A stretch of DNA of 64,000 bases from Flavobacteriales bacterium (GCA_963669295.1 OY769938.1:1625086-1689085); one strand, 5' to 3'; counted from the first letter of the stretch, positions 1 through 64,000 are shown. The notes: generated from the sequence alone by a model not told the origin. Made by a program: numbers and translations.

Positions 1-1380
1 TGTCACCGTGTTGGTGCCGATGTTCGCACAAGTAAATGAGGTAATGTCTAAACTCAAAGTAGGCGTTCCACAATTATCGGTACTGCCATTGTCGATATCT
101 CCTGTAGTGATGGTAGCATTTCCTGCACCATCGAGGTATACTGTAATGTTTTGACATACTGCGGTTGGTGATACGGTATCCAATACCGTTACGGTTGAAG
201 TACATTGGGTACTGTTCCCATTACCATCATCCACCGTTAAGGTTACCGTATTCGCTCCTGCATTCGCACAAGTAAATGAGGTAATGTCGGCACTTAAACT
301 CACCGAACCACAATTGTCGGTGCTGCCGTTGTCAATGTCGGCTGCTACAATAGAAGCAGTACCTGCTCCATCAAGGTACACGGTAATATCCTGGCAACTG
401 GCTGTGGGTGCCGTATTGTCGGCAATGGTAACCACCGCCACACATTGGCTGGTGTTGCCGTTGCCATCGTCTACGGTTAAGGTAACATTGTTGGCACCAA
501 GGTTGGCACAGGTAAAGGCGGTTGGCGAAGCACTTAGGCTTACTGCACCACAATTATCGGTACTGCCACCATCAATCATCGCTGCCGTAATGGTAGCGTT
601 TCCTGAACCATCGAGGTTTACAGTGATGTTTTGACATACGGCCGTGGGTGAAATGGTATCTTGTACTGTTACTACTGCCACACACTGGCTGGTGTTGCCA
701 TTACCATCGTCTGCGGTTAAAGTAACGTTGTTCGCACCTATGTTGGCACAAGTAAAAGCGGTAATGTCGGCACTTAAGCTTACTGCACCACAATTATCGG
801 TGCTGCCACCATCAATACTGGCTGCGGTAATACTTGCATTGCCTGCACCATCTAAATAAACCGTAACATTTTGACATACTGCCGTTGGTGAAATGGTATC
901 CAATACCGTTACTGTTGAAGTACATTGGCTGGTGTTGCCATTGCCATCATCGGCTGTTAGGGTAACCGTATTCGCTCCTACGTTCGCACAAGTAAAAGCG
1001 GTAATGTCGGCACTTAGGCTTACTGCACCGCAATTGTCGGTGCTGCCACCATCAATACTGGCTGCAGTAATACTTGCATTGCCTGCACCATCTAAATAAA
1101 CGGTAATGTCCTGGCATACTGCCGTTGGTGATATAGTATCGACTACTGTAACTGTAGCCGTACAATTGTCGCTGTTAGCTGCCGCATCTTCTACCGTTAA
1201 AGTAACAGTATTAGCACCAAGGTTAGCACAAGTAAAACTGCTGATGTCTAATGAGTAGCTGGTAATGCCAATGTTATCGGTACTACCCCCATCTACATCA
1301 CCTGCTGTAATAGAAACATTGCCTGCACCATCCAGGTACGCAGTAATGTCCTGGCACACTGCTGTTGGAGGTACAGCATC
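1..1380 (-). repeat. Tandem 240-bp (80-codon) coding repeats, at least 5.7 copies, continuing past the window edge
   Basis: The unit-boundary motif ggtgaNaNNgtatc recurs at about 167, 407, 647, 887, 1127 and 1367, a period of 240 bp. Units 647-886 and 887-1126 share a ~110-bp tract that differs at only about 4 positions (agtaaaagcggtaatgtcggcactta.gcttactgcacc...). Confidence 0.9.
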
Positions 1381-2631
1381 CTGCACTCCATAGTTTTGTA
1401 CATACACTCCATAGTTGCTCCCATCGTTGGTGCTTGCAGAGTTTCTTAATCCATCCTGCCATGCAATGGCCATGTTGGTGGCCTGTTCTCTACCTCCTAC
1501 CGTTGGGAATTGTTGGTAATCATTCGTTCGAGTGTTCACCAACTCCTCAGGCTGGTATTCGGTTCCATCTGCTAAAAAGCTCCGGGTGTATACCCCTCCT
1601 TTATCACCATCCTGCGCCCAACTGGTCCAGGCTACAGTATAATTGCTTCCGGAAATCACAGCAACGGAAGGGTGGTGTTGCGAAGCAGCCGTAGTGGTAC
1701 TCACCTGAAATTCAGGTACTGTTACACTGGCCGTATTGTCGTAAATCTGTCCGTATACACCATAATGGTCGCCATCCTGGGCATAACTGGACCAGGTAAC
1801 CATAAAGTTCCCTGCATCATCCATAGCTATGCTGGGCTCTTCCTGGTTCTCTGCAGTAGTAGCATTCACCTGGAATTCACTGCCTACCATCGTGCGGGTA
1901 TTGTCAAACTGTTGAGCAAAAATGCCCTTCCCATCTCCATCCTGACCGTGTGATTGCCATACTACAGTAAAGTTGCCATTCGCATCACAAGCAATATCAG
2001 GATGTGCCTGGTGGCCCGCTGTTGTAGTATTGATCCAATAAGGTGATGACGTTGCAGCTCCTGCACTGGTGTAATGTCGTCCTCTCACCCCAAAACCATC
2101 GCCATCATCATCACTCCATACAAACCAAATGTCACCATCATCATCTACCGCCACCCTTGGGTGCATCTGGTTGCCCGTTTGAGTTGAGTTCACTCGCCAA
2201 TCATTCGCCTTCGCTGTACCATCACTGTTGTATCGTCGGGCATAAACGCCCCAACCATCATTGTCTTCTCCATAGCTCATCCAAACTACCGTGAAGTCGC
2301 CATTGTCATCCATGTCTACATCTGGTGAGCGCTGAGCGCCTGCTGTGGTTTGGCTGATTGTGATTTGACCACCATTGGTCGTCCCATCACTGTTGTACAA
2401 CTGGGCATATATCCCATAATCATCACCATCTTCTAGGTGACTCTCCCAAACCACCACGTAGTTGCCCGAGGTGTCCATCGCCATCTCAGGACGCTGCTGA
2501 TTGTCCGCTGTTGTGGTGTTCACCAACGTTTCACTGCCATTGGCCGTAACCTGGGAGTACCCTAGCGTACTCATCAGGCCCAGCAACAGCGTTACGCCAG
2601 CATTTATGTATTGATTTGTTAACCAACGCAT
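1..2631 (-). CDS. Large secreted repeat adhesin, N-terminal 877 codons. The ORF runs off the left edge, so it is missing from the supplied ORF track.
   Basis: Reverse-strand ATG at 2629-2631 gives MRWLTNQYINAGVTLLLGLMSTLGYSQ, a signal peptide. Seven repeats follow of the type QxxPxVAMDxxGNFVVVWxSxxQDGDxxGVYxQxY, suggesting a 7-bladed propeller. Then come tandem 80-aa Cys-containing Ig/HYR-like modules (DTISPTAVCQDITVYLDGAGNASITAASIDGGSTDNCGAVSLSADITAFTCANVGANTVTLTADDGNGNTSQCTSTVTVL). I checked the frame at 1378-1380, and it stays open to nt 1. Confidence 0.85.
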   Translation of the reverse strand, partial: MRWLTNQYINAGVTLLLGLMSTLGYSQVTANGSETLVNTTTADNQQRPEMAMDTSGNYVVVWESHLEDGDDYGIYAQLYNSDGTTNGGQITISQTTAGAQRSPDVDMDDNGDFTVVWMSYGEDNDGWGVYARRYNSDGTAKANDWRVNSTQTGNQMHPRVAVDDDGDIWFVWSDDDGDGFGVRGRHYTSAGAATSSPYWINTTTAGHQAHPDIACDANGNFTVVWQSHGQDGDGKGIFAQQFDNTRTMVGSEFQVNATTAENQEEPSIAMDDAGNFMVTWSSYAQDGDHYGVYGQIYDNTASVTVPEFQVSTTTAASQHHPSVAVISGSNYTVAWTSWAQDGDKGGVYTRSFLADGTEYQPEELVNTRTNDYQQFPTVGGREQATNMAIAWQDGLRNSASTNDGSNYGVYVQNYGVQDAVPPTAVCQDITAYLDGAGNVSITAGDVDGGSTDNIGITSYSLDISSFTCANLGANTVTLTVEDAAANSDNCTATVTVVDTISPTAVCQDITVYLDGAGNASITAASIDGGSTDNCGAVSLSADITAFTCANVGANTVTLTADDGNGNTSQCTSTVTVLDTISPTAVCQNVTVYLDGAGNASITAASIDGGSTDNCGAVSLSADITAFTCANIGANNVTLTADDGNGNTSQCVAVVTVQDTISPTAVCQNITVNLDGSGNATITAAMIDGGSTDNCGAVSLSASPTAFTCANLGANNVTLTVDDGNGNTSQCVAVVTIADNTAPTASCQDITVYLDGAGTASIVAADIDNGSTDNCGSVSLSADITSFTCANAGANTVTLTVDDGNGNSTQCTSTVTVLDTVSPTAVCQNITVYLDGAGNATITTGDIDNGSTDNCGTPTLSLDITSFTCANIGTNTVT

Positions 2632-2664
2632 AGTCTTTTGTTTTAAGGTTAAACGTCGGTTGTC

Positions 2665-4563
2665 TTATTGCTTCGCTTCTGTCACCCGGGAGGTGTTCGC
2701 ATCCACCTTCACTTCTATCGTTTCTAATTTCTTGTTGATCTCCAACAACGCTTCTTCGTAGTTCTTAATCAGCTCCTGTTGCTCACTGATGGTCTCTTGT
2801 TGGTCTTTCACCTTCTGATCCAATTCCTGTACCGCCTTCACCAGCGGTACCACAAACTCGGCATACCGTAACCCATACATCCCCGTATCAGGGTTGTCTG
2901 GTACCTTAACTCCACTAAAGCTAAAGCCTAAGTTGTTCGCTGTCGCTTCTACCTCCTGAGCTATGAATCCGGTGTATTGAATCTTGTTCTTGTTCAACAT
3001 CAATTGTTTCACCCCATCGGGTATTTCAACACTGTTGAAGTCGTGCATGTCGGCAGTCTTGTAGTTGTAGGTTACAGGCCGCAACTGGTTGATGAAAGTC
3101 AACCCTGGTACATTCTCTTTTACATTGTGCTTGAAACGTCCATCTGAGGTAGCCGTCCAGTTCACTGTGCCACCTATAGAGGTATGGCTGCTGTTCCCAA
3201 TAAATACTTCGTTAGAGGCCGACAAGGATCCCCCCTCACCAATCGCTATCGAGTTCGCACCACTTACAGTAGCGCCATTACCTATCGCTATACCGGCATC
3301 GCCTGTTACACTCGTGCCATTGCCGATCGCTACTCCTCTACTACCTCCTGAACCAATCGTAGCTGTGGTACCTATTGCTACCCCATTACTGTCGTTCAAT
3401 GAGGTTTGGTAACCAATGCCTACACTGCTGTAAGAGCCCGCTGGACCACTCGCCTGGTAACCTATCGCTATCGTCCTGTCATCCTGGATCGAACCTCCAT
3501 AACCTATGCCAATCGCATAATCGCCCTTGCCTCCACCGTTGGTAATGTCGAAGTTATAACCCATCGATATGGCGCCAATAGCATTGTTAACTACCGCTGA
3601 TTCTTCTCCAAATACAGTTGCATACTGGCTGTTTGCATAAGCGTTGTAACCATAAATCGTAATATCATTCGTTCCTGCATAAGTGTCAGCTCCTACGTAA
3701 GTACATCTCGAGGAGTTCGTATTATCAAAGTCGGCATAAGCGCCAATACCTACGTTATCGCTACCGTTACGGTTAGAGTAACCCGCCACAAACCCCATGT
3801 AAGTATTCCTGTTAGAGGTGGAAGTGGTGTTGGTCCGGTTGTTATCCCATCCGCAATAAGCTCCTACAAAGGTGTTCATATCGCCATGCTCGGTAGCTGC
3901 ACCTGCGGCAGCTCCGATCATCGTATTGTAGTAACCTGCTCCACAGTCGGTCATTGCTGAATCACCCAACGCTGTGTTGTGGTGGCCATCAGTATTGTCA
4001 TAACCCGCTTCGTTGCCTACAAAGGTATTTCTATAGCCTGTTGTGTTGGTTCTCCCTGCCGTAGAGCCTATAAATGTGTTGTCTGAGGCAGTCGTATTGT
4101 TGTAACCTGCATCTTCTCCTACAAACGTTAAGTCATCACCACTGGTGTTGCTGTAACCACATTCCTCGCCAATGAAGACTACATCGGCTCCACTTTGGTT
4201 GGCAATACCTGCGTGTACTCCAATAATTACCACATCGGTTCCTGTATTCACCAACCCGGCTTGTTTACCGATAATCACGTTATCAGTACCAGTGGTACTG
4301 TTACGACCAGCATCCTGGCCTATAAACGTTAAGTCAAACTGGGTTAACATGCTGTAACCAGCTTGCTCTCCTACAAACGTGTTGTTCGATCCCGAAGAGT
4401 TGTTGTAACCTGCTGAGTCGCCTAAAAAAGTGTTGTAGTCACCAGTGGTTAAATTGCCCCCGGCACCGGAACCCAATGTCTCATTGGCCGTTTGAGAAAA
4501 ACCAAAGGGAGTAATCATTAGTAAAAATAATAACGCACTGAATGAGTAGAAGATTCTTTTCAT
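2665..4563 (-). CDS. Secreted tail-fibre-like protein with YadA-head-like beta-roll repeats, a peptidase-S74 intramolecular chaperone domain and a C-terminal coiled coil
   Basis: 632-aa ORF with signal peptide MKRIFYSFSALLFLLMITPFGFSQ. It has many degenerate 14-15-aa NTxxGxxAGxxNTxG repeats. The C-terminal segment SDGRFKHNVKENVPGLTFINQLRPVTYNYK...GFIAQEVE is typical of the endosialidase-chaperone (S74) domain. Its stop lies 33 bp upstream of the adhesin start on the same strand. Confidence 0.8.
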   Translation of the reverse strand: MKRIFYSFSALLFLLMITPFGFSQTANETLGSGAGGNLTTGDYNTFLGDSAGYNNSSGSNNTFVGEQAGYSMLTQFDLTFIGQDAGRNSTTGTDNVIIGKQAGLVNTGTDVVIIGVHAGIANQSGADVVFIGEECGYSNTSGDDLTFVGEDAGYNNTTASDNTFIGSTAGRTNTTGYRNTFVGNEAGYDNTDGHHNTALGDSAMTDCGAGYYNTMIGAAAGAATEHGDMNTFVGAYCGWDNNRTNTTSTSNRNTYMGFVAGYSNRNGSDNVGIGAYADFDNTNSSRCTYVGADTYAGTNDITIYGYNAYANSQYATVFGEESAVVNNAIGAISMGYNFDITNGGGKGDYAIGIGYGGSIQDDRTIAIGYQASGPAGSYSSVGIGYQTSLNDSNGVAIGTTATIGSGGSRGVAIGNGTSVTGDAGIAIGNGATVSGANSIAIGEGGSLSASNEVFIGNSSHTSIGGTVNWTATSDGRFKHNVKENVPGLTFINQLRPVTYNYKTADMHDFNSVEIPDGVKQLMLNKNKIQYTGFIAQEVEATANNLGFSFSGVKVPDNPDTGMYGLRYAEFVVPLVKAVQELDQKVKDQQETISEQQELIKNYEEALLEINKKLETIEVKVDANTSRVTEAKQ

Positions 4564-4759
4564 GATATTACGATTGGTTGGTATCTTATTTTATACGTAT
4601 GGTTTTGCACAATTCGAATGCAACAGATTTTCGAAATTGCACAATATCTTGCTAACGAAGCTGTAAATTACAACAAATTTTGCACTTGTTGAATTGTATT
4701 CGCTCGCGCACGCAATTATAAAGACGCATTTTAACGATACTGCGGTTGTATTGCCCCAG

Positions 4760-5134
4760 CTAGTCGTCTAAAGCTTTCCCTTTTTCACCCTCTTTTCTAA
4801 GCTTCAACAAGGCGGCTTCCATCGCCTTCATTTCGTTAAGGGTTAGTCCTTTCATCAGTTGTTTGATGCGCGATGGTTGATGTTTTCGCTGCAACACCTT
4901 TAAGGGATGATTTTCACCGTTCTGCCCTTCCGAAGGTTTCCACACCAATAAATCGTGTGGGGTACACCCGAGGACAATGCACAGTTTTTCGAGTTGGTTG
5001 GTAGAAAGACCTTGCGCCTTGTTCGCTGCAATTCGACCTGCCAAATAGTGTGTAAAGCCTTTTCGTTTAAGCCACGTGTAAGGGTTTTCGACTCCTTTTG
5101 CAGCCATTACACTTTTAAAATCATAGTATAGCAT
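4760..5134 (-). CDS. XRE/Cro-type helix-turn-helix transcriptional regulator
   Basis: 124-aa ORF. The segment GLSTNQLEKLCIVLGCTPHDLLVW is a typical HTH_3/XRE recognition-helix region. Confidence 0.7.
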   Translation of the reverse strand: MLYYDFKSVMAAKGVENPYTWLKRKGFTHYLAGRIAANKAQGLSTNQLEKLCIVLGCTPHDLLVWKPSEGQNGENHPLKVLQRKHQPSRIKQLMKGLTLNEMKAMEAALLKLRKEGEKGKALDD

Positions 5135-5593
5135 CGTTTTATCTTTTCTTCTAGACGAAATTTTAGGCAGAATGGTTGCATGGCCCTATGCAGAAAACTC
5201 AAAAAAATGTTGTTTCTCACTTAAACAAGGTGTTTCAGCAGGTAGATTTATAGCAAATTGCGCAAAAAAGGCAGACGTAATAGTTAAAAGGGAAAGCCTA
5301 ACATTTAAAAACATGAGAGAAAAAGTTAAGAAGATGAGAGTAATCATCGAAAAAGTATGAGGGTAAGTTAAATAGATGAGTTGGTTGATTAACAATGTGA
5401 GCACATAAGTTAACACCATGGCCATTACATTCAACGGTTGAAGAGGCGTATTTTATTGCATGAGAAGAAGGGGTAAAGCAATAAGCGTTTTGGTAAGGGA
5501 TGGAGGAAGAATGATAAGAGAAGAACTTCTGGTAGTGTAGTACAAAGCTCTGGCACAGTAGTATAGCGTCATGGCTATCTCTTGCAAAGCCCT

Positions 5594-7483
5594 TTACTCT
5601 TCTAATTTAGTCCAATAGGCGTCGGGAACAACAAGCCCTCGCTTGCGAGCAGCCTCCGCATCCTGTCGGGCAGCCTTCTTGTTGCCCATATTGAGGTGCA
5701 CTTGCGAACGCAAGAACAGTGCTTCACCTGATGGTTCAAGGGTTGCTGCCTTGCCAAAATCGTTGAGTGCCGCTTCATAAAGCCCCAACGCTTCGTTGTA
5801 TACCCCTCGGTGTCGATAAAAATAAGCGTTCCATGGCTCAAGCGCGATGGCAGCATCAAAATCGCTAAGTGCAAATTGCTGTTGCCCCAGCATTTTTTGC
5901 ACCAATGCCCTATTTAGGTAGGCCAGTGCATAAGAAGAGTCTGCTTTTACTGCCAGGTCAAAATCTGCCAATGCACTCTGCAAATCGCCTTGCTTTCCTT
6001 TAAGTGCCCCCCGGTTAAGGTAGGCACGCGCATGGAAAGCATCCCGCTCCACTGCCGCCGTATAGTCTTGCACTGCAGCACCTACCTCTTGCATTTTTTC
6101 ATGCCATCGTCCCCGCTCGTAATAGCCTTCTGCCAGAGGTGGGTTCAACGCAATGCCCAGGTCAAAATCGCTTTTGGCCCGCTCCAACTCTCCGGCATCG
6201 CTGTAGTATACACCCCGGTTTAAATAACCAAAATAATGGCGAGGGTAGCGCTCTACCACAGCACTCCACAACGTAGCCCCATTGTTCCACACCTTCGCCT
6301 GCCGGTATGTTTGCACACCCAAAAAACCCACCCAAATAGCCATCAGAGCCACTACAGCTCCCTGCATGCGCGCCCACTTTTTGGGAGGGTTTAACATACG
6401 ATGCACCGCCAGGGCCACCAGGTAAAACAACCCAATGTATGCCACATAGGTATAGCGCTCTGCACTAACCGCTTTGCCAAAAGGTATGATTTGCAATACC
6501 GGACCAATGGTGACTAAAAAAAAGGCCATACCAAAAAACGCCTTGCGCCACCGAAAAGCACGATACAGCAAAAACAAGCCAATAATAAAAGGCACCGAAC
6601 TGGCATAATAATACCATGGCAACACAATGCCCTCCAAAAATGGAAAAGGATGAAAAGGCGATAAATTAACCGGCAATAACGCCTTGATGGCATATAGCAA
6701 TGCGTTGTTAGTGCCAATAAATAGGGTTTTATACAACGGGTATTCAGCAACAGCCATCATCGAATCGCTGGCCTGCTGTCCGTATTTTGCCACCACCAAT
6801 GCCACGCCGCTCAGCACCAAAAAAGGCAGCTTTTCTAACCACTGCTGCCACCCTTGGCGTCGTCCTTGCAAATAGTCGGCCAACACTAAAATAACCGGCA
6901 AGGTAAAAGCCATGCTCTTCGCCAGTAGGGCAATGGCAAACAACAGCAACGACAACAAATACCACCACACCCGCCTGTGCTTATGGGTAAATTGCTCGTA
7001 ACACAACAACGACAACAAATAAAATGCGGTGTACAACACATCCTTTCGTGCCGACACCCATGCTACCGATTCTACATGCATTGGGTGCATGCCAAAAAGC
7101 AACGCTACCACAAAAGCCACCATGGCATTGCTCCACCTACGCATCAACATAAATACCAGCAATACATTAACCAGGTGCCACAACAAGTTGGTGAGGTGAT
7201 AGCCAAAAGCATTGTCTTGCCAAAAATGGTAGTCGATGGCCAGCGACAACATCGTAACAGGATGGTACAACCCTACCTGATGGGCAGTGGTAAACATATT
7301 GCCCACCTGCTCGCCCGACAGTTGCTGTACCATGGGGTTGCGCAACACATAGGCATCATCATCCCAATTTACCCAGCCGTTTTGCAGTGTAGGCCACAAA
7401 CAAGCAACAGTAATTGCCATTGCAACAATCGCCAACAACCACGAAGGCCATCGTTTCAGCGCTATGCGATCAGCAGTTCCCAT
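5594..7483 (-). CDS. Polytopic GT-C glycosyltransferase with C-terminal TPR repeats (TMTC/PMT-like architecture)
   Basis: 629 aa with about 10 hydrophobic segments. The first loop motif is GWVNWDDDAYVLRNP followed by GYHLTNLLWHLVNVLLVF, matching the DD-loop and HxxN pattern of TMTC/DUF1736-type enzymes. The last ~220 aa are TPR repeats (AxxDFxxAIxLxPxxAxAYxNRG). Confidence 0.65.
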   Translation of the reverse strand: MGTADRIALKRWPSWLLAIVAMAITVACLWPTLQNGWVNWDDDAYVLRNPMVQQLSGEQVGNMFTTAHQVGLYHPVTMLSLAIDYHFWQDNAFGYHLTNLLWHLVNVLLVFMLMRRWSNAMVAFVVALLFGMHPMHVESVAWVSARKDVLYTAFYLLSLLCYEQFTHKHRRVWWYLLSLLLFAIALLAKSMAFTLPVILVLADYLQGRRQGWQQWLEKLPFLVLSGVALVVAKYGQQASDSMMAVAEYPLYKTLFIGTNNALLYAIKALLPVNLSPFHPFPFLEGIVLPWYYYASSVPFIIGLFLLYRAFRWRKAFFGMAFFLVTIGPVLQIIPFGKAVSAERYTYVAYIGLFYLVALAVHRMLNPPKKWARMQGAVVALMAIWVGFLGVQTYRQAKVWNNGATLWSAVVERYPRHYFGYLNRGVYYSDAGELERAKSDFDLGIALNPPLAEGYYERGRWHEKMQEVGAAVQDYTAAVERDAFHARAYLNRGALKGKQGDLQSALADFDLAVKADSSYALAYLNRALVQKMLGQQQFALSDFDAAIALEPWNAYFYRHRGVYNEALGLYEAALNDFGKAATLEPSGEALFLRSQVHLNMGNKKAARQDAEAARKRGLVVPDAYWTKLEE

Positions 7484-7584
7484 TGCGTCGAATTTAGCGA
7501 TAATATTGGAGCGACTCCTTTACGGAAGCTCAATAAACACTTCCCTGCTAATATTTTTATCTTTAGGGCAATTGAACCCATAAA

Positions 7585-8328
7585 ATGATTCACGGAAAAA
7601 AGGTGCTTGTTATCATGCCTGCCTATAACGCAGGGAAAACGTTGGAAAAAACGTATGCCGACATTCCCTTTGATGTAGTGGATGATGTAGTACTGGTAGA
7701 CGATAAGAGCAACGATAATACCGTTGCAGTAGCGCGCGAGTTGGGCATTCAACACATCATCGAACATGCCAGCAATAAAGGGTATGGTGCCAACCAAAAA
7801 TCGTGTTACAACAAGGCATTGGAACTCGATGCCGACATTGTTGTAATGCTGCACCCCGATTACCAATACAACCCAAAGCTCATTCCTTCCTTAGCAGGGT
7901 TAATTGCTCGCGACATCTACCCGGTAGTGATTGCCTCACGCATTCTTGGGAAAGGTGCCCTTAAAGGGGGGATGCCCATGTACAAGTATATCTCTAACCG
8001 CTTTCTCACCTTGTTTCAAAACATCCTGATGGAACAAAAACTATCGGAATACCACACCGGTTATCGTGCCTATCACCGCTCGGTATTGGAAGCCATTGAC
8101 TACAACAGCAACTCCAACGACTTTGTGTTTGACAACCAACTGCTGTCGCAAATTCTTTATACAGGGCATGAAGTAGCAGAGGTTACCTGCCCTGCCCGTT
8201 ACTTTGCCGAAGCATCTTCCATTAATTTCTCGCGCAGCATTACTTATGGATTGGGGGTAATGAAAGTATCGATGCTTTACCGACTCAATAAATGGGGCGT
8301 GCACACCAAATTGTTTGGAAAATTGTAG
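7585..8328 (+). CDS. Family-2 glycosyltransferase, polyprenyl-phosphate sugar synthase (Dpm1/GtrB-like)
   Basis: 247 aa. VLVIMPAYNAGKTLEKT...VVLVDDKSNDNT...DADIVVMLHPDYQY is the classic GT2 DxD fold. It is transcribed divergently from the GT-C/TPR gene across a 101-bp gap. Confidence 0.8.
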   Translation: MIHGKKVLVIMPAYNAGKTLEKTYADIPFDVVDDVVLVDDKSNDNTVAVARELGIQHIIEHASNKGYGANQKSCYNKALELDADIVVMLHPDYQYNPKLIPSLAGLIARDIYPVVIASRILGKGALKGGMPMYKYISNRFLTLFQNILMEQKLSEYHTGYRAYHRSVLEAIDYNSNSNDFVFDNQLLSQILYTGHEVAEVTCPARYFAEASSINFSRSITYGLGVMKVSMLYRLNKWGVHTKLFGKL

Positions 8329-8504
8329 GCTCCTACCTTTTTGCTGTAAACAATTCATCACCGCTTATCTGTTGTCTGCACCCGAAATAAACGATTTCAT
8401 CAAATACCCGCATTTTTTGAACCAACCTTTTCTTTTTCAACGTTATCTATACTAACAAGGCGCTACTCGTTAAAAGCGCGAAGTTGAATTAAAATTTTAC
8501 CATC

Positions 8505-8663
8505 ATGAAAAAAGTTTTGTTTGGTTTACTTGGGCTGCTAACTTTTGTGATCACCTGCTCTGTTGTAGATGAAGCAATGCGTGATCATGAACGGAAACAA
8601 CAACAAATTGCCAGAGAGTTGGCACAACAACAATCAATGCATGTAATTAACCTCAATAATTAA
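8505..8663 (+). CDS. Small putative lipoprotein (52 aa), below the ORF-track length cutoff
   Basis: ATG at 8505 gives MKKVLFGLLGLLTFVITCSVVDEAMRDHERKQQQIARELAQQQSMHVINLNN, ending at TAA 8661-8663. It has a signal peptide with a lipobox-like VITC. Confidence 0.4.
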   Translation: MKKVLFGLLGLLTFVITCSVVDEAMRDHERKQQQIARELAQQQSMHVINLNN

Positions 8664-8888
8664 CCCTGTTTAACGCTTTCTTTTTCATACACAACCCTCA
8701 ACAGCAACACGATCAAGGAGAATCGATGCAGTCCATCAGCATGCATCGTCATCCAGGAGGCAGACAACCCCGTTTCAATTGAATTGAATCGGGGTTGTTC
8801 CCTTTATCACGCCCCCTTTCCTTTTATCCTTTGTTCTCTTTTATTATCGCACGACAATATGTAACTTCATGCTTTTAATTATCAAGGC

Positions 8889-9338
8889 ATGGAAGAGGGG
8901 TTTATTAAGTACGACAATCCTAAGAAACAAGCTCGTTACGACAGGGCTTATCTCCGTATGGCAGAAGAGTGGGCAGAGCTTTCACACTGTCATCGCAAAC
9001 AAGTAGGTGCCCTTATTGTAAAAGAGGGCATGATCATTTCGGATGGATATAATGGTACTCCTTCGGGATTTGAAAACCCTTGCGAAGATGAAAATGGCGA
9101 TACCAAATGGTATGTACTGCATGCGGAAGCCAATGCCATTATGAAAGTAGCACGCTCTACCAATAATGCTCGCAATGCCACGTTATACCTTACCCTATCG
9201 CCCTGTCGCGAATGCAGCAAACTGGTGCATCAGGCAGGCATCAAACGATTGGTGTATAAGAACAAGTATAAAGACACTTCAGGCATTGAGTTTTTAAGTG
9301 AGGCAGGAGTGGAAGTAATACAAATGGAAGACATTTAA
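8889..9338 (+). CDS. dCMP deaminase (ComEB-like cytidine/deoxycytidylate deaminase)
   Basis: 149 aa with zinc motifs HAEANAI and PCRECSKLV. Confidence 0.9.
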   Translation: MEEGFIKYDNPKKQARYDRAYLRMAEEWAELSHCHRKQVGALIVKEGMIISDGYNGTPSGFENPCEDENGDTKWYVLHAEANAIMKVARSTNNARNATLYLTLSPCRECSKLVHQAGIKRLVYKNKYKDTSGIEFLSEAGVEVIQMEDI

Positions 9339-10933
9339 TGAACCAACGTCAACACCCCGGACGCTCAGCATACACCCCCATTCTTTTGGCAGTAATGTTA
9401 ATTGCCGGCATCTATATTGGAGCCAAATTAAACTATACCCCATCCATTATTGCTGATGCGGATCCCGATAATAAGATCAATCAAATTATTGGCTACATCG
9501 AAAAAGAATACGTAGATGTGGTCGACAAGAACGACTTAATCAATGCCACCATTCATACCATGCTACAAGAGCTTGATCCACACTCTTACTATATTTCTGC
9601 GGAAGAATTGCGGCAATACACCGAGCCATTAGAGGGGAACTTCGATGGCATTGGCGTAGAATTTATGATTCAACAAGATACGGTAGTGGTAGTTAATCCC
9701 ATTGCCGGTGGACCATCTGAAGAATTAGGCGTTAAAGCTGGCGACCGCATTGTGTTAGTAAATGGTGAAAGCATTGCCGGCATTGGCATTACCAACAGCG
9801 ATGTAATGGATAAACTGCGTGGTGAAAGTGGCACCTCGGTAGAGGTTGGCATGCTACGCCCAGGCAAAGAGGACCTTATTGATTTTAAAATTACACGCGG
9901 TAAAATTCCTATTCACAGTGTAGATGTTGCCATTATGGTAAGCGATAAGGTGGGATTCATTAAGGTAGCCCGCTTTGCCAAAACCACCCACGAAGAATTT
10001 GTAGAGGCAGCCTTAATGCTACGGGAACAGGGCATGGAAAAGTTGATTGTTGACCTCCGTGGTAATGGTGGTGGGTTTTTAGATGCTGCCATCCGCATGT
10101 GTGACGAATTTTTGGAAGATGGACGCATGATCGTATACACCGAGGGCAAAGCCAGTCCTAAACGAACATTTAATGCTACCGAGAGAGGGCTGTTGGAAGA
10201 AGTAGAAACAGTGGTACTCATCAACCAGGGCTCCGCTTCGGCCAGCGAAATTGTGGCTGGTGCATTACAAGATAACGACCGGGGCACCATCATTGGCCGA
10301 CGCTCGTTTGGAAAAGGGCTGGTACAAGAACACGTAGACCTGCCCGATAGCTCTGCCATGCGCCTCACTATTGCAAGGTATTATACCCCAACTGGTCGTA
10401 GCATCCAAAAGCCCTATGGCGATGGTATTGATTACCACAACGATTATTTCGATCGACTTGAAAATGGAGAGCTGGAAAGCGCTGACAGCGTGCAGTTCCC
10501 TGACTCTTTGAAATACACTACCGCAGCCGGTAAAACAGTATATGGCGGTGGCGGCATTATGCCCGATGTTTTTGTACCCATCGATACCGTAGGAGCATCG
10601 TTTTACCTGTCGGAGTTAAATTACGCTGGCATCATCAATGAATTTGCATTCTCGTATGTAGACCAACACCGCGACCAGCTAAATCGCTACAACAATGGAA
10701 TCGACTTCAAACAGCGGTTTGTGGTATCGAATTTATTGTTTGAAGAATTGATTGCTTTCGCAGAAGGGAAAGGAATAGAGCGCGACCCTTACGGCATCAA
10801 AACATCGGAGTTGGTAATCAAGCTTCGACTAAAAGCATTGATTGCCCGCAACATCTGGAACAACGAAGGGTATTTCCACATCATTCTCGACGACGACATT
10901 GTATTTGACCGGGCCATGAAACACTTTGAGTAG
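9338..10933 (+). CDS. S41 family C-terminal processing peptidase with PDZ domain
   Basis: 531 aa. FDGIGVEF, a PDZ segment GGPSEELGVKAGDRIVLVNGESI, LIVDLRGNGGG and the catalytic region GSASASEIVAGALQDN...GKG. Confidence 0.9.
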   Translation: MNQRQHPGRSAYTPILLAVMLIAGIYIGAKLNYTPSIIADADPDNKINQIIGYIEKEYVDVVDKNDLINATIHTMLQELDPHSYYISAEELRQYTEPLEGNFDGIGVEFMIQQDTVVVVNPIAGGPSEELGVKAGDRIVLVNGESIAGIGITNSDVMDKLRGESGTSVEVGMLRPGKEDLIDFKITRGKIPIHSVDVAIMVSDKVGFIKVARFAKTTHEEFVEAALMLREQGMEKLIVDLRGNGGGFLDAAIRMCDEFLEDGRMIVYTEGKASPKRTFNATERGLLEEVETVVLINQGSASASEIVAGALQDNDRGTIIGRRSFGKGLVQEHVDLPDSSAMRLTIARYYTPTGRSIQKPYGDGIDYHNDYFDRLENGELESADSVQFPDSLKYTTAAGKTVYGGGGIMPDVFVPIDTVGASFYLSELNYAGIINEFAFSYVDQHRDQLNRYNNGIDFKQRFVVSNLLFEELIAFAEGKGIERDPYGIKTSELVIKLRLKALIARNIWNNEGYFHIILDDDIVFDRAMKHFE

Positions 10934-10950
10934 TGTTCGTGTAAACGCAT

Positions 10951-10986
10951 AAAAAAAGGGACGCTGAGCGTCCCTTAATTTTTTCT
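10951..10986. terminator. Bidirectional rho-independent terminator between convergent genes
   Basis: aaaaaaa-GGGACGC-tga-GCGTCCC-ttaatttttt. A 7-bp GC stem (10958-10964 / 10968-10974) is flanked by an A-run and a T-run. Confidence 0.8.
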
Positions 10987-10998
10987 GGTAGAAGATGA

Positions 10999-11364
10999 CT
11001 ATGCTTCTTCTTCAGTGCCGTGATCATGGCCTTCGCCTTCTTCGTGATCATGACCTTCGCCTTCTTCAGATGCATGACAAGCATCAGAACACTCATGGCC
11101 TTTTTCGCCACATACAGTGTGACAAGCCTCAGGAGTACAGTTGTCGTTGCATACGTGCTCAGCAAGCTCAGCAGGAGCTTCTTCAGCAGCAGCTTCTTCA
11201 GCAGCAGCTTCTTCAACTACTTCTTCTTCAAGAGCATTGTCAAGCTCTTCCAACAATTCGTTGGCAGCTTCATCTACCATTGCTTCGGTGTTTTCTTCTC
11301 CACCACCGCAAGCAACCAATGATAACATACCTGCTACCATCAATAATGAAAATAATTTCTTCAT
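10999..11364 (-). CDS. Acidic lipoprotein with a His/Cys-rich C-terminal tail (putative metal-binding)
   Basis: I trimmed the start to the internal ATG at 11362-11364: MKKLFSLLMVAGMLSLVACGG, a lipobox. An E/A-rich linker follows, then HVCNDNCTPEACHTVCGEKGHECSDACHASEEGEGHDHEEGEGHDHGTEEEA, which holds 6 Cys and 8 His. Confidence 0.65.
   Translation of the reverse strand: MKKLFSLLMVAGMLSLVACGGGEENTEAMVDEAANELLEELDNALEEEVVEEAAAEEAAAEEAPAELAEHVCNDNCTPEACHTVCGEKGHECSDACHASEEGEGHDHEEGEGHDHGTEEEA
11020..11067 (-). repeat. 24-bp tandem duplication (2 copies, 1 mismatch) encoding GHDHEEGE twice
   Basis: gtgatcatggccttcgccttcttc / gtgatcatgaccttcgccttcttc. Nearby 15-bp cagcagcttcttcag-type repeats encode EEAAA. 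Confidence 0.85.
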
Positions 11365-11567
11365 TGCATTAAGTTTGATTAGTACTAATGTATTCGAATT
11401 CGGTGCAAAAGTACGAAATTTTACGAATTCCCTGCAATACACCGTAAAAGAGTCCCGTCCTGTCAGGCAGCTGACAAACGATGCGCGTGAAAAAAGCACA
11501 AGATTTTTAACCGCTGAAACAACGCAGATTTTAAATTGTTATCGCACATAAAAGTGGACAAAAATGA

Positions 11568-11582
11568 AGATAATTTTTATCT
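11568..11582. promoter_or_regulatory. Fur/PerR-like 7-1-7 inverted repeat in the divergent promoter region upstream of the superoxide dismutase gene
   Basis: AGATAAT-T-TTTATCT. The half-sites are 6/7 complementary and resemble the Fur 7-1-7 box TGATAATnATTATCA. It lies 74 nt upstream of the ATG at 11656. Confidence 0.35.
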
Positions 11583-11655
11583 TTGATTCGCTTATAATAA
11601 GCACTCATTTGTTTAACCGAACGACCTGCTTTGCAGGCCTAAAAATTAAAGAAAA

Positions 11656-12258
11656 ATGGCTTTTGAATTACCCAACTTACCCTATGCATACGATGCATTG
11701 GAACCACATATTGATGCCCGCACCATGGAAATTCACCATGGCAAACACCACGCAGGCTATACCAGTAAATTAAATGCTGCCATTGAGGGCACCGACATGG
11801 CTGGCAAATCAATAGAAGACTTGTGTGCCAACCACAGCAACGTTGGCGCGGTACGTAACAATGGTGGTGGTTATTACAACCACTGCTTGTTTTGGGAAGT
11901 AATGTCGCCCAACGGTGGCGGTACTCCTTCAGGTGCATTGGGCGATGCCATCAATGCTGCTTTTGGCTCTTTTGATGAGTTCAAGGCACAATTCTCAGCA
12001 GCAGCAGCCACTCGTTTTGGCTCTGGATGGGCATGGCTTTGTGTAAAAGATGGTGGTCTTGAAGTTTGCTCAACTCCTAACCAGGACAATCCATTGATGC
12101 CTGAAGCAGGGTGTGAGGGAACACCTATTTTAGGGCTTGATGTATGGGAGCATGCTTACTACTTAAACTACCAAAACAGACGCCCCGATTACATTGCTGC
12201 ATTCTTTAATGTAGTAAACTGGGAAGCGGTATCGGCACGTTACGACGCTGCTAAATAA
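11656..12258 (+). CDS. sod: Fe/Mn superoxide dismutase
   Basis: 200 aa with [32 protein letters not shown] and C-terminal [18 protein letters not shown]. Confidence 0.95.
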
Positions 12259-12290
12259 TTGATTCGCTAAAGCGAATTTAAACGCATGTA

Positions 12291-12335
12291 AAAGAGACGC
12301 CATGAAGCAATTTACCTTAAGGCGTCTCTTTTTTT
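12291..12335 (+). terminator. Intrinsic terminator-like hairpin after sod; its loop contains the ATG of the next gene
   Basis: aaaGAGACGCC-[19-nt loop atgaagcaatttaccttaa]-GGCGTCTCttttttt. The stem has 8 GC-rich bp plus A:U extension, followed by 7 T. Confidence 0.6.
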
Positions 12336-13498
12336 ATGGCCTGTTGTTGGTGGTTACTTTTGTGCTGTGTGAAGTAACCCTTTCTTTTTTTGTAACACAC
12401 GACGCCGATGGTAATGTGTGGTTTAAGCAACGGCTACTTCGCCCTTACCACTCTCCTATTGCCTCCGTACACCAAAATGTTGAAAAGTACCAAAGCTCCA
12501 ACACATCACTGGTGGCATACCACGCTCAACGAGGTTGGGCAAATCGTTCCAATTTTAAAAGTGAAGATGGCATGTTTTGTCATAACGAGCACGGCATGCG
12601 TGTGGCTTCGCAACAACAATACGAATACGCTAAGTCCGATGGTGTATTGCGCATTGCCCTATTGGGCGACTCGTACATCTATGGTGCCGAGGTGCCCTTC
12701 GAAAGCACTATCGGTTCCTTGTTAGAACAGGAATTAGGTGCTCAACAGCCCGTGGAAGTACTGAACTTTGGTGTAGGTGCATACGGCATGGATCAGGCAT
12801 TGATTACCTGGCGGGAGCTGGCAATAAAATTTTCTCCAGATGTGGTGGTATTTGGTTTTCAGCCTGAAAATGCTGGTAGAAATGTAAACCTTATTCGCGC
12901 ACTGTACAGTCGTAAAGAAGCCCTGCCATTTTTCAAGCCACGTTTTATTCTGGATCAAGGATTACAACTCATCAACAGTCCTACCCCCACCCCCGATTCG
13001 TTGGTGCAATGCTTGCGCAACCTTGCACAATGGCCACTCGCCCCACAAGAATGGCACTACCGCCCAGCTGACTACGAGCCAAACATTATGTATCAAAGCA
13101 ATACTATTGCTTTGGCGATGAGTTTTGTAGAAGAAAACAGGTTCAACATATACGACAACGAACGTGCGTTTTATGCCCTGGAAAAAGAGCCAGCACAATT
13201 AACCTTGAAAATTGTAAGCACCTTGCAACAAGAGGTTGAAGCTACCGGAGCCATCTTTCACATCCTACACCTGCCTCGCCAAACCGATGTTGATGCACGC
13301 ACCTATAATGAAGACTTTTCATATAAAGATTTGTGGCTCCAACTGCGCGATAATTCCGCATTTATCGAAACCGATTCTGTGCTGAACAATGCTGTAAAAG
13401 ACAAAGGGATAAACGCTTTATTTGCCCCGGGGCAGCATTATTCGCATGTTGGCAATGCCGTGGTGGCACATGCATTGGCACGGGCGCTAACACAATAA
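12302..13498 (+). CDS. Membrane-anchored SGNH/GDSL-type hydrolase
   Basis: 398 aa with an N-terminal anchor MKQFTLRRLFFYGLLLVVTFVL and block I IALLGDSYIYG. Confidence 0.6.
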   Translation: MKQFTLRRLFFYGLLLVVTFVLCEVTLSFFVTHDADGNVWFKQRLLRPYHSPIASVHQNVEKYQSSNTSLVAYHAQRGWANRSNFKSEDGMFCHNEHGMRVASQQQYEYAKSDGVLRIALLGDSYIYGAEVPFESTIGSLLEQELGAQQPVEVLNFGVGAYGMDQALITWRELAIKFSPDVVVFGFQPENAGRNVNLIRALYSRKEALPFFKPRFILDQGLQLINSPTPTPDSLVQCLRNLAQWPLAPQEWHYRPADYEPNIMYQSNTIALAMSFVEENRFNIYDNERAFYALEKEPAQLTLKIVSTLQQEVEATGAIFHILHLPRQTDVDARTYNEDFSYKDLWLQLRDNSAFIETDSVLNNAVKDKGINALFAPGQHYSHVGNAVVAHALARALTQ

Positions 13499-13546
13499 AT
13501 GACCTGCCCTTGCTTTATTTCATCAATTAAATGAATCTTTGTAGTA

Positions 13547-14017
13547 GTGAACGGCTGCTTTAAATACACATTGCTATTGCTAGGCTTGTTGCCTGGCTAT
13601 ATTGGCTATGGGCAATGCCAGCAAGCCACCATCGATACTGTGTTGGTTAATAGCTATCTGGCTGCCGAATACGATGTGATTATCGTTCATGCAACACCTC
13701 GAAATGCCAGGACCGTAAAATTTCAATGGATCAGGCCAAATCGATTGGTGCCACTGGCAGTAAATGGAATAAAAAAACACGCTGGAGAAAACAAACGTCT
13801 CGTTGCATCGGCACTCACCATTGCTCTGGGGCCTTTTGGTGCGCACCGCTTGTACCTTGGCACCGAACCCGAAGTCCCCGTGGCATATACACTAACCCTT
13901 GGCGGTGGGTTGGGCATACTACCAGTCATCGACCTTGGGCATATTTTGTTCACCAAAGATTTATCGCGCTACGAAAACAATGTGCACGTATTCATGTGGG
14001 GAAATAAAGGGAAATGA
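13547..14017 (+). CDS. TM2 domain-containing membrane protein
   Basis: 156 aa. ALTIALGPFGAHRLYLG...AYTLTLGGGLGILPVIDL matches the TM2 pattern. Confidence 0.65.
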   Translation: MNGCFKYTLLLLGLLPGYIGYGQCQQATIDTVLVNSYLAAEYDVIIVHATPRNARTVKFQWIRPNRLVPLAVNGIKKHAGENKRLVASALTIALGPFGAHRLYLGTEPEVPVAYTLTLGGGLGILPVIDLGHILFTKDLSRYENNVHVFMWGNKGK

Positions 14018-14018
14018 T

Positions 14019-15860
14019 TTACTCTACCGTTACTGATTTCGCCAGGTTACGAGGTTGATCTACATTACAGCCACGCATCACAGCAATGTGATAGGAGAGC
14101 AATTGCATGGGCACTACCGATAATAATGGCACCAAACAGTCGTCGGTTTCAGGAATCTCAATGGTATGATCTGCCAACCCATCCACTACTTTGTCGCCAT
14201 GGTTCACTACAGCAATGATCTTACCCTTACGTGCCTTCACTTCTTGAATGTTACTCACTACCTTGTCGTAAGAAGCACCTTGTGTAGCAATAACAAACAC
14301 AGGCATGTTTTCATCAATCAAAGCAATAGGGCCATGTTTCATCTCTGCCGCTGGGTAACCCTCAGCGTGGATGTATGAAATTTCTTTCAATTTCAAAGCT
14401 CCTTCGAGTGCCACAGGATAGCTATAGCCACGGCCAAGGTATAACGCATTGGTTGCGTCTTTATAAATGTCGGCAATGTATTCGATCTGCGAATTGTAGG
14501 TCAATACTTCTTCTACCTTTTCAGGGATGGCATCCAACTCGCATAAGATGCGGTGAAATTTCGATTGAGAAAGGGCTCCGCGATGACGTGCGGTCATCAA
14601 TGCCATTAAGGTGAGTACCGTTACCTGAGCCGTAAATGCTTTGGTCGAAGCCACGCCAATTTCAGGGCCTGCATGCGTATAAGAACCTGCATCCGTTACC
14701 CTCGCTATGGTAGAGCCTACCACATTGCATACACCAATAATAGTAGCTCCCTTCGACTTGGCCAATTCAATGGCTGCTAAGGTATCAGCTGTTTCTCCCG
14801 ATTGAGAAATGGCGATCACAATGTCGTTTTCGTCAATGATTGGGTTGCGGTAGCGAAACTCTGATGCATACTCTACTTCAACTGGAATACGGGCCAAATC
14901 TTCAAACAGGTATTCGCCCACCAACCCGGCATAATACGAAGTACCACAAGCCACAAAGATGATGCGCTTGGCATTGATGAATTTCTGCTCGTAATCTTTT
15001 ATGCCTCCCAACGAAACAATGCCTTTTGATAGGTTTAACCTACCACGCATACAATCGCGAATAGAACGTGATTGTTCGTTGATTTCCTTGAGCATAAAGT
15101 GATCATACCCTCCTTTTTCTAACGCCTCTAGTTGCAATTCTAACTCTTGTATATAAGGGGTTTTCTCTTTGTTTTTGATGGTCTTGATCTTCAATCCACT
15201 TTCCAGGTTCACCACTGCAATTTCTTCATCCTCCATGTACACCACGTTTTTGGTGTACTCTACAATAGGGGTAGCATCTGAAGCCAGGTAATATTCATTT
15301 TCTCCAATACCAATCACCAAAGGACTGCTCTTTTTTGCAGCTATCAGTTGATTGGGGTGGTCTTTTGAGAGAATAACAATGGCATAAGCACCCACCACTT
15401 CATTCAAGGCAATACGAACGGCTTCGGTTAAGTCTACCTTTTCGTTCTCTTGAATCTCTTCTATAAGGTGAATCAATACCTCGGTATCGGTATCGCTGTT
15501 AAATGTATGCCCACGTTTGGTCAGCTCCTCCTTAAGGGGAGCGTAGTTCTCTATAATACCATTGTGAATAATGGTCAACTTGTTTGATCCTGAAGTGTGC
15601 GGGTGGGCATTCTCGTCGTTGGGTGGCCCATGAGTAGCCCAACGGGTATGACCTATGCCTATCGAACCCGATGTGCTTTTGTTACCAATAAAACTTTCAA
15701 GGTCGGATACTTTTCCCTTGCATTTGTAAAGGTTGATGTCGTTATCCTCTAAAATGGCTACTCCAGCACTGTCGTACCCACGGTACTCCAACCGTCGTAA
15801 GCCCTTAATTAAAAGTGGGTATACTTCTTTCTGACCCACATAGGCAACAATTCCACACAT
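14019..15860 (-). CDS. glmS: Glutamine--fructose-6-phosphate aminotransferase
   Basis: 613 aa with N-terminal MCGIVAYVG (catalytic Cys2), SIS domains and C-terminal NLAKSVTVE. Confidence 0.97.
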   Translation of the reverse strand: MCGIVAYVGQKEVYPLLIKGLRRLEYRGYDSAGVAILEDNDINLYKCKGKVSDLESFIGNKSTSGSIGIGHTRWATHGPPNDENAHPHTSGSNKLTIIHNGIIENYAPLKEELTKRGHTFNSDTDTEVLIHLIEEIQENEKVDLTEAVRIALNEVVGAYAIVILSKDHPNQLIAAKKSSPLVIGIGENEYYLASDATPIVEYTKNVVYMEDEEIAVVNLESGLKIKTIKNKEKTPYIQELELQLEALEKGGYDHFMLKEINEQSRSIRDCMRGRLNLSKGIVSLGGIKDYEQKFINAKRIIFVACGTSYYAGLVGEYLFEDLARIPVEVEYASEFRYRNPIIDENDIVIAISQSGETADTLAAIELAKSKGATIIGVCNVVGSTIARVTDAGSYTHAGPEIGVASTKAFTAQVTVLTLMALMTARHRGALSQSKFHRILCELDAIPEKVEEVLTYNSQIEYIADIYKDATNALYLGRGYSYPVALEGALKLKEISYIHAEGYPAAEMKHGPIALIDENMPVFVIATQGASYDKVVSNIQEVKARKGKIIAVVNHGDKVVDGLADHTIEIPETDDCLVPLLSVVPMQLLSYHIAVMRGCNVDQPRNLAKSVTVE

Positions 15861-15863
15861 GTA

Positions 15864-17216
15864 TTAGTATTTTGAATAAGTTAACTCCAGCCTTAGTTTT
15901 TCAGTGGCCATGCTTTGTAGTCCGTTGATAACAACACGATTAGCACTTACTCCCGAAAGACCAGCTACAATATACAAACCATTGTCTTCCGTTTGACCGG
16001 TTAACAATTCGGTAATGTGTCGCGTTACTTTAATTCGGTACTCGGTGCCGTCTGCACTCAAATAACCATCAACGTGTAAGTCGCCTTCAAACTGATCGGC
16101 AATAAACACCTCTTGTCCGGCCGAGTCTACGCCTAGAATGAATAGGCGCTCAGGGGGCAAGTAGGTGGTTGTGCTACCACTGGCAATAGGAAATACCAGT
16201 TCTGCTTTATTGATAGCAATGTTCCCCGAGTCTACATAATTTTTGATGTAAGGAAACCAAATTTTGGTCTTTACTCCTGCCGCAGCCTGAACATATACCG
16301 ACTGATTTCCTTGTGTTGTATCGGAGAATTGATTGGCAATGTTTGTTCCGGTATAAGTGTGTGTAAAATGATTGAACCGTGCTGAGCTGCTATTAATAGT
16401 AAAGTCAAAGCTCAACGTGTCCTGGTTTGCAGTATCGCGGTAATATACCGTCATCTTCGATTCGGTATGCATCAAATCGAGGTATAAAACACCTCCACTG
16501 CCCGGTAAAAGAGAAGTTGGGGTAGCGGTAAGGTGTAATCCTTTGAAAAATTCGACAAAGGCCTCGCTGCTGGCATATGAACCGGTACCTGCTTCGTTGA
16601 AAAAGATCTCTTCCCCAAACGACTCCTTCAATCGCAATCGCAAATGCGGAAGTACCGAATCGTTTCCAACAGGCACATAATCGGTTTTATTGGGGGTAAT
16701 AACATTGAACCCTGGTTTAGCAAGGTTATCGGCATCAAAAGCCACATGCTGATTTGAATAATAGGGCGAATCCACTACAAAATCTTCAGTAACACGATAT
16801 ACTGAAAACGATTGTTCATCCAGGTTGCCATAATGGTCTTCATCATACACTAACGACAACACTACCGAGTCCATCACTAAATCGTTAACATTTAACCCGG
16901 TTAATGGGTCAACTGCCGAAAGGCGAATGTGTGTGTACATTTCTGTGCCTACCACTCCAAATTCAGGGTCCTGGTAACTGCCCAATAAGCTTAAAGAAAG
17001 TTCGTCGGTTCGAATGGAGTCCTCCATCACGGCAAAGGCCACAACAGTAGTCGTGTCGACCACCACTACATTTAAGTTGTCTTCTTCCGGTTGCACCTGA
17101 AGCCCAATGTCTTCTTCGGGTTTTTCGCAACTCGACACTAAAAATAAACCGCTCAATAAAAAGATAGCGGTCCAAGAGGACCGCGCTCTAAAAAATAAAC
17201 TCGATATTTTTTTCAT
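15864..17216 (-). CDS. DUF4270-like lipoprotein (conserved Bacteroidota neighbour of glmS)
   Basis: I trimmed the start to ATG 17214-17216 (MKKISSLFF...LVSSCEKPEE), which removes the overlap with the upstream gene. The position between glycogen synthase and glmS matches known synteny. The family call is from memory. Confidence 0.6.
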   Translation of the reverse strand: MKKISSLFFRARSSWTAIFLLSGLFLVSSCEKPEEDIGLQVQPEEDNLNVVVVDTTTVVAFAVMEDSIRTDELSLSLLGSYQDPEFGVVGTEMYTHIRLSAVDPLTGLNVNDLVMDSVVLSLVYDEDHYGNLDEQSFSVYRVTEDFVVDSPYYSNQHVAFDADNLAKPGFNVITPNKTDYVPVGNDSVLPHLRLRLKESFGEEIFFNEAGTGSYASSEAFVEFFKGLHLTATPTSLLPGSGGVLYLDLMHTESKMTVYYRDTANQDTLSFDFTINSSSARFNHFTHTYTGTNIANQFSDTTQGNQSVYVQAAAGVKTKIWFPYIKNYVDSGNIAINKAELVFPIASGSTTTYLPPERLFILGVDSAGQEVFIADQFEGDLHVDGYLSADGTEYRIKVTRHITELLTGQTEDNGLYIVAGLSGVSANRVVINGLQSMATEKLRLELTYSKY

Positions 17217-17220
17217 TCCA

Positions 17221-18045
17221 TTAATCCGCCAAAACAGAGTTCTCTTCCAGCACTGAATCGTAAAAGTCTGAATATGCTTGAATGTAATCTTCAGCATGAT
17301 ACTCTAATAACGGTTTGTTAAGTTCATTAACGTATGCTGTTACCTTTTCATCAGCGTTTTTGCTTCCGCAAATTGCTGCATCAGCATACTTTACTGCTAT
17401 CTTATTCAAGTTTAGCAAGTCTGGTGTTTTCAGCAACTCAACATCGCCTTCAGCAAACCCGTCCATTGTTAACTTGTCTGTAATTTTATCGTCCAATGTG
17501 CCATCAAATCCGCCATCATACGTAGAGTAGATCACTTTTGCTTCTGCAAAGTGTGGATCGTCAGCATATTGATTTTTAATGTACAACGGCATTAACCCGG
17601 TTAACCATCCATGGCAGTGGATGATGTCGGGAGCCCATCCCAATTTCTTCACCGTTTCCAATACTCCCTTGCAGAAAAACATGGAACGCTCACCGTTGTC
17701 TTCAAAGAACTTGCCTTTATCGTCAGAAAGAACGGCTTTTCTTTGAAAATATTCTTCATTGTCAATAAAATATACTTGCATGCGTGCAGTAGGGATCGAC
17801 GCCACCTTAATAATCAATGGATGGTCAGTGTCGTCAATGATTAAATTCATCCCTGAAAGACGAATTACTTCATGCAATTGATGTCTTCTTTCATTGATGC
17901 ACCCGTACTTAGGCATAAATACTCTAATTTCTTTCCCTAAGTCATTGATTCCTTGCGGAAGTTCTCTACTGGTCTTCGAAATCTCGGTTTCGGGAAGAAA
18001 AGGCATCGTTTCTTGAGAAACAAAAAGTACTCTTGCTTTTTTCAT
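17221..18045 (-). CDS. Short glycogen/starch synthase-like protein (GT5 catalytic-domain type)
   Basis: 274 aa: MKKARVLFVSQETMPFLPETEISKTSRELPQ...IIHCHGWLTGLMPLY. Confidence 0.75.
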   Translation of the reverse strand: MKKARVLFVSQETMPFLPETEISKTSRELPQGINDLGKEIRVFMPKYGCINERRHQLHEVIRLSGMNLIIDDTDHPLIIKVASIPTARMQVYFIDNEEYFQRKAVLSDDKGKFFEDNGERSMFFCKGVLETVKKLGWAPDIIHCHGWLTGLMPLYIKNQYADDPHFAEAKVIYSTYDGGFDGTLDDKITDKLTMDGFAEGDVELLKTPDLLNLNKIAVKYADAAICGSKNADEKVTAYVNELNKPLLEYHAEDYIQAYSDFYDSVLEENSVLAD

Positions 18046-18074
18046 ATAGATATAGAGGTTTTAAAAAAGTGGTA

Positions 18075-18082
18075 CAAAAATA
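18075..18082 (-). promoter_or_regulatory. Bacteroidota -7 box (TATTTTTG on the minus strand) for the glycogen synthase-DUF4270-glmS operon
   Basis: Perfect TAnnTTTG, about 30 nt upstream of the start at 18045. Confidence 0.4.
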
Positions 18083-18115
18083 TAAAAAAATATGCTGAAC
18101 TTCAACATTAAAACC

Positions 18116-18123
18116 TAGCTTTG
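18116..18123 (+). promoter_or_regulatory. Bacteroidota -7 box (TAGCTTTG) for panCD
   Basis: Perfect TAnnTTTG, 34 nt upstream of the panC start. Confidence 0.4.
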
Positions 18124-18156
18124 TCCTGAAAAACAAGCATTTTACTGTCTTTTCAA

Positions 18157-19002
18157 TTGGAGATTTTCAACACAGTTTCTACCCTACAAAAGCGGTTAAA
18201 TGAACTGCGTGCAGAAGGGCAAACAGTAGGACTCATTCCTACTATGGGTGCATTGCATCAGGGGCACCTTTCCTTGATTGATATTGCCAGGGAACAAAGC
18301 GATATTGTGGTGGCCAGCATCTTTGTAAACCCCAAGCAGTTCAACGATTCTACTGATTTTAACAATTACCCCAGAACATTGGAAACTGATGCCAACCTGT
18401 TGAAGAAGCAAGGGTGTCATATGTTGTTTGCCCCACCTTACGATGAGGTGTATGATGGCAGCCCAACCTACAGGCATGATTTTGGTGCATTAGCTACAGT
18501 AATGGAAGGCACACATCGCCCCGGTCATTTTGAAGGCATGGCCATGGTGGTAAAACGCTTTTTCGACATTGTAATGCCCGATTTCGCGTTTTTTGGTCAA
18601 AAAGACTACCAGCAACTACAAATTATCAAAGTTATGGTTGCTCAAGAAAATCTACCCATTACCGTAGTAGGGTGCCCTACTGTAAGAGAAGCCAGTGGGT
18701 TGGCCATGAGTTCCCGCAATATGCTGTTGTCTGAACAAGAACGTAATACTGCTGCTCTGTTATCGAAAGTATTGTTCGATGCCAAAGAAATGGCGCAAAC
18801 ACAATCAGTAGCTCATGTTCAACAATATGCATTACAACAGTTAGGCACTGCTCCACGAATTGTATTGGAGTATTTTCAATTGGTGGACGGCAATACATTA
18901 CAGCCGCTTGAAACATGGGATCGCAGCAAAAGTGCAGTGGCCTGCATTGCTGCCCGTATTGGAGAAGTGCGGTTGATCGATAATGTAATATTATTTACTT
19001 AA
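18157..19002 (+). CDS. panC: Pantoate--beta-alanine ligase
   Basis: 281 aa with [14 protein letters not shown] (HxGH motif) and a TTG start. Confidence 0.95.
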
Positions 19003-19012
19003 TTTTGCCGCC

Positions 19013-19366
19013 ATGCAAATTGAGGTAGTCAAGTCGAAAATACACCGGGTTACCGTTACCGAAGCCGATCTCAACTACATTGGCAGCATTACCATTGATG
19101 AAGATTTAATGGATGCCAGCAATATCATTGAAGGCGAAAAAGTACAGATCGTTAACATCAACAACGGAGAACGTCTTGAAACATACGCCATTACAGGAGA
19201 AAGAGGCTCGGGCAACGTTTGCCTAAATGGCCCCGCTGCCAGAAGAGTAGCTGTAGGCGATGTTATCATCATCATTTCCTATGGCATCATGGATTTCGAG
19301 GCCGCAAAAAGCTTTAAACCAACCATTATTTTTCCCGATACTACTACCAACACCCTAAAAGCTTAA
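19013..19366 (+). CDS. panD: Aspartate 1-decarboxylase
   Basis: 117 aa: [32 protein letters not shown], including the GS self-cleavage site. Confidence 0.95.
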
Positions 19367-19369
19367 CAG

Positions 19370-20404
19370 GTGAAGAAAACCCTGTTCTCCATCTTAAAAA
19401 TCGTAGTGCCCCTTGCGTTGGGGTTGTCCCTCATTTGGTACATCTACGACAGCTTAAGCGAAGAGCAAAAAACCGATCTTTTTAGCGCATTTGGCCGGGC
19501 CAACTATTTTTGGGTAGGCTTATCGGTGTTGTTTGGCTTTTTGAGTCATGTTAGCCGGGCATACCGTTGGCGTTTTCTATTGGAACCACTAGGGCATCAA
19601 CCCAAGTTGTGGAATGCCTACCATTCGGTAATGATTGGCTACATCATTAACCTTGCCCTGCCTCGTGCAGGAGAAGCCAGCAGGGCCGGTTTCTTATCGC
19701 GTTACGAAAAAGTGCCTTTTAGCCAGGGGTTTGGAACCATACTGGCCGAACGAGCCATCGACTTATTGATGTTGGGCATTGTAGCCCTGGTAGCATTTGT
19801 CTACCAATTCGATAAGTACGATATCATTATGAATAAGATTGGGGAGTTCAATAAAAATATGGGCACTGGTCAGCAACAAAGCGGAGGATACCTGGGCTAC
19901 ATCATCCTTGGTGTGCTGGGAGTAGGCATATTGGCCATTGTGGTACTGTACTTTAAAAGCCCAAAAATAAAAGCCAAAATCCAAAACCTGGTTCGCGGAT
20001 TTATCGATGGCATTAAATCGGTATTAACTACCAAAAAACGAGTGCCCTTTATTCTTCACTCGTTGTTTATTTGGGTCATGTACTTGTTGATGTTTGGGGT
20101 GTGCTTTTTATCGTTAGAAGAAACTGCTACCGTAGGGCCTGGAGGCATGTTGGCCGGTTTTATTGCAGGCACAATAGGCATTATTCTTGTGCAGGGTGGC
20201 ATTGGCATCTACCCCGCATTGGTAGGGTTGGTGATTACCATATACATTGCTCCAGAAAGTGGCGTGGCCATCGATGCCAATGCCCTGGCACTGGGGTGGA
20301 TTATTTGGGCCTCACAAACATTGATGGTAATTGTGCTTGGAGGAATATCCTTATTTTTAATGCCCAAATACAATGCAAAATTCATGTCGGATGAACCATC
20401 TTAA
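19370..20404 (+). CDS. Flippase-like membrane protein (UPF0104, lysyl-PG synthase TM-region family)
   Basis: 344 aa, polytopic, with SRAYRWRFLLEPLG and PRAGEASRAG motifs. GTG start. Confidence 0.6.
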   Translation: MKKTLFSILKIVVPLALGLSLIWYIYDSLSEEQKTDLFSAFGRANYFWVGLSVLFGFLSHVSRAYRWRFLLEPLGHQPKLWNAYHSVMIGYIINLALPRAGEASRAGFLSRYEKVPFSQGFGTILAERAIDLLMLGIVALVAFVYQFDKYDIIMNKIGEFNKNMGTGQQQSGGYLGYIILGVLGVGILAIVVLYFKSPKIKAKIQNLVRGFIDGIKSVLTTKKRVPFILHSLFIWVMYLLMFGVCFLSLEETATVGPGGMLAGFIAGTIGIILVQGGIGIYPALVGLVITIYIAPESGVAIDANALALGWIIWASQTLMVIVLGGISLFLMPKYNAKFMSDEPS

Positions 20405-20921
20405 TGCCATCACCAATCGCATTTATTCATTAGAAACGCTGAAGCGTACTGTGAAACAATGGCGCTTAAAAGATCAGCGCATAGTGTTTACCAACGGTTG
20501 TTTCGACATTCTTCATTTAGGGCATGTAGAATACCTGGCCAAAGCTGCCGACCTGGGTCATAAACTGGTGATTGGTTTGAATACTGACGCTTCTGTTAAG
20601 CGGCTTGGAAAAGGCAGTGACCGCCCCATTAATCATGAGGATGCCCGAGCTGCTGTATTGGCTGCACTTCATTTTGTAGATGCCATTGTATTTTTCGATG
20701 ACGACACTCCCCTGGAGTTGATTAAAGCCTTGCAACCTGATGCCCTGGTTAAAGGAGGTGATTACGATGCCGGGGAAACCAACCCCAATGCCGCCACCTA
20801 TATTGTGGGATCAGACATCGTAAAGGCACAAGGAGGAGAAGTGGCTGTAATTCCTCTTACTGAAGGGTTCTCTACCACCAATACCATTGCTAAAATTAAA
20901 TCGGAAGATGGCAAAGGTTAA
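20391..20921 (+). CDS. rfaE2: D-glycero-beta-D-manno-heptose-1-phosphate adenylyltransferase (RfaE domain II-like cytidylyltransferase)
   Basis: FTNGCFDILHLGHVEYL nucleotidyltransferase motif. The start could be 20373 or 20391, both in frame. Confidence 0.8.
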   Translation: MNHLNAITNRIYSLETLKRTVKQWRLKDQRIVFTNGCFDILHLGHVEYLAKAADLGHKLVIGLNTDASVKRLGKGSDRPINHEDARAAVLAALHFVDAIVFFDDDTPLELIKALQPDALVKGGDYDAGETNPNAATYIVGSDIVKAQGGEVAVIPLTEGFSTTNTIAKIKSEDGKG

Positions 20922-22269
20922 AACATCGTATTTCTGCCAAAGCTGTGGTGCACAATCGCCCAAATGGGTAGGTAAATGCAGTTCTTGTGGAGAATGGAAC
21001 ACTTACGTGGAAGAGATTATTCAAAAAGAAAGCAAGCCCGGTTTTTCGACTGCTACTACTACCCGCGCCAACAAACCACAAGTTATTTCAGACATTTCCC
21101 TATCGGCAGAAAACCGCATTCCCCTTGCCGATGGTGAATTGAACAGGGTATTGGGAGGCGGCCTTGTTCCTGGTTCCATTATTTTATTTGGTGGCGAACC
21201 GGGCATTGGTAAATCTACCTTAATGCTACAGTTGGCCCTCAACAACAGCCATTTAAAAGTATTGTACGTATCGGGCGAAGAAAGCAACCAGCAAATACGT
21301 ATGCGGGCCGAGCGCATTGGCATGAACAACCCCAATGCATTCATTCTCACCGAAACGTCTACACAAAATATCTTCAAGCAAATTGAGCAACTGCACCCCG
21401 ATTTGTTGGTCATCGACTCCATTCAAACGTTACACACCTCTTTCATTGAATCGTCGGCGGGAAGCGTATCGCAAATTAGAGAATGTGCTGGCGAATTGTT
21501 ACGCTACGCAAAAGAGTCGGGCACTCCTGTGTTTTTAATCGGCCATATTACCAAAGAAGGCACGCTTGCCGGGCCAAAGTTGTTGGAACACATGGTAGAT
21601 ACCGTATTGCAATTTGAAGGCGATAGAAACCATGTATACCGCTTGCTACGATCGGTTAAAAACCGCTTTGGCTCTACCAACGAATTGGGCATATATGAAA
21701 TGATCAATGCCGGGTTGCGCGAAGTAGACAATCCTTCTGAAATTCTTATTGGAAGCCGCGATGAGCCATTGAGCGGGGTATCAATTGCTGCCACCATGGA
21801 AGGAATGCGTCCTATCCTCATTGAGATACAAGCCCTGGTGAGTACTGCTGCCTATGGCACCCCACAACGCTCGGCAACCGGTTTCGACTTGCGTAGGCTC
21901 AGTATGTTATTGGCCGTAATGGAAAAGCGCTGCGGCTTCAAATTGGGGATTAAGGATGTGTTTCTAAACATTGCAGGTGGTGTTCGCGTAGACGACCCTG
22001 CCATTGATTTAGCAGTAGTATGTGCTGTACTGTCTTCAAGTGTGGATATTCCCATTGATGCAGGCATATGCTTTACCGCAGAAGTTGGCCTTTCAGGCGA
22101 AATCAGGCCAGTAAACAGGGTAGAACAGCGTATTGCCGAAGCCGAAAAGTTAGGCTACCGTAAAATGGTTATTTCTAAATACAACAAAGGAGTAACCCCT
22201 AAGTCGTCGGGTATCGAATTGATACAAGTAGGAAAAATCGAGGAAGTCTTTTCGTTCTTGTTCGGCTAG
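20908..22269 (+). CDS. radA: DNA repair protein RadA
   Basis: I trimmed the start to MAKVKTSYFCQSCGAQSPKWVGKCSSCGEWNT (zinc finger). Also present: Walker A GGEPGIGKST, the KNRFG motif and a Lon-like C-terminus. Confidence 0.95.
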   Translation: MAKVKTSYFCQSCGAQSPKWVGKCSSCGEWNTYVEEIIQKESKPGFSTATTTRANKPQVISDISLSAENRIPLADGELNRVLGGGLVPGSIILFGGEPGIGKSTLMLQLALNNSHLKVLYVSGEESNQQIRMRAERIGMNNPNAFILTETSTQNIFKQIEQLHPDLLVIDSIQTLHTSFIESSAGSVSQIRECAGELLRYAKESGTPVFLIGHITKEGTLAGPKLLEHMVDTVLQFEGDRNHVYRLLRSVKNRFGSTNELGIYEMINAGLREVDNPSEILIGSRDEPLSGVSIAATMEGMRPILIEIQALVSTAAYGTPQRSATGFDLRRLSMLLAVMEKRCGFKLGIKDVFLNIAGGVRVDDPAIDLAVVCAVLSSSVDIPIDAGICFTAEVGLSGEIRPVNRVEQRIAEAEKLGYRKMVISKYNKGVTPKSSGIELIQVGKIEEVFSFLFG

Positions 22270-23264
22270 TTTTCTTCTAAAATCTTAAACAACTCATCCA
22301 AATTGGGGGTCAACACCACCTCAATTCTTCTGTTCTTTGCTTTGTCGGCCGGATCGATGGGCGAAAACTCTCCTCTACCAGCAGCAGTAAGGCGTTTCGC
22401 ATCAATAGTACTGTTGCCTAAAATTATTTCTGTAACTGCTGTAGAACGCAATACACTAAGCTCCCAGTTGTTGCGTGGAATAGAACTCGACTTGATTTTG
22501 TCGGTATCGGTGTGGCCTTCCACCATGATTTGAATATCGGCCTGATCTTCCAGTACTTTGGCCAATTTCACCAATGCTTCTTTTCCTTTGCTATCTACCA
22601 CCGTACTGCCCGAAGCAAAGAGCAACTTCGCCTCAAGGCTTACGTATACTTTTCCATTTCTTTGCTCTACTGTAAGTCCTTTATCTTTAAAGCTCAACAA
22701 TGCCTCAGCTACTTTATCGCGTAATGCTTTCACTGCAGCATCTTTTTTAGCAATCAATGCCTCCAACTCGTTCACTCGCTTCTCGCGTTCCGCTAAATCG
22801 GCACTCAACTTATCAAGGTCTGCTTTTTTCACGGCCAATTCCGACTCCAATTGTTTCAACGCATCTTCCTTACGCTGCAAATCAATGCGCATGATTTCCA
22901 ACTCGGAAAGCAACTTCTGATTTTCGGCTGCGCTTCCTTTTTGCAGTCGCTCCAGCTTAGCAATAATTTCATCGTTCAACGCATCAATCTTATCGTACTG
23001 CACACGTAACTGACGCAAAGAAGCTCCTTGTACAGAAGTATCGGCAGTTAATGCCACATTGCGCTTTGTGAGGTCTGTAATTTCATTCGACTGCTCTTTG
23101 TTTTGCGTTTCCAGTTCCTGTACCCGGCCTCTCAACGACTGGTTTTCCTCAGCACATTGCTTTTGCTTGGTTTTTATTTCTTCAAACTTTCGCGCTGGAA
23201 CACAGGCAGCAAGAAGGGCTACCATTAATCCTAATAACAATGTGGTGTGCTGTACTTTTTTCAT
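22266..23264 (-). CDS. OmpA-family lipoprotein with a long coiled coil
   Basis: 332 aa with lipobox LLAACV and a heptad-rich middle. The C-terminus VEGHTDTDKI...NWELSVLRSTAV...NRRIEVVL is an OmpA/MotB peptidoglycan-binding domain. Confidence 0.85.
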   Translation of the reverse strand: MKKVQHTTLLLGLMVALLAACVPARKFEEIKTKQKQCAEENQSLRGRVQELETQNKEQSNEITDLTKRNVALTADTSVQGASLRQLRVQYDKIDALNDEIIAKLERLQKGSAAENQKLLSELEIMRIDLQRKEDALKQLESELAVKKADLDKLSADLAEREKRVNELEALIAKKDAAVKALRDKVAEALLSFKDKGLTVEQRNGKVYVSLEAKLLFASGSTVVDSKGKEALVKLAKVLEDQADIQIMVEGHTDTDKIKSSSIPRNNWELSVLRSTAVTEIILGNSTIDAKRLTAAGRGEFSPIDPADKAKNRRIEVVLTPNLDELFKILEEN

Positions 23265-23374
23265 TACGATACTTATTGGTCGTGGGAAAATCTCTTATTA
23301 CAAAGATTATTCCTTTTTAGTTTGCTTCTTCTTTTGGCGAAACAATTTTATACACAATGCGTTATTAATAAAGG

Positions 23375-24085
23375 ATGAAGGGACTGAGCAAAAATTGGTT
23401 GACAGAGCCAAGCATTGATTTTGAATACAAGAAATACACCCTGTTGGGCTACCTACAACACGTGCAGCAACAGCTCACCACGAATAAGCTGTATCCTTAT
23501 TATCCCGAACTCCTCCGCCATCATCGTGCATTAACTACCTTTTGGAATAACAAAGACCTTTTACGGCACCAATTTCCCCGATCTCTCAGTGGATTGGATG
23601 TGAGCACCCTGAGTTTATTATATCAAGAACTGGAGGAAGACATGGCTTTGTTGGATGAATTGAACGCCATTGTTGCTTTTTCTTTACCAGAAATAGAGAA
23701 AACCATTGACGAAGCAGCACAACTGGAAGGTTTACTGAAAGAACACCTTCACTTCACGTCAGTAGGCATTATGCCACTTCATCAAACCGAAGGTTATTTG
23801 TTGTTAAAGCAGCAAAAAAACATTGGGGTTTATGCTTATCAGTTAAGTATGATTCAAGCCATAGAAACGCCCCAACAGCATGTATATACGCAGTTTATCA
23901 CTACCTATAACTCTTCTATCACTACCACATTGGAACACATCAAGACCGATTTGATCAACCAACGAAAAACAATGCCTAACCCTGCTACTTATGCTGTAGA
24001 AACAAGTGTGCTACTGCCCCTCAACGAAACCCTACTTCCATTGGCAACTCAAGTGCTGTACGAATATGTAGTAGGCCATGAATAA
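23375..24085 (+). CDS. Hypothetical cytoplasmic protein
   Basis: 236-aa ORF with no recognisable motif. Confidence 0.5.
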   Translation: MKGLSKNWLTEPSIDFEYKKYTLLGYLQHVQQQLTTNKLYPYYPELLRHHRALTTFWNNKDLLRHQFPRSLSGLDVSTLSLLYQELEEDMALLDELNAIVAFSLPEIEKTIDEAAQLEGLLKEHLHFTSVGIMPLHQTEGYLLLKQQKNIGVYAYQLSMIQAIETPQQHVYTQFITTYNSSITTTLEHIKTDLINQRKTMPNPATYAVETSVLLPLNETLLPLATQVLYEYVVGHE

Positions 24086-24115
24086 AAAAAGGCGGCTCCA
24101 CTGGAACCGCCTTTG
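24084..24115. terminator. Hairpin terminator between convergent genes, best on the minus strand
   Basis: aaaaaaa-GGCGGCTCC-act-GGAACCGCC-ttt. The A7 run gives a T7 tail for the minus-strand transcript. Confidence 0.65.
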
Positions 24116-24133
24116 TATAAAAGTCTTTCTCGA

Positions 24134-25912
24134 TTATTCCGATGCTGTTTCTTCTTCACCGTTGCCCTCTACCGCAGCTTCTTGATTTTCTGATTTGAAG
24201 TATACTTTAGACATGTCTCTGTACTCCATCCCATTGATGGGGAAGTTCTTTACATCTATCTGCAATAAGCGGATATACTCATCATAATAGATGGGCATAA
24301 TGGCCGCATCTTCCATCGCTATCTGATCTGCCTTAGCAAACAATGTCATTCGTTTTTCATCATCAATTTCCTGCAATGCTGCTGAAAAGGTAGAATCGAA
24401 TGAAGCACTGATGTATCGAACCGAGTTGATGTATGATTTCTTCGTTAATTCTTCTGGAACATGCTTGCCATACAGCAAGTTCAGGAAGTTCTCAGGGTCG
24501 GGGTAATCCGCTACCCAAGCTGTTCTCCAGAAAAGTGATTGACCTGTTTCCAATCGCTCCAGGTGCTGTGCGAATGGCATCACACTCAATTCCACTTCAA
24601 CACCCAGGTTTTCTTTTAACATGTTCTGAATGGCTGCAGCTACTTGCTCGTTGGTGGTTCCACCACTATTCAATTGCAATGTTACTTTGGGAAATCCGGC
24701 ACCACCGGGGTAACCTGCTTCTGCCATCAACGACATTGCCTTCTCTGGATCAAAATCATACCCTTTCACTTCGTTGGCCGGGTACGCTTCGAAAGCAGGA
24801 GGAACAATACCATTCAAGGCAGGGCTTCCTTCTCCGCGCAAAGTATAATTACACAACCGTTCGCGATCAATGGCGTAGTTAAATGCCTGACGTACCAACT
24901 TGTTGTTGAAGACATCGCTTTTGTGTTGGAAACCATAATATTGAATGGTGAGCGATGGTGTTGACTGCATTTCAAAAGGCAGGTTGCCTCCTTTTTTTGC
25001 ATCTTCCAACTCACCAATCACCTCATCAATCATCTCTACGGGTAACTTAAATACCATGTCGAGGTTGCCTTTCTTAAACTCTAGCAACTCGGCCTTCTTT
25101 TCTTTGATAAACGTGAATTTAATGGCATCGAGGTAGGGCAGTTGATTGCCGTGCTCGTCTAAATCCCAGTAACCTTCATTCTTCTCTAAAATCACTACTT
25201 CGCCTTCCTTAACCGTTTTTAGTTTAAACGGCCCGGTACCCACACAATTCACACGCATTTCTTCACCATAAGTGTCTACTGCCTCTTTCGGGAATACCCA
25301 ACAGCCTGAGTGTGCTAAAATTTGCATGAATCCGGCAAATGGATAATCCAATTGTATCTCAAGGGTGTAATCGTCTATTACTTTAATTCCGGTAACCCCT
25401 TCTTCTAACGGGCTTCCGTTAATGGTCGATTCATGATAGGCATTGGCTCCTTGTACACGGTCTTCAAACAACCAAAACATTTGGTTGGTAGCACTCGCTT
25501 CACACAGGCTGGTTAAGCTGTATTTGAAATCGTTTGCCGTTACCTCTCTTCCCTTGCCATCTGCAAAACAAGCATCGTCATGAAATTTCACTCCTTTGCG
25601 CAGATAGAAGGTAAATTTGGTAGCATCCTCATTAATTTCCCAACGCTCGGCAATGCATGGCACCACCTTTAGGGTCGCTTGATCCAGCTTTACCAACCCT
25701 TGATAAATTTGGTTAGTAATTCTGTGCGAAGTTACCTCGGTAATGTTATGGGGAAATAAATGCCTGAAGTCTTCTACTTCGTTGATGTTAAAAACACCTC
25801 CGTAAACCACACCTCCTTTGGCCATTCTTGAGTCATCTATGGGGTCAGTCTTCTTGCCTCCACAAGACCACATCAATGTCGCAACCAATACGATTGAAAA
25901 AAATCTTTTCAT
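24134..25912 (-). CDS. ABC transporter substrate-binding protein, family 5 (peptide/nickel type)
   Basis: 592 aa with a lipoprotein signal LMWSCGG and an SBP_bac_5-like body. No permease or ATPase gene is adjacent. Confidence 0.75.
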   Translation of the reverse strand: MKRFFSIVLVATLMWSCGGKKTDPIDDSRMAKGGVVYGGVFNINEVEDFRHLFPHNITEVTSHRITNQIYQGLVKLDQATLKVVPCIAERWEINEDATKFTFYLRKGVKFHDDACFADGKGREVTANDFKYSLTSLCEASATNQMFWLFEDRVQGANAYHESTINGSPLEEGVTGIKVIDDYTLEIQLDYPFAGFMQILAHSGCWVFPKEAVDTYGEEMRVNCVGTGPFKLKTVKEGEVVILEKNEGYWDLDEHGNQLPYLDAIKFTFIKEKKAELLEFKKGNLDMVFKLPVEMIDEVIGELEDAKKGGNLPFEMQSTPSLTIQYYGFQHKSDVFNNKLVRQAFNYAIDRERLCNYTLRGEGSPALNGIVPPAFEAYPANEVKGYDFDPEKAMSLMAEAGYPGGAGFPKVTLQLNSGGTTNEQVAAAIQNMLKENLGVEVELSVMPFAQHLERLETGQSLFWRTAWVADYPDPENFLNLLYGKHVPEELTKKSYINSVRYISASFDSTFSAALQEIDDEKRMTLFAKADQIAMEDAAIMPIYYDEYIRLLQIDVKNFPINGMEYRDMSKVYFKSENQEAAVEGNGEEETASE

Positions 25913-25956
25913 AATTATTGAGAGCTTAAGATAAAATCACTTTTTCGCAATGCATA

Positions 25957-25964
25957 CAAATATA
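25957..25964 (-). promoter_or_regulatory. -7 box (TATATTTG on the minus strand)
   Basis: Perfect TAnnTTTG, 45 nt upstream of the start at 25912. Confidence 0.4.
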
Positions 25965-26016
25965 TGTATTTATTGCTAAAAACATAATCCTCTTACACGA
26001 TCGGTTCCCTTGAATT

Positions 26017-26793
26017 TTAGACGGACAAACGCGATGCTAACTCCAGTAAAATAGGGCAGTGGTCGGAATGGTTGGCTTTACTTAAAATTGTAGCTCTTTG
26101 CATTCGGTGTTTTAACGCAATTGTTACCAACTGATAATCAATGCGCCAGCCTAAGTTTTTTTGCCTTGCTCCTCCACTGTAAGACCACCACGTATAATGG
26201 TGAGGCTCAGCGTTAAACTGGCGAAAAGCATCCACAAATCCGCTTTGTAATAATGCTGTTAGCCATTGTCGCTCCTCACTCAAAAATCCGGAAGCATGTA
26301 CATTGGCTACCGGGTTATGAATGTCAATAGGTTGGTGGCAAATGTTAAAATCGCCACAAATGATTAAGGCATATTGCTGTTGAAGCTCACGAACATGTTT
26401 CGAAAAGTGGGCCAACCAGTTCATTTTGTACAAATGACGCATCAAACCACTGCTTCCAGAAGGAACATAAATGCTCATTACTGAAAACTCCTCAAAATCT
26501 GCTCGTATACAACGCCCCTCCTCGTCCAGGGCTTCATTCCCCATGCCATACGTTACTTGCAACGGCTTCGCCTTTGTGAGGATGGCCACACCACTGTACC
26601 CCTTTCTGGCTGCAGGATTCCAGTAGCAATAATACCCCATAGCTTCAAAAATAGTTGCATCAAACTGTTCTGGAGTAGCCTTAATTTCCTGAAGGCATAT
26701 CACGTCGGCATCGGTTGCTTTGAGCCATTGTAACCAGTTCTTTTTCAGCACCGATCGGATGCCATTTATGTTATACGATATAATTTTTGCCAC
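26017..26793 (-). CDS. xth: Exodeoxyribonuclease III
   Basis: 258 aa with MAKIISYNINGIRS, ICLQEIK and the C-terminal SDHCPI motif. Confidence 0.9.
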   Translation of the reverse strand: MAKIISYNINGIRSVLKKNWLQWLKATDADVICLQEIKATPEQFDATIFEAMGYYCYWNPAARKGYSGVAILTKAKPLQVTYGMGNEALDEEGRCIRADFEEFSVMSIYVPSGSSGLMRHLYKMNWLAHFSKHVRELQQQYALIICGDFNICHQPIDIHNPVANVHASGFLSEERQWLTALLQSGFVDAFRQFNAEPHHYTWWSYSGGARQKNLGWRIDYQLVTIALKHRMQRATILSKANHSDHCPILLELASRLSV

Positions 26794-26897
26794 CGTTTTA
26801 CGTATTTCAATACTACAACAGTAAATTGAACTATCTTTACTGAAACGAGTCTAAGTTAAACGATTCATCGCAGGAAACTGAATCAAAAGGGCATGTT

Positions 26898-29800
26898 TTG
26901 CTGAAACCAATCACATTCTTCTTGTTGGTATTTGCATTGCTATTGACATCCGGCATTAGCAATGCGCAGGAACTCAACAACCGCCGTGCAAAGAAGCTTG
27001 TAATTGCCCAGGATACTACTTCTCTCGACTCCCTTACCATTGCTTTCAATTCTGCTTCAATAAGCGGAAAAAGTGGGCTGCTTGATGCAGCAGATTATGC
27101 CATCGATTATGCCCGAGGTTTGCTGATTTGGAAAGGCGAAGCATTTCCTGCCGATTCCATTGAAATTGCCTATCGGGTGCTGCCCATTCAAATTACTACC
27201 GAATACAAGCACAAAGATCTTCAGCGAATGGAACCCGATGCATCGGGCAAAATCAACCCTTTTAAATACACCACTACCAACCCGCAAAATGAAGATGTAT
27301 TTAAACTCTCGGGGCTTAACAAAAGTGGTAGCATTTCTCGAGGTGTTTCTTTTGGCAACAACCAAGATCTGTCGGTAAACTCCAACCTGAGCCTACAATT
27401 ATCAGGCAAATTGAACGACAACGTAAGCATTCTTGCCTCTGTTACCGATAACAACATTCCCATTCAACCAGACGGCAACACCCAACAACTGCAAGATTTT
27501 GATCAGGTATACATCCAAATTTACGACGACAAGTCGAAGCTCATTGCCGGTGATTTTCAATTAAAAACCCCTTCAAGCTATTTCATGCGGTACTTTAAAC
27601 GCACACAAGGTGGCTCGGTATCTACCAGCTTTGGAATGGGCAGTTATGAAATTCCTGGCACTGGCGAAGTAATTCCGGCAGCAAAAATGAAAGTATCGGC
27701 CAGTGCAGCAGTATCAAAAGGGAAGTTTGCACGAAACGTTATTCAAGGCATCGAAGGCAACCAGGGGCCCTACCGTTTGCAAGGTGCCGACAACGAAACC
27801 TTCATCATTATTTTGGCAGGAACCGAACGCGTATATATTGATGGTCAGCTGTTAACACGCGGGCAGGAAAACGACTACATCATTGATTACAATACAGCAG
27901 AAGTGGTGTTTACCCCCAACCGGCTCATCACTAAAGACAAACGAATTACCATAGAGTTTCAGTATTCCGATAAAAACTATGCTCGCTCATTGCTACAGTT
28001 TTCCAACGAATTTGAAAAAGATAAACTCAAGCTTCGGTTGCATTTGTATTCTGAGCAAGACAGCAAAAACCAACCTTTGCAACAAGACCTTACCCCAGAA
28101 GATAAAGAAGTGCTTTCGAACGTAGGCGACAGCCTTCAATTTGCAATTGTTCCCAGCATTCAGCAAGTAGAGTTTAGCAACGATCAAATTCTCTATGCCA
28201 TGGTTGACTCGTTGGGGTACGATTCTGTTTTTGTATACTCTACAGCACCCGACAGTGCCATTTATCAACTCAGCTTTTCGAATGTAGGGAGTGGCAATGG
28301 CGATTACCTACAAACCGATTTCACCGCTACCGGTCGGGTGTTTGAATGGGTGGCTCCCGATACCATCAACAATGTAATTGTTCGACGTGGTGATTATGAA
28401 CCCGTAATCGTACTCATTGCACCCAAAAAGCAACAAATGTTTGTGCTGGGAGCCGACTACGACTTCTCCGACCGTACCAGGGCGGGGGTTGAAATTGCTT
28501 ATTCCGATAAAGACATCAATACCTTTTCCCGGCTCGACGGAAGCAACGACCAGGGATATGCCATTCGCACTACACTAGAAAACAACACCCCCATACAGCA
28601 AAAAGAAAACCCATGGACATTGGGCACTTCTGTTGTCTTTGAAACGGTAGAAAAAAACTTTAACCGCATTGAGCGATTTAGAACGGTTGAATTTGAACGC
28701 AATTGGAACATTCAAAACACCTTGCTAACAGAGTCGCAATACGTTACCACCGCAGGCATAGGGTTACACCGTAAAAAAACAGGAGAGGTAAATTACAACT
28801 TCAACTCCTTCAATGTAGGCAACGAATACAACGGTTATAAAAACGATGTTAACGCCAACCTAAAATTTACTGGATTGGACCTGAGGTTTAATGGAAGTTT
28901 ATTGAATACCACCGGCTTCAACAAAACAGCATTTATTCGCCACAAGTCGAGAATAGCAAAACGATTAAAATTCTTTGTGCTGGGGTTTAAAGACGAGCAC
29001 GAGCAAAACGAATTTTTTGATGTCGATTCGGATTCGTTGCTAAACAACAGCTATCGTTTTTACGATTGGGAAGTATTTGCCACCAACATCGACACCACCA
29101 AAAACAGGTTTTCGATGTACTACAAGCAACGATACGACCATGCAGTAAACAACAATACTTTACGCGAATCTACATTTGCTGAGGCCATGGGGTTTACGTT
29201 CGACCTCATCAAAAATCCGCGCAACCAATTAAGGGGAAAAGCTGCTTATAGAAAACTCACCATTACCAACGATGAGCTAACTGCGCAGGAGCCTGACAAC
29301 ACCTTGCTTGGGCGACTGGAATACAGTGTTAAACTGCTTAAAGGATCCATCAATTCTTCTACTTTTTATGAAATTGGTTCGGGGTTAGAACAAAAAAAGG
29401 AATTTGTATATGTAGAAGTTCCTGCCGGGCAAGGGGTATATGAGTGGATCGATTACGATGATGACAACGTAAAAGACTTGAATGAATTTGAAATTGCTTC
29501 GTTTCCCGACAGGGCCACTTACATTAGGGTATTTACTCCCACCACAGAGTACGTAAAAACCTTTACCAATCAGTTTAACCAGGTGTTGAACTTACGCCCG
29601 GCTGCATTATGGCGCGATAAAACTGGAATATTGAAGTTTATTGGCCGATTCTCTAATCAAACCGCTTTTCGGGTAGATAGAAAAACCAACGAAGACGATG
29701 CAACAACTGCTTACAACCCCTTTTTAAGAGATGTTGCCGATTCGACGTTGCTTGCTCTCAATTCTTCCATTCGAAATACCGTTTCTTTTAACCGAACGAA

Positions 29801-30404
29801 TTCTAAATTTGGCATCGATTATACGTATCAAAGCATCAGCAGTAAATCGCTACTTACAAATGGCTTTGATGCTCGTGATAACTTGTTAAACGAGGGGCGG
29901 GTAAGGTGGAACATTACTCGACAAGTAACCATGATTGTGCGTAACGAAGTGGGAAAACGCTCCACTTCTTCGGATTTTTTAACCAACAGAAATTATAACA
30001 TCGATTACATTACCGCGGAAACTAAATTTTCGTACCAACCCGGTACTACCTTTAGGGTAAGTGTTAAAGGAGAATACACCGAAAAAAAGAATGACCAGGA
30101 CCTTGGTGGTGAATTGGCAGAAATACAAGATTATGGCACTGAGCTAAAATACAATGTGGTATCTAAAGGCAGTTTTTTGGCTACATTCAATTTCATTAAC
30201 ATTGCATACAATGGGCTTACCAATACTTCGCTGGCCTTCGAAATGTTAAATGCCTTGCAAGTAGGAAAAAATTATACCTGGGGGCTTTCTTTTCAACGCA
30301 ACCTGGCCAACAATATGCAATTAAGCGTTAATTACAGTGGCCGACAATCAGAAGATGCCCCTACAATCCATACGGGAGGGGTTCAAGTAAGGGCTTTCTT
30401 TTAA
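26898..30404 (+). CDS. Large secreted protein, probable outer-membrane beta-barrel, family not recognised
   Basis: 1168 aa with a signal peptide ending NAQ. The C-terminal half has alternating beta-strand-like composition and ends ...GGVQVRAFF, a terminal aromatic typical of OMPs. TTG start. Confidence 0.5.
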   Translation: [1168 protein letters not shown]

Positions 30405-30405
30405 A

Positions 30406-31341
30406 TTACTTTAAATTGAAGGTGCCGTCGCCAATCTTGGCTTCATCGGCGTAGATTTCTACAATGTACTTGCCAGTAGGAATTTCAGCTTCATTTAAAT
30501 CAAAGTATACGCAAAGGTTGTTGATCGTTTGATTTTGATAGTTCACTTCCTTCTTGATGCTGTACAATCCTTTCACCCCATTGAAATTAAATCGATTGCC
30601 CTCGTCTTCATTGAGTACTTTGGCATCGGGTGTAATAATTCTCAGGTATACCGGTTTATTTCCGCTTTTGGCAATTTTGTTTTCTCCAATGGTAAAGCAA
30701 ACTTTTATCATATCGGCCCGCGAAGCGCGCTCTGTATCTACCTGCTTACCACTCGACTTAACCTTGATGGCATTTGCTTTAATGTTAAGGGCCTGTAATA
30801 TCGAACCCACTTCCACCATGTCTTCCAGGTCCTCTTTAATATTGGTTAAGTTTTCCTTGTCCTTTTGAAGGTTTTCCCGATCTTCTTTCACGTCAACCAA
30901 CTCGGCCGTTAAGTTCTGGTTTAGGGTATTCAACGAGTCAATGGTATGCACGTAACCTTGCATAATTTTACGCAACGACTTTGTTTCTTCTCGCAGCTTA
31001 CGAATGATGTAAGCATCATCTTTGTGCTTTTCGATTTGCACAAGGTACTCTTCAATTTTTGCCTGCTGTTCCTGAATTTTCAGCTTCAACTCCTCATTAT
31101 CGGTACTCAACGTATCGTAACTCGTTTGCAACGCTTCCAAATCAGCCACCAAATTGTCTCTTTCAGTTTCCAGCTCTCCTTTTTCAATGAGCACATACTC
31201 TATTTGAGAGGTTTTTTGAACCAATTGCCAGGTTAACGTACCACATGCCAACAGCAGCAAAATGATGATAACAAGGTATACCTTCTCTCTAGAGCTTTTC
31301 TCTTTCTCTTCCTTAATGGGCTTATTTTGTTGTTGTTCCAT
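30406..31341 (-). CDS. Membrane-anchored coiled-coil protein with a C-terminal beta domain
   Basis: 311 aa with one TM (VYLVIIILLLLACGTLTW) and about 150 aa of heptad-rich sequence. Its stop codon is 1 nt from the stop of the convergent gene. Confidence 0.55.
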   Translation of the reverse strand: MEQQQNKPIKEEKEKSSREKVYLVIIILLLLACGTLTWQLVQKTSQIEYVLIEKGELETERDNLVADLEALQTSYDTLSTDNEELKLKIQEQQAKIEEYLVQIEKHKDDAYIIRKLREETKSLRKIMQGYVHTIDSLNTLNQNLTAELVDVKEDRENLQKDKENLTNIKEDLEDMVEVGSILQALNIKANAIKVKSSGKQVDTERASRADMIKVCFTIGENKIAKSGNKPVYLRIITPDAKVLNEDEGNRFNFNGVKGLYSIKKEVNYQNQTINNLCVYFDLNEAEIPTGKYIVEIYADEAKIGDGTFNLK

Positions 31342-31429
31342 ACTGCTTGGAAAGTTTTAACAAAGCAAGGTAAAATTCCTTTAATTTTAAAATATAGTAC
31401 CTAAATTAACCTTGCTATACCTTTTGTAA

Positions 31430-32104
31430 ATGATTACTGATTTTTTTTCTCTGTTTTTCCCCAATAATTGTGCCGCCTGCAATGCGCCATTGCTAAAAAA
31501 CGAAAACACCATTTGCATTTCCTGTCAATACGAACTTCCGCAAACCGGGTTTCATCAACACCCAGAAAATCCTATTAGTAAATTGTTTTGGGGAAAAGTA
31601 AACATCAGTGCCGCTACATCGCTTTATTTTTTTAACCGTGGCTCCAAAGTGCAACGCTTAATGCACCAATTGAAGTATAACGGCAACCATGCTGTTGGTA
31701 TTGCATTGGGGAAACAAATAGGCTTCCTTTTACAGGAAAGCAGTCAATTTAAAGAGCTGGATGGCATTGTGCCTGTGCCGTTGCACCCTAAAAAACAACG
31801 CCAACGAGGCTACAACCAGTGCCAATATCTTGCCGAAGGAATTGCTGATTCTACAGGCATTCCCGTTCTTTCCTGCCTGAAACGCACCACACATTCTGAA
31901 AGCCAAACAAGAAAATCGAAGTTTAACCGTTGGAAGAACGTGGATGCGATCTTTACCATAAAAAAAGAGGAAGAGGTGTGTGGAAAGCACCTTTTGCTGG
32001 TGGATGATGTAGTAACCACCGGAGCCACATTGGAGGCTTGCTCCACTGCTTTGCTAAAGGCAAGTGGCGTAAAAGTGAGTATTGCAACCATTGCGTGCGC
32101 ATAA
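31430..32104 (+). CDS. comF: ComF family phosphoribosyltransferase-domain protein
   Basis: 224 aa with N-terminal Cys pairs CAACNAP...CISCQ and the PRTase motif LLLVDDVVTTGATL. Confidence 0.85.
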   Translation: MITDFFSLFFPNNCAACNAPLLKNENTICISCQYELPQTGFHQHPENPISKLFWGKVNISAATSLYFFNRGSKVQRLMHQLKYNGNHAVGIALGKQIGFLLQESSQFKELDGIVPVPLHPKKQRQRGYNQCQYLAEGIADSTGIPVLSCLKRTTHSESQTRKSKFNRWKNVDAIFTIKKEEEVCGKHLLLVDDVVTTGATLEACSTALLKASGVKVSIATIACA

Positions 32105-32131
32105 AAACATTTAAACTTTAAACAGAGAAAG

Positions 32132-32139
32132 TATATTTG
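32132..32139 (+). promoter_or_regulatory. -7 box TATATTTG ending 4 nt before the ATG at 32144 (candidate leaderless mRNA)
   Basis: Perfect TAnnTTTG. Confidence 0.35.
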
Positions 32140-32143
32140 CACC

Positions 32144-32632
32144 ATGGCCGAAGAATTGCACATTATTAGTGGAAGTAAAACAGCGCGTTACGAATCGCTG
32201 CTGCCACAAATTAAAGCACTGATAGCAGGTGAAGACGACCTTATTGCCAACCTGGCCAATATTGTGGCAGCGCTTAAGTACGGCATGAACTTCTTTTGGG
32301 TGGGATGTTATATCGTAAAAAACGACACCCTTGTGTTGGGGCCATTTCAGGGGCCGGTGGCATGTACTCGTATTGCTAAAGGTAAAGGGGTTTGTGGCAC
32401 GTCGTGGGAAAAAAAAGAAACCATTATTGTGGATGATGTAGACGCCTTTCCCGGGCATATTGCTTGTAGTGCTGAAAGTAGGTCGGAAATTGTACTCCCG
32501 CTTTTAGGTGACGATGGGAACGTAAAAATCATCTTAGATGTAGACAGTAAACAGTTGGCTGACTTCGATGATACCGATGCACATTATTTAACCCAGGTTA
32601 TTCAACTCATTAAGCCCACACTTACTCCTTGA
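32144..32632 (+). CDS. GAF-domain protein of the free methionine-(R)-sulfoxide reductase (MsrC/YebR) type
   Basis: 162 aa: LVLGPFQGPVACTRIAKGKGVCGTSW...DVDAFPGHIACSAESRSEIVLP. Confidence 0.75.
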   Translation: MAEELHIISGSKTARYESLLPQIKALIAGEDDLIANLANIVAALKYGMNFFWVGCYIVKNDTLVLGPFQGPVACTRIAKGKGVCGTSWEKKETIIVDDVDAFPGHIACSAESRSEIVLPLLGDDGNVKIILDVDSKQLADFDDTDAHYLTQVIQLIKPTLTP

Positions 32633-34224
32633 ATAGTCGGTTAAATATCGTTTTAATTGGCCTGTTATTCATGGCCTCGTGCGCACAAATTGTGCCTCCA
32701 ACAGGTGGCGAAAAAGATACCACACCACCAACCTTGCTCAGCAGTGTTCCCGAAAATTACAGCACGCAATTCAACAGCAAAACTATTGTGTTGGAGTTCG
32801 ATGAATATGTAAGTCTAAAAGACATCAGCAACCAGCTCATCATTTCTCCTCCAATGCAGGAAAAACCAGTGTTTAAGTTGAAAGGGAAAATGCTATACAT
32901 TGAGTTAAAAGAAGCATTACAACCCAATACCACTTACAACCTCAACTTTGGCAACTCAGTGGCCGACATTACCGAAGGCAATTTAGCAGGCGAGCTGCAA
33001 TATGTGTTTTCTACAGGAACATTTCTCGACTCACTGACCTGGTCTGGCAAAGTGAAAAACGCATTTAATAACGCCCCGGAAGGAGATGTGTTGGTTATGT
33101 TATACGAAACCCTTGAAGATTCTATTCCGTTAAAAGAAAGGCCCAACTACTTTGCTAAAACCAGGAAAGATGGAACTTTTTCCATCCACCACATTAAAGC
33201 GGGGAAGTACAAATTGTTTGCATTAAAAGACGGCAACTTCAACTACCTTTTCGACCTGGCCAATGAAGCCATTGCTTTCTCGCTTGAAGCCATAGATCCC
33301 GGGGTAAAAGACACCGTTCAACCCAAACCGTTAGGGTTGTTCGTTGAAGATAACGAGGTACAATACGTAAAGAAAGTTGCCTTCAATGCTCCGGGTAGTT
33401 TAACGGTTGTTTTTAACAAACCCACCGAGAACCCAAACATCACTGCCTTAAACCATACGTTTAAAAAAGACTGGTTTATCAAAGAGTTGTTGCCTAATAA
33501 AGATACCTTACTGTATTGGCTTACTGGCGTGGGGGGAATTGATACCCTGTTGTTGGAAGTAAAAGATGGTGCTACAGTAATCGATACGCTTCAAGTGAAC
33601 ATTGTTACGGATAATGACAAGCAAAAAAAATTAAGCGGTTCCAACAACGGAAGTGGTGTTTTTAACCCCAACGATTCTTTGTGGCTTGTTTTTTCGAGTC
33701 CCATCAAAAACTTCGACACTTCGCACATCCAACTATTCAAAGATACCATTCAACTTCCAGTTCAAATTGTAAGCACTGATAAAGCATTAAGGCGTTACGC
33801 CATTGCTTTTCCGTGGGAAGAGAAAACAACCTACAAGTTACAGGCATTGCCAAATGCATTTACCGATATTTACAACCGTACTCATGACACGTTAAACATT
33901 AATTTAACCACACGTAAGTTGCGTTATTATGGTTCCTTTAAAATGACACTTCATTTTGAAGGAAGCAATAACATTTTGCAATTGCTTAACGATAAAGGGC
34001 AGGTGGTACAAGAAAACATGGTGTCTTCTGGCAATACCATCCATTACCACCTTCTTGACCCAGGCACCTATGCCATGAAATTGATTTTCGATGACAACAA
34101 TAATGGCAAATGGGATACTGGGAACTACCTGGAAGGAATACAACCTGAAAAAACCACCTTCTTTCAAGATAAAATCACCGTTCGATCTAGCTGGGAGTTT
34201 GAATTAGATTGGACAATCAAGTAA
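32629..34224 (+). CDS. Ig-like (SbsA/Big_5-type) domain lipoprotein
   Basis: 531 aa. LFMASCAQIVPPTGGEKDTTPP is typical of this family. The TTG start overlaps the upstream stop as TTGA. Confidence 0.65.
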   Translation: MNSRLNIVLIGLLFMASCAQIVPPTGGEKDTTPPTLLSSVPENYSTQFNSKTIVLEFDEYVSLKDISNQLIISPPMQEKPVFKLKGKMLYIELKEALQPNTTYNLNFGNSVADITEGNLAGELQYVFSTGTFLDSLTWSGKVKNAFNNAPEGDVLVMLYETLEDSIPLKERPNYFAKTRKDGTFSIHHIKAGKYKLFALKDGNFNYLFDLANEAIAFSLEAIDPGVKDTVQPKPLGLFVEDNEVQYVKKVAFNAPGSLTVVFNKPTENPNITALNHTFKKDWFIKELLPNKDTLLYWLTGVGGIDTLLLEVKDGATVIDTLQVNIVTDNDKQKKLSGSNNGSGVFNPNDSLWLVFSSPIKNFDTSHIQLFKDTIQLPVQIVSTDKALRRYAIAFPWEEKTTYKLQALPNAFTDIYNRTHDTLNINLTTRKLRYYGSFKMTLHFEGSNNILQLLNDKGQVVQENMVSSGNTIHYHLLDPGTYAMKLIFDDNNNGKWDTGNYLEGIQPEKTTFFQDKITVRSSWEFELDWTIK

Positions 34225-34240
34225 TTTTTAGCTATTTTTG
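34209..34240 (+). promoter_or_regulatory. Candidate promoter of adhesin paralog A: TTG-N21-TATTTTTG, with the -33 element inside the last codons of the upstream gene
   Basis: TTG at 34209-34211 and a perfect -7 box at 34233-34240. The same geometry is conserved at 36907-36938. Confidence 0.5.
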
Positions 34241-34469
34241 TTGTCGCTCTCTTTCCAATTAAACATGACGAAACACTGTTTATCGCTCTGATGATCAGCA
34301 ATTTGCCTGAACATCAAGAATGCTGTTTTTCGTTGAATGCGTTGAATCGCTTGCCTTAAGGGGAGCCGAGTAATGTTTTTGTTGTTATAAAGGGCAGCAA
34401 AACAAGCTTACCCTGCATTAGCAGCGCGTTGTGGCTAAAACGCAATGTATTAATGCAAAATTTTGACTG

Positions 34470-36806
34470 ATGGTAAGCAAAACACTCAATGCTATTTCAC
34501 GAAAGGTGAAGTTAATCTTTATGTTAATACTAGTATGTTCTTTCTTCAAGGCATACGGGCAACAAACCTATACAACAACGGGCACTGAATTTTGGTTGGG
34601 GTACTTGGAAGGCCCTGATATTATTGACACCACTTCCACACGATTGGAAATCTTGATTACTTCTGACGCAAACACTTCTGGCACTATTTCCATTCCTCAA
34701 CAGGGATATGTACAAAGCTTTAATGTGGTGGCTAATGTTACCACCTCTGTAACAATTCCTAATTACATGGCCGAGCACTACGGTGGTGGTTTTTTCGAAA
34801 ATAAAGGGGTCTTGATTGAAACGCAAAATCCCTGTGCGGTTTTTGCTCTCCATCTAGATCGGTTTACCCCTGATGCCATCAAAGTACTTCCTGTTACAGC
34901 TCTGGGTACCAAATACATGGTAAGTGCTTACCAGGGAATAGATCTTTCCACCAATTATTCCGAGTTTCTAATCGTAGCTACCGAAGACGCTACGCAGGTA
35001 GTGATTACTCCCAGTGCCAACACTTCTTCTGGTCAGGTGGCAGGAACATCTTATACCGTACAACTGGATCGGGGAGAATCCTTTCAATTACAGGCTGCAG
35101 AAGGAGCCGATGACTTAACAGGCTCTACTATTGTGGCTACCCCTACAAGTGGTAAATGCAAGCCCTTTGCGGTATTTTCGGGTGCCATGTGTTCCTACGT
35201 ACCGCTGGGGTGTCCTCCTGGCGATCATCTTTGGGAGCAAAACTTCCCCACTGAATCTTGGGGAACAGAATATTTGATGGCGCCTGTTAGCCTGGCTACC
35301 AACTATACCTACCGGGTAATGGCATTAAATAATGGCACCAATTACACCATTGATGGTGGTGCTCCACAACTTTTAAATGCCGGGCAGTTTGATGAGTACA
35401 ATTTCGCCCCTGATGCCCATTGTATTCAAGCCGACAGTCCTATTTGTGTAACCCAATACCTGGAAGGTTCAGACTGTGGTGTTACTGCCGACCCATCGCA
35501 AGTCATCCTGAATGCTTCTGATCAAATGATTAACAACATTACTTTTAGTACAATAATCGATCCCATGTTTGTTCAGGATTTAAGTGTTGTTATGGAAACG
35601 CCTTACACCAACACCTTATCATTGGACGGGATGCCGATAGGTGCCGCACAATTTACCCCCTTTAATAACTGTCCGGGATACTCCTGGGCGCACATAACTA
35701 TTCTTCAACAGGGAAGTCATACCTTAACTTCTCCCTTTGGCTTTAGTGCTTATGCATATGGTGCTGGACTACATCAAAGCTACGCCTACTCTTTAGGGGC
35801 ATTAATTACAGAGCCTACTATCATTGACTCGGTTATTTGTACTTCGGATACTGCTGTACTTATAGCGCCTAATGGGATGTTAAACCCATGGTGGGCTACT
35901 CAATCGAACCCTAACGACACTATTGCAATAGGGGCAACTCTAATACTTTATCCCCCCTTTCCTAATGAAATTTACATTGTAACAGGTGATGACTCAATAG
36001 TACCTGGTTGTATACAAACCTATTCATACAGCATTGACTATCAACCACCACCAGCCATAACATTGACTACTTCTAAAGATACGGTGTGTTTATATGACTC
36101 GATTGCTATGAACGTTACCCTGACTCCTTCGGGGGCTTATTCATACAATTGGACGCCTCCATTAGCATTCAGCGACCCTAATAGTGCCAACCCCGTACTA
36201 ACCCCTTCACAAAGCGGATGGTATGTGTGCAACATTGAATCAACTATCAATTGTGTGAATGCAGCAGACAGCATATACATTGCTTTATACCCAGAACCCC
36301 AACCGCTACCGTACAACGAAGCCACTTTTTGTGACTTGGAAATTCCGGGCATCGTTGTGTTGGATGCAAGCAACCCCGGCTCTACCTATTTATGGTCTAC
36401 AGGAGATACGACACAACAAATTACAGTGAAAACTGATGGCACCTTCTATGTTACCATTACTTCCGCTAATAACTGTGTAAATGTAGATAGCATCGTTGTA
36501 AATCTCTTTTGCCAACCACAGGTATACGTGCCAAACTCATTCACGCCCAACGGTGATGAAAGGAATGATTTCTTTAGGGCTTACGGAGATAACATTGCTG
36601 AATTCGAGATGTTCATCTACAATCGTTGGGGGCAATTGATCTTTCACACAGAAGAAATAGATCATGCGTGGGGAGGGTTCTTTGAAGGAGAACCGGTACA
36701 ACAAGATGTATATACCTGGAAAGTTATATACCGCCCCAGAGCATCGTTTAATGGGCCTTTATCTCATACAAAGGAGTTGATAGGGCATGTTACCCTCATC
36801 CGATAA
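34470..36806 (+). CDS. T9SS type-B sorting-domain adhesin, paralog A (IgGFc-binding-N-terminal-like domain plus Cys-containing Ig-like repeats plus gliding-motility C-terminal domain)
   Basis: 778 aa with a signal peptide and an N-terminal GTEFWLGYLEG... block. The C-terminus VPNSFTPNGDERNDFFRAYG...IYNRWGQLIF...WGG...VYTWKV matches the type-B (CHU_C/TIGR04131-like) sorting domain. Confidence 0.85.
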   Translation: MVSKTLNAISRKVKLIFMLILVCSFFKAYGQQTYTTTGTEFWLGYLEGPDIIDTTSTRLEILITSDANTSGTISIPQQGYVQSFNVVANVTTSVTIPNYMAEHYGGGFFENKGVLIETQNPCAVFALHLDRFTPDAIKVLPVTALGTKYMVSAYQGIDLSTNYSEFLIVATEDATQVVITPSANTSSGQVAGTSYTVQLDRGESFQLQAAEGADDLTGSTIVATPTSGKCKPFAVFSGAMCSYVPLGCPPGDHLWEQNFPTESWGTEYLMAPVSLATNYTYRVMALNNGTNYTIDGGAPQLLNAGQFDEYNFAPDAHCIQADSPICVTQYLEGSDCGVTADPSQVILNASDQMINNITFSTIIDPMFVQDLSVVMETPYTNTLSLDGMPIGAAQFTPFNNCPGYSWAHITILQQGSHTLTSPFGFSAYAYGAGLHQSYAYSLGALITEPTIIDSVICTSDTAVLIAPNGMLNPWWATQSNPNDTIAIGATLILYPPFPNEIYIVTGDDSIVPGCIQTYSYSIDYQPPPAITLTTSKDTVCLYDSIAMNVTLTPSGAYSYNWTPPLAFSDPNSANPVLTPSQSGWYVCNIESTINCVNAADSIYIALYPEPQPLPYNEATFCDLEIPGIVVLDASNPGSTYLWSTGDTTQQITVKTDGTFYVTITSANNCVNVDSIVVNLFCQPQVYVPNSFTPNGDERNDFFRAYGDNIAEFEMFIYNRWGQLIFHTEEIDHAWGGFFEGEPVQQDVYTWKVIYRPRASFNGPLSHTKELIGHVTLIR

Positions 36807-36846
36807 ATGGTACATGTCACATAGAGAAGCTATTTTAATACAGCCC

Positions 36847-36922
36847 AAAAGTGACCTTTTTTCAAGATAAAATCACCGTTCGATCCAGCTGGGAGTTCGA
36901 GTTGGATTGGACAATCAAGTAA
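36847..36922 (+). pseudogene. Relic copy of the last ~22 codons plus stop of gene 32629-34224, carried by the tandem duplication
   Basis: 36855-36922 aligns with 34157-34224 with only 5 differences. It encodes the identical peptide FFQDKITVRSSWEFELDWTIK*. An in-frame TAA at 36836-36838 closes the frame upstream. Confidence 0.85.
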
Positions 36923-36938
36923 TTTTTAACTACTTTTG
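36907..36938 (+). promoter_or_regulatory. Candidate promoter of adhesin paralog B: TTG-N21-TACTTTTG
   Basis: TTG at 36907-36909 lies inside the relic, and a perfect -7 box sits at 36931-36938. Spacing is identical to paralog A. Confidence 0.5.
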
Positions 36939-37173
36939 CCTTACTCTTTCCATCCATTTAATCAACCTAACCAAAACACATCAAGCAACTTGTAATCAGC
37001 GAATTGTGTTGTTTTTAGGTAACAATTCCTGTTTTACTGCGTTAAATCGCGTGTTTTATATGAATGAAAAATGCTGTTTTTGTTGAATTTTCAAGCAACC
37101 AAAACTGCTTTACTACGTCTTTACAGCGTGTTGTTATTAAAATCCGAACAGCGGATATTAAATTATTGAACAG

Positions 37174-40100
37174 ATGTTAACAAGAAAACTCTCCAATATA
37201 TCTCAAAAAATGAGGCTGATTTTTACTGTATTGTTGACTTGCTCTTTCTTAGGAGCGATGGGGCAACAAATATACCCTACCATGGGAACCGAGTTTTGGC
37301 TGGGTTACATGGAAAACTATAATACTTCCGCCAATGATCGGCTGGAAATCTTCATTACTTCTGATGTCAATACATCAGGTACTGTATCTATTCCACAACA
37401 AGGGTTTTCTCAAAATTTCAATGTTGTAGCAAATGTTACTACTACTGTTTTGGTTCCAAATGCCAATGCAGAGCACTATGGAGGAGGGTTTGTAGACAAT
37501 AGAGGTATTTTAATTGAAACCAACGATACCTGTGCAGTTTTCGCCATTAATTTTGATAATTATACTGCTGATGCAACCAAGGTGTTGCCCACCGTTTCTT
37601 TGGGTACCGAGTACCTGGTGAGTACCTATCTTGGATTAAGTGGAAACTCTTATAACTCCGAATTTGTAATTGTTGCCACTGAAGATGGGACTGAAGTTGA
37701 AATTACTCCCTCATCCAACACTTCATCTGGACAAACTGCCGGTGTTCCTTTTATCGTACAATTGGATCGAGGCGAATCCTATCAAATACAGGCAGCAGTA
37801 GGGTCCGACGATTTAACCGGATCTACCATTATTGCCACACCGGCAAGTGGCGACTGTAGGCCCTTTGCTGTGTTTTCTGGAACCATGTGTACCAATACTC
37901 CTGTTGGATGTTATGCGTGCGACCATACCTTCGACCAAAACTTTCCCACCGAAACATGGGGGACAGATTATTTTATAGTTCCCATTAGTTTTGCCACCAA
38001 CTACACTTACCGTGTGATGGCACTCAACAATGGAACCAACTACACCATTGATGGAGGTGCCCCGCAACTATTAAATGCCGGGCAATTTGATGAGTACAAC
38101 TATGACCCAAGTGCACATTGTATTCAAGCAGATGGTCCTATTTGTGTAACACAACACCTTGAAGGAGTAGGTTGTGCTGGTAGCGGAGACCCTGCTCAAA
38201 TGATTCTGAACGCCTCTGATCAGATGATTAGCGATATTACCTTTAGTACGGTAACTTCTACTGTAATTACTCAACATGGTTTGAATGTAATTATGGAAAC
38301 ACCTTATACCAATACCTTGTCGTTAGACGGTGTTCCAGTAAACGCTGGACAGTTTACTCCATTTACAAATTGTGGAGGATATTCCTGGGCGCAAATTACC
38401 ATTGCACAGGGAAGTCATACCCTAACTTCTCCTTTTGGTTTTACAGCTTATGTATATGGTACAGGAAGTGCGGAAAGTTATGCTTATTCGGTAGGATCTT
38501 TTAGCACCGAACCTATTCCACCTATTGATACCGTAATTTGTACATCCGATACTGCTACCCTTGTAGCACCTAATGGATTATTTAACCCCTGGTGGGCCAC
38601 CCAAACAAATCCAACTGATACCATTGGCACTGGAACAGTACTGGTGCTTCCACCCCCGGTAACCACCGATATTTATATTGTTACTGGTGATGCTCTTGTA
38701 TCTGGGTGCGAGCAGACTTATTCATACAGTGTAGAGTACCAACAACCACCAGCGATGACCATCACTATCCCAGATGATACGGTCTGTTTGTATGAATCGA
38801 TCCCCATGAACGTTACGCTGAACCCTCCAGGATCGTATTTATACGACTGGACTCCCCCATTAGAATTTAATAATCCTAATATCGTAAACCCTATACTCAC
38901 CCCTTCGCAAAGTGGCTGGTACGTGTGTAATATTCAATCGCTAACTGGCTGTGTGAGTTTTGCTGATAGTATTTACGTCACTGTGGTAGGTGGTGATGTG
39001 CTTACGGTTGATGCAATCACCGGCAATGGCACAGATCAAGACACTTTATGTCCGGGCGACGATAGTCAGCTCGATGTAGAAATGCAACGGATTATTTTCA
39101 ACGATAATTTTGACCCACTAAACAATGGCCTTTGGGCAAGCCTTCAAAATGGTGTTGCCAGCAGTTTATGTGGTTCAGTAAATGGTAATGCGCTTTACTT
39201 TGATGGTGCTGGAGTGCGATCGGCCGAAACCAATGGCATGGATGTGTCTACTGGAGGAACAGTGCGATTCATGCTGAAGATTGCCAATGGAGCGGCTCCT
39301 TGTGAAAATGCAGATCCAGGTGAAAATGTAGTGTTGGAATACTCCGCAATGGGAGGTCCATGGACCATTATCAATACCTATTTCGAGTCCATGTATCCCA
39401 ATTTCACCATGATCAATGAAGCTATTCCTGCTGGAGCCATGAGTACTAACACACAGTTTAGATGGAGGCAATTGGCCAACTCGGGGGCAGGACAAGACAA
39501 CTGGGCACTCGACAATTGTGTCATTGCTACCCTGAATAACTCTGGTTTCCTATACCAGTGGACACCAGCAGTAGGATTAACCAATGCTGCAATTCCAAAC
39601 CCTGTTGCTGATCCAGCAATAGCTACAGTTTATGAAGTAATGGTAATCGATACAGTAGCCGGTTGTAACTATGTAGACTCTGTAACTATTTTGGTAGATG
39701 TTCCATTTACATTGGACATGCCCAATGACACTATTTTATGTGATGTAGCTGGCGTGCAGTTAGATGCCAACCCAACAGCAGCAAGCGGACATACGTTTGC
39801 GTGGACACCCAACAATGGTACCTTAACAAGCACTACCATACAAAACCCCGTGGCCACACCTAATGTTACCACTACCTACTATGTAGATGCTACCTCAGAC
39901 TTAGGGTGCACCGTAACAGATAGTATAAACATAACAGTGGCTGGCTTAAATAGTGTTACGGCAACCACCAACAACAACGACTTTTGCCAGGGGCAATCTG
40001 CCATATTAAATGCCGTGGTAAGCGGTAACCCTAATGCGTATACCTTCAATTGGATGCCCAACCTTGATTTAGACGACAATACGTTGCAAAGCCCTACAGC

Positions 40101-41784
40101 TACGCCTACTGATACAGTAATGTATATTGTAACGGTAACCGATACTGCATCTGGATGTATATTAATTGACAGTATTCAAATTAATGTAATTCCGAGCTTC
40201 CCTGTAACTGCCATGAATGATACTGCATTGTGTCACTCTGTGAATTTGCCATTAACTGTAACTCACGGAGCAGTAGGTGCAGTTACCTACGATTGGCAAC
40301 CTGCTGGTTTATTGAACGACAATACCCTGGCTTCGCCAACAATTACCTCTGATGCTGATACTACTTTCTATGTAACAGTAACGGATGGGCAAGGGTGCTC
40401 CAACATAGATTCTGTACATGTTACCATCCTTTACACGGATGTATTCCTGGGCAACGACACCTCGTTGTGTCAAGGTGAAACACTAACGTTAGATGCGGGG
40501 AACTACGTATCCTACCAGTGGTCTACCTCTCCGAACGACACCTTGCAAACCATTACTATTAATGCTTCAGGCACCTATAGTGTGGATGTAGTAAATGCAG
40601 AAGGATGCTTTGCGCAAGACACCATAACAGTAGTTGTATTCCAATTACCGGTGGTTAACCTGGGGCCTGATACTGCTTTGTGTGATGGACTGTCTGTTGA
40701 CCTTGACGCGGCCAACGCCGGCTCTACTTACGACTGGTCGACCAACGAAACAACACAAATCATCACAGTTACAACTACCAATAATTATAGTGTTACTGTA
40801 ACAGATGGTAATGGGTGCCAAAATTCAGACGACATTAATGTAACATTCAACCCATTGCCTGTGATTGACCTTGGAGTAGATCAAACGGTTTGTGAGAACC
40901 AGGTAGTAGTATTAGACGCAGGTAATGCTGGAGCAATATTTAATTGGTCAACTACCGAAAATACGCAAAGTATTATTGCAAATAATACAGACACCTACTG
41001 GGTAGAAGTGACCAATCAATTCAACTGTACCTCTACCGATACTGTTGATGTTACCATCATCACTCATCCAATTGTTGACCTGGGGCCCGACACGGCATTG
41101 TGTCATGGCGAGAGCCTTATGTTAATTGCTGGCAACCCCACATTCTATAGCAACTGGTCGACCAGTGAATTTGGTGATACTATTGTAGTAACTACCAGCG
41201 ATTTATACAGTGTAAGTGTAACCAATGGGTATTGTACTACTACTGATCAAATTGATGTAATATTCAATCCATTGCCACAACCTCTGCCTTACAACGACAC
41301 CACTTTCTGTGATTGGGACATTCCAGGAATGGCGGTGCTGGATGCAGGAAACCAGGGAGCCACATACTTGTGGTCGACGGGAGAAACCACGCAACAGATT
41401 ACAGTAAATAATGATGAAACCTTCTATGTTACAATTACTACTCCTGAGAACTGTGCTGGAACAGATAGTGTAGAAGTAAATATATTCTGCCAACCCACCA
41501 TTTATGTGCCCAATTCATTTACCCCGAATGGTGATGGTAGAAACGATTACTTCCAGGCGTATGGCGAAAACATAGTAGAGTTTGAAATGTTCATCTTCGA
41601 CCGTTGGGGTCAATTGATTTTCCACTCTGAAGAAATGAATCTTGCCTGGGGGGGAACCTATGATGGTACTCCGGTACAACAAGATGTGTATGTGTGGAAA
41701 ATTAAGTACCGCTATCAACAGTCATTTGAAGGCCCAATGTCTTCTAAAAAAGAATTGACGGGACATGTTACCCTATTAAGATAA
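37174..41784 (+). CDS. T9SS type-B sorting-domain adhesin, paralog B (paralog A architecture plus a ~2.3-kb internal expansion)
   Basis: 1536 aa. The first ~600 aa and last ~175 aa are collinear with paralog A. The insert (about 38985-41270) contains one jelly-roll-like module (...FRWRQLANSGAGQDNWALDNCVI) followed by about 10 Cys-containing Ig-like repeats of two types. C-terminus: VPNSFTPNGDGRNDYFQAYG...DRWGQLIF. Confidence 0.85.
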   Translation: MLTRKLSNISQKMRLIFTVLLTCSFLGAMGQQIYPTMGTEFWLGYMENYNTSANDRLEIFITSDVNTSGTVSIPQQGFSQNFNVVANVTTTVLVPNANAEHYGGGFVDNRGILIETNDTCAVFAINFDNYTADATKVLPTVSLGTEYLVSTYLGLSGNSYNSEFVIVATEDGTEVEITPSSNTSSGQTAGVPFIVQLDRGESYQIQAAVGSDDLTGSTIIATPASGDCRPFAVFSGTMCTNTPVGCYACDHTFDQNFPTETWGTDYFIVPISFATNYTYRVMALNNGTNYTIDGGAPQLLNAGQFDEYNYDPSAHCIQADGPICVTQHLEGVGCAGSGDPAQMILNASDQMISDITFSTVTSTVITQHGLNVIMETPYTNTLSLDGVPVNAGQFTPFTNCGGYSWAQITIAQGSHTLTSPFGFTAYVYGTGSAESYAYSVGSFSTEPIPPIDTVICTSDTATLVAPNGLFNPWWATQTNPTDTIGTGTVLVLPPPVTTDIYIVTGDALVSGCEQTYSYSVEYQQPPAMTITIPDDTVCLYESIPMNVTLNPPGSYLYDWTPPLEFNNPNIVNPILTPSQSGWYVCNIQSLTGCVSFADSIYVTVVGGDVLTVDAITGNGTDQDTLCPGDDSQLDVEMQRIIFNDNFDPLNNGLWASLQNGVASSLCGSVNGNALYFDGAGVRSAETNGMDVSTGGTVRFMLKIANGAAPCENADPGENVVLEYSAMGGPWTIINTYFESMYPNFTMINEAIPAGAMSTNTQFRWRQLANSGAGQDNWALDNCVIATLNNSGFLYQWTPAVGLTNAAIPNPVADPAIATVYEVMVIDTVAGCNYVDSVTILVDVPFTLDMPNDTILCDVAGVQLDANPTAASGHTFAWTPNNGTLTSTTIQNPVATPNVTTTYYVDATSDLGCTVTDSINITVAGLNSVTATTNNNDFCQGQSAILNAVVSGNPNAYTFNWMPNLDLDDNTLQSPTATPTDTVMYIVTVTDTASGCILIDSIQINVIPSFPVTAMNDTALCHSVNLPLTVTHGAVGAVTYDWQPAGLLNDNTLASPTITSDADTTFYVTVTDGQGCSNIDSVHVTILYTDVFLGNDTSLCQGETLTLDAGNYVSYQWSTSPNDTLQTITINASGTYSVDVVNAEGCFAQDTITVVVFQLPVVNLGPDTALCDGLSVDLDAANAGSTYDWSTNETTQIITVTTTNNYSVTVTDGNGCQNSDDINVTFNPLPVIDLGVDQTVCENQVVVLDAGNAGAIFNWSTTENTQSIIANNTDTYWVEVTNQFNCTSTDTVDVTIITHPIVDLGPDTALCHGESLMLIAGNPTFYSNWSTSEFGDTIVVTTSDLYSVSVTNGYCTTTDQIDVIFNPLPQPLPYNDTTFCDWDIPGMAVLDAGNQGATYLWSTGETTQQITVNNDETFYVTITTPENCAGTDSVEVNIFCQPTIYVPNSFTPNGDGRNDYFQAYGENIVEFEMFIFDRWGQLIFHSEEMNLAWGGTYDGTPVQQDVYVWKIKYRYQQSFEGPMSSKKELTGHVTLLR

Positions 41785-41804
41785 TGGAAAGGGCCGGTTT
41801 GAAG

Positions 41805-42578
41805 TCACTGTATTTCAAACCGGTCTGCATCCAACCCTACTGGAAACTTTTCTCTAAACAATTGCAGTTCCTCAAAGGAAAGTTGTACCGTTTCCACACC
41901 ATCTTCACATGATTTAATGGTACTGATTACTTGCCCTTTCGGGTCGATTGCTGCTGAGTTGCCAGAGTAATCGATGCCATTGCCATCTTTTCCTACCCTA
42001 TTTACTCCTATAACGTATGCTTGATTTTCAATGGCTCTTGCTATAAGCAAACTGCTCCACGGATGGCTCCGTGCCTTGGGCCAATTCGCCACATAAATTA
42101 AACAATCATAATCTCCTTTGTTTCTGCTCCATACAGGAAACCGAAGGTCGTAACAAATTTGAAGATTTAAACGCCATCCTTTTAGTTCAACGATCGTTCG
42201 GCCTGATCCTCCAGAAAAGTGGTGATGTTCTTCAGCCATTCGAAAAAGATGGCGTTTATCGTAAGTGGCACAACTACCATCAGGACGCATCCACACCATT
42301 CTATTGTAATAACTCTCGTTTTCTTTAACAATGAGACTCCCGGTAATTACGCAATCCTTTTCTTGTGCTTTAGATTGCATCCATTGCACTGTTGGCCCAT
42401 CCATTGTTTCTGCAAGTCGCTCTGAGTGCATCGAAAAACCCGTGTTGAACATCTCGGGCAATACAATAACATCTGTTGATGACAGCGCTGCCAGCTTTGT
42501 ATTAAGCATCGAAAAGTTTTGTGCTGGCTGCTCCCAATGTAGTGCTGTTTGCACTATAGTAATGTGTAAACGCTCCAT
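41805..42578 (-). CDS. Carbon-nitrogen hydrolase family amidase (omega-amidase/YafV-like)
   Basis: 257 aa with VIVLPEMFNTGF (Glu), the catalytic Cys region LQICYDLRFP, and ANWP. Confidence 0.8.
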   Translation of the reverse strand: MERLHITIVQTALHWEQPAQNFSMLNTKLAALSSTDVIVLPEMFNTGFSMHSERLAETMDGPTVQWMQSKAQEKDCVITGSLIVKENESYYNRMVWMRPDGSCATYDKRHLFRMAEEHHHFSGGSGRTIVELKGWRLNLQICYDLRFPVWSRNKGDYDCLIYVANWPKARSHPWSSLLIARAIENQAYVIGVNRVGKDGNGIDYSGNSAAIDPKGQVISTIKSCEDGVETVQLSFEELQLFREKFPVGLDADRFEIQ

Positions 42579-42594
42579 AAGTTTTGTTATAAAA

Positions 42595-42602
42595 CAAAGG
42601 TA
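42595..42602 (-). promoter_or_regulatory. -7 box (TACCTTTG on the minus strand)
   Basis: Perfect TAnnTTTG, 17 nt upstream of the start at 42578. Confidence 0.3.
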
Positions 42603-42630
42603 GCAAGTAAATACGAAAGCAAGGTTCTAG

Positions 42631-43788
42631 TTAAATAGAGCAAAGAATTTTTGCTGCCGCTTCGAGGGTTTCATTGCTTTTTGCAAAACAAAACCTCAAC
42701 ACCCGATCTTGCACCTCGTTGTGATAAAATACAGAAACTGGAATGGAAGCCAACCCTTTCTCTTTTGTTAGCCAAATCGCGTAATCGGTATCCTTTTCTT
42801 CACTTATTTCATGATACCGAAGTACCTGAAAATAAGTTCCAGAAGCAGGCGTTAGTTCAAAGCGAGAACCTTTAATAAGTGCTATGAAATAGTCTCGTTT
42901 TTCTTGATAAAATTCACCCAGGCCTAAATAGCTTTTAGGATTAGATAAATAGTCGGCTAAAGCCATTTGTACAGGAGTATTACAAGAAAACACAATGAAT
43001 TGGTGTGTCTTTCTGAATTCGGCCATTAGGTTTTCGGGAGCCATGCAATAGCCCATTTTCCACCCGGTAGCATGAAAGGTTTTACCAAATGAAGCCACAA
43101 TAAAAGACCGCTCCGCTAATCCAGGAAACCTGGCTACGCTTTGGTGGGGTACTCCATCAAAAATGATGTGTTCGTACACTTCATCACTAAGTACAACGAT
43201 ATCGGTATTACTGGTTAGTTTTTCTAACTGCAGCATATCTTCCTCAGTCATAACCGTTCCGGTAGGGTTGTGTGGTGTATTGATGATGATCATTCGCGTT
43301 TTGCGGTTCACCACCTTCTTTACTTCTTCCCAGTCTATTCTGTAATCGGGTGCTTTAAGTTGTACGTATATTGACTTTCCCCCATTCAATTCAATGGCAG
43401 GTTCGTAACAATCATATGCTGGGGTAAACATAATTACCTCATCTTCTTCGCGTATAACTGCGGTAATTGCTGCATATATAGCCTCTGTGGCTCCAGCGGT
43501 AATGGTAATTTCCGTATCAGGATGATAGGCTACTCCATAAAGCTGTTCGGTTTTCGCTGCCACAACTTCTCGTAAACGCATTACCCCTTGCATGGGGGCA
43601 TATTGGTTATGTCCCTTCTTCATGTGGTGATTTACCAAATCAATCAATTCCTCAGAAATTGGAAAATCAGGAAATCCTTGAGACAGGTTAATGGCCTTGT
43701 GTTCAGCTGCCAGCTTTGACATCACAGTAAAAATGGTAGTTCCCACTTTTGGCAACTTTGAGGCAATATTATTCGGGTATACAGGCAT
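42631..43788 (-). CDS. PLP-dependent aminotransferase class I/II (methionine aminotransferase YbdL-like)
   Basis: 385 aa with NPHNPTG and SFGKTFHATGWKMGY, the PLP lysine region. Confidence 0.85.
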   Translation of the reverse strand: MPVYPNNIASKLPKVGTTIFTVMSKLAAEHKAINLSQGFPDFPISEELIDLVNHHMKKGHNQYAPMQGVMRLREVVAAKTEQLYGVAYHPDTEITITAGATEAIYAAITAVIREEDEVIMFTPAYDCYEPAIELNGGKSIYVQLKAPDYRIDWEEVKKVVNRKTRMIIINTPHNPTGTVMTEEDMLQLEKLTSNTDIVVLSDEVYEHIIFDGVPHQSVARFPGLAERSFIVASFGKTFHATGWKMGYCMAPENLMAEFRKTHQFIVFSCNTPVQMALADYLSNPKSYLGLGEFYQEKRDYFIALIKGSRFELTPASGTYFQVLRYHEISEEKDTDYAIWLTKEKGLASIPVSVFYHNEVQDRVLRFCFAKSNETLEAAAKILCSI

Positions 43789-43928
43789 TTACGACTAACA
43801 ATAAGTTCACGAAAATAAAATGCTTATTTTAATAATTGGATGTTGTGTTGGGTTATTTACTAGTTTTTAGACCAACTCATAATTACACCCTATTATCATT
43901 TCTTTTGGTTGGGTCAATAAAGCATTAC

Positions 43929-43952
43929 AAAAAAGGGAGGCAATCACCTCCC
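43929..43952 (-). terminator. Rho-independent terminator of the sdh operon
   Basis: On the minus strand: GGGAGG-tgattg-CCTCCC-tttttt, about 20 nt after the sdhB stop. Confidence 0.8.
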
Positions 43953-43972
43953 TTGCCTATGTATTTCAAATG

Positions 43973-44731
43973 TTATTTTTCAGAAGTCAACGATGCTTTG
44001 AGAAATTCGCGATTCATTCGTGCAATGTTCTCCAATGAAATTCCTTTGGGGCATTCTACTTCGCAAGCACCGGTATTAGAGCACGCTCCAAACCCTTCAT
44101 CATCCATTTGCGCTACCATGTTTAATACCCGGTCTTTTGCTTCTACTTTTCCTTGAGGCAATAATGCCAATTGCGATACTTTAGCTGAAACAAACAACAT
44201 GGCTGAAGAGTTTTTGCAAGTAGCAACGCAAGCCCCACAACCTATGCAGGTAGCGGCATCAAATGCTTTATCAGCATCATCTTTTGGAATAGGCAACGCA
44301 TTGGCATCTTGTGTGTTTCCGGAAGTGTTCACCGAAACAAATCCTCCTGCATTCATGATCCGATCAAAAGACGAGCGATCAACAACAAGATCCTTAATCA
44401 CAGGAAAAGCTTGTGCACGCCATGGTTCAATATAGATGGTTTCTCCATCTTTAAATGAGCGCATGTGCAACTGGCAGGTGGTAATACCTCTACCTGGGCC
44501 ATGTGCCTCCCCATTGATATACATGCTACACATTCCGCAAATTCCTTCACGACAATCATGGTCAAAAGCAATAGGGTCTTTTCCACTTTCAATTAATTGA
44601 TTGTTCAATACATCAATCATTTCCAGAAAAGACATATCCGGAGAAATATCGGATACAGGATAGGTTTCCATCCTTCCTTTATCTTTAGCATCATTTTGTC
44701 TCCAAATCTTCAATGTCAAATTCATAGCCAT
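43973..44731 (-). CDS. sdhB: Succinate dehydrogenase/fumarate reductase iron-sulfur subunit
   Basis: 252 aa with [20 protein letters not shown] and [12 protein letters not shown] cluster motifs. Confidence 0.95.
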
Positions 44732-44743
44732 TTATTTTTGTCG

Positions 44744-46744
44744 CTACTTATAGCTTCGTTGCTTTAACTCAATGTTTTCAAACGTTAATTGCTCTTTGTG
44801 CAATTGTGCATCCTTAGGCGCCCCCTGGTATTCCCAGGCAGCTACATAAGCAAAATTATCATCATCACGTCTTGCTTCCCCTTCTTCGGTTTGCGATTCC
44901 TCACGGAAGTGACCTCCACAACTTTCCGAGCGTTCCAGTGCATCTTTACACATCAACTCACCCAACTCAAGAAAATCAGCTACACGCAACGCTTTTTCCA
45001 GCTCTTGATTAAACTCATCCAGTTTACCTGGAACACGCACGTCTTTATAAAACTCTTCCCGCAGGGCTTGAATTTCTTCAATCGCTTTTTTCAACCCTTC
45101 CTCATTTCGGGCCATTCCACAGTTGTCCCACATTATTTTCCCCAAACGCTTATGGAAATGATCAACGCTCTTTGTTCCATTATTATTCATCAAATGATTC
45201 AACTGTTCTTTCACCGCCTTTTCAGCCGCGTCAAACTCAGGGGTGTCGGTTGGAATAGCACCCGTTCGGATGTCATTTGATAAGTAATCACCAATGGTAT
45301 ATGGTAAAACAAAGTATCCATCAGCAAGTCCTTGCATTAGAGCCGAAGCACCAAGTCTATTCGCCCCGTGGTCAGAAAAGTTGGCTTCTCCACAGGCATA
45401 TAAGCCGGGCACGGTAGTCATCAAATTATAGTCAACCCATATGCCCCCCATGGTGTAATGCACCGCTGGATAAATTTTCATTGGGGTTTCATAAGGGTTG
45501 TCATCAGTAATCTTTTCGTACATCTGGAAAAGGTTGCCATACTTCGACTCTACTACCTGCTTGCCCAGTTCTCGAATTTTTTCCTTTGAAGCATTGGCAA
45601 TACCTAGTGTGGTAGCTTCAACTTTTCCATATCGTTCAATCGCAGAAGCAAAATCAAGAAATACCGCTTCACCGGTAGCATTTACTCCAAAACCGGCATC
45701 ACATCTTTCCTTTGCTGCCCTGGAAGCAACATCACGCGGTACCAGGTTACCAAACGACGGATATCGGCGTTCCAAATAATAATCCCTTTCTTCTTCAGGA
45801 ATGTCTACTGGCTTTTTCTTTCCTGCACGTATCGCTTCTACATCCTCTTTATGCTTAGGCACCCAAATTCTTCCATCATTACGCAACGACTCTGACATCA
45901 ACGTAAGTTTGGATTGGTAGTTCCCCGAAACAGGAATGCAAGTAGGGTGAATTTGTGTATAACAAGGGTTGGCAAAATAAGCCCCTTTTTTATGTGCTTT
46001 CCATGCTGCCGTAACATTCGACCCCATAGCATTGGTAGAGAGGAAAAATACATTGCCATAACCTCCTGTACACAACACTACAGCATGTGCCGAGTGCCTT
46101 TCTATTTCTCCTGTCACAAGATTGCGGGCAATAATGCCACGCGCTTTCCCGTCTACAATCACAACATCCAACATCTCGTGTCGGTTGTACATCTGTATTT
46201 TACCTTTGCCTATTTGCCTCGACATGGCTGAATAAGCACCCAACAACAACTGTTGACCGGTTTGGCCTTTTGCATAAAAAGTTCTTGACACCAATACCCC
46301 TCCAAAAGAACGATTATCTAACAATCCACCGTATTCCCGGGCAAAGGGAACACCTTGCGCCACACATTGGTCAATGATGTTTGCCGATACTTCTGCCAAT
46401 CGATATACGTTAGCTTCTCGCGAACGGTAATCTCCACCTTTTACAGTATCATAAAACAAGCGATAAGTACTGTCGCCATCGCCCTGGTAGTTTTTGGCGG
46501 CATTTATCCCCCCTTGTGCTGCAATAGAGTGAGCTCGGCGTGGGCTGTCTTGAAAGCAAAAGGCTTTTACATTGTATCCCAACTCCGCTAACGTTGCAGC
46601 GGCAGACCCCCCTGCTAATCCAGTACCCACCACAATGATATCAATCAATCGTTTGTTGGCTGGGTTCACCAGGTTAATCTTGTTTTTATGATCGGTCCAC
46701 TTATCCTTAATAGAACCTTCAGGTATTTTCGCGTCTAATGACAT
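44744..46744 (-). CDS. sdhA: Succinate dehydrogenase/fumarate reductase flavoprotein subunit
   Basis: 666 aa with [12 protein letters not shown] (FAD), [15 protein letters not shown] (covalent-FAD His region) and HYTMGGI. Confidence 0.95.
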
Positions 46745-46771
46745 ATGCTGTGTTTAATCGAATTCAAATTC

Positions 46772-47461
46772 TTAGCTACATAAATAAATCCAAACAGGTA
46801 TAACGGCAAAAGCCAGCGGAACCAATACCGCAAAAGCAGCCCCTACTCCCTTAATCAAAGGAGTATATTTGGCATGACGCATTCCCAACGATTGAAAAGC
46901 ACTTTGGAAACCATGCCACAAGTGAAAGCCCAATACGGCTTGCGCAAAAACATAAGCAGCCACCCAAACAATACCCATTGTACCTTCGGTATAAGTGTTT
47001 ACTACTAATGTGTATAAATCCTTTACCGTTTCTCCATCGTATGTTTTTGTTCCTATTTCTCCAAAGTGCATTACTCCCCAAAATTGGGCCATATGCGTAA
47101 CAATAAACACCAAAATCAATGAGCCTAATAATCCCATCATTCTTGATGAAAATGATGAATTTACCCCTGGTTTATTGTGTTTATAATTCACCGGCCGGGC
47201 TTTCTTATTCTTGATCACCAGCAATATCCCATCCACTGAATGAAAGAGAATGCTAAAGTATAGTAGGTAAGATACTATCTTAATTAGCGGAAAAGTAGTC
47301 ATAAACTTTGCATACTGATTAAACGCTTCACCGTCGTCAGTATACAGCAATTGTAAGTTTCCTATTAAGTGTACCACCAAAAAACTACACAAAAATAATC
47401 CCGTAAGTGCCATCCAGTATTTCTTAGCAAGGGAAGATTTCAATAAAGCAGAATTGCTCAT
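46772..47461 (-). CDS. sdhC: Succinate dehydrogenase cytochrome b subunit, b558 family
   Basis: 229 aa with 5 TM segments and conserved His residues. It is first in the sdhCAB order. Confidence 0.85.
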   Translation of the reverse strand: MSNSALLKSSLAKKYWMALTGLFLCSFLVVHLIGNLQLLYTDDGEAFNQYAKFMTTFPLIKIVSYLLYFSILFHSVDGILLVIKNKKARPVNYKHNKPGVNSSFSSRMMGLLGSLILVFIVTHMAQFWGVMHFGEIGTKTYDGETVKDLYTLVVNTYTEGTMGIVWVAAYVFAQAVLGFHLWHGFQSAFQSLGMRHAKYTPLIKGVGAAFAVLVPLAFAVIPVWIYLCS

Positions 47462-47506
47462 AAGTGGGGTTTTGATTTAAATAGATCGTTTTCCAAATAA
47501 TGTTAG

Positions 47507-47514
47507 CAAAAGTA
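47507..47514 (-). promoter_or_regulatory. -7 box (TACTTTTG on the minus strand) for sdhCAB
   Basis: Perfect TAnnTTTG, 46 nt upstream of the sdhC start. Confidence 0.4.
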
Positions 47515-47781
47515 CTTCTCAAGAAATTCTTTATCAAGTCTAATTCTTGTTTAGAATAGTTCTTAATAACCTTTTTTTCCTTTATTCACTGGCATTCTCC
47601 ATAGGAAACATTGCTAAAATAAGCCCCTATTTAGAGTTAATCAGGTTTTTCACCACTTCCATCACCTCCTTTTTCAATTTCACATGTCGTTCTCCTTAAT
47701 TGGTCACCTTTAGTTTGCAATGGCGCAACAAATACCCACCTTGCTACCGTTATAGTAAGTGAACATTAAACCTGGTAAGAC

Positions 47782-48237
47782 ATGAAAATAACAAAGAAAC
47801 ACCTCCTCATTTACTTGATCTGTTTCACTATAGTAACATTGATCGGTAATACAGGAAAAGCACAATCCTTGATAGAAGAACCTATCAGAGATAACAATGC
47901 AGTTGTTGCCAATGATTCTGACGACACTGACAGAACGCTAAAAAGAACGCGCAATGCTGTAGTATCCAGTGAGCGTCCTTTTAACCTCAACACTTCCAAT
48001 GTAAGCTCAACCATGGCTACATTAAAATGGAATTCTTTAAAAGAGGGGCCATATAACATCGAAGTGGTCCCTGCTGGAGAGAAAAGAACAGGAGAAAATA
48101 TCATTACTACCTTCAGCAATCCTTTTTACTTACATGGGCTGGATCCTGATACCACCTATGATTTCTATGTCAAATTCGACGACGACTGGAACGAGCGGTG
48201 GGCAGGCCCATTCACCTTCACTACCGAAGGAGAGTAA
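47782..48237 (+). CDS. Small secreted fibronectin type III domain protein
   Basis: 151 aa with a signal peptide. PFNLNTSNVSSTMATLKWN...LHGLDPDTTYDFYV...FTFTT follows the FN3 pattern. Confidence 0.65.
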   Translation: MKITKKHLLIYLICFTIVTLIGNTGKAQSLIEEPIRDNNAVVANDSDDTDRTLKRTRNAVVSSERPFNLNTSNVSSTMATLKWNSLKEGPYNIEVVPAGEKRTGENIITTFSNPFYLHGLDPDTTYDFYVKFDDDWNERWAGPFTFTTEGE

Positions 48238-48303
48238 TTAATAATACGAAGACATATATAACCTTACATAACCCCTTCACTACCAATCATTCTTCATGCT
48301 ACC

Positions 48304-48340
48304 AAAAGAGCTGAGCCCCTAACAGGGCCAGCTCTTTTTT
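48304..48340 (+). terminator. Rho-independent terminator
   Basis: aaaaGAGCTGaGCCCctaacaGGGCCAGCTCtttttt. Confidence 0.8.
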
Positions 48341-48359
48341 CAAAACCCCATTAAAACAC

Positions 48360-48367
48360 TATTTTTG
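48360..48367 (+). promoter_or_regulatory. -7 box TATTTTTG ending 4 nt before the ATG at 48372
   Basis: Perfect TAnnTTTG. This implies a leaderless or very short-leader mRNA, or use of the ATG at 48381. Confidence 0.3.
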
Positions 48368-48371
48368 GTAA

Positions 48372-49229
48372 ATGCTCCGAATGCATCGAATTCTTCTAGC
48401 CACCCTTCTACTCCTACTTTCGTCAGGAGTGCATGCGCAAAGCCATGATTCGGCCACGGGCCAATTAAATGCATGGCAAAACTACACGTTGATTGGTGGA
48501 GCAATTGTATTACTGGGAGTAGGAATAATTATTTACCGCAGTAATAAAGCAAAAGCATTAGCCAACAAAGAGTTAGCAGAGCAAAAACGAGTTATTGAAC
48601 AAGCATTAGAGGAAAAGGAGGCCTTACTGAAAGAAATTCATCATCGGGTAAAAAATAATTTGCAGTTGGTATCAAGCTTGTTACAATTACAATCCAAAAA
48701 ATTCAAAGATCCCGAAATTATCAAAGCCATGGAAGAAGGCCAGGGTCGGGTAAAATCGATGGCCATTATCCATGAAATGCTTTACCAGAATGAAAACATC
48801 ATTAACATCCCTTTTAAGTCTTACCTGCAAAGCCTGGTTCAAAACATCAACATCTCTTTTGGCGAAAGTGCTAACGACATTAAAGTAACCATGGAGGTGC
48901 CTGATGTGGCGTTTAATGTAGATACGGCTATTCCATTGGGCTTAATTATGAATGAATTAATCTACAATTGCTTCAAGTACGCATTTGATGAAAAGCAACA
49001 AGGACATGTAAACATCTCATTGAAAGATCGAGGAGCTGACAGTTATGTATTAAACATTGTTGACAATGGAAAAGGTTTACCGGATGACTTTGAGCAACGA
49101 AAATCCAAATCACTGGGGCTTAGGCTGGTAACGATGCTTAGCAAGCAACTGGAAGGCGAGTTAGCATTTGAAAGCAGTGAAAAAGGCACCAGCATTAACA
49201 TCTGGTTCAAGCACCAGGAAGACCATTAA
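48372..49229 (+). CDS. Sensor histidine kinase, HisKA_2/HWE-like, with a minimal extracytoplasmic segment
   Basis: 285 aa: signal/TM, about 20 exposed residues, a TM, a coiled coil, the H-box EIHHRVKNNLQLVSSLLQLQ and a HATPase region DNGKGLP. Confidence 0.8.
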   Translation: MLRMHRILLATLLLLLSSGVHAQSHDSATGQLNAWQNYTLIGGAIVLLGVGIIIYRSNKAKALANKELAEQKRVIEQALEEKEALLKEIHHRVKNNLQLVSSLLQLQSKKFKDPEIIKAMEEGQGRVKSMAIIHEMLYQNENIINIPFKSYLQSLVQNINISFGESANDIKVTMEVPDVAFNVDTAIPLGLIMNELIYNCFKYAFDEKQQGHVNISLKDRGADSYVLNIVDNGKGLPDDFEQRKSKSLGLRLVTMLSKQLEGELAFESSEKGTSINIWFKHQEDH

Positions 49230-49241
49230 CACTATAAAACT

Positions 49242-49988
49242 ATGCTTATGGATAAGTTAAAAGTATTGATTGTCGAAGATGAATTCATCATCGCTGAGAG
49301 CTTAAAAGACATCGTTGAAGACCTTGGCTACGAAGTTGTGGGCATGGCAATAAGAGCTGAAGAAGCGATAGAACTACTTGAAGCTGAGCAACCGGACCTG
49401 GCAATACTTGACATTACTCTAAAAGGAGAAAAAGATGGCATTTGGTTGGCAGAGCAAATAAAAGCCAACCACAAAATTCCATACATTTTTCTGTCTTCGC
49501 ATGGCGACCAATCTACGGTGCAACGAGCAGTAAAAACCAAGCCATATGGTTATCTGATGAAGCCTTTTCAAAAAGCAGACATCTATACTGCTATTAGCCT
49601 TGCACTAAGCAATTATGAAAATGAGCGCAATCAAACACCAGCCGAAATTGCTGAAGAAACAAGTAACATCATCATCAAAAACAGCATTTTTATTAAAGAT
49701 GGTCATCTGTTTGTAAAGCTCCCTTTTCATACCGTTCTATTTGTTAAAGCCGATGGCAACTACCTTGAAATACACACCGACAGTAAGCGACGACTGATAA
49801 AAAGTTCGTTAAAGGAGTTCATTAAAAAATTGCCACAGCACATCTTCATGCAAGCACATCGATCATACGTAGTTAACGTGGAAAAGGTAGAAAGCTTTGG
49901 TGCAACAGTTTTAAACATCAATCAACACGAAATCCCAATCAGCGCCAATTACAAAGATGAGTTGGTTGCTAAACTAATGACCTTATAG
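49242..49988 (+). CDS. LytTR-family response regulator (REC plus LytTR)
   Basis: 248 aa with VLIVEDE, the acceptor LAILDITL, a YLMKPF motif and the C-terminal LytTR part FVKADGNYLEIHT...HRSYVVN. Confidence 0.9.
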   Translation: MLMDKLKVLIVEDEFIIAESLKDIVEDLGYEVVGMAIRAEEAIELLEAEQPDLAILDITLKGEKDGIWLAEQIKANHKIPYIFLSSHGDQSTVQRAVKTKPYGYLMKPFQKADIYTAISLALSNYENERNQTPAEIAEETSNIIIKNSIFIKDGHLFVKLPFHTVLFVKADGNYLEIHTDSKRRLIKSSLKEFIKKLPQHIFMQAHRSYVVNVEKVESFGATVLNINQHEIPISANYKDELVAKLMTL

Positions 49989-50083
49989 CCTGAGTGTCTT
50001 GTACAATTTTGTCTTTTTTTAATGCCTGATTAACCAATCGCATTTTCTTTCGCATTAGGGTTATGAAAACCCACCGTGTTTAA

Positions 50084-50091
50084 TATCTTTG
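50084..50091 (+). promoter_or_regulatory. -7 box TATCTTTG for pepP
   Basis: Perfect TAnnTTTG. It overlaps the ORF-track TTG start at 50089, which argues for the ATG at 50119. Confidence 0.4.
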
Positions 50092-50118
50092 GTATCCATT
50101 CAAACTAAGCACGACGTT

Positions 50119-51423
50119 ATGAAATATGCACCTATAGATCGCAACCTTTTCATTGAAAACCGCAAGAGGTTTGCAGCCCAATTAAAATCAAATTCTTTGG
50201 CTATTTTCAATGCCAATGACATTATGCCAACCAACGCTGATGGAACCATGCCTTTTAGGCAAAACAACGACCTATTTCATCTATCAGGTGTAGATCAAGA
50301 AGAAAGCATACTTGTTATTTTTCCTGATGCAAAGGAAGAAAAGCACCAAGAAATTTTATTCTTGAAAGAAACCAGCGAGGAGATTGCCATTTGGGAAGGT
50401 GCAAAACTAACGAAAGAAGGTGCTCTAAAAACCTCTGGAATAAAAACCGTTTACTGGCTCACCGAATTCAATCGTATTTTCACCACTTTAATGAGTGAGG
50501 TACAAAATGTGTACTTAAACACCAACGAACACCTTCGGGCCAATGTAGAGGTAGAAACACGCGATGCGCGATTTATCAAGTGGTGCAAAGCTCATTTTCC
50601 CCTACATACCTATGAAAGATCTGCTCCTATTATGCATACCATAAGAGCCATTAAGGCTCCTGAAGAGATTGCATTGATCCAACAAGCTTGTGATATAACT
50701 GAAAAAGGATTACGTCGGATCTTAAACTTCATTCAACCAGGCGTAACTGAATATGAGATTGAAGCTGAATTGGCTCATGAATTTATTCGTAACCGTTCTA
50801 GAGGGTTTGCATATACCCCCATTATTGCTTCGGGAAGTAGTGCTTGTGTATTGCATTACATTGACAACGATAAAGCTTGCAACGATGGCGAAGTAATTCT
50901 AATGGATTTTGGTGCCGAATACGCCAATTATGCTTCTGACCTCACACGTTGTGTGCCTGTAAATGGAAGATTTACCGAACGACAACGAACCGTTTATAAT
51001 GCCGTATTAAAAGTGATGAAAGAAGCAACAAATATGCTTCGTCCTGGTACTATGCTTGCTGACTACCACAAAGAAGTAGGACGTATTATGGAAGCGGAAC
51101 TAATAGGGCTGGGACTATTAGACCGTGCTGATGTAGAAAAGCAAAACCCTGAAAAGCCCCTTTATAAAAAGTACTTCATGCATGGAACCTCTCATTTCCT
51201 TGGTTTAGATGTACACGACGTTGGGCATTGGAACAAGCCTATTGAAGCTGGCATGGTGTTTACTTGCGAGCCCGGCATATACATCCTAGAGGAAGGGTTG
51301 GGTATTCGGTTAGAAAACGACATTCTTGTTACAGATGGTTCTCCCATTGATTTAATGCAAAATATTCCTATCGAAGCCGACGAAATTGAGGAACTCATGA
51401 ACACTACTGTGGCAGTGAGCTAA
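50119..51423 (+). CDS. pepP: Xaa-Pro aminopeptidase (M24B)
   Basis: Start trimmed to MKYAPIDRNLF. Metal ligand regions are present: ILMDFGAEYANYASDLTR, HGTSHFLGLDVHD and EPGIY...IRLEND. Confidence 0.85.
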   Translation: MKYAPIDRNLFIENRKRFAAQLKSNSLAIFNANDIMPTNADGTMPFRQNNDLFHLSGVDQEESILVIFPDAKEEKHQEILFLKETSEEIAIWEGAKLTKEGALKTSGIKTVYWLTEFNRIFTTLMSEVQNVYLNTNEHLRANVEVETRDARFIKWCKAHFPLHTYERSAPIMHTIRAIKAPEEIALIQQACDITEKGLRRILNFIQPGVTEYEIEAELAHEFIRNRSRGFAYTPIIASGSSACVLHYIDNDKACNDGEVILMDFGAEYANYASDLTRCVPVNGRFTERQRTVYNAVLKVMKEATNMLRPGTMLADYHKEVGRIMEAELIGLGLLDRADVEKQNPEKPLYKKYFMHGTSHFLGLDVHDVGHWNKPIEAGMVFTCEPGIYILEEGLGIRLENDILVTDGSPIDLMQNIPIEADEIEELMNTTVAVS

Positions 51424-51427
51424 CCCA

Positions 51428-52225
51428 ATGGCTTATACTTCGTTTCAAGGGAAAAAAATTTACTACACCACTCAAGGTAATGGACCCGTAGTAGTGTTGC
51501 TTCATGGCTTTCTTGAGTCAAGCAATATGTGGCCACCGGTTATGGATGCTTTTAAGCATTGCCAGGTCGTTACTATTGATTTACCAGGCCATGGTAAAAC
51601 CGAAACATTTGGCTCAATCCACAGCATGGCATTAATGGCCAGATGTGTAAAAGCAGTAGTTGATGAATTAAAGATCAATGCTTTCTCTATTGTTGGTCAC
51701 TCAATGGGAGGGTATGTTGCTTTGGAGTTCGCTTCCATTTTTCAGCAGCAATTAAATGGTCTTTGCTTACTGCATTCAACAGCAAACTCTGATAGCCCTA
51801 ACAAGCAAAAGGATCGGGATCGCGCAGCAAAGGTATTGCAACTAAATGCATCTGTGTTTATTCGTGAAGCCATTCCTAATTTGTTTGCTCCAGAAAACAG
51901 GGTAAAATACCATGCTGCATGCACTGAACTCAAAAAAGAAGCTTTAAAGGTTTCCATCGAAGGCGCTCAGGCATGTTTAATGGGCATGAAAGAACGAAAA
52001 GATCACTGTGCTCTGATAGAACAGTTTAAACATCCGGTATGGTATATTTTAGGAGATAAAGACCCAGTGCTGCCCATCGAAAAGATGCAGCAACAACTAC
52101 AGAAAAATGTGCACACGGTAATACTAAAAAATGTAGGGCATATGGGATTTATAGAAGCACAAGAGGACGTGCTTAATGCCTTGAAGGCCTATGTTACCGC
52201 TTGTAAGCTAGCTTACTTTAAATAA
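51428..52225 (+). CDS. Alpha/beta hydrolase
   Basis: 265 aa with VVLLHGF and the nucleophile elbow GHSMGG. Confidence 0.85.
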   Translation: MAYTSFQGKKIYYTTQGNGPVVVLLHGFLESSNMWPPVMDAFKHCQVVTIDLPGHGKTETFGSIHSMALMARCVKAVVDELKINAFSIVGHSMGGYVALEFASIFQQQLNGLCLLHSTANSDSPNKQKDRDRAAKVLQLNASVFIREAIPNLFAPENRVKYHAACTELKKEALKVSIEGAQACLMGMKERKDHCALIEQFKHPVWYILGDKDPVLPIEKMQQQLQKNVHTVILKNVGHMGFIEAQEDVLNALKAYVTACKLAYFK

Positions 52226-52483
52226 CGATTTTATGATCTCGCTTCCATCAACAACCCACAACATATAACGTTCTTTCCCCAATTTCTCTATACAAATTTC
52301 TGTAAGGTCATCATCCAACTTTCCTGTGCTGATTACCCTACCATCGAGGTCACAAACGTCATAAATAGCATCTTTGTTTTTAGGGGTATACTTTACCAAC
52401 AACCGATCAGGGTCAGTAGCCTGTGAGACATCTATTTCTTCCATAGCAGACAGCAACTGTTTAGCACTGTATGATTGTTTCAT
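52208..52483 (-). CDS. Small hypothetical protein with a T9SS-CTD-like beta-sandwich pattern but no signal peptide
   Basis: 91-aa ORF. AIYDVCDLDGRVISTGKLDDDLTEICIEKLGKERYMLWVVDGSEIIKSLFKV resembles a sorting-domain fold pattern. It overlaps the hydrolase 3' end by 18 nt. Confidence 0.35.
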   Translation of the reverse strand: MKQSYSAKQLLSAMEEIDVSQATDPDRLLVKYTPKNKDAIYDVCDLDGRVISTGKLDDDLTEICIEKLGKERYMLWVVDGSEIIKSLFKVS

Positions 52484-52744
52484 AGCAGCAAATAATTAAC
52501 AAGTAAAACTTTACCAGGAAGTGGCTTTAGATGATCGCTTCATTCATCCTCAAGGATGTTCACTGCCTTAGCGCGTAAGCGTTATATATACTACGTGCGA
52601 ATTGTTGCTTTGTTTCAAGCTATTGGTTAATTTTTTATTTATGCTTCTTTCCTCCATCATTAACCATTGATTGTGAAGTATTTGCTATACTAAAGCAGGA
52701 AAATTCTTGGTTTAGTTGAGGAGGAAACTATAACGCTGCAATCT

Positions 52745-52780
52745 TTTCTAAAAAGCAAAAGAGGCTCTAAGAGCCCCCTT
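52745..52780 (-). terminator. Terminator-like hairpin plus T-tract downstream of the giant T9SS gene
   Basis: On the minus strand: GGGGCTCttaGAGCCTCttttgcttttt. Confidence 0.55.
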
Positions 52781-52829
52781 GACTAAAAAAATAAGTTCGG
52801 ATGGTTAATGCGGTGAATGGTTCGGGACC

Positions 52830-52857
52830 ACAGGTGTTGTGCATACTCAACACCTGT
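52830..52857 (-). other. Perfect 10-bp stem / 8-nt loop hairpin in the 3' UTR of the giant T9SS gene
   Basis: acaggtgttg-tgcatact-caacacctgt, 45 nt after the stop at 52902. No T-tract follows it directly. Confidence 0.6.
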
Positions 52858-52901
52858 AGCAATGCTACTGATAGAAAACTCGTCTATCCCATGAATTCTA
52901 A

Positions 52902-55900
52902 CTAAAAATTCTCCAAATCAGCAGGTCTTGTTGCCCCAAACCATTTTAATACTTTCTCGCCTATCCCTGGAGCATTTATGTGAATGATATATACCCCTCC
53001 AGAAATCGGTATGTTGGCATGGTTTTTCAAATCCCAATCCAACGATGTACTTGGGCTCGACTTATGAAACTGCCTTACCAGGGTTCCAGAAACATTGTAA
53101 ATCGATACTGTACATTCTTCTGGTAAATTGGTCACCTTTACACGTTGATCAAGCCTACTGGTTTCATAAGCGGAATAAGCATAATAAGGGTTTGGTACTA
53201 CATTAATCAAAGCCAGAGCATCTTCCGCAGTTACCAGGTCATCCGTTGTAGAAGCTAATTCTCCCATGCTGAACTGATACATTGGATAATCATTATTATC
53301 ACTTACTCCTGTATAATAGGTTTCGTAGGGTTTGGCCACCCTCAATTTAATTCGAGCAGTAGACTCCAATAATGAACGGTTAGGTGCCACTAATGGTAAC
53401 CCTACCCACATGGCACGTTGCCAAACAAACCTCGGAGCACCTGGAGATGGACTACTGAGCCGTTCATGCATGAACTGCCCTTCATCGTACATTGGAAATT
53501 GCCCCATATTACCGCTATTGCCTCTTTCGTTGATAAAAACATATACATAATGCATTCCCCCAAACAACGGTGTTCCAAGCGTGGAATAAACATTGCCGGT
53601 TGGGTTCCACTGCATATCACGTCCGTTTTCAGTAGCCAACCATGAGTTCTCTCCAAACGCCATGTTCAACCGCTCTCCTGTCTCTACATCAATGGCATAA
53701 CCCGGAAACCAGCCCATTCCCGTTTCAGCAATAAAGTTGGGATCGTCTGGGTTAGTGCTTGCCCCAGTTCCTGCAATGGCTTTACTTCCATATTTATCTA
53801 CAGATGGAGCAGCACGCATTCGCATTTTGTTAGCTCCTCCTTCCGACAAACCAGGATCTGGCTGCATCTCAATAACCGGGCAACGCGTCCACAACGATCG
53901 GTCTGCAGTAAAAACAATGTCAACACTTTGTAGGGCATCCATTTCAAAAAACCCATGTGATAACAATTCATTAGAAGGGCCCAGGTTATTCCATGAAGTA
54001 AGGGCATAAGGAGTCCAGGTACCGCCCAGTATATCTTCGTAAGTTTCGTCTGGATCCCAAAAGAACTCACTCCCATTAATGGAGGTAGAGTGATCATCAT
54101 AGGCCGAACTATCTTCGTCGCTCGATATACCACTTCGAATCCAGTTTTGCGCAAAGAAGCCATCAACATCAGGCACACCCGACAACCATTGTTTCGATGA
54201 ATCCTCAAACGAAATTGCTGCTGCCAGCAAGTCTGTTTTGGTAAAGGGAGTGTGATCGTCGTACAAATACTGTTCGATATGAACAGATATTCCATACTCA
54301 GGAACCAATTGTTCGTTCCCTACTTGTATCGTTTTATCCGAAAAAATTGTGTCTCCAAGAGTAGTATTGATAAGCATCCAGGTAGCATTGTTTACTTCCT
54401 GCAACGAATCCGGAACAAACCGTAAAATAAAATCGTGCGCGGGAACATTCAACGGATCTATCACTTTTACATTAATGGGCCCCTGTCCAGCACGATATGT
54501 TGGCGTAAGCACTTTCCACGGAGGTCCTGCCATTGCCTCCATTTCTGAGGCATAAGTCATGTTAAGCACTCGCGCGCCATTACCTTGGCCTTCTATTCGA
54601 GTAATTTCGGGGCTATCGCCATAATTAGCCGTATGTACCGTTCCCCCTGCTTCTGGTGCAGGGATATGAGGAATGCCAACAAATTTTGCTATTTCACCAC
54701 CATTAGCGCTTCTTCTACTCGCTTTATATGGTTTCTTTTGTCCATCAAGGTAATTAGGGTCGTTGGGGTCATAGGTTTTAAAATTGTTATACGCATAAGC
54801 AATGGCCATGTAGTAATATTGCTTATGATTAATGAGCCTTCGATCTCCTGTAGCAAAAACATCTTCCGTAATTTTAATAGAATGACTAATCCCATCATCA
54901 GCTCCATCTACCATTTCCATCGGAACATTTACACCCATGCCTTCATCCAATTCATAATTAACGAGCTGGCCTATGCTATCTTTTATGTCAGATTGAAAAA
55001 CCAGCCTTGCCAAATCTGGATCTCCTAAATCTGCAGCAGATACATTATCATTTTTTAGTTGGAATATCTGGTAGCCCTGAAAGCGATAATTACGATCGTA
55101 TATAGTTGTAAATGTCGAATCTTGAGCAGTATACTGCCCTGTAATAGAGTCGTAAATATAGCTCGTCACTGTGCTTGTTACACTCTCTGGAATAAAGGGA
55201 TCCAGTTCTTCATAGGCTTCATTATAATTGTTGGAATTAGTGGGGTTTTTTATGGTTAAAATCAATGTTTTATCCATTTCCTGAATCGCCATATCCGGAG
55301 CATCAGGGCCATCCAATATCCTAAAGCAATTTTCAAAAAGTGCTTGAGCCTTATCGTCGGCCACCCTTAGTGCTTCCACCGAAGCAAACGGATCGCTAGA
55401 ACTGGCACGCGCATATAGTACACCTACTGTAATGTTGTTTACTGCACCTGGCTCTAAAGTAAACGGGCCAGCCGATTGCATAAATCGTTTATCAAGGGGA
55501 GTGTTCCCTTCGGTTAACTCACTCCATGCTGGTTGGGCATTTCCCCCCGTACCCCAAGCTAAAGGGTCTGTGTCTCCAGGAAACATAAAATCAGCTGTTT
55601 GCGATGGATCTCCTCCTCCTGAAGTATGACCGTTTCCTCCATATACCATTGGAGTACCATCCCTCCAAATCCCACGCATGTAATCATAGTATTCCTTTCC
55701 GTTCTGTGGATCTCCAGTTGGAAGCCCCTGATCATTAATGTGATACAAAAATCTTCGCATTCCAAACCGCTCGTTGTCAGGTTCTCCATCCCCATAGCCA
55801 AGCCCATTCAGGGCTTCATCAGTGCCAATGCCAAATGCATTATCAATCCCGTCATAATCTTGATAAGGGCCTTCAAAAAAATCGACCCCTATTGCTGGGG

Positions 55901-56939
55901 GGTTAGCTCCATAACCAATTGCTCCACGGTTATCCTGATCAAAAGCATCACCATTGTAGCAATAAGCTAACCCTCTTCCCACATCACATCCAACATAATC
56001 GTCGTCCGGGTTCCCCAGGTCAACATCCACCCACTGTGCAAAGTATGTATCGTTAAGGGTTTGTGTACCCCTGTTGATCATCTCGTAATTGTAGAAAGTC
56101 ATGTTATTGATTTCATCATTGGTGGCAAAAGCAAAAGCCTGACCGTGAATTTCCATACCTATCGCTTGCTCTCCTGTTTCAGTGTGGATGTTTCCCTTAT
56201 CATTAAAAACCCACCAAATTGTTTGATCGCCATACAATGGTACCCGATCTTCTCTTCGCCTGGTCTTACAATTGATCTCTTTATCTAAATCGTAGAATGG
56301 GTAATCTCCATTCTGCGGTTCGTACCACCCATTGTCATCTACATCTTTAAAAGGAGCTAAAAAATGATCTTGCCCCTCTGAAGCATTTCCATGGGCAGGC
56401 CAATTCAAAATAGATGATGGAATTTGGTAATTAGGAAAGCTCGCATTCGCATCACAGTTGGGATCTTCATTGCAACGAAACCATGCTCTAAATTGCTCTA
56501 CCTCCGCTCTGCTTATTACAAAATGTCGGTCGAATTTGTTACAGGTTTCAGGCGTAACAGTTGCATCGTTATTCGTCAATGGCCCTGTCCAAAAGTCGTT
56601 CCCTTGCCGAAACATTAGCGCAGCGATTTTTAATTGCCCATTCGCATCTTCTCCACCCATCCACAATGAGCCTGCATAGATCGCTGTATGACCTGAACCT
56701 TTAGGCACTTCATAACGAGCGCTTATTTGGTCGTACCACAAATCGCCACCAGAATTTACAAGTGCCCGAACATTGTTTAAGTCCAATTCCGTAGAAGCGG
56801 TAGCTGGAGCACAGCCTGCAGCACGAGAAGCATTGGTAGTAACATTAGATTGGCGAGTACCATCAGGTTTATACGCCGAAAATGAAATGGAAAGTAGGAG
56901 GATGGTTACAAGTCCAAAGAATTTCTTCGAATAATTCAT
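52902..56939 (-). CDS. Very large secreted protein of unknown function with a T9SS type-A C-terminal sorting domain
   Basis: I prefer the ATG at 56937-56939 (MNYSKKFFGLVTILLLSISFSA) over the track's GTG at 56948. The C-terminus VSIYNVSGTLVRQFHK...GGVYIIHINAPGIGEKVLKWFG fits a type-A CTD. I did not notice an HExxH or other catalytic signature. Confidence 0.85.
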   Translation of the reverse strand: MNYSKKFFGLVTILLLSISFSAYKPDGTRQSNVTTNASRAAGCAPATASTELDLNNVRALVNSGGDLWYDQISARYEVPKGSGHTAIYAGSLWMGGEDANGQLKIAALMFRQGNDFWTGPLTNNDATVTPETCNKFDRHFVISRAEVEQFRAWFRCNEDPNCDANASFPNYQIPSSILNWPAHGNASEGQDHFLAPFKDVDDNGWYEPQNGDYPFYDLDKEINCKTRRREDRVPLYGDQTIWWVFNDKGNIHTETGEQAIGMEIHGQAFAFATNDEINNMTFYNYEMINRGTQTLNDTYFAQWVDVDLGNPDDDYVGCDVGRGLAYCYNGDAFDQDNRGAIGYGANPPAIGVDFFEGPYQDYDGIDNAFGIGTDEALNGLGYGDGEPDNERFGMRRFLYHINDQGLPTGDPQNGKEYYDYMRGIWRDGTPMVYGGNGHTSGGGDPSQTADFMFPGDTDPLAWGTGGNAQPAWSELTEGNTPLDKRFMQSAGPFTLEPGAVNNITVGVLYARASSSDPFASVEALRVADDKAQALFENCFRILDGPDAPDMAIQEMDKTLILTIKNPTNSNNYNEAYEELDPFIPESVTSTVTSYIYDSITGQYTAQDSTFTTIYDRNYRFQGYQIFQLKNDNVSAADLGDPDLARLVFQSDIKDSIGQLVNYELDEGMGVNVPMEMVDGADDGISHSIKITEDVFATGDRRLINHKQYYYMAIAYAYNNFKTYDPNDPNYLDGQKKPYKASRRSANGGEIAKFVGIPHIPAPEAGGTVHTANYGDSPEITRIEGQGNGARVLNMTYASEMEAMAGPPWKVLTPTYRAGQGPINVKVIDPLNVPAHDFILRFVPDSLQEVNNATWMLINTTLGDTIFSDKTIQVGNEQLVPEYGISVHIEQYLYDDHTPFTKTDLLAAAISFEDSSKQWLSGVPDVDGFFAQNWIRSGISSDEDSSAYDDHSTSINGSEFFWDPDETYEDILGGTWTPYALTSWNNLGPSNELLSHGFFEMDALQSVDIVFTADRSLWTRCPVIEMQPDPGLSEGGANKMRMRAAPSVDKYGSKAIAGTGASTNPDDPNFIAETGMGWFPGYAIDVETGERLNMAFGENSWLATENGRDMQWNPTGNVYSTLGTPLFGGMHYVYVFINERGNSGNMGQFPMYDEGQFMHERLSSPSPGAPRFVWQRAMWVGLPLVAPNRSLLESTARIKLRVAKPYETYYTGVSDNNDYPMYQFSMGELASTTDDLVTAEDALALINVVPNPYYAYSAYETSRLDQRVKVTNLPEECTVSIYNVSGTLVRQFHKSSPSTSLDWDLKNHANIPISGGVYIIHINAPGIGEKVLKWFGATRPADLENF

Positions 56940-57181
56940 ATTACACACTGTTATTATTTAATGAACTTGAGTTTCTTTTCAACAAAAGGAAAAGGCTGAT
57001 AATCTTTTCGTAAAGCTATGTGGATGTTTATTTCGTATCAAACCACATTCTGTAATTTTTATACATGTCTCTATACACCTTGTTTTTATGGTGTTTTCAA
57101 ATTAAAATACTGATAATCAATACATTATTAAACAAACATGTTTGAATTTTCATACATGTCAGCCTGTTTTTTAAAGAAATT

Positions 57182-57189
57182 CAAAAATA
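57182..57189 (-). promoter_or_regulatory. -7 box (TATTTTTG on the minus strand); would give the giant T9SS gene a ~235-nt 5' leader
   Basis: This is the only perfect TAnnTTTG I found on the minus strand in 56940-57588. It directly abuts the ATACATGTCTAACA motif. Confidence 0.3.
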
Positions 57190-57531
57190 TACATGTCTAA
57201 CACCCTCATTAGATTTTATAATGCGCTCTATATCTAGCATCGCAACCAGTTTTAACGATTGAAATACGTTGGCACAAATGCAAGAAATGGGGTAAGTTGT
57301 TGACCAGTATTGCTGACAGACGTTTTGACTTAAAAAACGAGGGTATTTCCTTTATCAACAAAAATCCAACGGCGGTTAATTGGGCAATAAACTTGTTCAA
57401 GTATAAGATCCTTCATAGTTACAGTTTTGGGTTTATCAATGAAGGGATGGCGGGTAGTTAGTTCATACAAGATAGATACATTGCCCGGTTAGAACAAGCA
57501 CTAACTAATGTATGGTATGCCAGAGCAAATA

Positions 57532-57560
57532 AACGGTAACGATGGATTGCTTAACGGTAA
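57532..57560 (+). promoter_or_regulatory. Direct repeat AACGGTAA-N13-AACGGTAA (21-bp phase), a candidate LytTR operator upstream of the first regulator gene
   Basis: Exact 8-mers at 57532-57539 and 57553-57560. A near -7 box TATCTTTA follows at 57568-57575, and the ATG is at 57598. Confidence 0.45.
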
Positions 57561-57597
57561 AAATTAATATCTTTAACCTTCAACCGCTTTGAGCCCT

Positions 57598-58374
57598 ATG
57601 AAATTGAAGTCTTTGATTGTAGACGACGAAGAACTCGCTCGTGAAAACTTGAAAATGCTATTGGAAGAGTACTGCCCCGACATCGAAGTGTTAGGAACAG
57701 CAGGCTCTGTTAAAGAAGCCAAAGCAAAAATCAACGAACTATCACCTCAAGTGGTGTTTCTTGATATTCGCATGCCTTCCGGTGCTGAAGGGTTTGAATT
57801 GCTAGAATCGTTGCCAGAAAAAAAGTTTCAGGTAGTGTTTGTAACCGCATTTAAAGATTATGCCATTAAAGCATTTAATGCCAATGCCATTCACTATGTA
57901 ATGAAACCTGTTGACATTGAAGATCTTCAACAAGCTGTAGAAAAGCTGAAAAGTTATAGCACCCAGTTCCAGGTTGATCCTGATAATTTTTCCGCTTATA
58001 TAAAAGCGTTAGAAAATCTCACGCAAAACTTGAGCAGCGACGCTCCAATTAAGCGCATTACCATTAACCATTCCAAAGGGTTTAAAATTGTTGATGATGA
58101 TGACATTGTACATTTGGAGGCCAATGGCAATTGTACCTCGATTCACTTTAATGACGGGGGGCGCTACCTGGACACCAAAACCATGAAGATTTATGAAAAC
58201 ATTTTAGATGATGTTAAGTTCTTTCGAATTCATAAATCGCATATTATTAATATGAACTATCTAAAAGAATACCTTAATGAGGATGGTTACTTTGTCATCA
58301 TGAAAGATGGTGCACAACTCCCCATTGCTCGTAATAGGTTAAGCACCTTTATGGAGCGCATTAAGTCCTTGTAG
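57598..58374 (+). CDS. LytTR-family response regulator 1
   Basis: I prefer the ATG at 57598 (MKLKSLIVDDEE). Acceptor VFLDIRMP, a YVMKP motif and the LytTR part LEANGNCTSIHF...FFRIHKSHIINM. Confidence 0.9.
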   Translation: MKLKSLIVDDEELARENLKMLLEEYCPDIEVLGTAGSVKEAKAKINELSPQVVFLDIRMPSGAEGFELLESLPEKKFQVVFVTAFKDYAIKAFNANAIHYVMKPVDIEDLQQAVEKLKSYSTQFQVDPDNFSAYIKALENLTQNLSSDAPIKRITINHSKGFKIVDDDDIVHLEANGNCTSIHFNDGGRYLDTKTMKIYENILDDVKFFRIHKSHIINMNYLKEYLNEDGYFVIMKDGAQLPIARNRLSTFMERIKSL

Positions 58375-58431
58375 CATTGCCGCTCAATCAATAATTACCC
58401 CCAATCAATCATTGAACCATACCATTTACTT

Positions 58432-58459
58432 CATTGGTCTGCAATTCTAAGGCATTGGT
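58432..58459 (+). promoter_or_regulatory. Direct repeat CATTGGT-N14-CATTGGT (21-bp phase) upstream of the second regulator gene
   Basis: Exact 7-mers at 58432-58438 and 58453-58459. The ATG is at 58510. Confidence 0.35.
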
Positions 58460-58509
58460 ATTATATTGTTTCTAGTTATCCCATAACATGAACCGCAACC
58501 ACAGTTGTT

Positions 58510-59274
58510 ATGAAACTAAATTCAATTGTTATTGACGACGAGTACCTTTGTCGGCATAACCTAAAAATGATGATTGAGGAGTATTGTCCTGAAGTAGAAG
58601 TAGTTGGAATGGCCGCTTCGGCTCAAGAAGCTCGCACACTCATCAAAGAACATGATCCAAACATAATTTTCCTCGACATAAAAATGCCACGAGAAGATGG
58701 GTTTTCCTTGTTAAAATCTCTACCAAACTCCAATTTTTCTGTTGTGTTTACTACTGCCCATAACGATTTTGCGTTAAATGCTTTCAAGGTAAATGCAGTA
58801 GATTATATTGAAAAGCCCATTGCAATTGACGATTTAAAAAACGCAGTGTCTAAGCTCTCTGTTATTCATAAAACAACTGCCTCAAGTACAACTGATGCCA
58901 CTACATTAAAAAATGTGGCACAAACAATTGTCTATTCTCGTGAATACGAGAAGATTATTATTCCTACGAGCGATGGATTTATCCTGGCTAAAAGCACAGA
59001 GATTGTACATTTAAATGCGGTGGAAGGTTATACTGAAATTCATCTCACTGGTCAGCGCAAACATCTGAGCAGCAAGGGCATCAAATGGTATGAAGAATTA
59101 CTCAACCCGAGTCTTTTTTTTAGAGTACACAAATCACATATCATCAACATTATGTGCCATTTTGTTGAGTTCAATCGTACAGAAGGTAATATTGCCATTA
59201 TGAGCAATGGTAACCACATTCCTGTTGCTCGCCGTAAACTCCCCGAATTTTTAGAGCGCGTCAATACTTTTTAG
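58510..59274 (+). CDS. LytTR-family response regulator 2 (tandem paralog)
   Basis: 254 aa: MKLNSIVIDDEY, acceptor IFLDIKMP, a YIEKP motif and LNAVEGYTEIHL...FFRVHKSHIINI. I counted 63 of 119 aligned N-terminal positions identical to regulator 1. Confidence 0.9.
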   Translation: MKLNSIVIDDEYLCRHNLKMMIEEYCPEVEVVGMAASAQEARTLIKEHDPNIIFLDIKMPREDGFSLLKSLPNSNFSVVFTTAHNDFALNAFKVNAVDYIEKPIAIDDLKNAVSKLSVIHKTTASSTTDATTLKNVAQTIVYSREYEKIIIPTSDGFILAKSTEIVHLNAVEGYTEIHLTGQRKHLSSKGIKWYEELLNPSLFFRVHKSHIINIMCHFVEFNRTEGNIAIMSNGNHIPVARRKLPEFLERVNTF

Positions 59275-59288
59275 TATTTTGGTCTGGT

Positions 59289-62200
59289 ATGCTAAAACTG
59301 TTTTATCGGACCCTTTTAATCATGCTGGTCAGTGGCATTGGGTGGCTTCCTAATGGAGTCGCTCAACAATATAATTTCCTTTATTACTCCATACAGGATG
59401 GTTTGGCTCAATCGCAAGTACAAACCATGTTTCAAGATCAGGATGGGTACTTATGGGTTGGATCGTTAGGAGGAGCCAGTCGGTTTGATGGCCGTGAGTT
59501 TATTAATTACTCTACAGATAATGGACTGGTAAACAACATTGTAATTGCCATTATCCAAGACCATGAAAACAATCTTTGGTTTGGTGGCACTGGGGGCATT
59601 ACACGTTTTAACGGAACTGCTTTTACACCATATGCTTTCCCGGAAGAGTTATCTCATATAAAAGTAAATGCCATTATAGAAGACCATGACAATAGGCTAT
59701 GGCTTGGCACTGATAAAGGTGGCATAGCTTTGTTTGAGGAGGGGGAATTCACCTTTTACAATACCACACATGGGCTTCCAAGCAATAACATTCGTTGCGT
59801 TATGCAACGCGCTAATGGTTCAATGTTATTAGCTACCCCCAAGGGGGTAATACAATTTAACAACGGTACTTTTCAGCCATTAACCATTGCTGTTGGCGAT
59901 GAAAACTTAACTCAATTTAGTGTTAGTGATATCATTGAAGATCGCAACGGCACATTATGGATTAGCACATATGGTGATGGCCTATTGAGTTATGCAAACG
60001 ATGCAATTGTTCAATACAACCGAAATGATGTCACTACAGAAAATAAGATTGTCAGTGAATCCATTCGCTCTTTGTTTGAAGACCGGGAAGGCAACATATG
60101 GTGTGCTAGCAAAAATGGCATCAGTAAATTTAGCAATGGAGTGTTCACCAACTTTACTACTGAAGAAGGACTTATTTCGGATAATGTTCGATGCATTACA
60201 GAAGATTCAGAAGGTAATATTTGGATTGGTTCAGACGGCAAAGGCATTGCCAAATTTTCAAGTGAAGCTTTTGTAAATTATACTACTGTTGATGGTTTAA
60301 GTAGTGATCTAATTATGTCGTTTGCCGAAGACACAAGCGGCAACTTATGGTTTTCTACTTATGGATTAGGGGTGTGCAAATATGATGGCACTACCTTTAC
60401 GCGATACGATGTTCGCAATGGTTTAAGCAACAATACCATATGGACATCAATTGTTGATAGCAACAACAATATTTGGTTTGGTACTTCAGAAGGTGTTAGC
60501 AAATACGACGGTCAAAAATTTACGCAATACAACAAACGTGACAGCCTTACCAACACGCTTGTTACTACCATTTTTGAAGATGACAACGGCCTCATTTGGT
60601 TTGGAACCCAAGAAGGTATTTTCAATTATGATGGTACTTCTTTTAAAAACATATCAAAGCAATACCCCAACATTCCTTCCAATATAAAGATTCGAAAGAT
60701 TACCCGCGATCAACACAGCAACTTATGGTTTGCCTCCTCCAATGGGGTTTATCGCTTTTCTAACAATGTTTTTCACCGTTTATCTGTAGACGACGGGTTG
60801 AGCCATAACGACGTGTATTCGATCGTAGAGGATTTCCAGGGCAATTTATGGATGGGAACCATGTCTGGCTTGACTTATTACAATGGAGAAACATTCAAAT
60901 CTCTAAAAATTGGCGATGATTACAGCTCCAATTTTACCAACTTTTTGGTTTTTGACGATAGTAACCAACTTTGGATTGGGACTAACAAAGGAGTTTATGA
61001 GTTAGACCTCCCTTATTATCTGCAAGAGCACCGTATCGAGCTTAATCACTACACCCTTCTGGAAGGGATAAAAGGCCTTGAGTGTAATCAAAATGCTGCC
61101 TTTAAAGATCGAAAAGGCAATTTATGGTTTGGAACAGAGGGAGGAGCGGTTAATTACATTCCTTCAAAAAGAAGAGCCACCATCAAGAGTTTTACTCCAT
61201 TTACACAAATCAAAGCACTCAAGCTATTTCTTGAGGAAACCGATTGGAGCAAATTTGCTGATAGTTTAAGTGCTCGTACGGGATTGCCTCAGAGCCTTTC
61301 AGTAAAACACCATCAGAATCACTTTACCTTCTATTATTCTGGTATTAGCTTAACCAACCCTAAAAAGGTGCGTTACGAATACCAACTAGAGGGGTTTGAT
61401 GAAGATTGGCTGCCTGTTACCGATGCCAATTTTGCCACCTACTCCAACCTTCCTCATGGGGTGTTTACATTTAAAGTAAGGGCACGTACTTATGAAGACA
61501 ACTGGAGTCAACCTGTTGCTTTCACCTTTGAGATTCTCCCTCCTTTTTGGGTTACCTGGTGGTTCTATAGCCTTTGTATTCTCTTAGGCGCCAGCATTGG
61601 TTGGGCTATTTATCGATGGAGAGTAAACATTAATAACCGGAAAAAGGCCACACAACAATTGGTGTACAAGTCGAAAATGCTTGCTTTAGAGCAACAAACC
61701 CTAAACTCAAGCATGAACCGTCACTTCATTTTCAATGCCCTTAATTCCATCCAATACTATATCAACCGTCAGGATAAAATTGCCGCAAATAAGTACCTCA
61801 CCAGCTTTGCTAAACTCATACGAAAAAACCTGGACAGTAGTCAAACCAATATGGTTACATTAACCGAAGAGTTAGAGCGTTTAGAGTTATATCTGACATT
61901 AGAACACATGCGGTTCAAAAACAAGTTTAGTTACGAAATTGCTGTAGACTCTACAATTAGCACCGACGCTGTTAAAATCCCATCTATGCTGTTACAACCC
62001 TATGTAGAAAATAGCATTTGGCATGGAATACTACCCATGGAGCAACCAGGAAAAATTACCGTTAATGTAGCTTCTACCAATGGAGATGACCTGACCTTCA
62101 CCATTATTGACAATGGCATTGGCATCAATACCAGCCTGGAAAACAAGAGCAAACACCAACAAGATCACATCTCGAAAGGAATGGACATTACAAGTGGACG

Positions 62201-62339
62201 GATTAACCTGTTGCAAAAAATGACCAATCAAAACATATACATCAATGGACCATTGGAAATAAAAGATGACAACAATAATAGTGCTGGCACGAAAGTTGAA
62301 ATTGTATTACCAATTAATGCTCAAGAAATACTTAATTGA
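59289..62339 (+). CDS. Sensor kinase: periplasmic double beta-propeller (Reg_prop repeats) plus Y_Y_Y domain, one TM, then a LytS-type His_kinase and HATPase
   Basis: 1016 aa with about 14 repeats of NxIxxIxxDxxGNLWxGTxxGxxxY(D/N)G, YEYQLEGFDEDW (Y_Y_Y), TM WWFYSLCILLGASIGWAIY, NRHFIFNALNSIQYYI (PF06580-like) and DNGIGI. Confidence 0.85.
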   Translation: MLKLFYRTLLIMLVSGIGWLPNGVAQQYNFLYYSIQDGLAQSQVQTMFQDQDGYLWVGSLGGASRFDGREFINYSTDNGLVNNIVIAIIQDHENNLWFGGTGGITRFNGTAFTPYAFPEELSHIKVNAIIEDHDNRLWLGTDKGGIALFEEGEFTFYNTTHGLPSNNIRCVMQRANGSMLLATPKGVIQFNNGTFQPLTIAVGDENLTQFSVSDIIEDRNGTLWISTYGDGLLSYANDAIVQYNRNDVTTENKIVSESIRSLFEDREGNIWCASKNGISKFSNGVFTNFTTEEGLISDNVRCITEDSEGNIWIGSDGKGIAKFSSEAFVNYTTVDGLSSDLIMSFAEDTSGNLWFSTYGLGVCKYDGTTFTRYDVRNGLSNNTIWTSIVDSNNNIWFGTSEGVSKYDGQKFTQYNKRDSLTNTLVTTIFEDDNGLIWFGTQEGIFNYDGTSFKNISKQYPNIPSNIKIRKITRDQHSNLWFASSNGVYRFSNNVFHRLSVDDGLSHNDVYSIVEDFQGNLWMGTMSGLTYYNGETFKSLKIGDDYSSNFTNFLVFDDSNQLWIGTNKGVYELDLPYYLQEHRIELNHYTLLEGIKGLECNQNAAFKDRKGNLWFGTEGGAVNYIPSKRRATIKSFTPFTQIKALKLFLEETDWSKFADSLSARTGLPQSLSVKHHQNHFTFYYSGISLTNPKKVRYEYQLEGFDEDWLPVTDANFATYSNLPHGVFTFKVRARTYEDNWSQPVAFTFEILPPFWVTWWFYSLCILLGASIGWAIYRWRVNINNRKKATQQLVYKSKMLALEQQTLNSSMNRHFIFNALNSIQYYINRQDKIAANKYLTSFAKLIRKNLDSSQTNMVTLTEELERLELYLTLEHMRFKNKFSYEIAVDSTISTDAVKIPSMLLQPYVENSIWHGILPMEQPGKITVNVASTNGDDLTFTIIDNGIGINTSLENKSKHQQDHISKGMDITSGRINLLQKMTNQNIYINGPLEIKDDNNNSAGTKVEIVLPINAQEILN

Positions 62340-62380
62340 TAAAAAAAGCGTTTATTATTGTGAGAATCAACGTTTTTTAG

Positions 62381-62388
62381 TATATTTG
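62381..62388 (+). promoter_or_regulatory. -7 box TATATTTG for the small acidic lipoprotein gene
   Basis: Perfect TAnnTTTG, 31 nt upstream of the ATG at 62419. Confidence 0.4.
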
Positions 62389-62418
62389 CTTACTTAGTGT
62401 AGTGTAAAGTGATTAATA

Positions 62419-62799
62419 ATGAAGAGAATTTTTGACATAAAGTCGCTCCTTTTGCCGCTCCTGGTGTTATCTTTTTTCATCACAAGTTGTGAGAAAGAAG
62501 TGATTACACCTAATCCGCAGCAGGCTAATGATAGTGGCGTTGTTGATGGCAAAGATCTTGATGAAGATTATGGCACTACCATAGGAAAAGGAGAAATCAA
62601 TAATACTTACAGAGATGGTGTCGGTGATGAGAACAACGATGATTCTCAAGGCGATGATTCTGATGATGGCGGAGGTAGTATTAATGATGGAAATAGCAGT
62701 TCTGAAGATGATCAGGATGGTGGCAAAGGAAAAGGAAGCATCAACGATGGGAACAGCAACTCTGAAGACGATAAAGATGATGTAAGTGCCTTGAATTAG
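62419..62799 (+). CDS. Small acidic D/N/S/G-rich lipoprotein with an internal 15-aa repeat
   Basis: 126 aa with lipobox FFITSC and two repeats, GSINDGNSSSEDDQD and GSINDGNSNSEDDKD. Confidence 0.7.
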   Translation: MKRIFDIKSLLLPLLVLSFFITSCEKEVITPNPQQANDSGVVDGKDLDEDYGTTIGKGEINNTYRDGVGDENNDDSQGDDSDDGGGSINDGNSSSEDDQDGGKGKGSINDGNSNSEDDKDDVSALN

Positions 62800-62821
62800 A
62801 AGTTTTATACCTTTATATATC

Positions 62822-62850
62822 AACCCCTCGAACTTTCGAGGGGTTTTTTT
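62822..62850 (+). terminator. Rho-independent terminator
   Basis: aaCCCCTCGAActTTCGAGGGGttttttt. Confidence 0.9.
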
Positions 62851-63084
62851 ATGCTCTTTTTTTCAGCACCACACTCATCCACAAATAAATATCACATCTA
62901 ATCATGTGAATTTCACCTTAATTAATACATGTCTAACATTCCATAATTACCGTTTAATATCTCATCCCTACCATTCATTCAGCCAACAACACCTTTCAGT
63001 AGGTTAGCAAGCTAGGCAAATTAATTCTTTTTAAATTTAATCTCTAACAACACTAACATGCGCTAACCTCTATTTATAAACAAC

Positions 63085-64000
63085 ATGTCTAACAAAGCAT
63101 CTGAGAACTTACACCGGCTTATTAAATCGTTATCCAAACCCGAGAAGCGTTATTTTAAGATTTATTCTTCGCGCCACACCCTAGGTGAAAAAAACAACTA
63201 TCAGATTCTGTTTGATGCAATTGATAAACAAAAGGAGTATGATGAGGAAGCACTGAAGGCCTTTTTTGCGAAAGAAGCTTTTGTAAAAAAATTTTCCATT
63301 GCAAAGAGTCGTTTATATGATGCTATATTAAGAAGCCTCGATGCGTACCACGCTAACAGCTCCATCGACGCACAACTAAAACGACTTATCCATTGTGCTG
63401 AAATTCTTTACAAGAAAACTCTTTACAATCAAAGCTATAAATTGTTGCGAAGCGCAAAAAAATTGGCTTATAAGCATGAAAAGCATACTGCACTTCTTGA
63501 AATCTTAACATGGGAAAAGCGCCTGGTAGAAAAAGATAACTATGGCACTATGGGTGAGGAAGAGATTCAGAAAATCCACGCTGAAGATAGCCTCACTTTA
63601 AAGAAGATCGAAAACTACAATGAGTTTTGGAACATTAAGAGTCATTTATTCCGCATCTTAAACAAGCGTGGCAAAGCCAGAACACAAGAGGAATTGAGTA
63701 ATTTTAAAGCCATTATTGACAATGTATTATTGAAAGGTGAAGATGAGGCGCTTTACTATGAAACCAAGTACCTCTACTACCATATTTATAGCGCTTATTA
63801 CTTTGGCATTGGAGATTACCATAACAGCTATAAAAACCTGATCAAAAACGTCGCCTTGATTGAGTCGAACATTGACATGTTCAAGGAAGAGCCTAATGTT
63901 TATTTCTCTGTATTAACGAATGTCATCTACATCGGCAGTCAATTAAAAAGGTACCAGGAAGTGTTTATGTACCTCGAAAAATTACGCTCCATTCCAGAAA
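63085..64000 (+). CDS. Hypothetical alpha-helical protein, 5' part (runs off the right edge; not in the ORF track)
   Basis: ATG at 63085 gives MSNKASENLHRLIKSLSKPEKRYFKIYSS... The frame stays open for 305 codons to the window end. Composition is helical-repeat/TPR-like. Confidence 0.6.
   Translation, partial: MSNKASENLHRLIKSLSKPEKRYFKIYSSRHTLGEKNNYQILFDAIDKQKEYDEEALKAFFAKEAFVKKFSIAKSRLYDAILRSLDAYHANSSIDAQLKRLIHCAEILYKKTLYNQSYKLLRSAKKLAYKHEKHTALLEILTWEKRLVEKDNYGTMGEEEIQKIHAEDSLTLKKIENYNEFWNIKSHLFRILNKRGKARTQEELSNFKAIIDNVLLKGEDEALYYETKYLYYHIYSAYYFGIGDYHNSYKNLIKNVALIESNIDMFKEEPNVYFSVLTNVIYIGSQLKRYQEVFMYLEKLRSIPE

What the first reader, a model, noticed from the sequence alone, without database searches (positions are those of the whole stretch)
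34148..36938. Duplication scar: the adhesin duplication carried the last ~22 codons of the upstream gene, and that relic appears to be the promoter
Segment 36855-36922 copies 34157-34224, the 3' end of the Ig-like lipoprotein gene. There are only 5 differences, all third-codon-position transitions, so both copies encode FFQDKITVRSSWEFELDWTIK*. Similarity continues for about 45 nt past the stop and then decays.

The paralogous adhesin genes themselves have diverged to roughly two-thirds protein identity, so a neutral relic should have decayed much further. In both copies a TTG sits 21 nt upstream of a perfect TAnnTTTG box placed about 10 nt after the stop: 34209/34233 and 36907/36931. This suggests the adhesin promoter is embedded in the 3' coding end of the upstream gene, and that the relic persists because it drives paralog B. 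A 23-codon GTG-initiated mini-ORF at 36851-36922 is the alternative explanation.
Basis: partly seen in the sequence, partly recalled or inferred. Interest (0 to 1): 0.55.

Follow-up and report, generated by a model that had tools for sequence, protein, structure and literature searches.

The report
Preserved duplication scar upstream of adhesin
When a surface-adhesin gene was duplicated in this Bacteroidota genome, the last 22 codons of the neighbouring gene were copied too, and that now non-coding scrap has stayed about 93% identical, probably because it carries a promoter and an RNA hairpin. This is a neat but ordinary kind of regulatory re-use.

Summary
Segment 36854-36938 copies 34156-34240, which is the last 22 codons and stop of a Big_5/DUF2141 lipoprotein gene plus 16 nt. 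There are 7 differences. The 5 inside the former reading frame are all third-position transitions.

The co-duplicated T9SS adhesin genes are 68% identical in protein, and their 4-fold sites are saturated at 36.5% identity. No 23-codon window in them reaches the relic's identity, so the relic is not a neutral remnant.

The promoter reading is partly supported:
- Identity collapses exactly after a perfect TAnnTTTG box, which has a TTG 21 nt upstream and a conserved AT-rich spacer.
- The compound motif is enriched about 3-fold in this window.
- A core promoter covers only about 32 of the 85 nt, and it would leave unusually long leaders of about 225-230 nt.

I also found a plus-strand RNA hairpin (36878-36912, -20.5 kcal/mol, z = -4.4) that overlaps the -33 element. 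All four nearby differences strengthen it in the non-coding copy, and one is a compensatory U-A/C-G pair. It is weak in the coding copy and absent from 80 orthologues.

Best reading: a retained regulatory module of hairpin plus promoter. Gene conversion cannot be excluded because no close relative exists in any searchable collection. This is ordinary in kind and of modest interest.

The parts
32629..34224 (+). Lipoprotein gene (Big_5 Ig-like domain plus DUF2141). The ATG at 32671 gives the 517-aa form held in the public protein collection. Its last 22 codons are the source of the relic.
   Evidence: Pfam hits to Big_5 (2.4e-21) and DUF2141 (9e-9). P0001 is 100% identical. The C-terminal motif VRSxW[DE]xExxW is conserved across the family.
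34156..34240 (+). Conserved block, copy A: the last 22 codons and stop of the lipoprotein gene plus 16 nt.
   Evidence: 7 differences in 85 nt compared with copy B.
36854..36938 (+). Conserved block, copy B: the relic. It lies in the adhesin A to adhesin B intergenic region, starting 48 nt after the adhesin A stop.
   Evidence: It is more conserved than any 23-codon window of the co-duplicated genes.
34470..36806 (+). Adhesin A (778 aa): IgGFc_binding domain plus a CHU_C / T9SS type B C-terminal sorting domain.
   Evidence: No start codon is possible upstream of 34470 in this frame.
37174..41784 (+). Adhesin B (1536 aa): the same architecture plus Reelin_subrepeat-B and Ig_7 repeats (about 38980-41268) that adhesin A lacks.
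   Evidence: It is 67.8% identical to adhesin A in protein, with 4-fold sites 36.5% identical.
34209..34240 (+). Candidate sigma-A promoter of adhesin A. The TTG (34209-11) lies in the codons for D-W. The spacer includes the TAA stop within TAATTTTTA. The -7 box TATTTTTG is at 34233-40. The predicted transcription start is about 34245-34247.
   Evidence: The consensus is taken from PMC7366714 and PMC6847099. The transcription start is inferred, not shown.
36907..36938 (+). Candidate sigma-A promoter of adhesin B. The TTG is at 36907-09 and the -7 box TACTTTTG at 36931-38. The predicted transcription start is about 36943-36945.
   Evidence: The high-identity block ends at 36938.
36878..36912 (+). 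RNA hairpin in the relic: a 13-bp stem that includes 3 G-U pairs. Its 3' arm contains the -33 TTG.
   Evidence: Folding energy -20.5 kcal/mol, z = -4.38, with 0 of 200 shuffles as stable. The minus strand gives z = -0.5. Only 0.04% of synonymous recodings of the peptide fold as well, and copy B carries the most stable of the 16 combinations at the 4 variable sites.
34180..34214 (+). The same hairpin inside the lipoprotein reading frame, in a weak form: 11 bp plus one C.A mismatch.
   Evidence: Folding energy -10.3 kcal/mol, z = -1.64. The pair 34188:34206 is U-A here and C-G in copy B.
36851..36922 (+). 23-codon GTG-initiated mini-ORF (MTFFQDKITVRSSWEFELDWTIK). The GTG corresponds to ACC at the same position in copy A.
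   Evidence: There is no evidence of translation.
36862..36957 (-). Antisense ORF of 31 aa. Its counterpart in copy A is 34164-34301 (-), 45 aa. It shares third codon positions with the sense frame, so the same differences are synonymous here too. The N-termini are not conserved.
34241..34469 (+). Putative 5' leader of adhesin A. Its counterpart for adhesin B is 36939-37173. The two are only weakly alike apart from short conserved islands.
   Evidence: 58% identity per column against 47.7 +/- 1.9% for shuffles. The islands are TGTTTTTGTTG, TGCGTT.AATCGC and CAAAAC.
41791..41826 (+). 15-bp hairpin between adhesin B and the convergent amidohydrolase gene, likely a terminator. Adhesin A has no counterpart.
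   Evidence: Folding energy -27.6 kcal/mol, z = -4.5. The sequences downstream of adhesins A and B are not alignable beyond GATAA(A)TGG.

Best explanation
The block is a true scar of an old tandem duplication of [end of lipoprotein gene, leader, adhesin gene]. I think the non-coding copy (36854-36938) has been kept almost unchanged because it is the cis-regulatory junction between the two adhesin genes.

That junction has two overlapping parts:
1. **A promoter.** It is a Bacteroidota sigma-A type promoter that straddles the old stop codon. The -33 TTG lies in the former D-W codons, the AT-rich spacer TAATTTTTA contains the stop, and the -7 box TAnnTTTG lies 9-16 nt after the stop. It would start adhesin transcripts about 225-230 nt upstream of each ATG.
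2. **A hairpin.** It is a plus-strand RNA hairpin immediately upstream, whose 3' arm includes the -33 TTG. In the non-coding copy it is as stable as this genome's strongest post-gene hairpins. It most likely ends, stabilises or insulates adhesin A transcripts, since adhesin A lost the terminator hairpin that adhesin B still has.

In the coding copy the same nucleotides are held mainly by the protein sequence, and the hairpin is weak there. Occasional gene conversion may have helped keep the two copies alike.

Shown: the duplication, the non-neutral conservation, the motifs, the hairpin and its asymmetry between the copies. Inferred: promoter activity, the transcription start sites, the role of the hairpin, and selection rather than conversion as the main cause.
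For: **The relic is not neutral**
- The neutral yardstick is saturated. Adhesin 4-fold sites are 36.5% identical, and codons for identical amino acids are only 50% identical.
- The relic is 92.8% identical, above every one of 752 adhesin windows. P = 2e-21 to 9e-6.

**Conversion does not seem to act elsewhere in the unit**
- A 36-residue run that is identical in both adhesins has only 21 of 36 identical codons.

**Promoter**
- A perfect TAnnTTTG is present in both copies, and identity collapses at its last base.
- TTG-N17-21-TAnnTTTG occurs 14 times against 4.7 +/- 2.1 expected, 8 of them intergenic.
- The box lies 12-130 nt upstream of about 14 other genes in the window.
- The AT-rich -18 region is conserved, matching the description in PMC6847099.
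- Transcription starts inside or at the end of upstream genes are common in Bacteroides (21% internal starts; PMC7366714).
- The leader keeps residual homology and complementary conserved islands, which fits with it being transcribed.

**Hairpin**
- Copy B folds at -20.5 kcal/mol, z = -4.38, on the plus strand only.
- Only 0.04% of synonymous recodings are as stable as copy B, against 15% for copy A.
- Copy B carries the best of the 16 combinations at the 4 variable sites. This includes one compensatory U-A to C-G change and one C.A to C-G repair.
- Copy B uses the rarer codons TCC, TTC and GAG in an AT-leaning genome.
- The equivalent 45 nt of 80 orthologous genes show no structure: mean z = -0.10, minimum -2.65.
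- Adhesin A has no terminator hairpin of its own, whereas adhesin B does.

**Number of differences**
- The count fits the case where only the coding copy drifts at synonymous sites: 6.4 expected, 5 seen.
Against: - There are only two sequences, so no difference can be assigned to one lineage and no true covariation statistic can be computed.
- Promoter plus hairpin stems explain about 55-60 of the 85 nt. The left 24 nt (36854-36877, 1 difference), the hairpin loop and part of the spacer are as well conserved, for no known reason.
- The hairpin is not a canonical intrinsic terminator. Its T-run starts 11 nt after the stem, while this genome has textbook terminators elsewhere.
- Leaders of about 225-230 nt are far above the median for the phylum.
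- The -33 element is only TTG, at the upper limit of spacing.
- TAnnTTTG alone is not enriched in the window: 53 found against about 70 expected.
- A second, one-mismatch box (TGTTTTTG) is conserved about 90 nt upstream of both ATGs.
- A moderately recent conversion tract followed by a few substitutions is disfavoured only at about p = 0.03-0.07 by the codon-position pattern.
Confidence: 0.45

Rival explanations
1. Concerted evolution without any function of its own. The 85-nt tract is a gene-conversion island. The coding copy in the lipoprotein gene evolves slowly under protein constraint and repeatedly overwrites the non-coding copy, or did so once fairly recently. On this reading the promoter-like box and the hairpin are incidental.
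For: - Identity is high at every class of site, including the hairpin loop, the spacer and the left 24 nt, where no function is evident.
- Synonymous divergence in the relic is lower than in the adhesins: 17 of 22 codons are identical against 50% expected, p = 0.009.
- Both edges of the tract are sharp.
- Perfect blocks of 26 and 24 nt remain and could serve as recombination substrate.
Against: - No sign of conversion appears anywhere else in the 2.7-kb unit, even in a run of 36 identical residues.
- All 5 in-frame differences avoid first and second codon positions, although the non-coding copy should mutate at any position (p about 0.03).
- All 4 differences near the hairpin strengthen it in the non-coding copy. 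That is the best of 16 combinations, it runs against the AT bias and it uses rarer codons.
- The right edge coincides to the base with the end of the -7 box.
Confidence: 0.2
2. One reading: the relic persists only because it is the promoter of adhesin B, and nothing else in it matters.
For: - The -7 box, the TTG and the AT-rich spacer are conserved, and the identity block ends at the box.
- It is the only perfect sigma-A motif common to both upstream regions.
Against: - The core promoter spans about 32 nt, yet 53 nt further upstream are equally conserved.
- The hairpin asymmetry and the third-position-only pattern are left unexplained.
Confidence: 0.12
3. Hairpin only. The relic is kept as a 3' end, terminator or stability element of the adhesin A transcript. 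The adhesins are transcribed from elsewhere: by read-through from the lipoprotein gene or adhesin A, or from the conserved TGTTTTTG island about 90 nt before each ATG.
For: - The hairpin is strong, strand-specific and lineage-specific in the non-coding copy.
- Adhesin A lacks the terminator hairpin that follows adhesin B.
- An 11-nt island, TGTTTTTGTTG, is perfectly conserved in both leaders.
- A leader of about 90 nt would be less unusual than one of about 230 nt.
Against: - No T-run adjoins the stem, unlike this genome's canonical terminators.
- TGTTTTTG lacks the near-invariant A of the -7 box. It is also complementary to the CAAAAC island, which suggests an RNA stem rather than a promoter.
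- This reading does not explain why identity persists from the hairpin to exactly the end of the TAnnTTTG box.
Confidence: 0.12
4. The relic is translated. The 23-codon GTG ORF at 36851-36922 makes a micro-protein or leader peptide identical to the lipoprotein C-terminus, and protein-level selection keeps it.
For: - The ORF is intact, and its GTG was created right at the left edge of the conserved block, where copy A has ACC.
- All differences are synonymous third-position transitions.
- The bases at -1 to -4 are all A, a favourable context in Bacteroidota (PMC6847099).
Against: - The pattern is explained equally well if all the changes happened in the coding copy.
- The antisense frame shows the same 'synonymous' pattern, so that signal is not frame-specific.
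- The ORF lies upstream of the predicted adhesin B promoter, and its codons sit inside a -20.5 kcal/mol hairpin.
- Conservation continues 16 nt past its stop.
- No reason is known why a free peptide should need all 22 residues of a beta-sandwich C-terminus. That motif itself varies among orthologues.
Confidence: 0.05
5. A small protein is encoded on the opposite strand: 36862-36957 (-) and 34164-34301 (-).
For: - Both copies are open in that frame.
- Their shared C-terminal 21 residues are identical.
- The 3-nt indel just beyond the block keeps the frame.
Against: - The N-terminal halves and the start codons differ (ATG against TTG; 31 aa against 45 aa).
- The open frame is a geometric by-product of sharing third positions with a conserved sense frame.
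- No family or domain evidence supports it.
Confidence: 0.02

Closest known systems
Bacteroidota primary sigma factor (sigma-A / sigma-ABfr) promoters: -33 TTTG and -7 TAnnTTTG
   Same: - An exact -7 box is present in both copies, with a TTG 21 nt upstream.
- The AT-rich stretch around -18 matches the one described for Flavobacterium johnsoniae (PMC6847099).
- The same box sits upstream of many other genes in this window.
   Different: - The -33 element is TTG rather than TTTG, and the spacing is at the upper limit.
- The implied leader is about 225-230 nt, against a median of 24-33 nt.
- The upstream half of the promoter lies inside the coding sequence of another gene.
- No transcription-start data exist for this organism.
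Internal or gene-end transcription start sites that drive the downstream gene, as mapped by dRNA-seq in Bacteroides thetaiotaomicron
   Same: The promoter for the next gene is embedded in, or straddles, the 3' end of the upstream gene. PMC7366714 reports 21% internal transcription starts, for example the start for BT_3336 inside oprM.
   Different: Here the arrangement is inferred from a duplication that copied the embedded promoter together with a piece of the host gene. It is not based on mapped RNA ends.
Rho-independent (intrinsic) terminators
   Same: A stable stem-loop lies 72-106 nt after the adhesin A stop. Its stability is comparable to the best post-gene hairpins in the window.
   Different: - There is no U-tract directly after the stem; it begins 11 nt later.
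- The stem contains three G-U pairs and is not GC-rich.
- Canonical terminators in this genome look different.
Concerted evolution of tandem paralogues by short-tract gene conversion
   Same: A short tract of much higher identity, including silent positions, lies inside otherwise diverged direct repeats.
   Different: The differences are not randomly placed with respect to the dead reading frame or to the hairpin, and no other tract in the unit shows conversion.
Exaptation of gene fragments left by duplication or rearrangement as regulatory sequence
   Same: A former coding fragment, no longer part of a gene, survives next to the paralogue it was copied with. It carries that paralogue's upstream signals.
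   Different: The fragment has kept the parental reading frame, amino-acid sequence and stop codon intact, which such remnants usually lose.

Membership tests
Bacteroidota sigma-A promoter | -7 element TAnnTTTG | tested here: met
   TATTTTTG at 34233-40 and TACTTTTG at 36931-38.
Bacteroidota sigma-A promoter | -33 element TTTG about 19-21 nt upstream of the -7 box | tested here: inconclusive
   Only TTG (aTTGg) is present, with a 21-nt spacer. The compound motif is enriched 3-fold in the window. The -33 element is reported as weak in Flavobacterium (PMC6847099).
Bacteroidota sigma-A promoter | AT-rich spacer motifs around -18 and -28 | tested here: met
   TAATTTTTA is identical in both copies at about -24 to -16. 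The motif is described in PMC6847099.
Bacteroidota sigma-A promoter | Primary transcript 5' end 4-7 nt downstream of the box | not testable with these tools
   No RNA data are available. The prediction is 34245-34247 and 36943-36945.
Bacteroidota sigma-A promoter | Typical distance to the start codon (median leader 24-33 nt) | tested here: not met
   From the end of the box to the ATG is 230 nt for adhesin A and 236 nt for adhesin B. Other boxes in the window lie 12-130 nt upstream. Leaders over 100 nt make up 13.5% in B. thetaiotaomicron (PMC7366714).
Intrinsic terminator | Stable stem-loop downstream of a gene | tested here: met
   36878-36912 folds at -20.5 kcal/mol with z = -4.38. It is the strongest 45-nt fold within 130 nt after the adhesin A stop.
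Intrinsic terminator | U-tract immediately 3' of the stem | tested here: not met
   The tail is AAUCAAGUAAUUUUU, and the consensus scan does not flag it.
Structured cis-acting RNA element | Base pairs kept through compensatory changes | tested here: inconclusive
   One compensatory pair (34188:34206, U-A to C-G) and one repaired mismatch were found between only two sequences. There is no Rfam match.
Gene-conversion tract (concerted evolution) | Silent-site identity well above that of the flanks | tested here: met
   17 of 22 codons are identical against 50% in the adhesins (p = 0.009). The non-coding 16 nt carry 2 differences.
Gene-conversion tract (concerted evolution) | Paralogous copies within a genome are closer than orthologous copies between related genomes | not testable with these tools
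   No close relative exists. The best lipoprotein homologue is 48% identical and the best foreign adhesin 40-45%. DNA pattern scans found nothing, and the rest of the source genome is not retrievable.
Translated small ORF / leader peptide | Intact ORF with a start codon and evidence of translation or independent conservation | tested here: inconclusive
   The GTG ORF 36851-36922 is intact. The synonymous-only pattern is also produced by the coding copy and by the antisense frame. There are no expression data and no relatives.
Tandem segmental duplication | Collinear repeat units at a constant offset | tested here: met
   The offset of 2698 nt is shared by the relic and four adhesin segments. 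The C-terminal parts lie at 4978 nt because of the 760-aa difference between the adhesins.
Tandem segmental duplication | Identifiable junction | tested here: inconclusive
   36807-36853 matches neither the lipoprotein gene nor the region downstream of adhesin B above chance.

The most novel reading that the evidence does not exclude
The dead reading frame is not dead. Read-through transcripts from adhesin A would be translated from the newly created GTG at 36851 into a 23-residue peptide identical to the C-terminal strands of the lipoprotein. That peptide, or the act of translating through the hairpin that overlaps the adhesin B promoter, would regulate adhesin B. This alone would directly explain why every difference is a synonymous third-position change.
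Probability: 0.05. Interest if true: 0.6.

Novelty: new member of a known kind. Interest (0 to 1): 0.3.

Why it matters
If confirmed, this would be a clean natural example of a promoter that straddles the stop codon of one gene and is copied along with the next gene, dragging a piece of the host gene's coding sequence with it. That piece would then survive, frame and all, as regulatory DNA or RNA.

It would also give a practical handle on how T9SS adhesin genes are transcribed in a poorly sampled Bacteroidota lineage: a long leader and a hairpin overlapping the -33 element.

It does not reveal a new kind of system. Its value is as a worked case of coding-to-regulatory re-use, and as a caution that 'synonymous-only' divergence in a pseudogene-like fragment can arise without translation.

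Tried and rejected
**Comparative genomics, which would have been decisive, found nothing usable**
- A genome-contig scan with the lipoprotein gave 80 loci, the best only 39% identical. None has the adhesin downstream.
- Protein searches found the source genome's own proteins as singletons. The next-best hits were 48% identical (lipoprotein) and 40-45% (adhesin).
- Exact look-ups of the window's proteins and of the third paralogue P0123 returned no contig.
- The nearest foreign adhesin, P0124, sits in an unrelated context.
- Two metagenome DNA pattern scans found nothing: one used a codon-degenerate version of the relic, the other the invariant 24-mer.
- A plasmid BLAST also found nothing.

**Known RNA families and RNA genes**
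- There were no Rfam matches at gathering threshold anywhere in the window, and only noise near the relic.
- No tRNA or tmRNA genes were found.

**Other ideas rejected**
- A second hairpin at 36851-36876, made possible by the GTG substitution, folds at only -2.0 kcal/mol.
- A decayed upstream extension of the relic, or an assignable duplication junction, is not significant.
- A conserved uORF in the leaders is ruled out because the conserved islands are read in different frames in the two copies.
- The hairpin is not a general property of the lipoprotein gene end.
- The relic is not a repeated or mobile element. There are only two copies in 64 kb, even with 3 mismatches allowed.
- The E. coli-type promoter and terminator scan gave no enrichment.

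Full report
**1. What is there**

The window comes from a Bacteroidota genome with 42.6% G+C and no relative closer than about 48% protein identity in any collection I could search.

- ORF 32629-34224 (ATG at 32671) encodes a lipoprotein with a Big_5 Ig-like domain and a DUF2141-like C-terminus.
- It is followed by two paralogous genes for surface proteins secreted by the type IX secretion system (T9SS). Adhesin A is 34470-36806 (778 aa) and adhesin B is 37174-41784 (1536 aa). Both have an IgGFc_binding domain and a CHU_C / type B sorting domain.
- Direct repeats at a constant offset of 2698 nt link the end of the lipoprotein gene, the intergenic region and the N-terminal halves of the adhesin genes. 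The C-terminal parts are offset by 4978 nt because adhesin B has about 760 extra residues.
- This is one tandem duplication unit, and it began inside the lipoprotein gene.

**2.

- At offset 2698, segments 34156-34224 and 36854-36922 differ at five positions: 34161, 34188, 34200, 34203 and 34206. All five are transitions at codon position 3, and both copies read (T)FFQDKITVRSSWEFELDWTIK-stop.
- The next 16 nt carry two differences (34231, 34235). Identity then collapses immediately after the G that ends a TAnnTTTG box at 34233-40 / 36931-38.
However, a weak gapped similarity does run through the whole leader: 58% per column against 47.7 +/- 1.9% for shuffles.
- To the left of 34156 nothing significant remains. 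The 47 nt between the adhesin A stop and the block cannot be assigned to either parent sequence.

**3. It is not a neutral relic**

- The adhesins are 67.8% identical in protein. Their third codon positions are 47% identical and their 4-fold degenerate sites 36.5%, which is saturation. Codons for identical residues match only 50% of the time.
- The relic is 92.8% identical over 23 codons. None of 752 sliding windows in the adhesin pair reaches that; the maximum is 89.9%.
- A 36-residue stretch that is identical in both adhesins has only 21 of 36 identical codons. This shows what protein-level constraint without conversion looks like in this same unit.
- The binomial probabilities for the relic are 2e-21 at the 4-fold-site identity and 9e-6 at the mean nucleotide identity.

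**4. The promoter reading**

- The literature gives the Bacteroidota primary promoter as TAnnTTTG at -7, with a weaker TTTG near -33 (PMC7366714). In Flavobacterium johnsoniae the -33 is barely visible, AT-rich motifs at -18 and -28 are more prominent, and the transcription start lies 4-5 nt after the box (PMC6847099).
- TAnnTTTG alone is not enriched in this window: 53 found against about 70 expected. It does sit 12-130 nt upstream of about 14 genes.
- The compound motif TTG-N17-21-TAnnTTTG occurs 14 times against 4.7 +/- 2.1 in shuffles. Eight of these are intergenic, including the two relic sites.
- In both copies the TTG lies in the former D-W codons, the stop codon is part of a fully conserved TAATTTTTA at about -20, and the identity block ends at the box.
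- Against it, the box would leave 230- and 236-nt gaps to the start codons, whereas median leaders in the phylum are 24-33 nt. Leaders over 100 nt do exist, at 13.5% in B. thetaiotaomicron (PMC7366714, PMC9723704).
- The core promoter also covers only about 32 of the 85 conserved nucleotides.

**5.

- Positions 36878-36912 fold into a 13-bp plus-strand RNA hairpin with three G-U pairs: -20.5 kcal/mol, z = -4.38, and 0 of 200 shuffles as stable. The opposite strand does not fold (z = -0.5).
- The same positions in the lipoprotein gene (34180-34214) make only an 11-bp version with a C.A mismatch: -10.3 kcal/mol, z = -1.64.
- Four of the five in-frame differences lie in this hairpin:
  - 34188 and 34206 face each other, forming U-A in the coding copy and C-G in the relic.
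  - 34203 turns a C.A mismatch into a C-G pair.
  - 34200 is in the loop, and the change there also stabilises the fold.
- Of the 16 possible combinations at these four sites, the relic has the most stable and the coding copy one of the weaker.
- Among 5000 synonymous recodings of the same 15 residues, drawn from this genome's codon usage, 15% fold as well as the coding copy. Only 0.04% fold as well as the relic.
- The relic uses the rarer codons TCC, TTC and GAG.
- The equivalent 45 nt of 80 orthologous lipoprotein genes show no tendency to fold: mean z = -0.10, minimum -2.65.
- So the hairpin is specific to this lineage and is strongest where the sequence is no longer translated.
- Its 3' arm contains the -33 TTG.
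- It is the most stable fold in the 130 nt after the adhesin A stop, and it matches the best post-gene hairpins in the window.
- Adhesin B is followed by a 15-bp convergent terminator hairpin (41791-41826, -27.6 kcal/mol) for which adhesin A has no counterpart.
- The relic hairpin is not a canonical terminator. The T-run starts 11 nt after the stem, and this genome has textbook terminators elsewhere.

**6. The third-position pattern**

- If differences fell anywhere in 66 nt, all five landing on third positions has p = 0.003. If third positions are allowed to change in both copies, and other positions only in the non-coding copy, p = 0.03.
- The pattern therefore argues mildly against two ideas: a freely drifting relic refreshed by conversion, and constraint that ignores codon phase.
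- It is fully explained if the non-coding copy has not changed at all and the coding copy drifted at silent sites. Under that model 6.4 changed codons are expected and 5 are seen.
- It is also explained by translation of the 23-codon GTG ORF at 36851-36922, whose GTG replaces ACC exactly at the block's left edge.
- I rate translation low, for these reasons:
  - The antisense frame shares the same third positions and shows the same 'synonymous' pattern.
  - Conservation continues past the stop codon.
  - The ORF sits in a strong hairpin upstream of the predicted promoter.
  - The parental C-terminal motif itself varies among orthologues.

**7. What cannot be settled**

- With two sequences and no outgroup, I cannot tell which copy changed, or separate purifying selection from gene conversion.
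- Promoter plus hairpin stems explain about two-thirds of the block. The left 24 nt, the loop and part of the spacer are as well conserved for no evident reason, and that is what a conversion tract would look like.
- Against conversion, three points stand: no homogenisation is seen anywhere else in the unit, the differences favour the hairpin, and the right edge coincides with the end of the -7 box.
- All routes to related sequences were exhausted.

**8. Verdict**

- The most likely account (about 0.45) is a retained regulatory junction: a plus-strand hairpin acting on adhesin A transcripts, overlapping a sigma-A promoter for adhesin B that straddles the old stop codon. Gene conversion may have contributed.
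- The rivals are:
  - a functionless conversion island, 0.2
  - promoter alone, 0.12
  - hairpin alone with the promoter elsewhere, 0.12
  - a translated mini-ORF, 0.05
  - an antisense ORF, 0.02
- Promoters embedded in upstream genes, and duplications that carry them, are well known. This is a new example of a known kind and of modest interest.

Noticed in passing
window 34470-36806 compared with 37174-41784 (extra segment about 38980-41268 in adhesin B): Adhesin A lacks about 760 residues (Reelin_subrepeat-B plus Ig_7 repeats). Adhesin B, a third paralogue elsewhere in the same genome (P0123, 1234 aa) and the nearest foreign homologue (P0124) all have them. Adhesin A is also the faster-evolving copy: 42% identity to the outgroup against 48-49.5% for the other two. 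It therefore looks like an internally deleted, diverging duplicate.
   Followed up: partly
window 34374-34403 and 37075-37105: The two best-conserved islands of the adhesin leaders are TGTTTTTGTTG and CAAAAC. They are complementary and form a small plus-strand hairpin in both copies (z = -2.2 and -1.5), with one flanking pair changed on both sides. TGTTTTTG is also a one-mismatch -7 box about 90 nt before each ATG.
   Followed up: partly
window 41791-41826: A 15-bp hairpin (-27.6 kcal/mol, z = -4.5) sits between adhesin B and the convergent CN_hydrolase/amidohydrolase gene (41805-42578, minus strand). It overlaps the end of that gene and is probably a bidirectional terminator.
   Followed up: partly
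window 34164-34301 (-) and 36862-36957 (-): Antisense ORFs are open across both copies of the block, with identical C-terminal 21 residues. A 3-nt indel just outside the block keeps them in frame. This is most likely a by-product of sharing third codon positions with the sense frame.
   Followed up: partly
window 19000-19012, 26641-26653 (-), 32132-32143, 48360-48371: Four genes have a TAnnTTTG box starting only 12-13 nt before the predicted ATG. That would give leaderless or nearly leaderless mRNAs, unless the start codons are mis-set.
   Followed up: no
window 35295-35402 and 37993-38100: A 36-residue stretch (ATNYTYRVMALNNGTNYTIDGGAPQLLNAGQFDEYN) is identical in both adhesins but has only 21 of 36 identical codons. 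It is a strongly constrained protein motif inside the IgGFc_binding domain.
   Followed up: no
window 52902-56939 (-) and 26898-30404 (+): Two large ORFs (1345 and 1168 aa) have no Pfam match. The first also has a TAnnTTTG box 250 nt upstream of its ATG, so it may have another long leader.
   Followed up: no
window 40441-41108: A 35-nt direct repeat occurs three times at spacings of 213 and 420 nt inside adhesin B. It probably reflects the tandem Ig_7-type domains.
   Followed up: no
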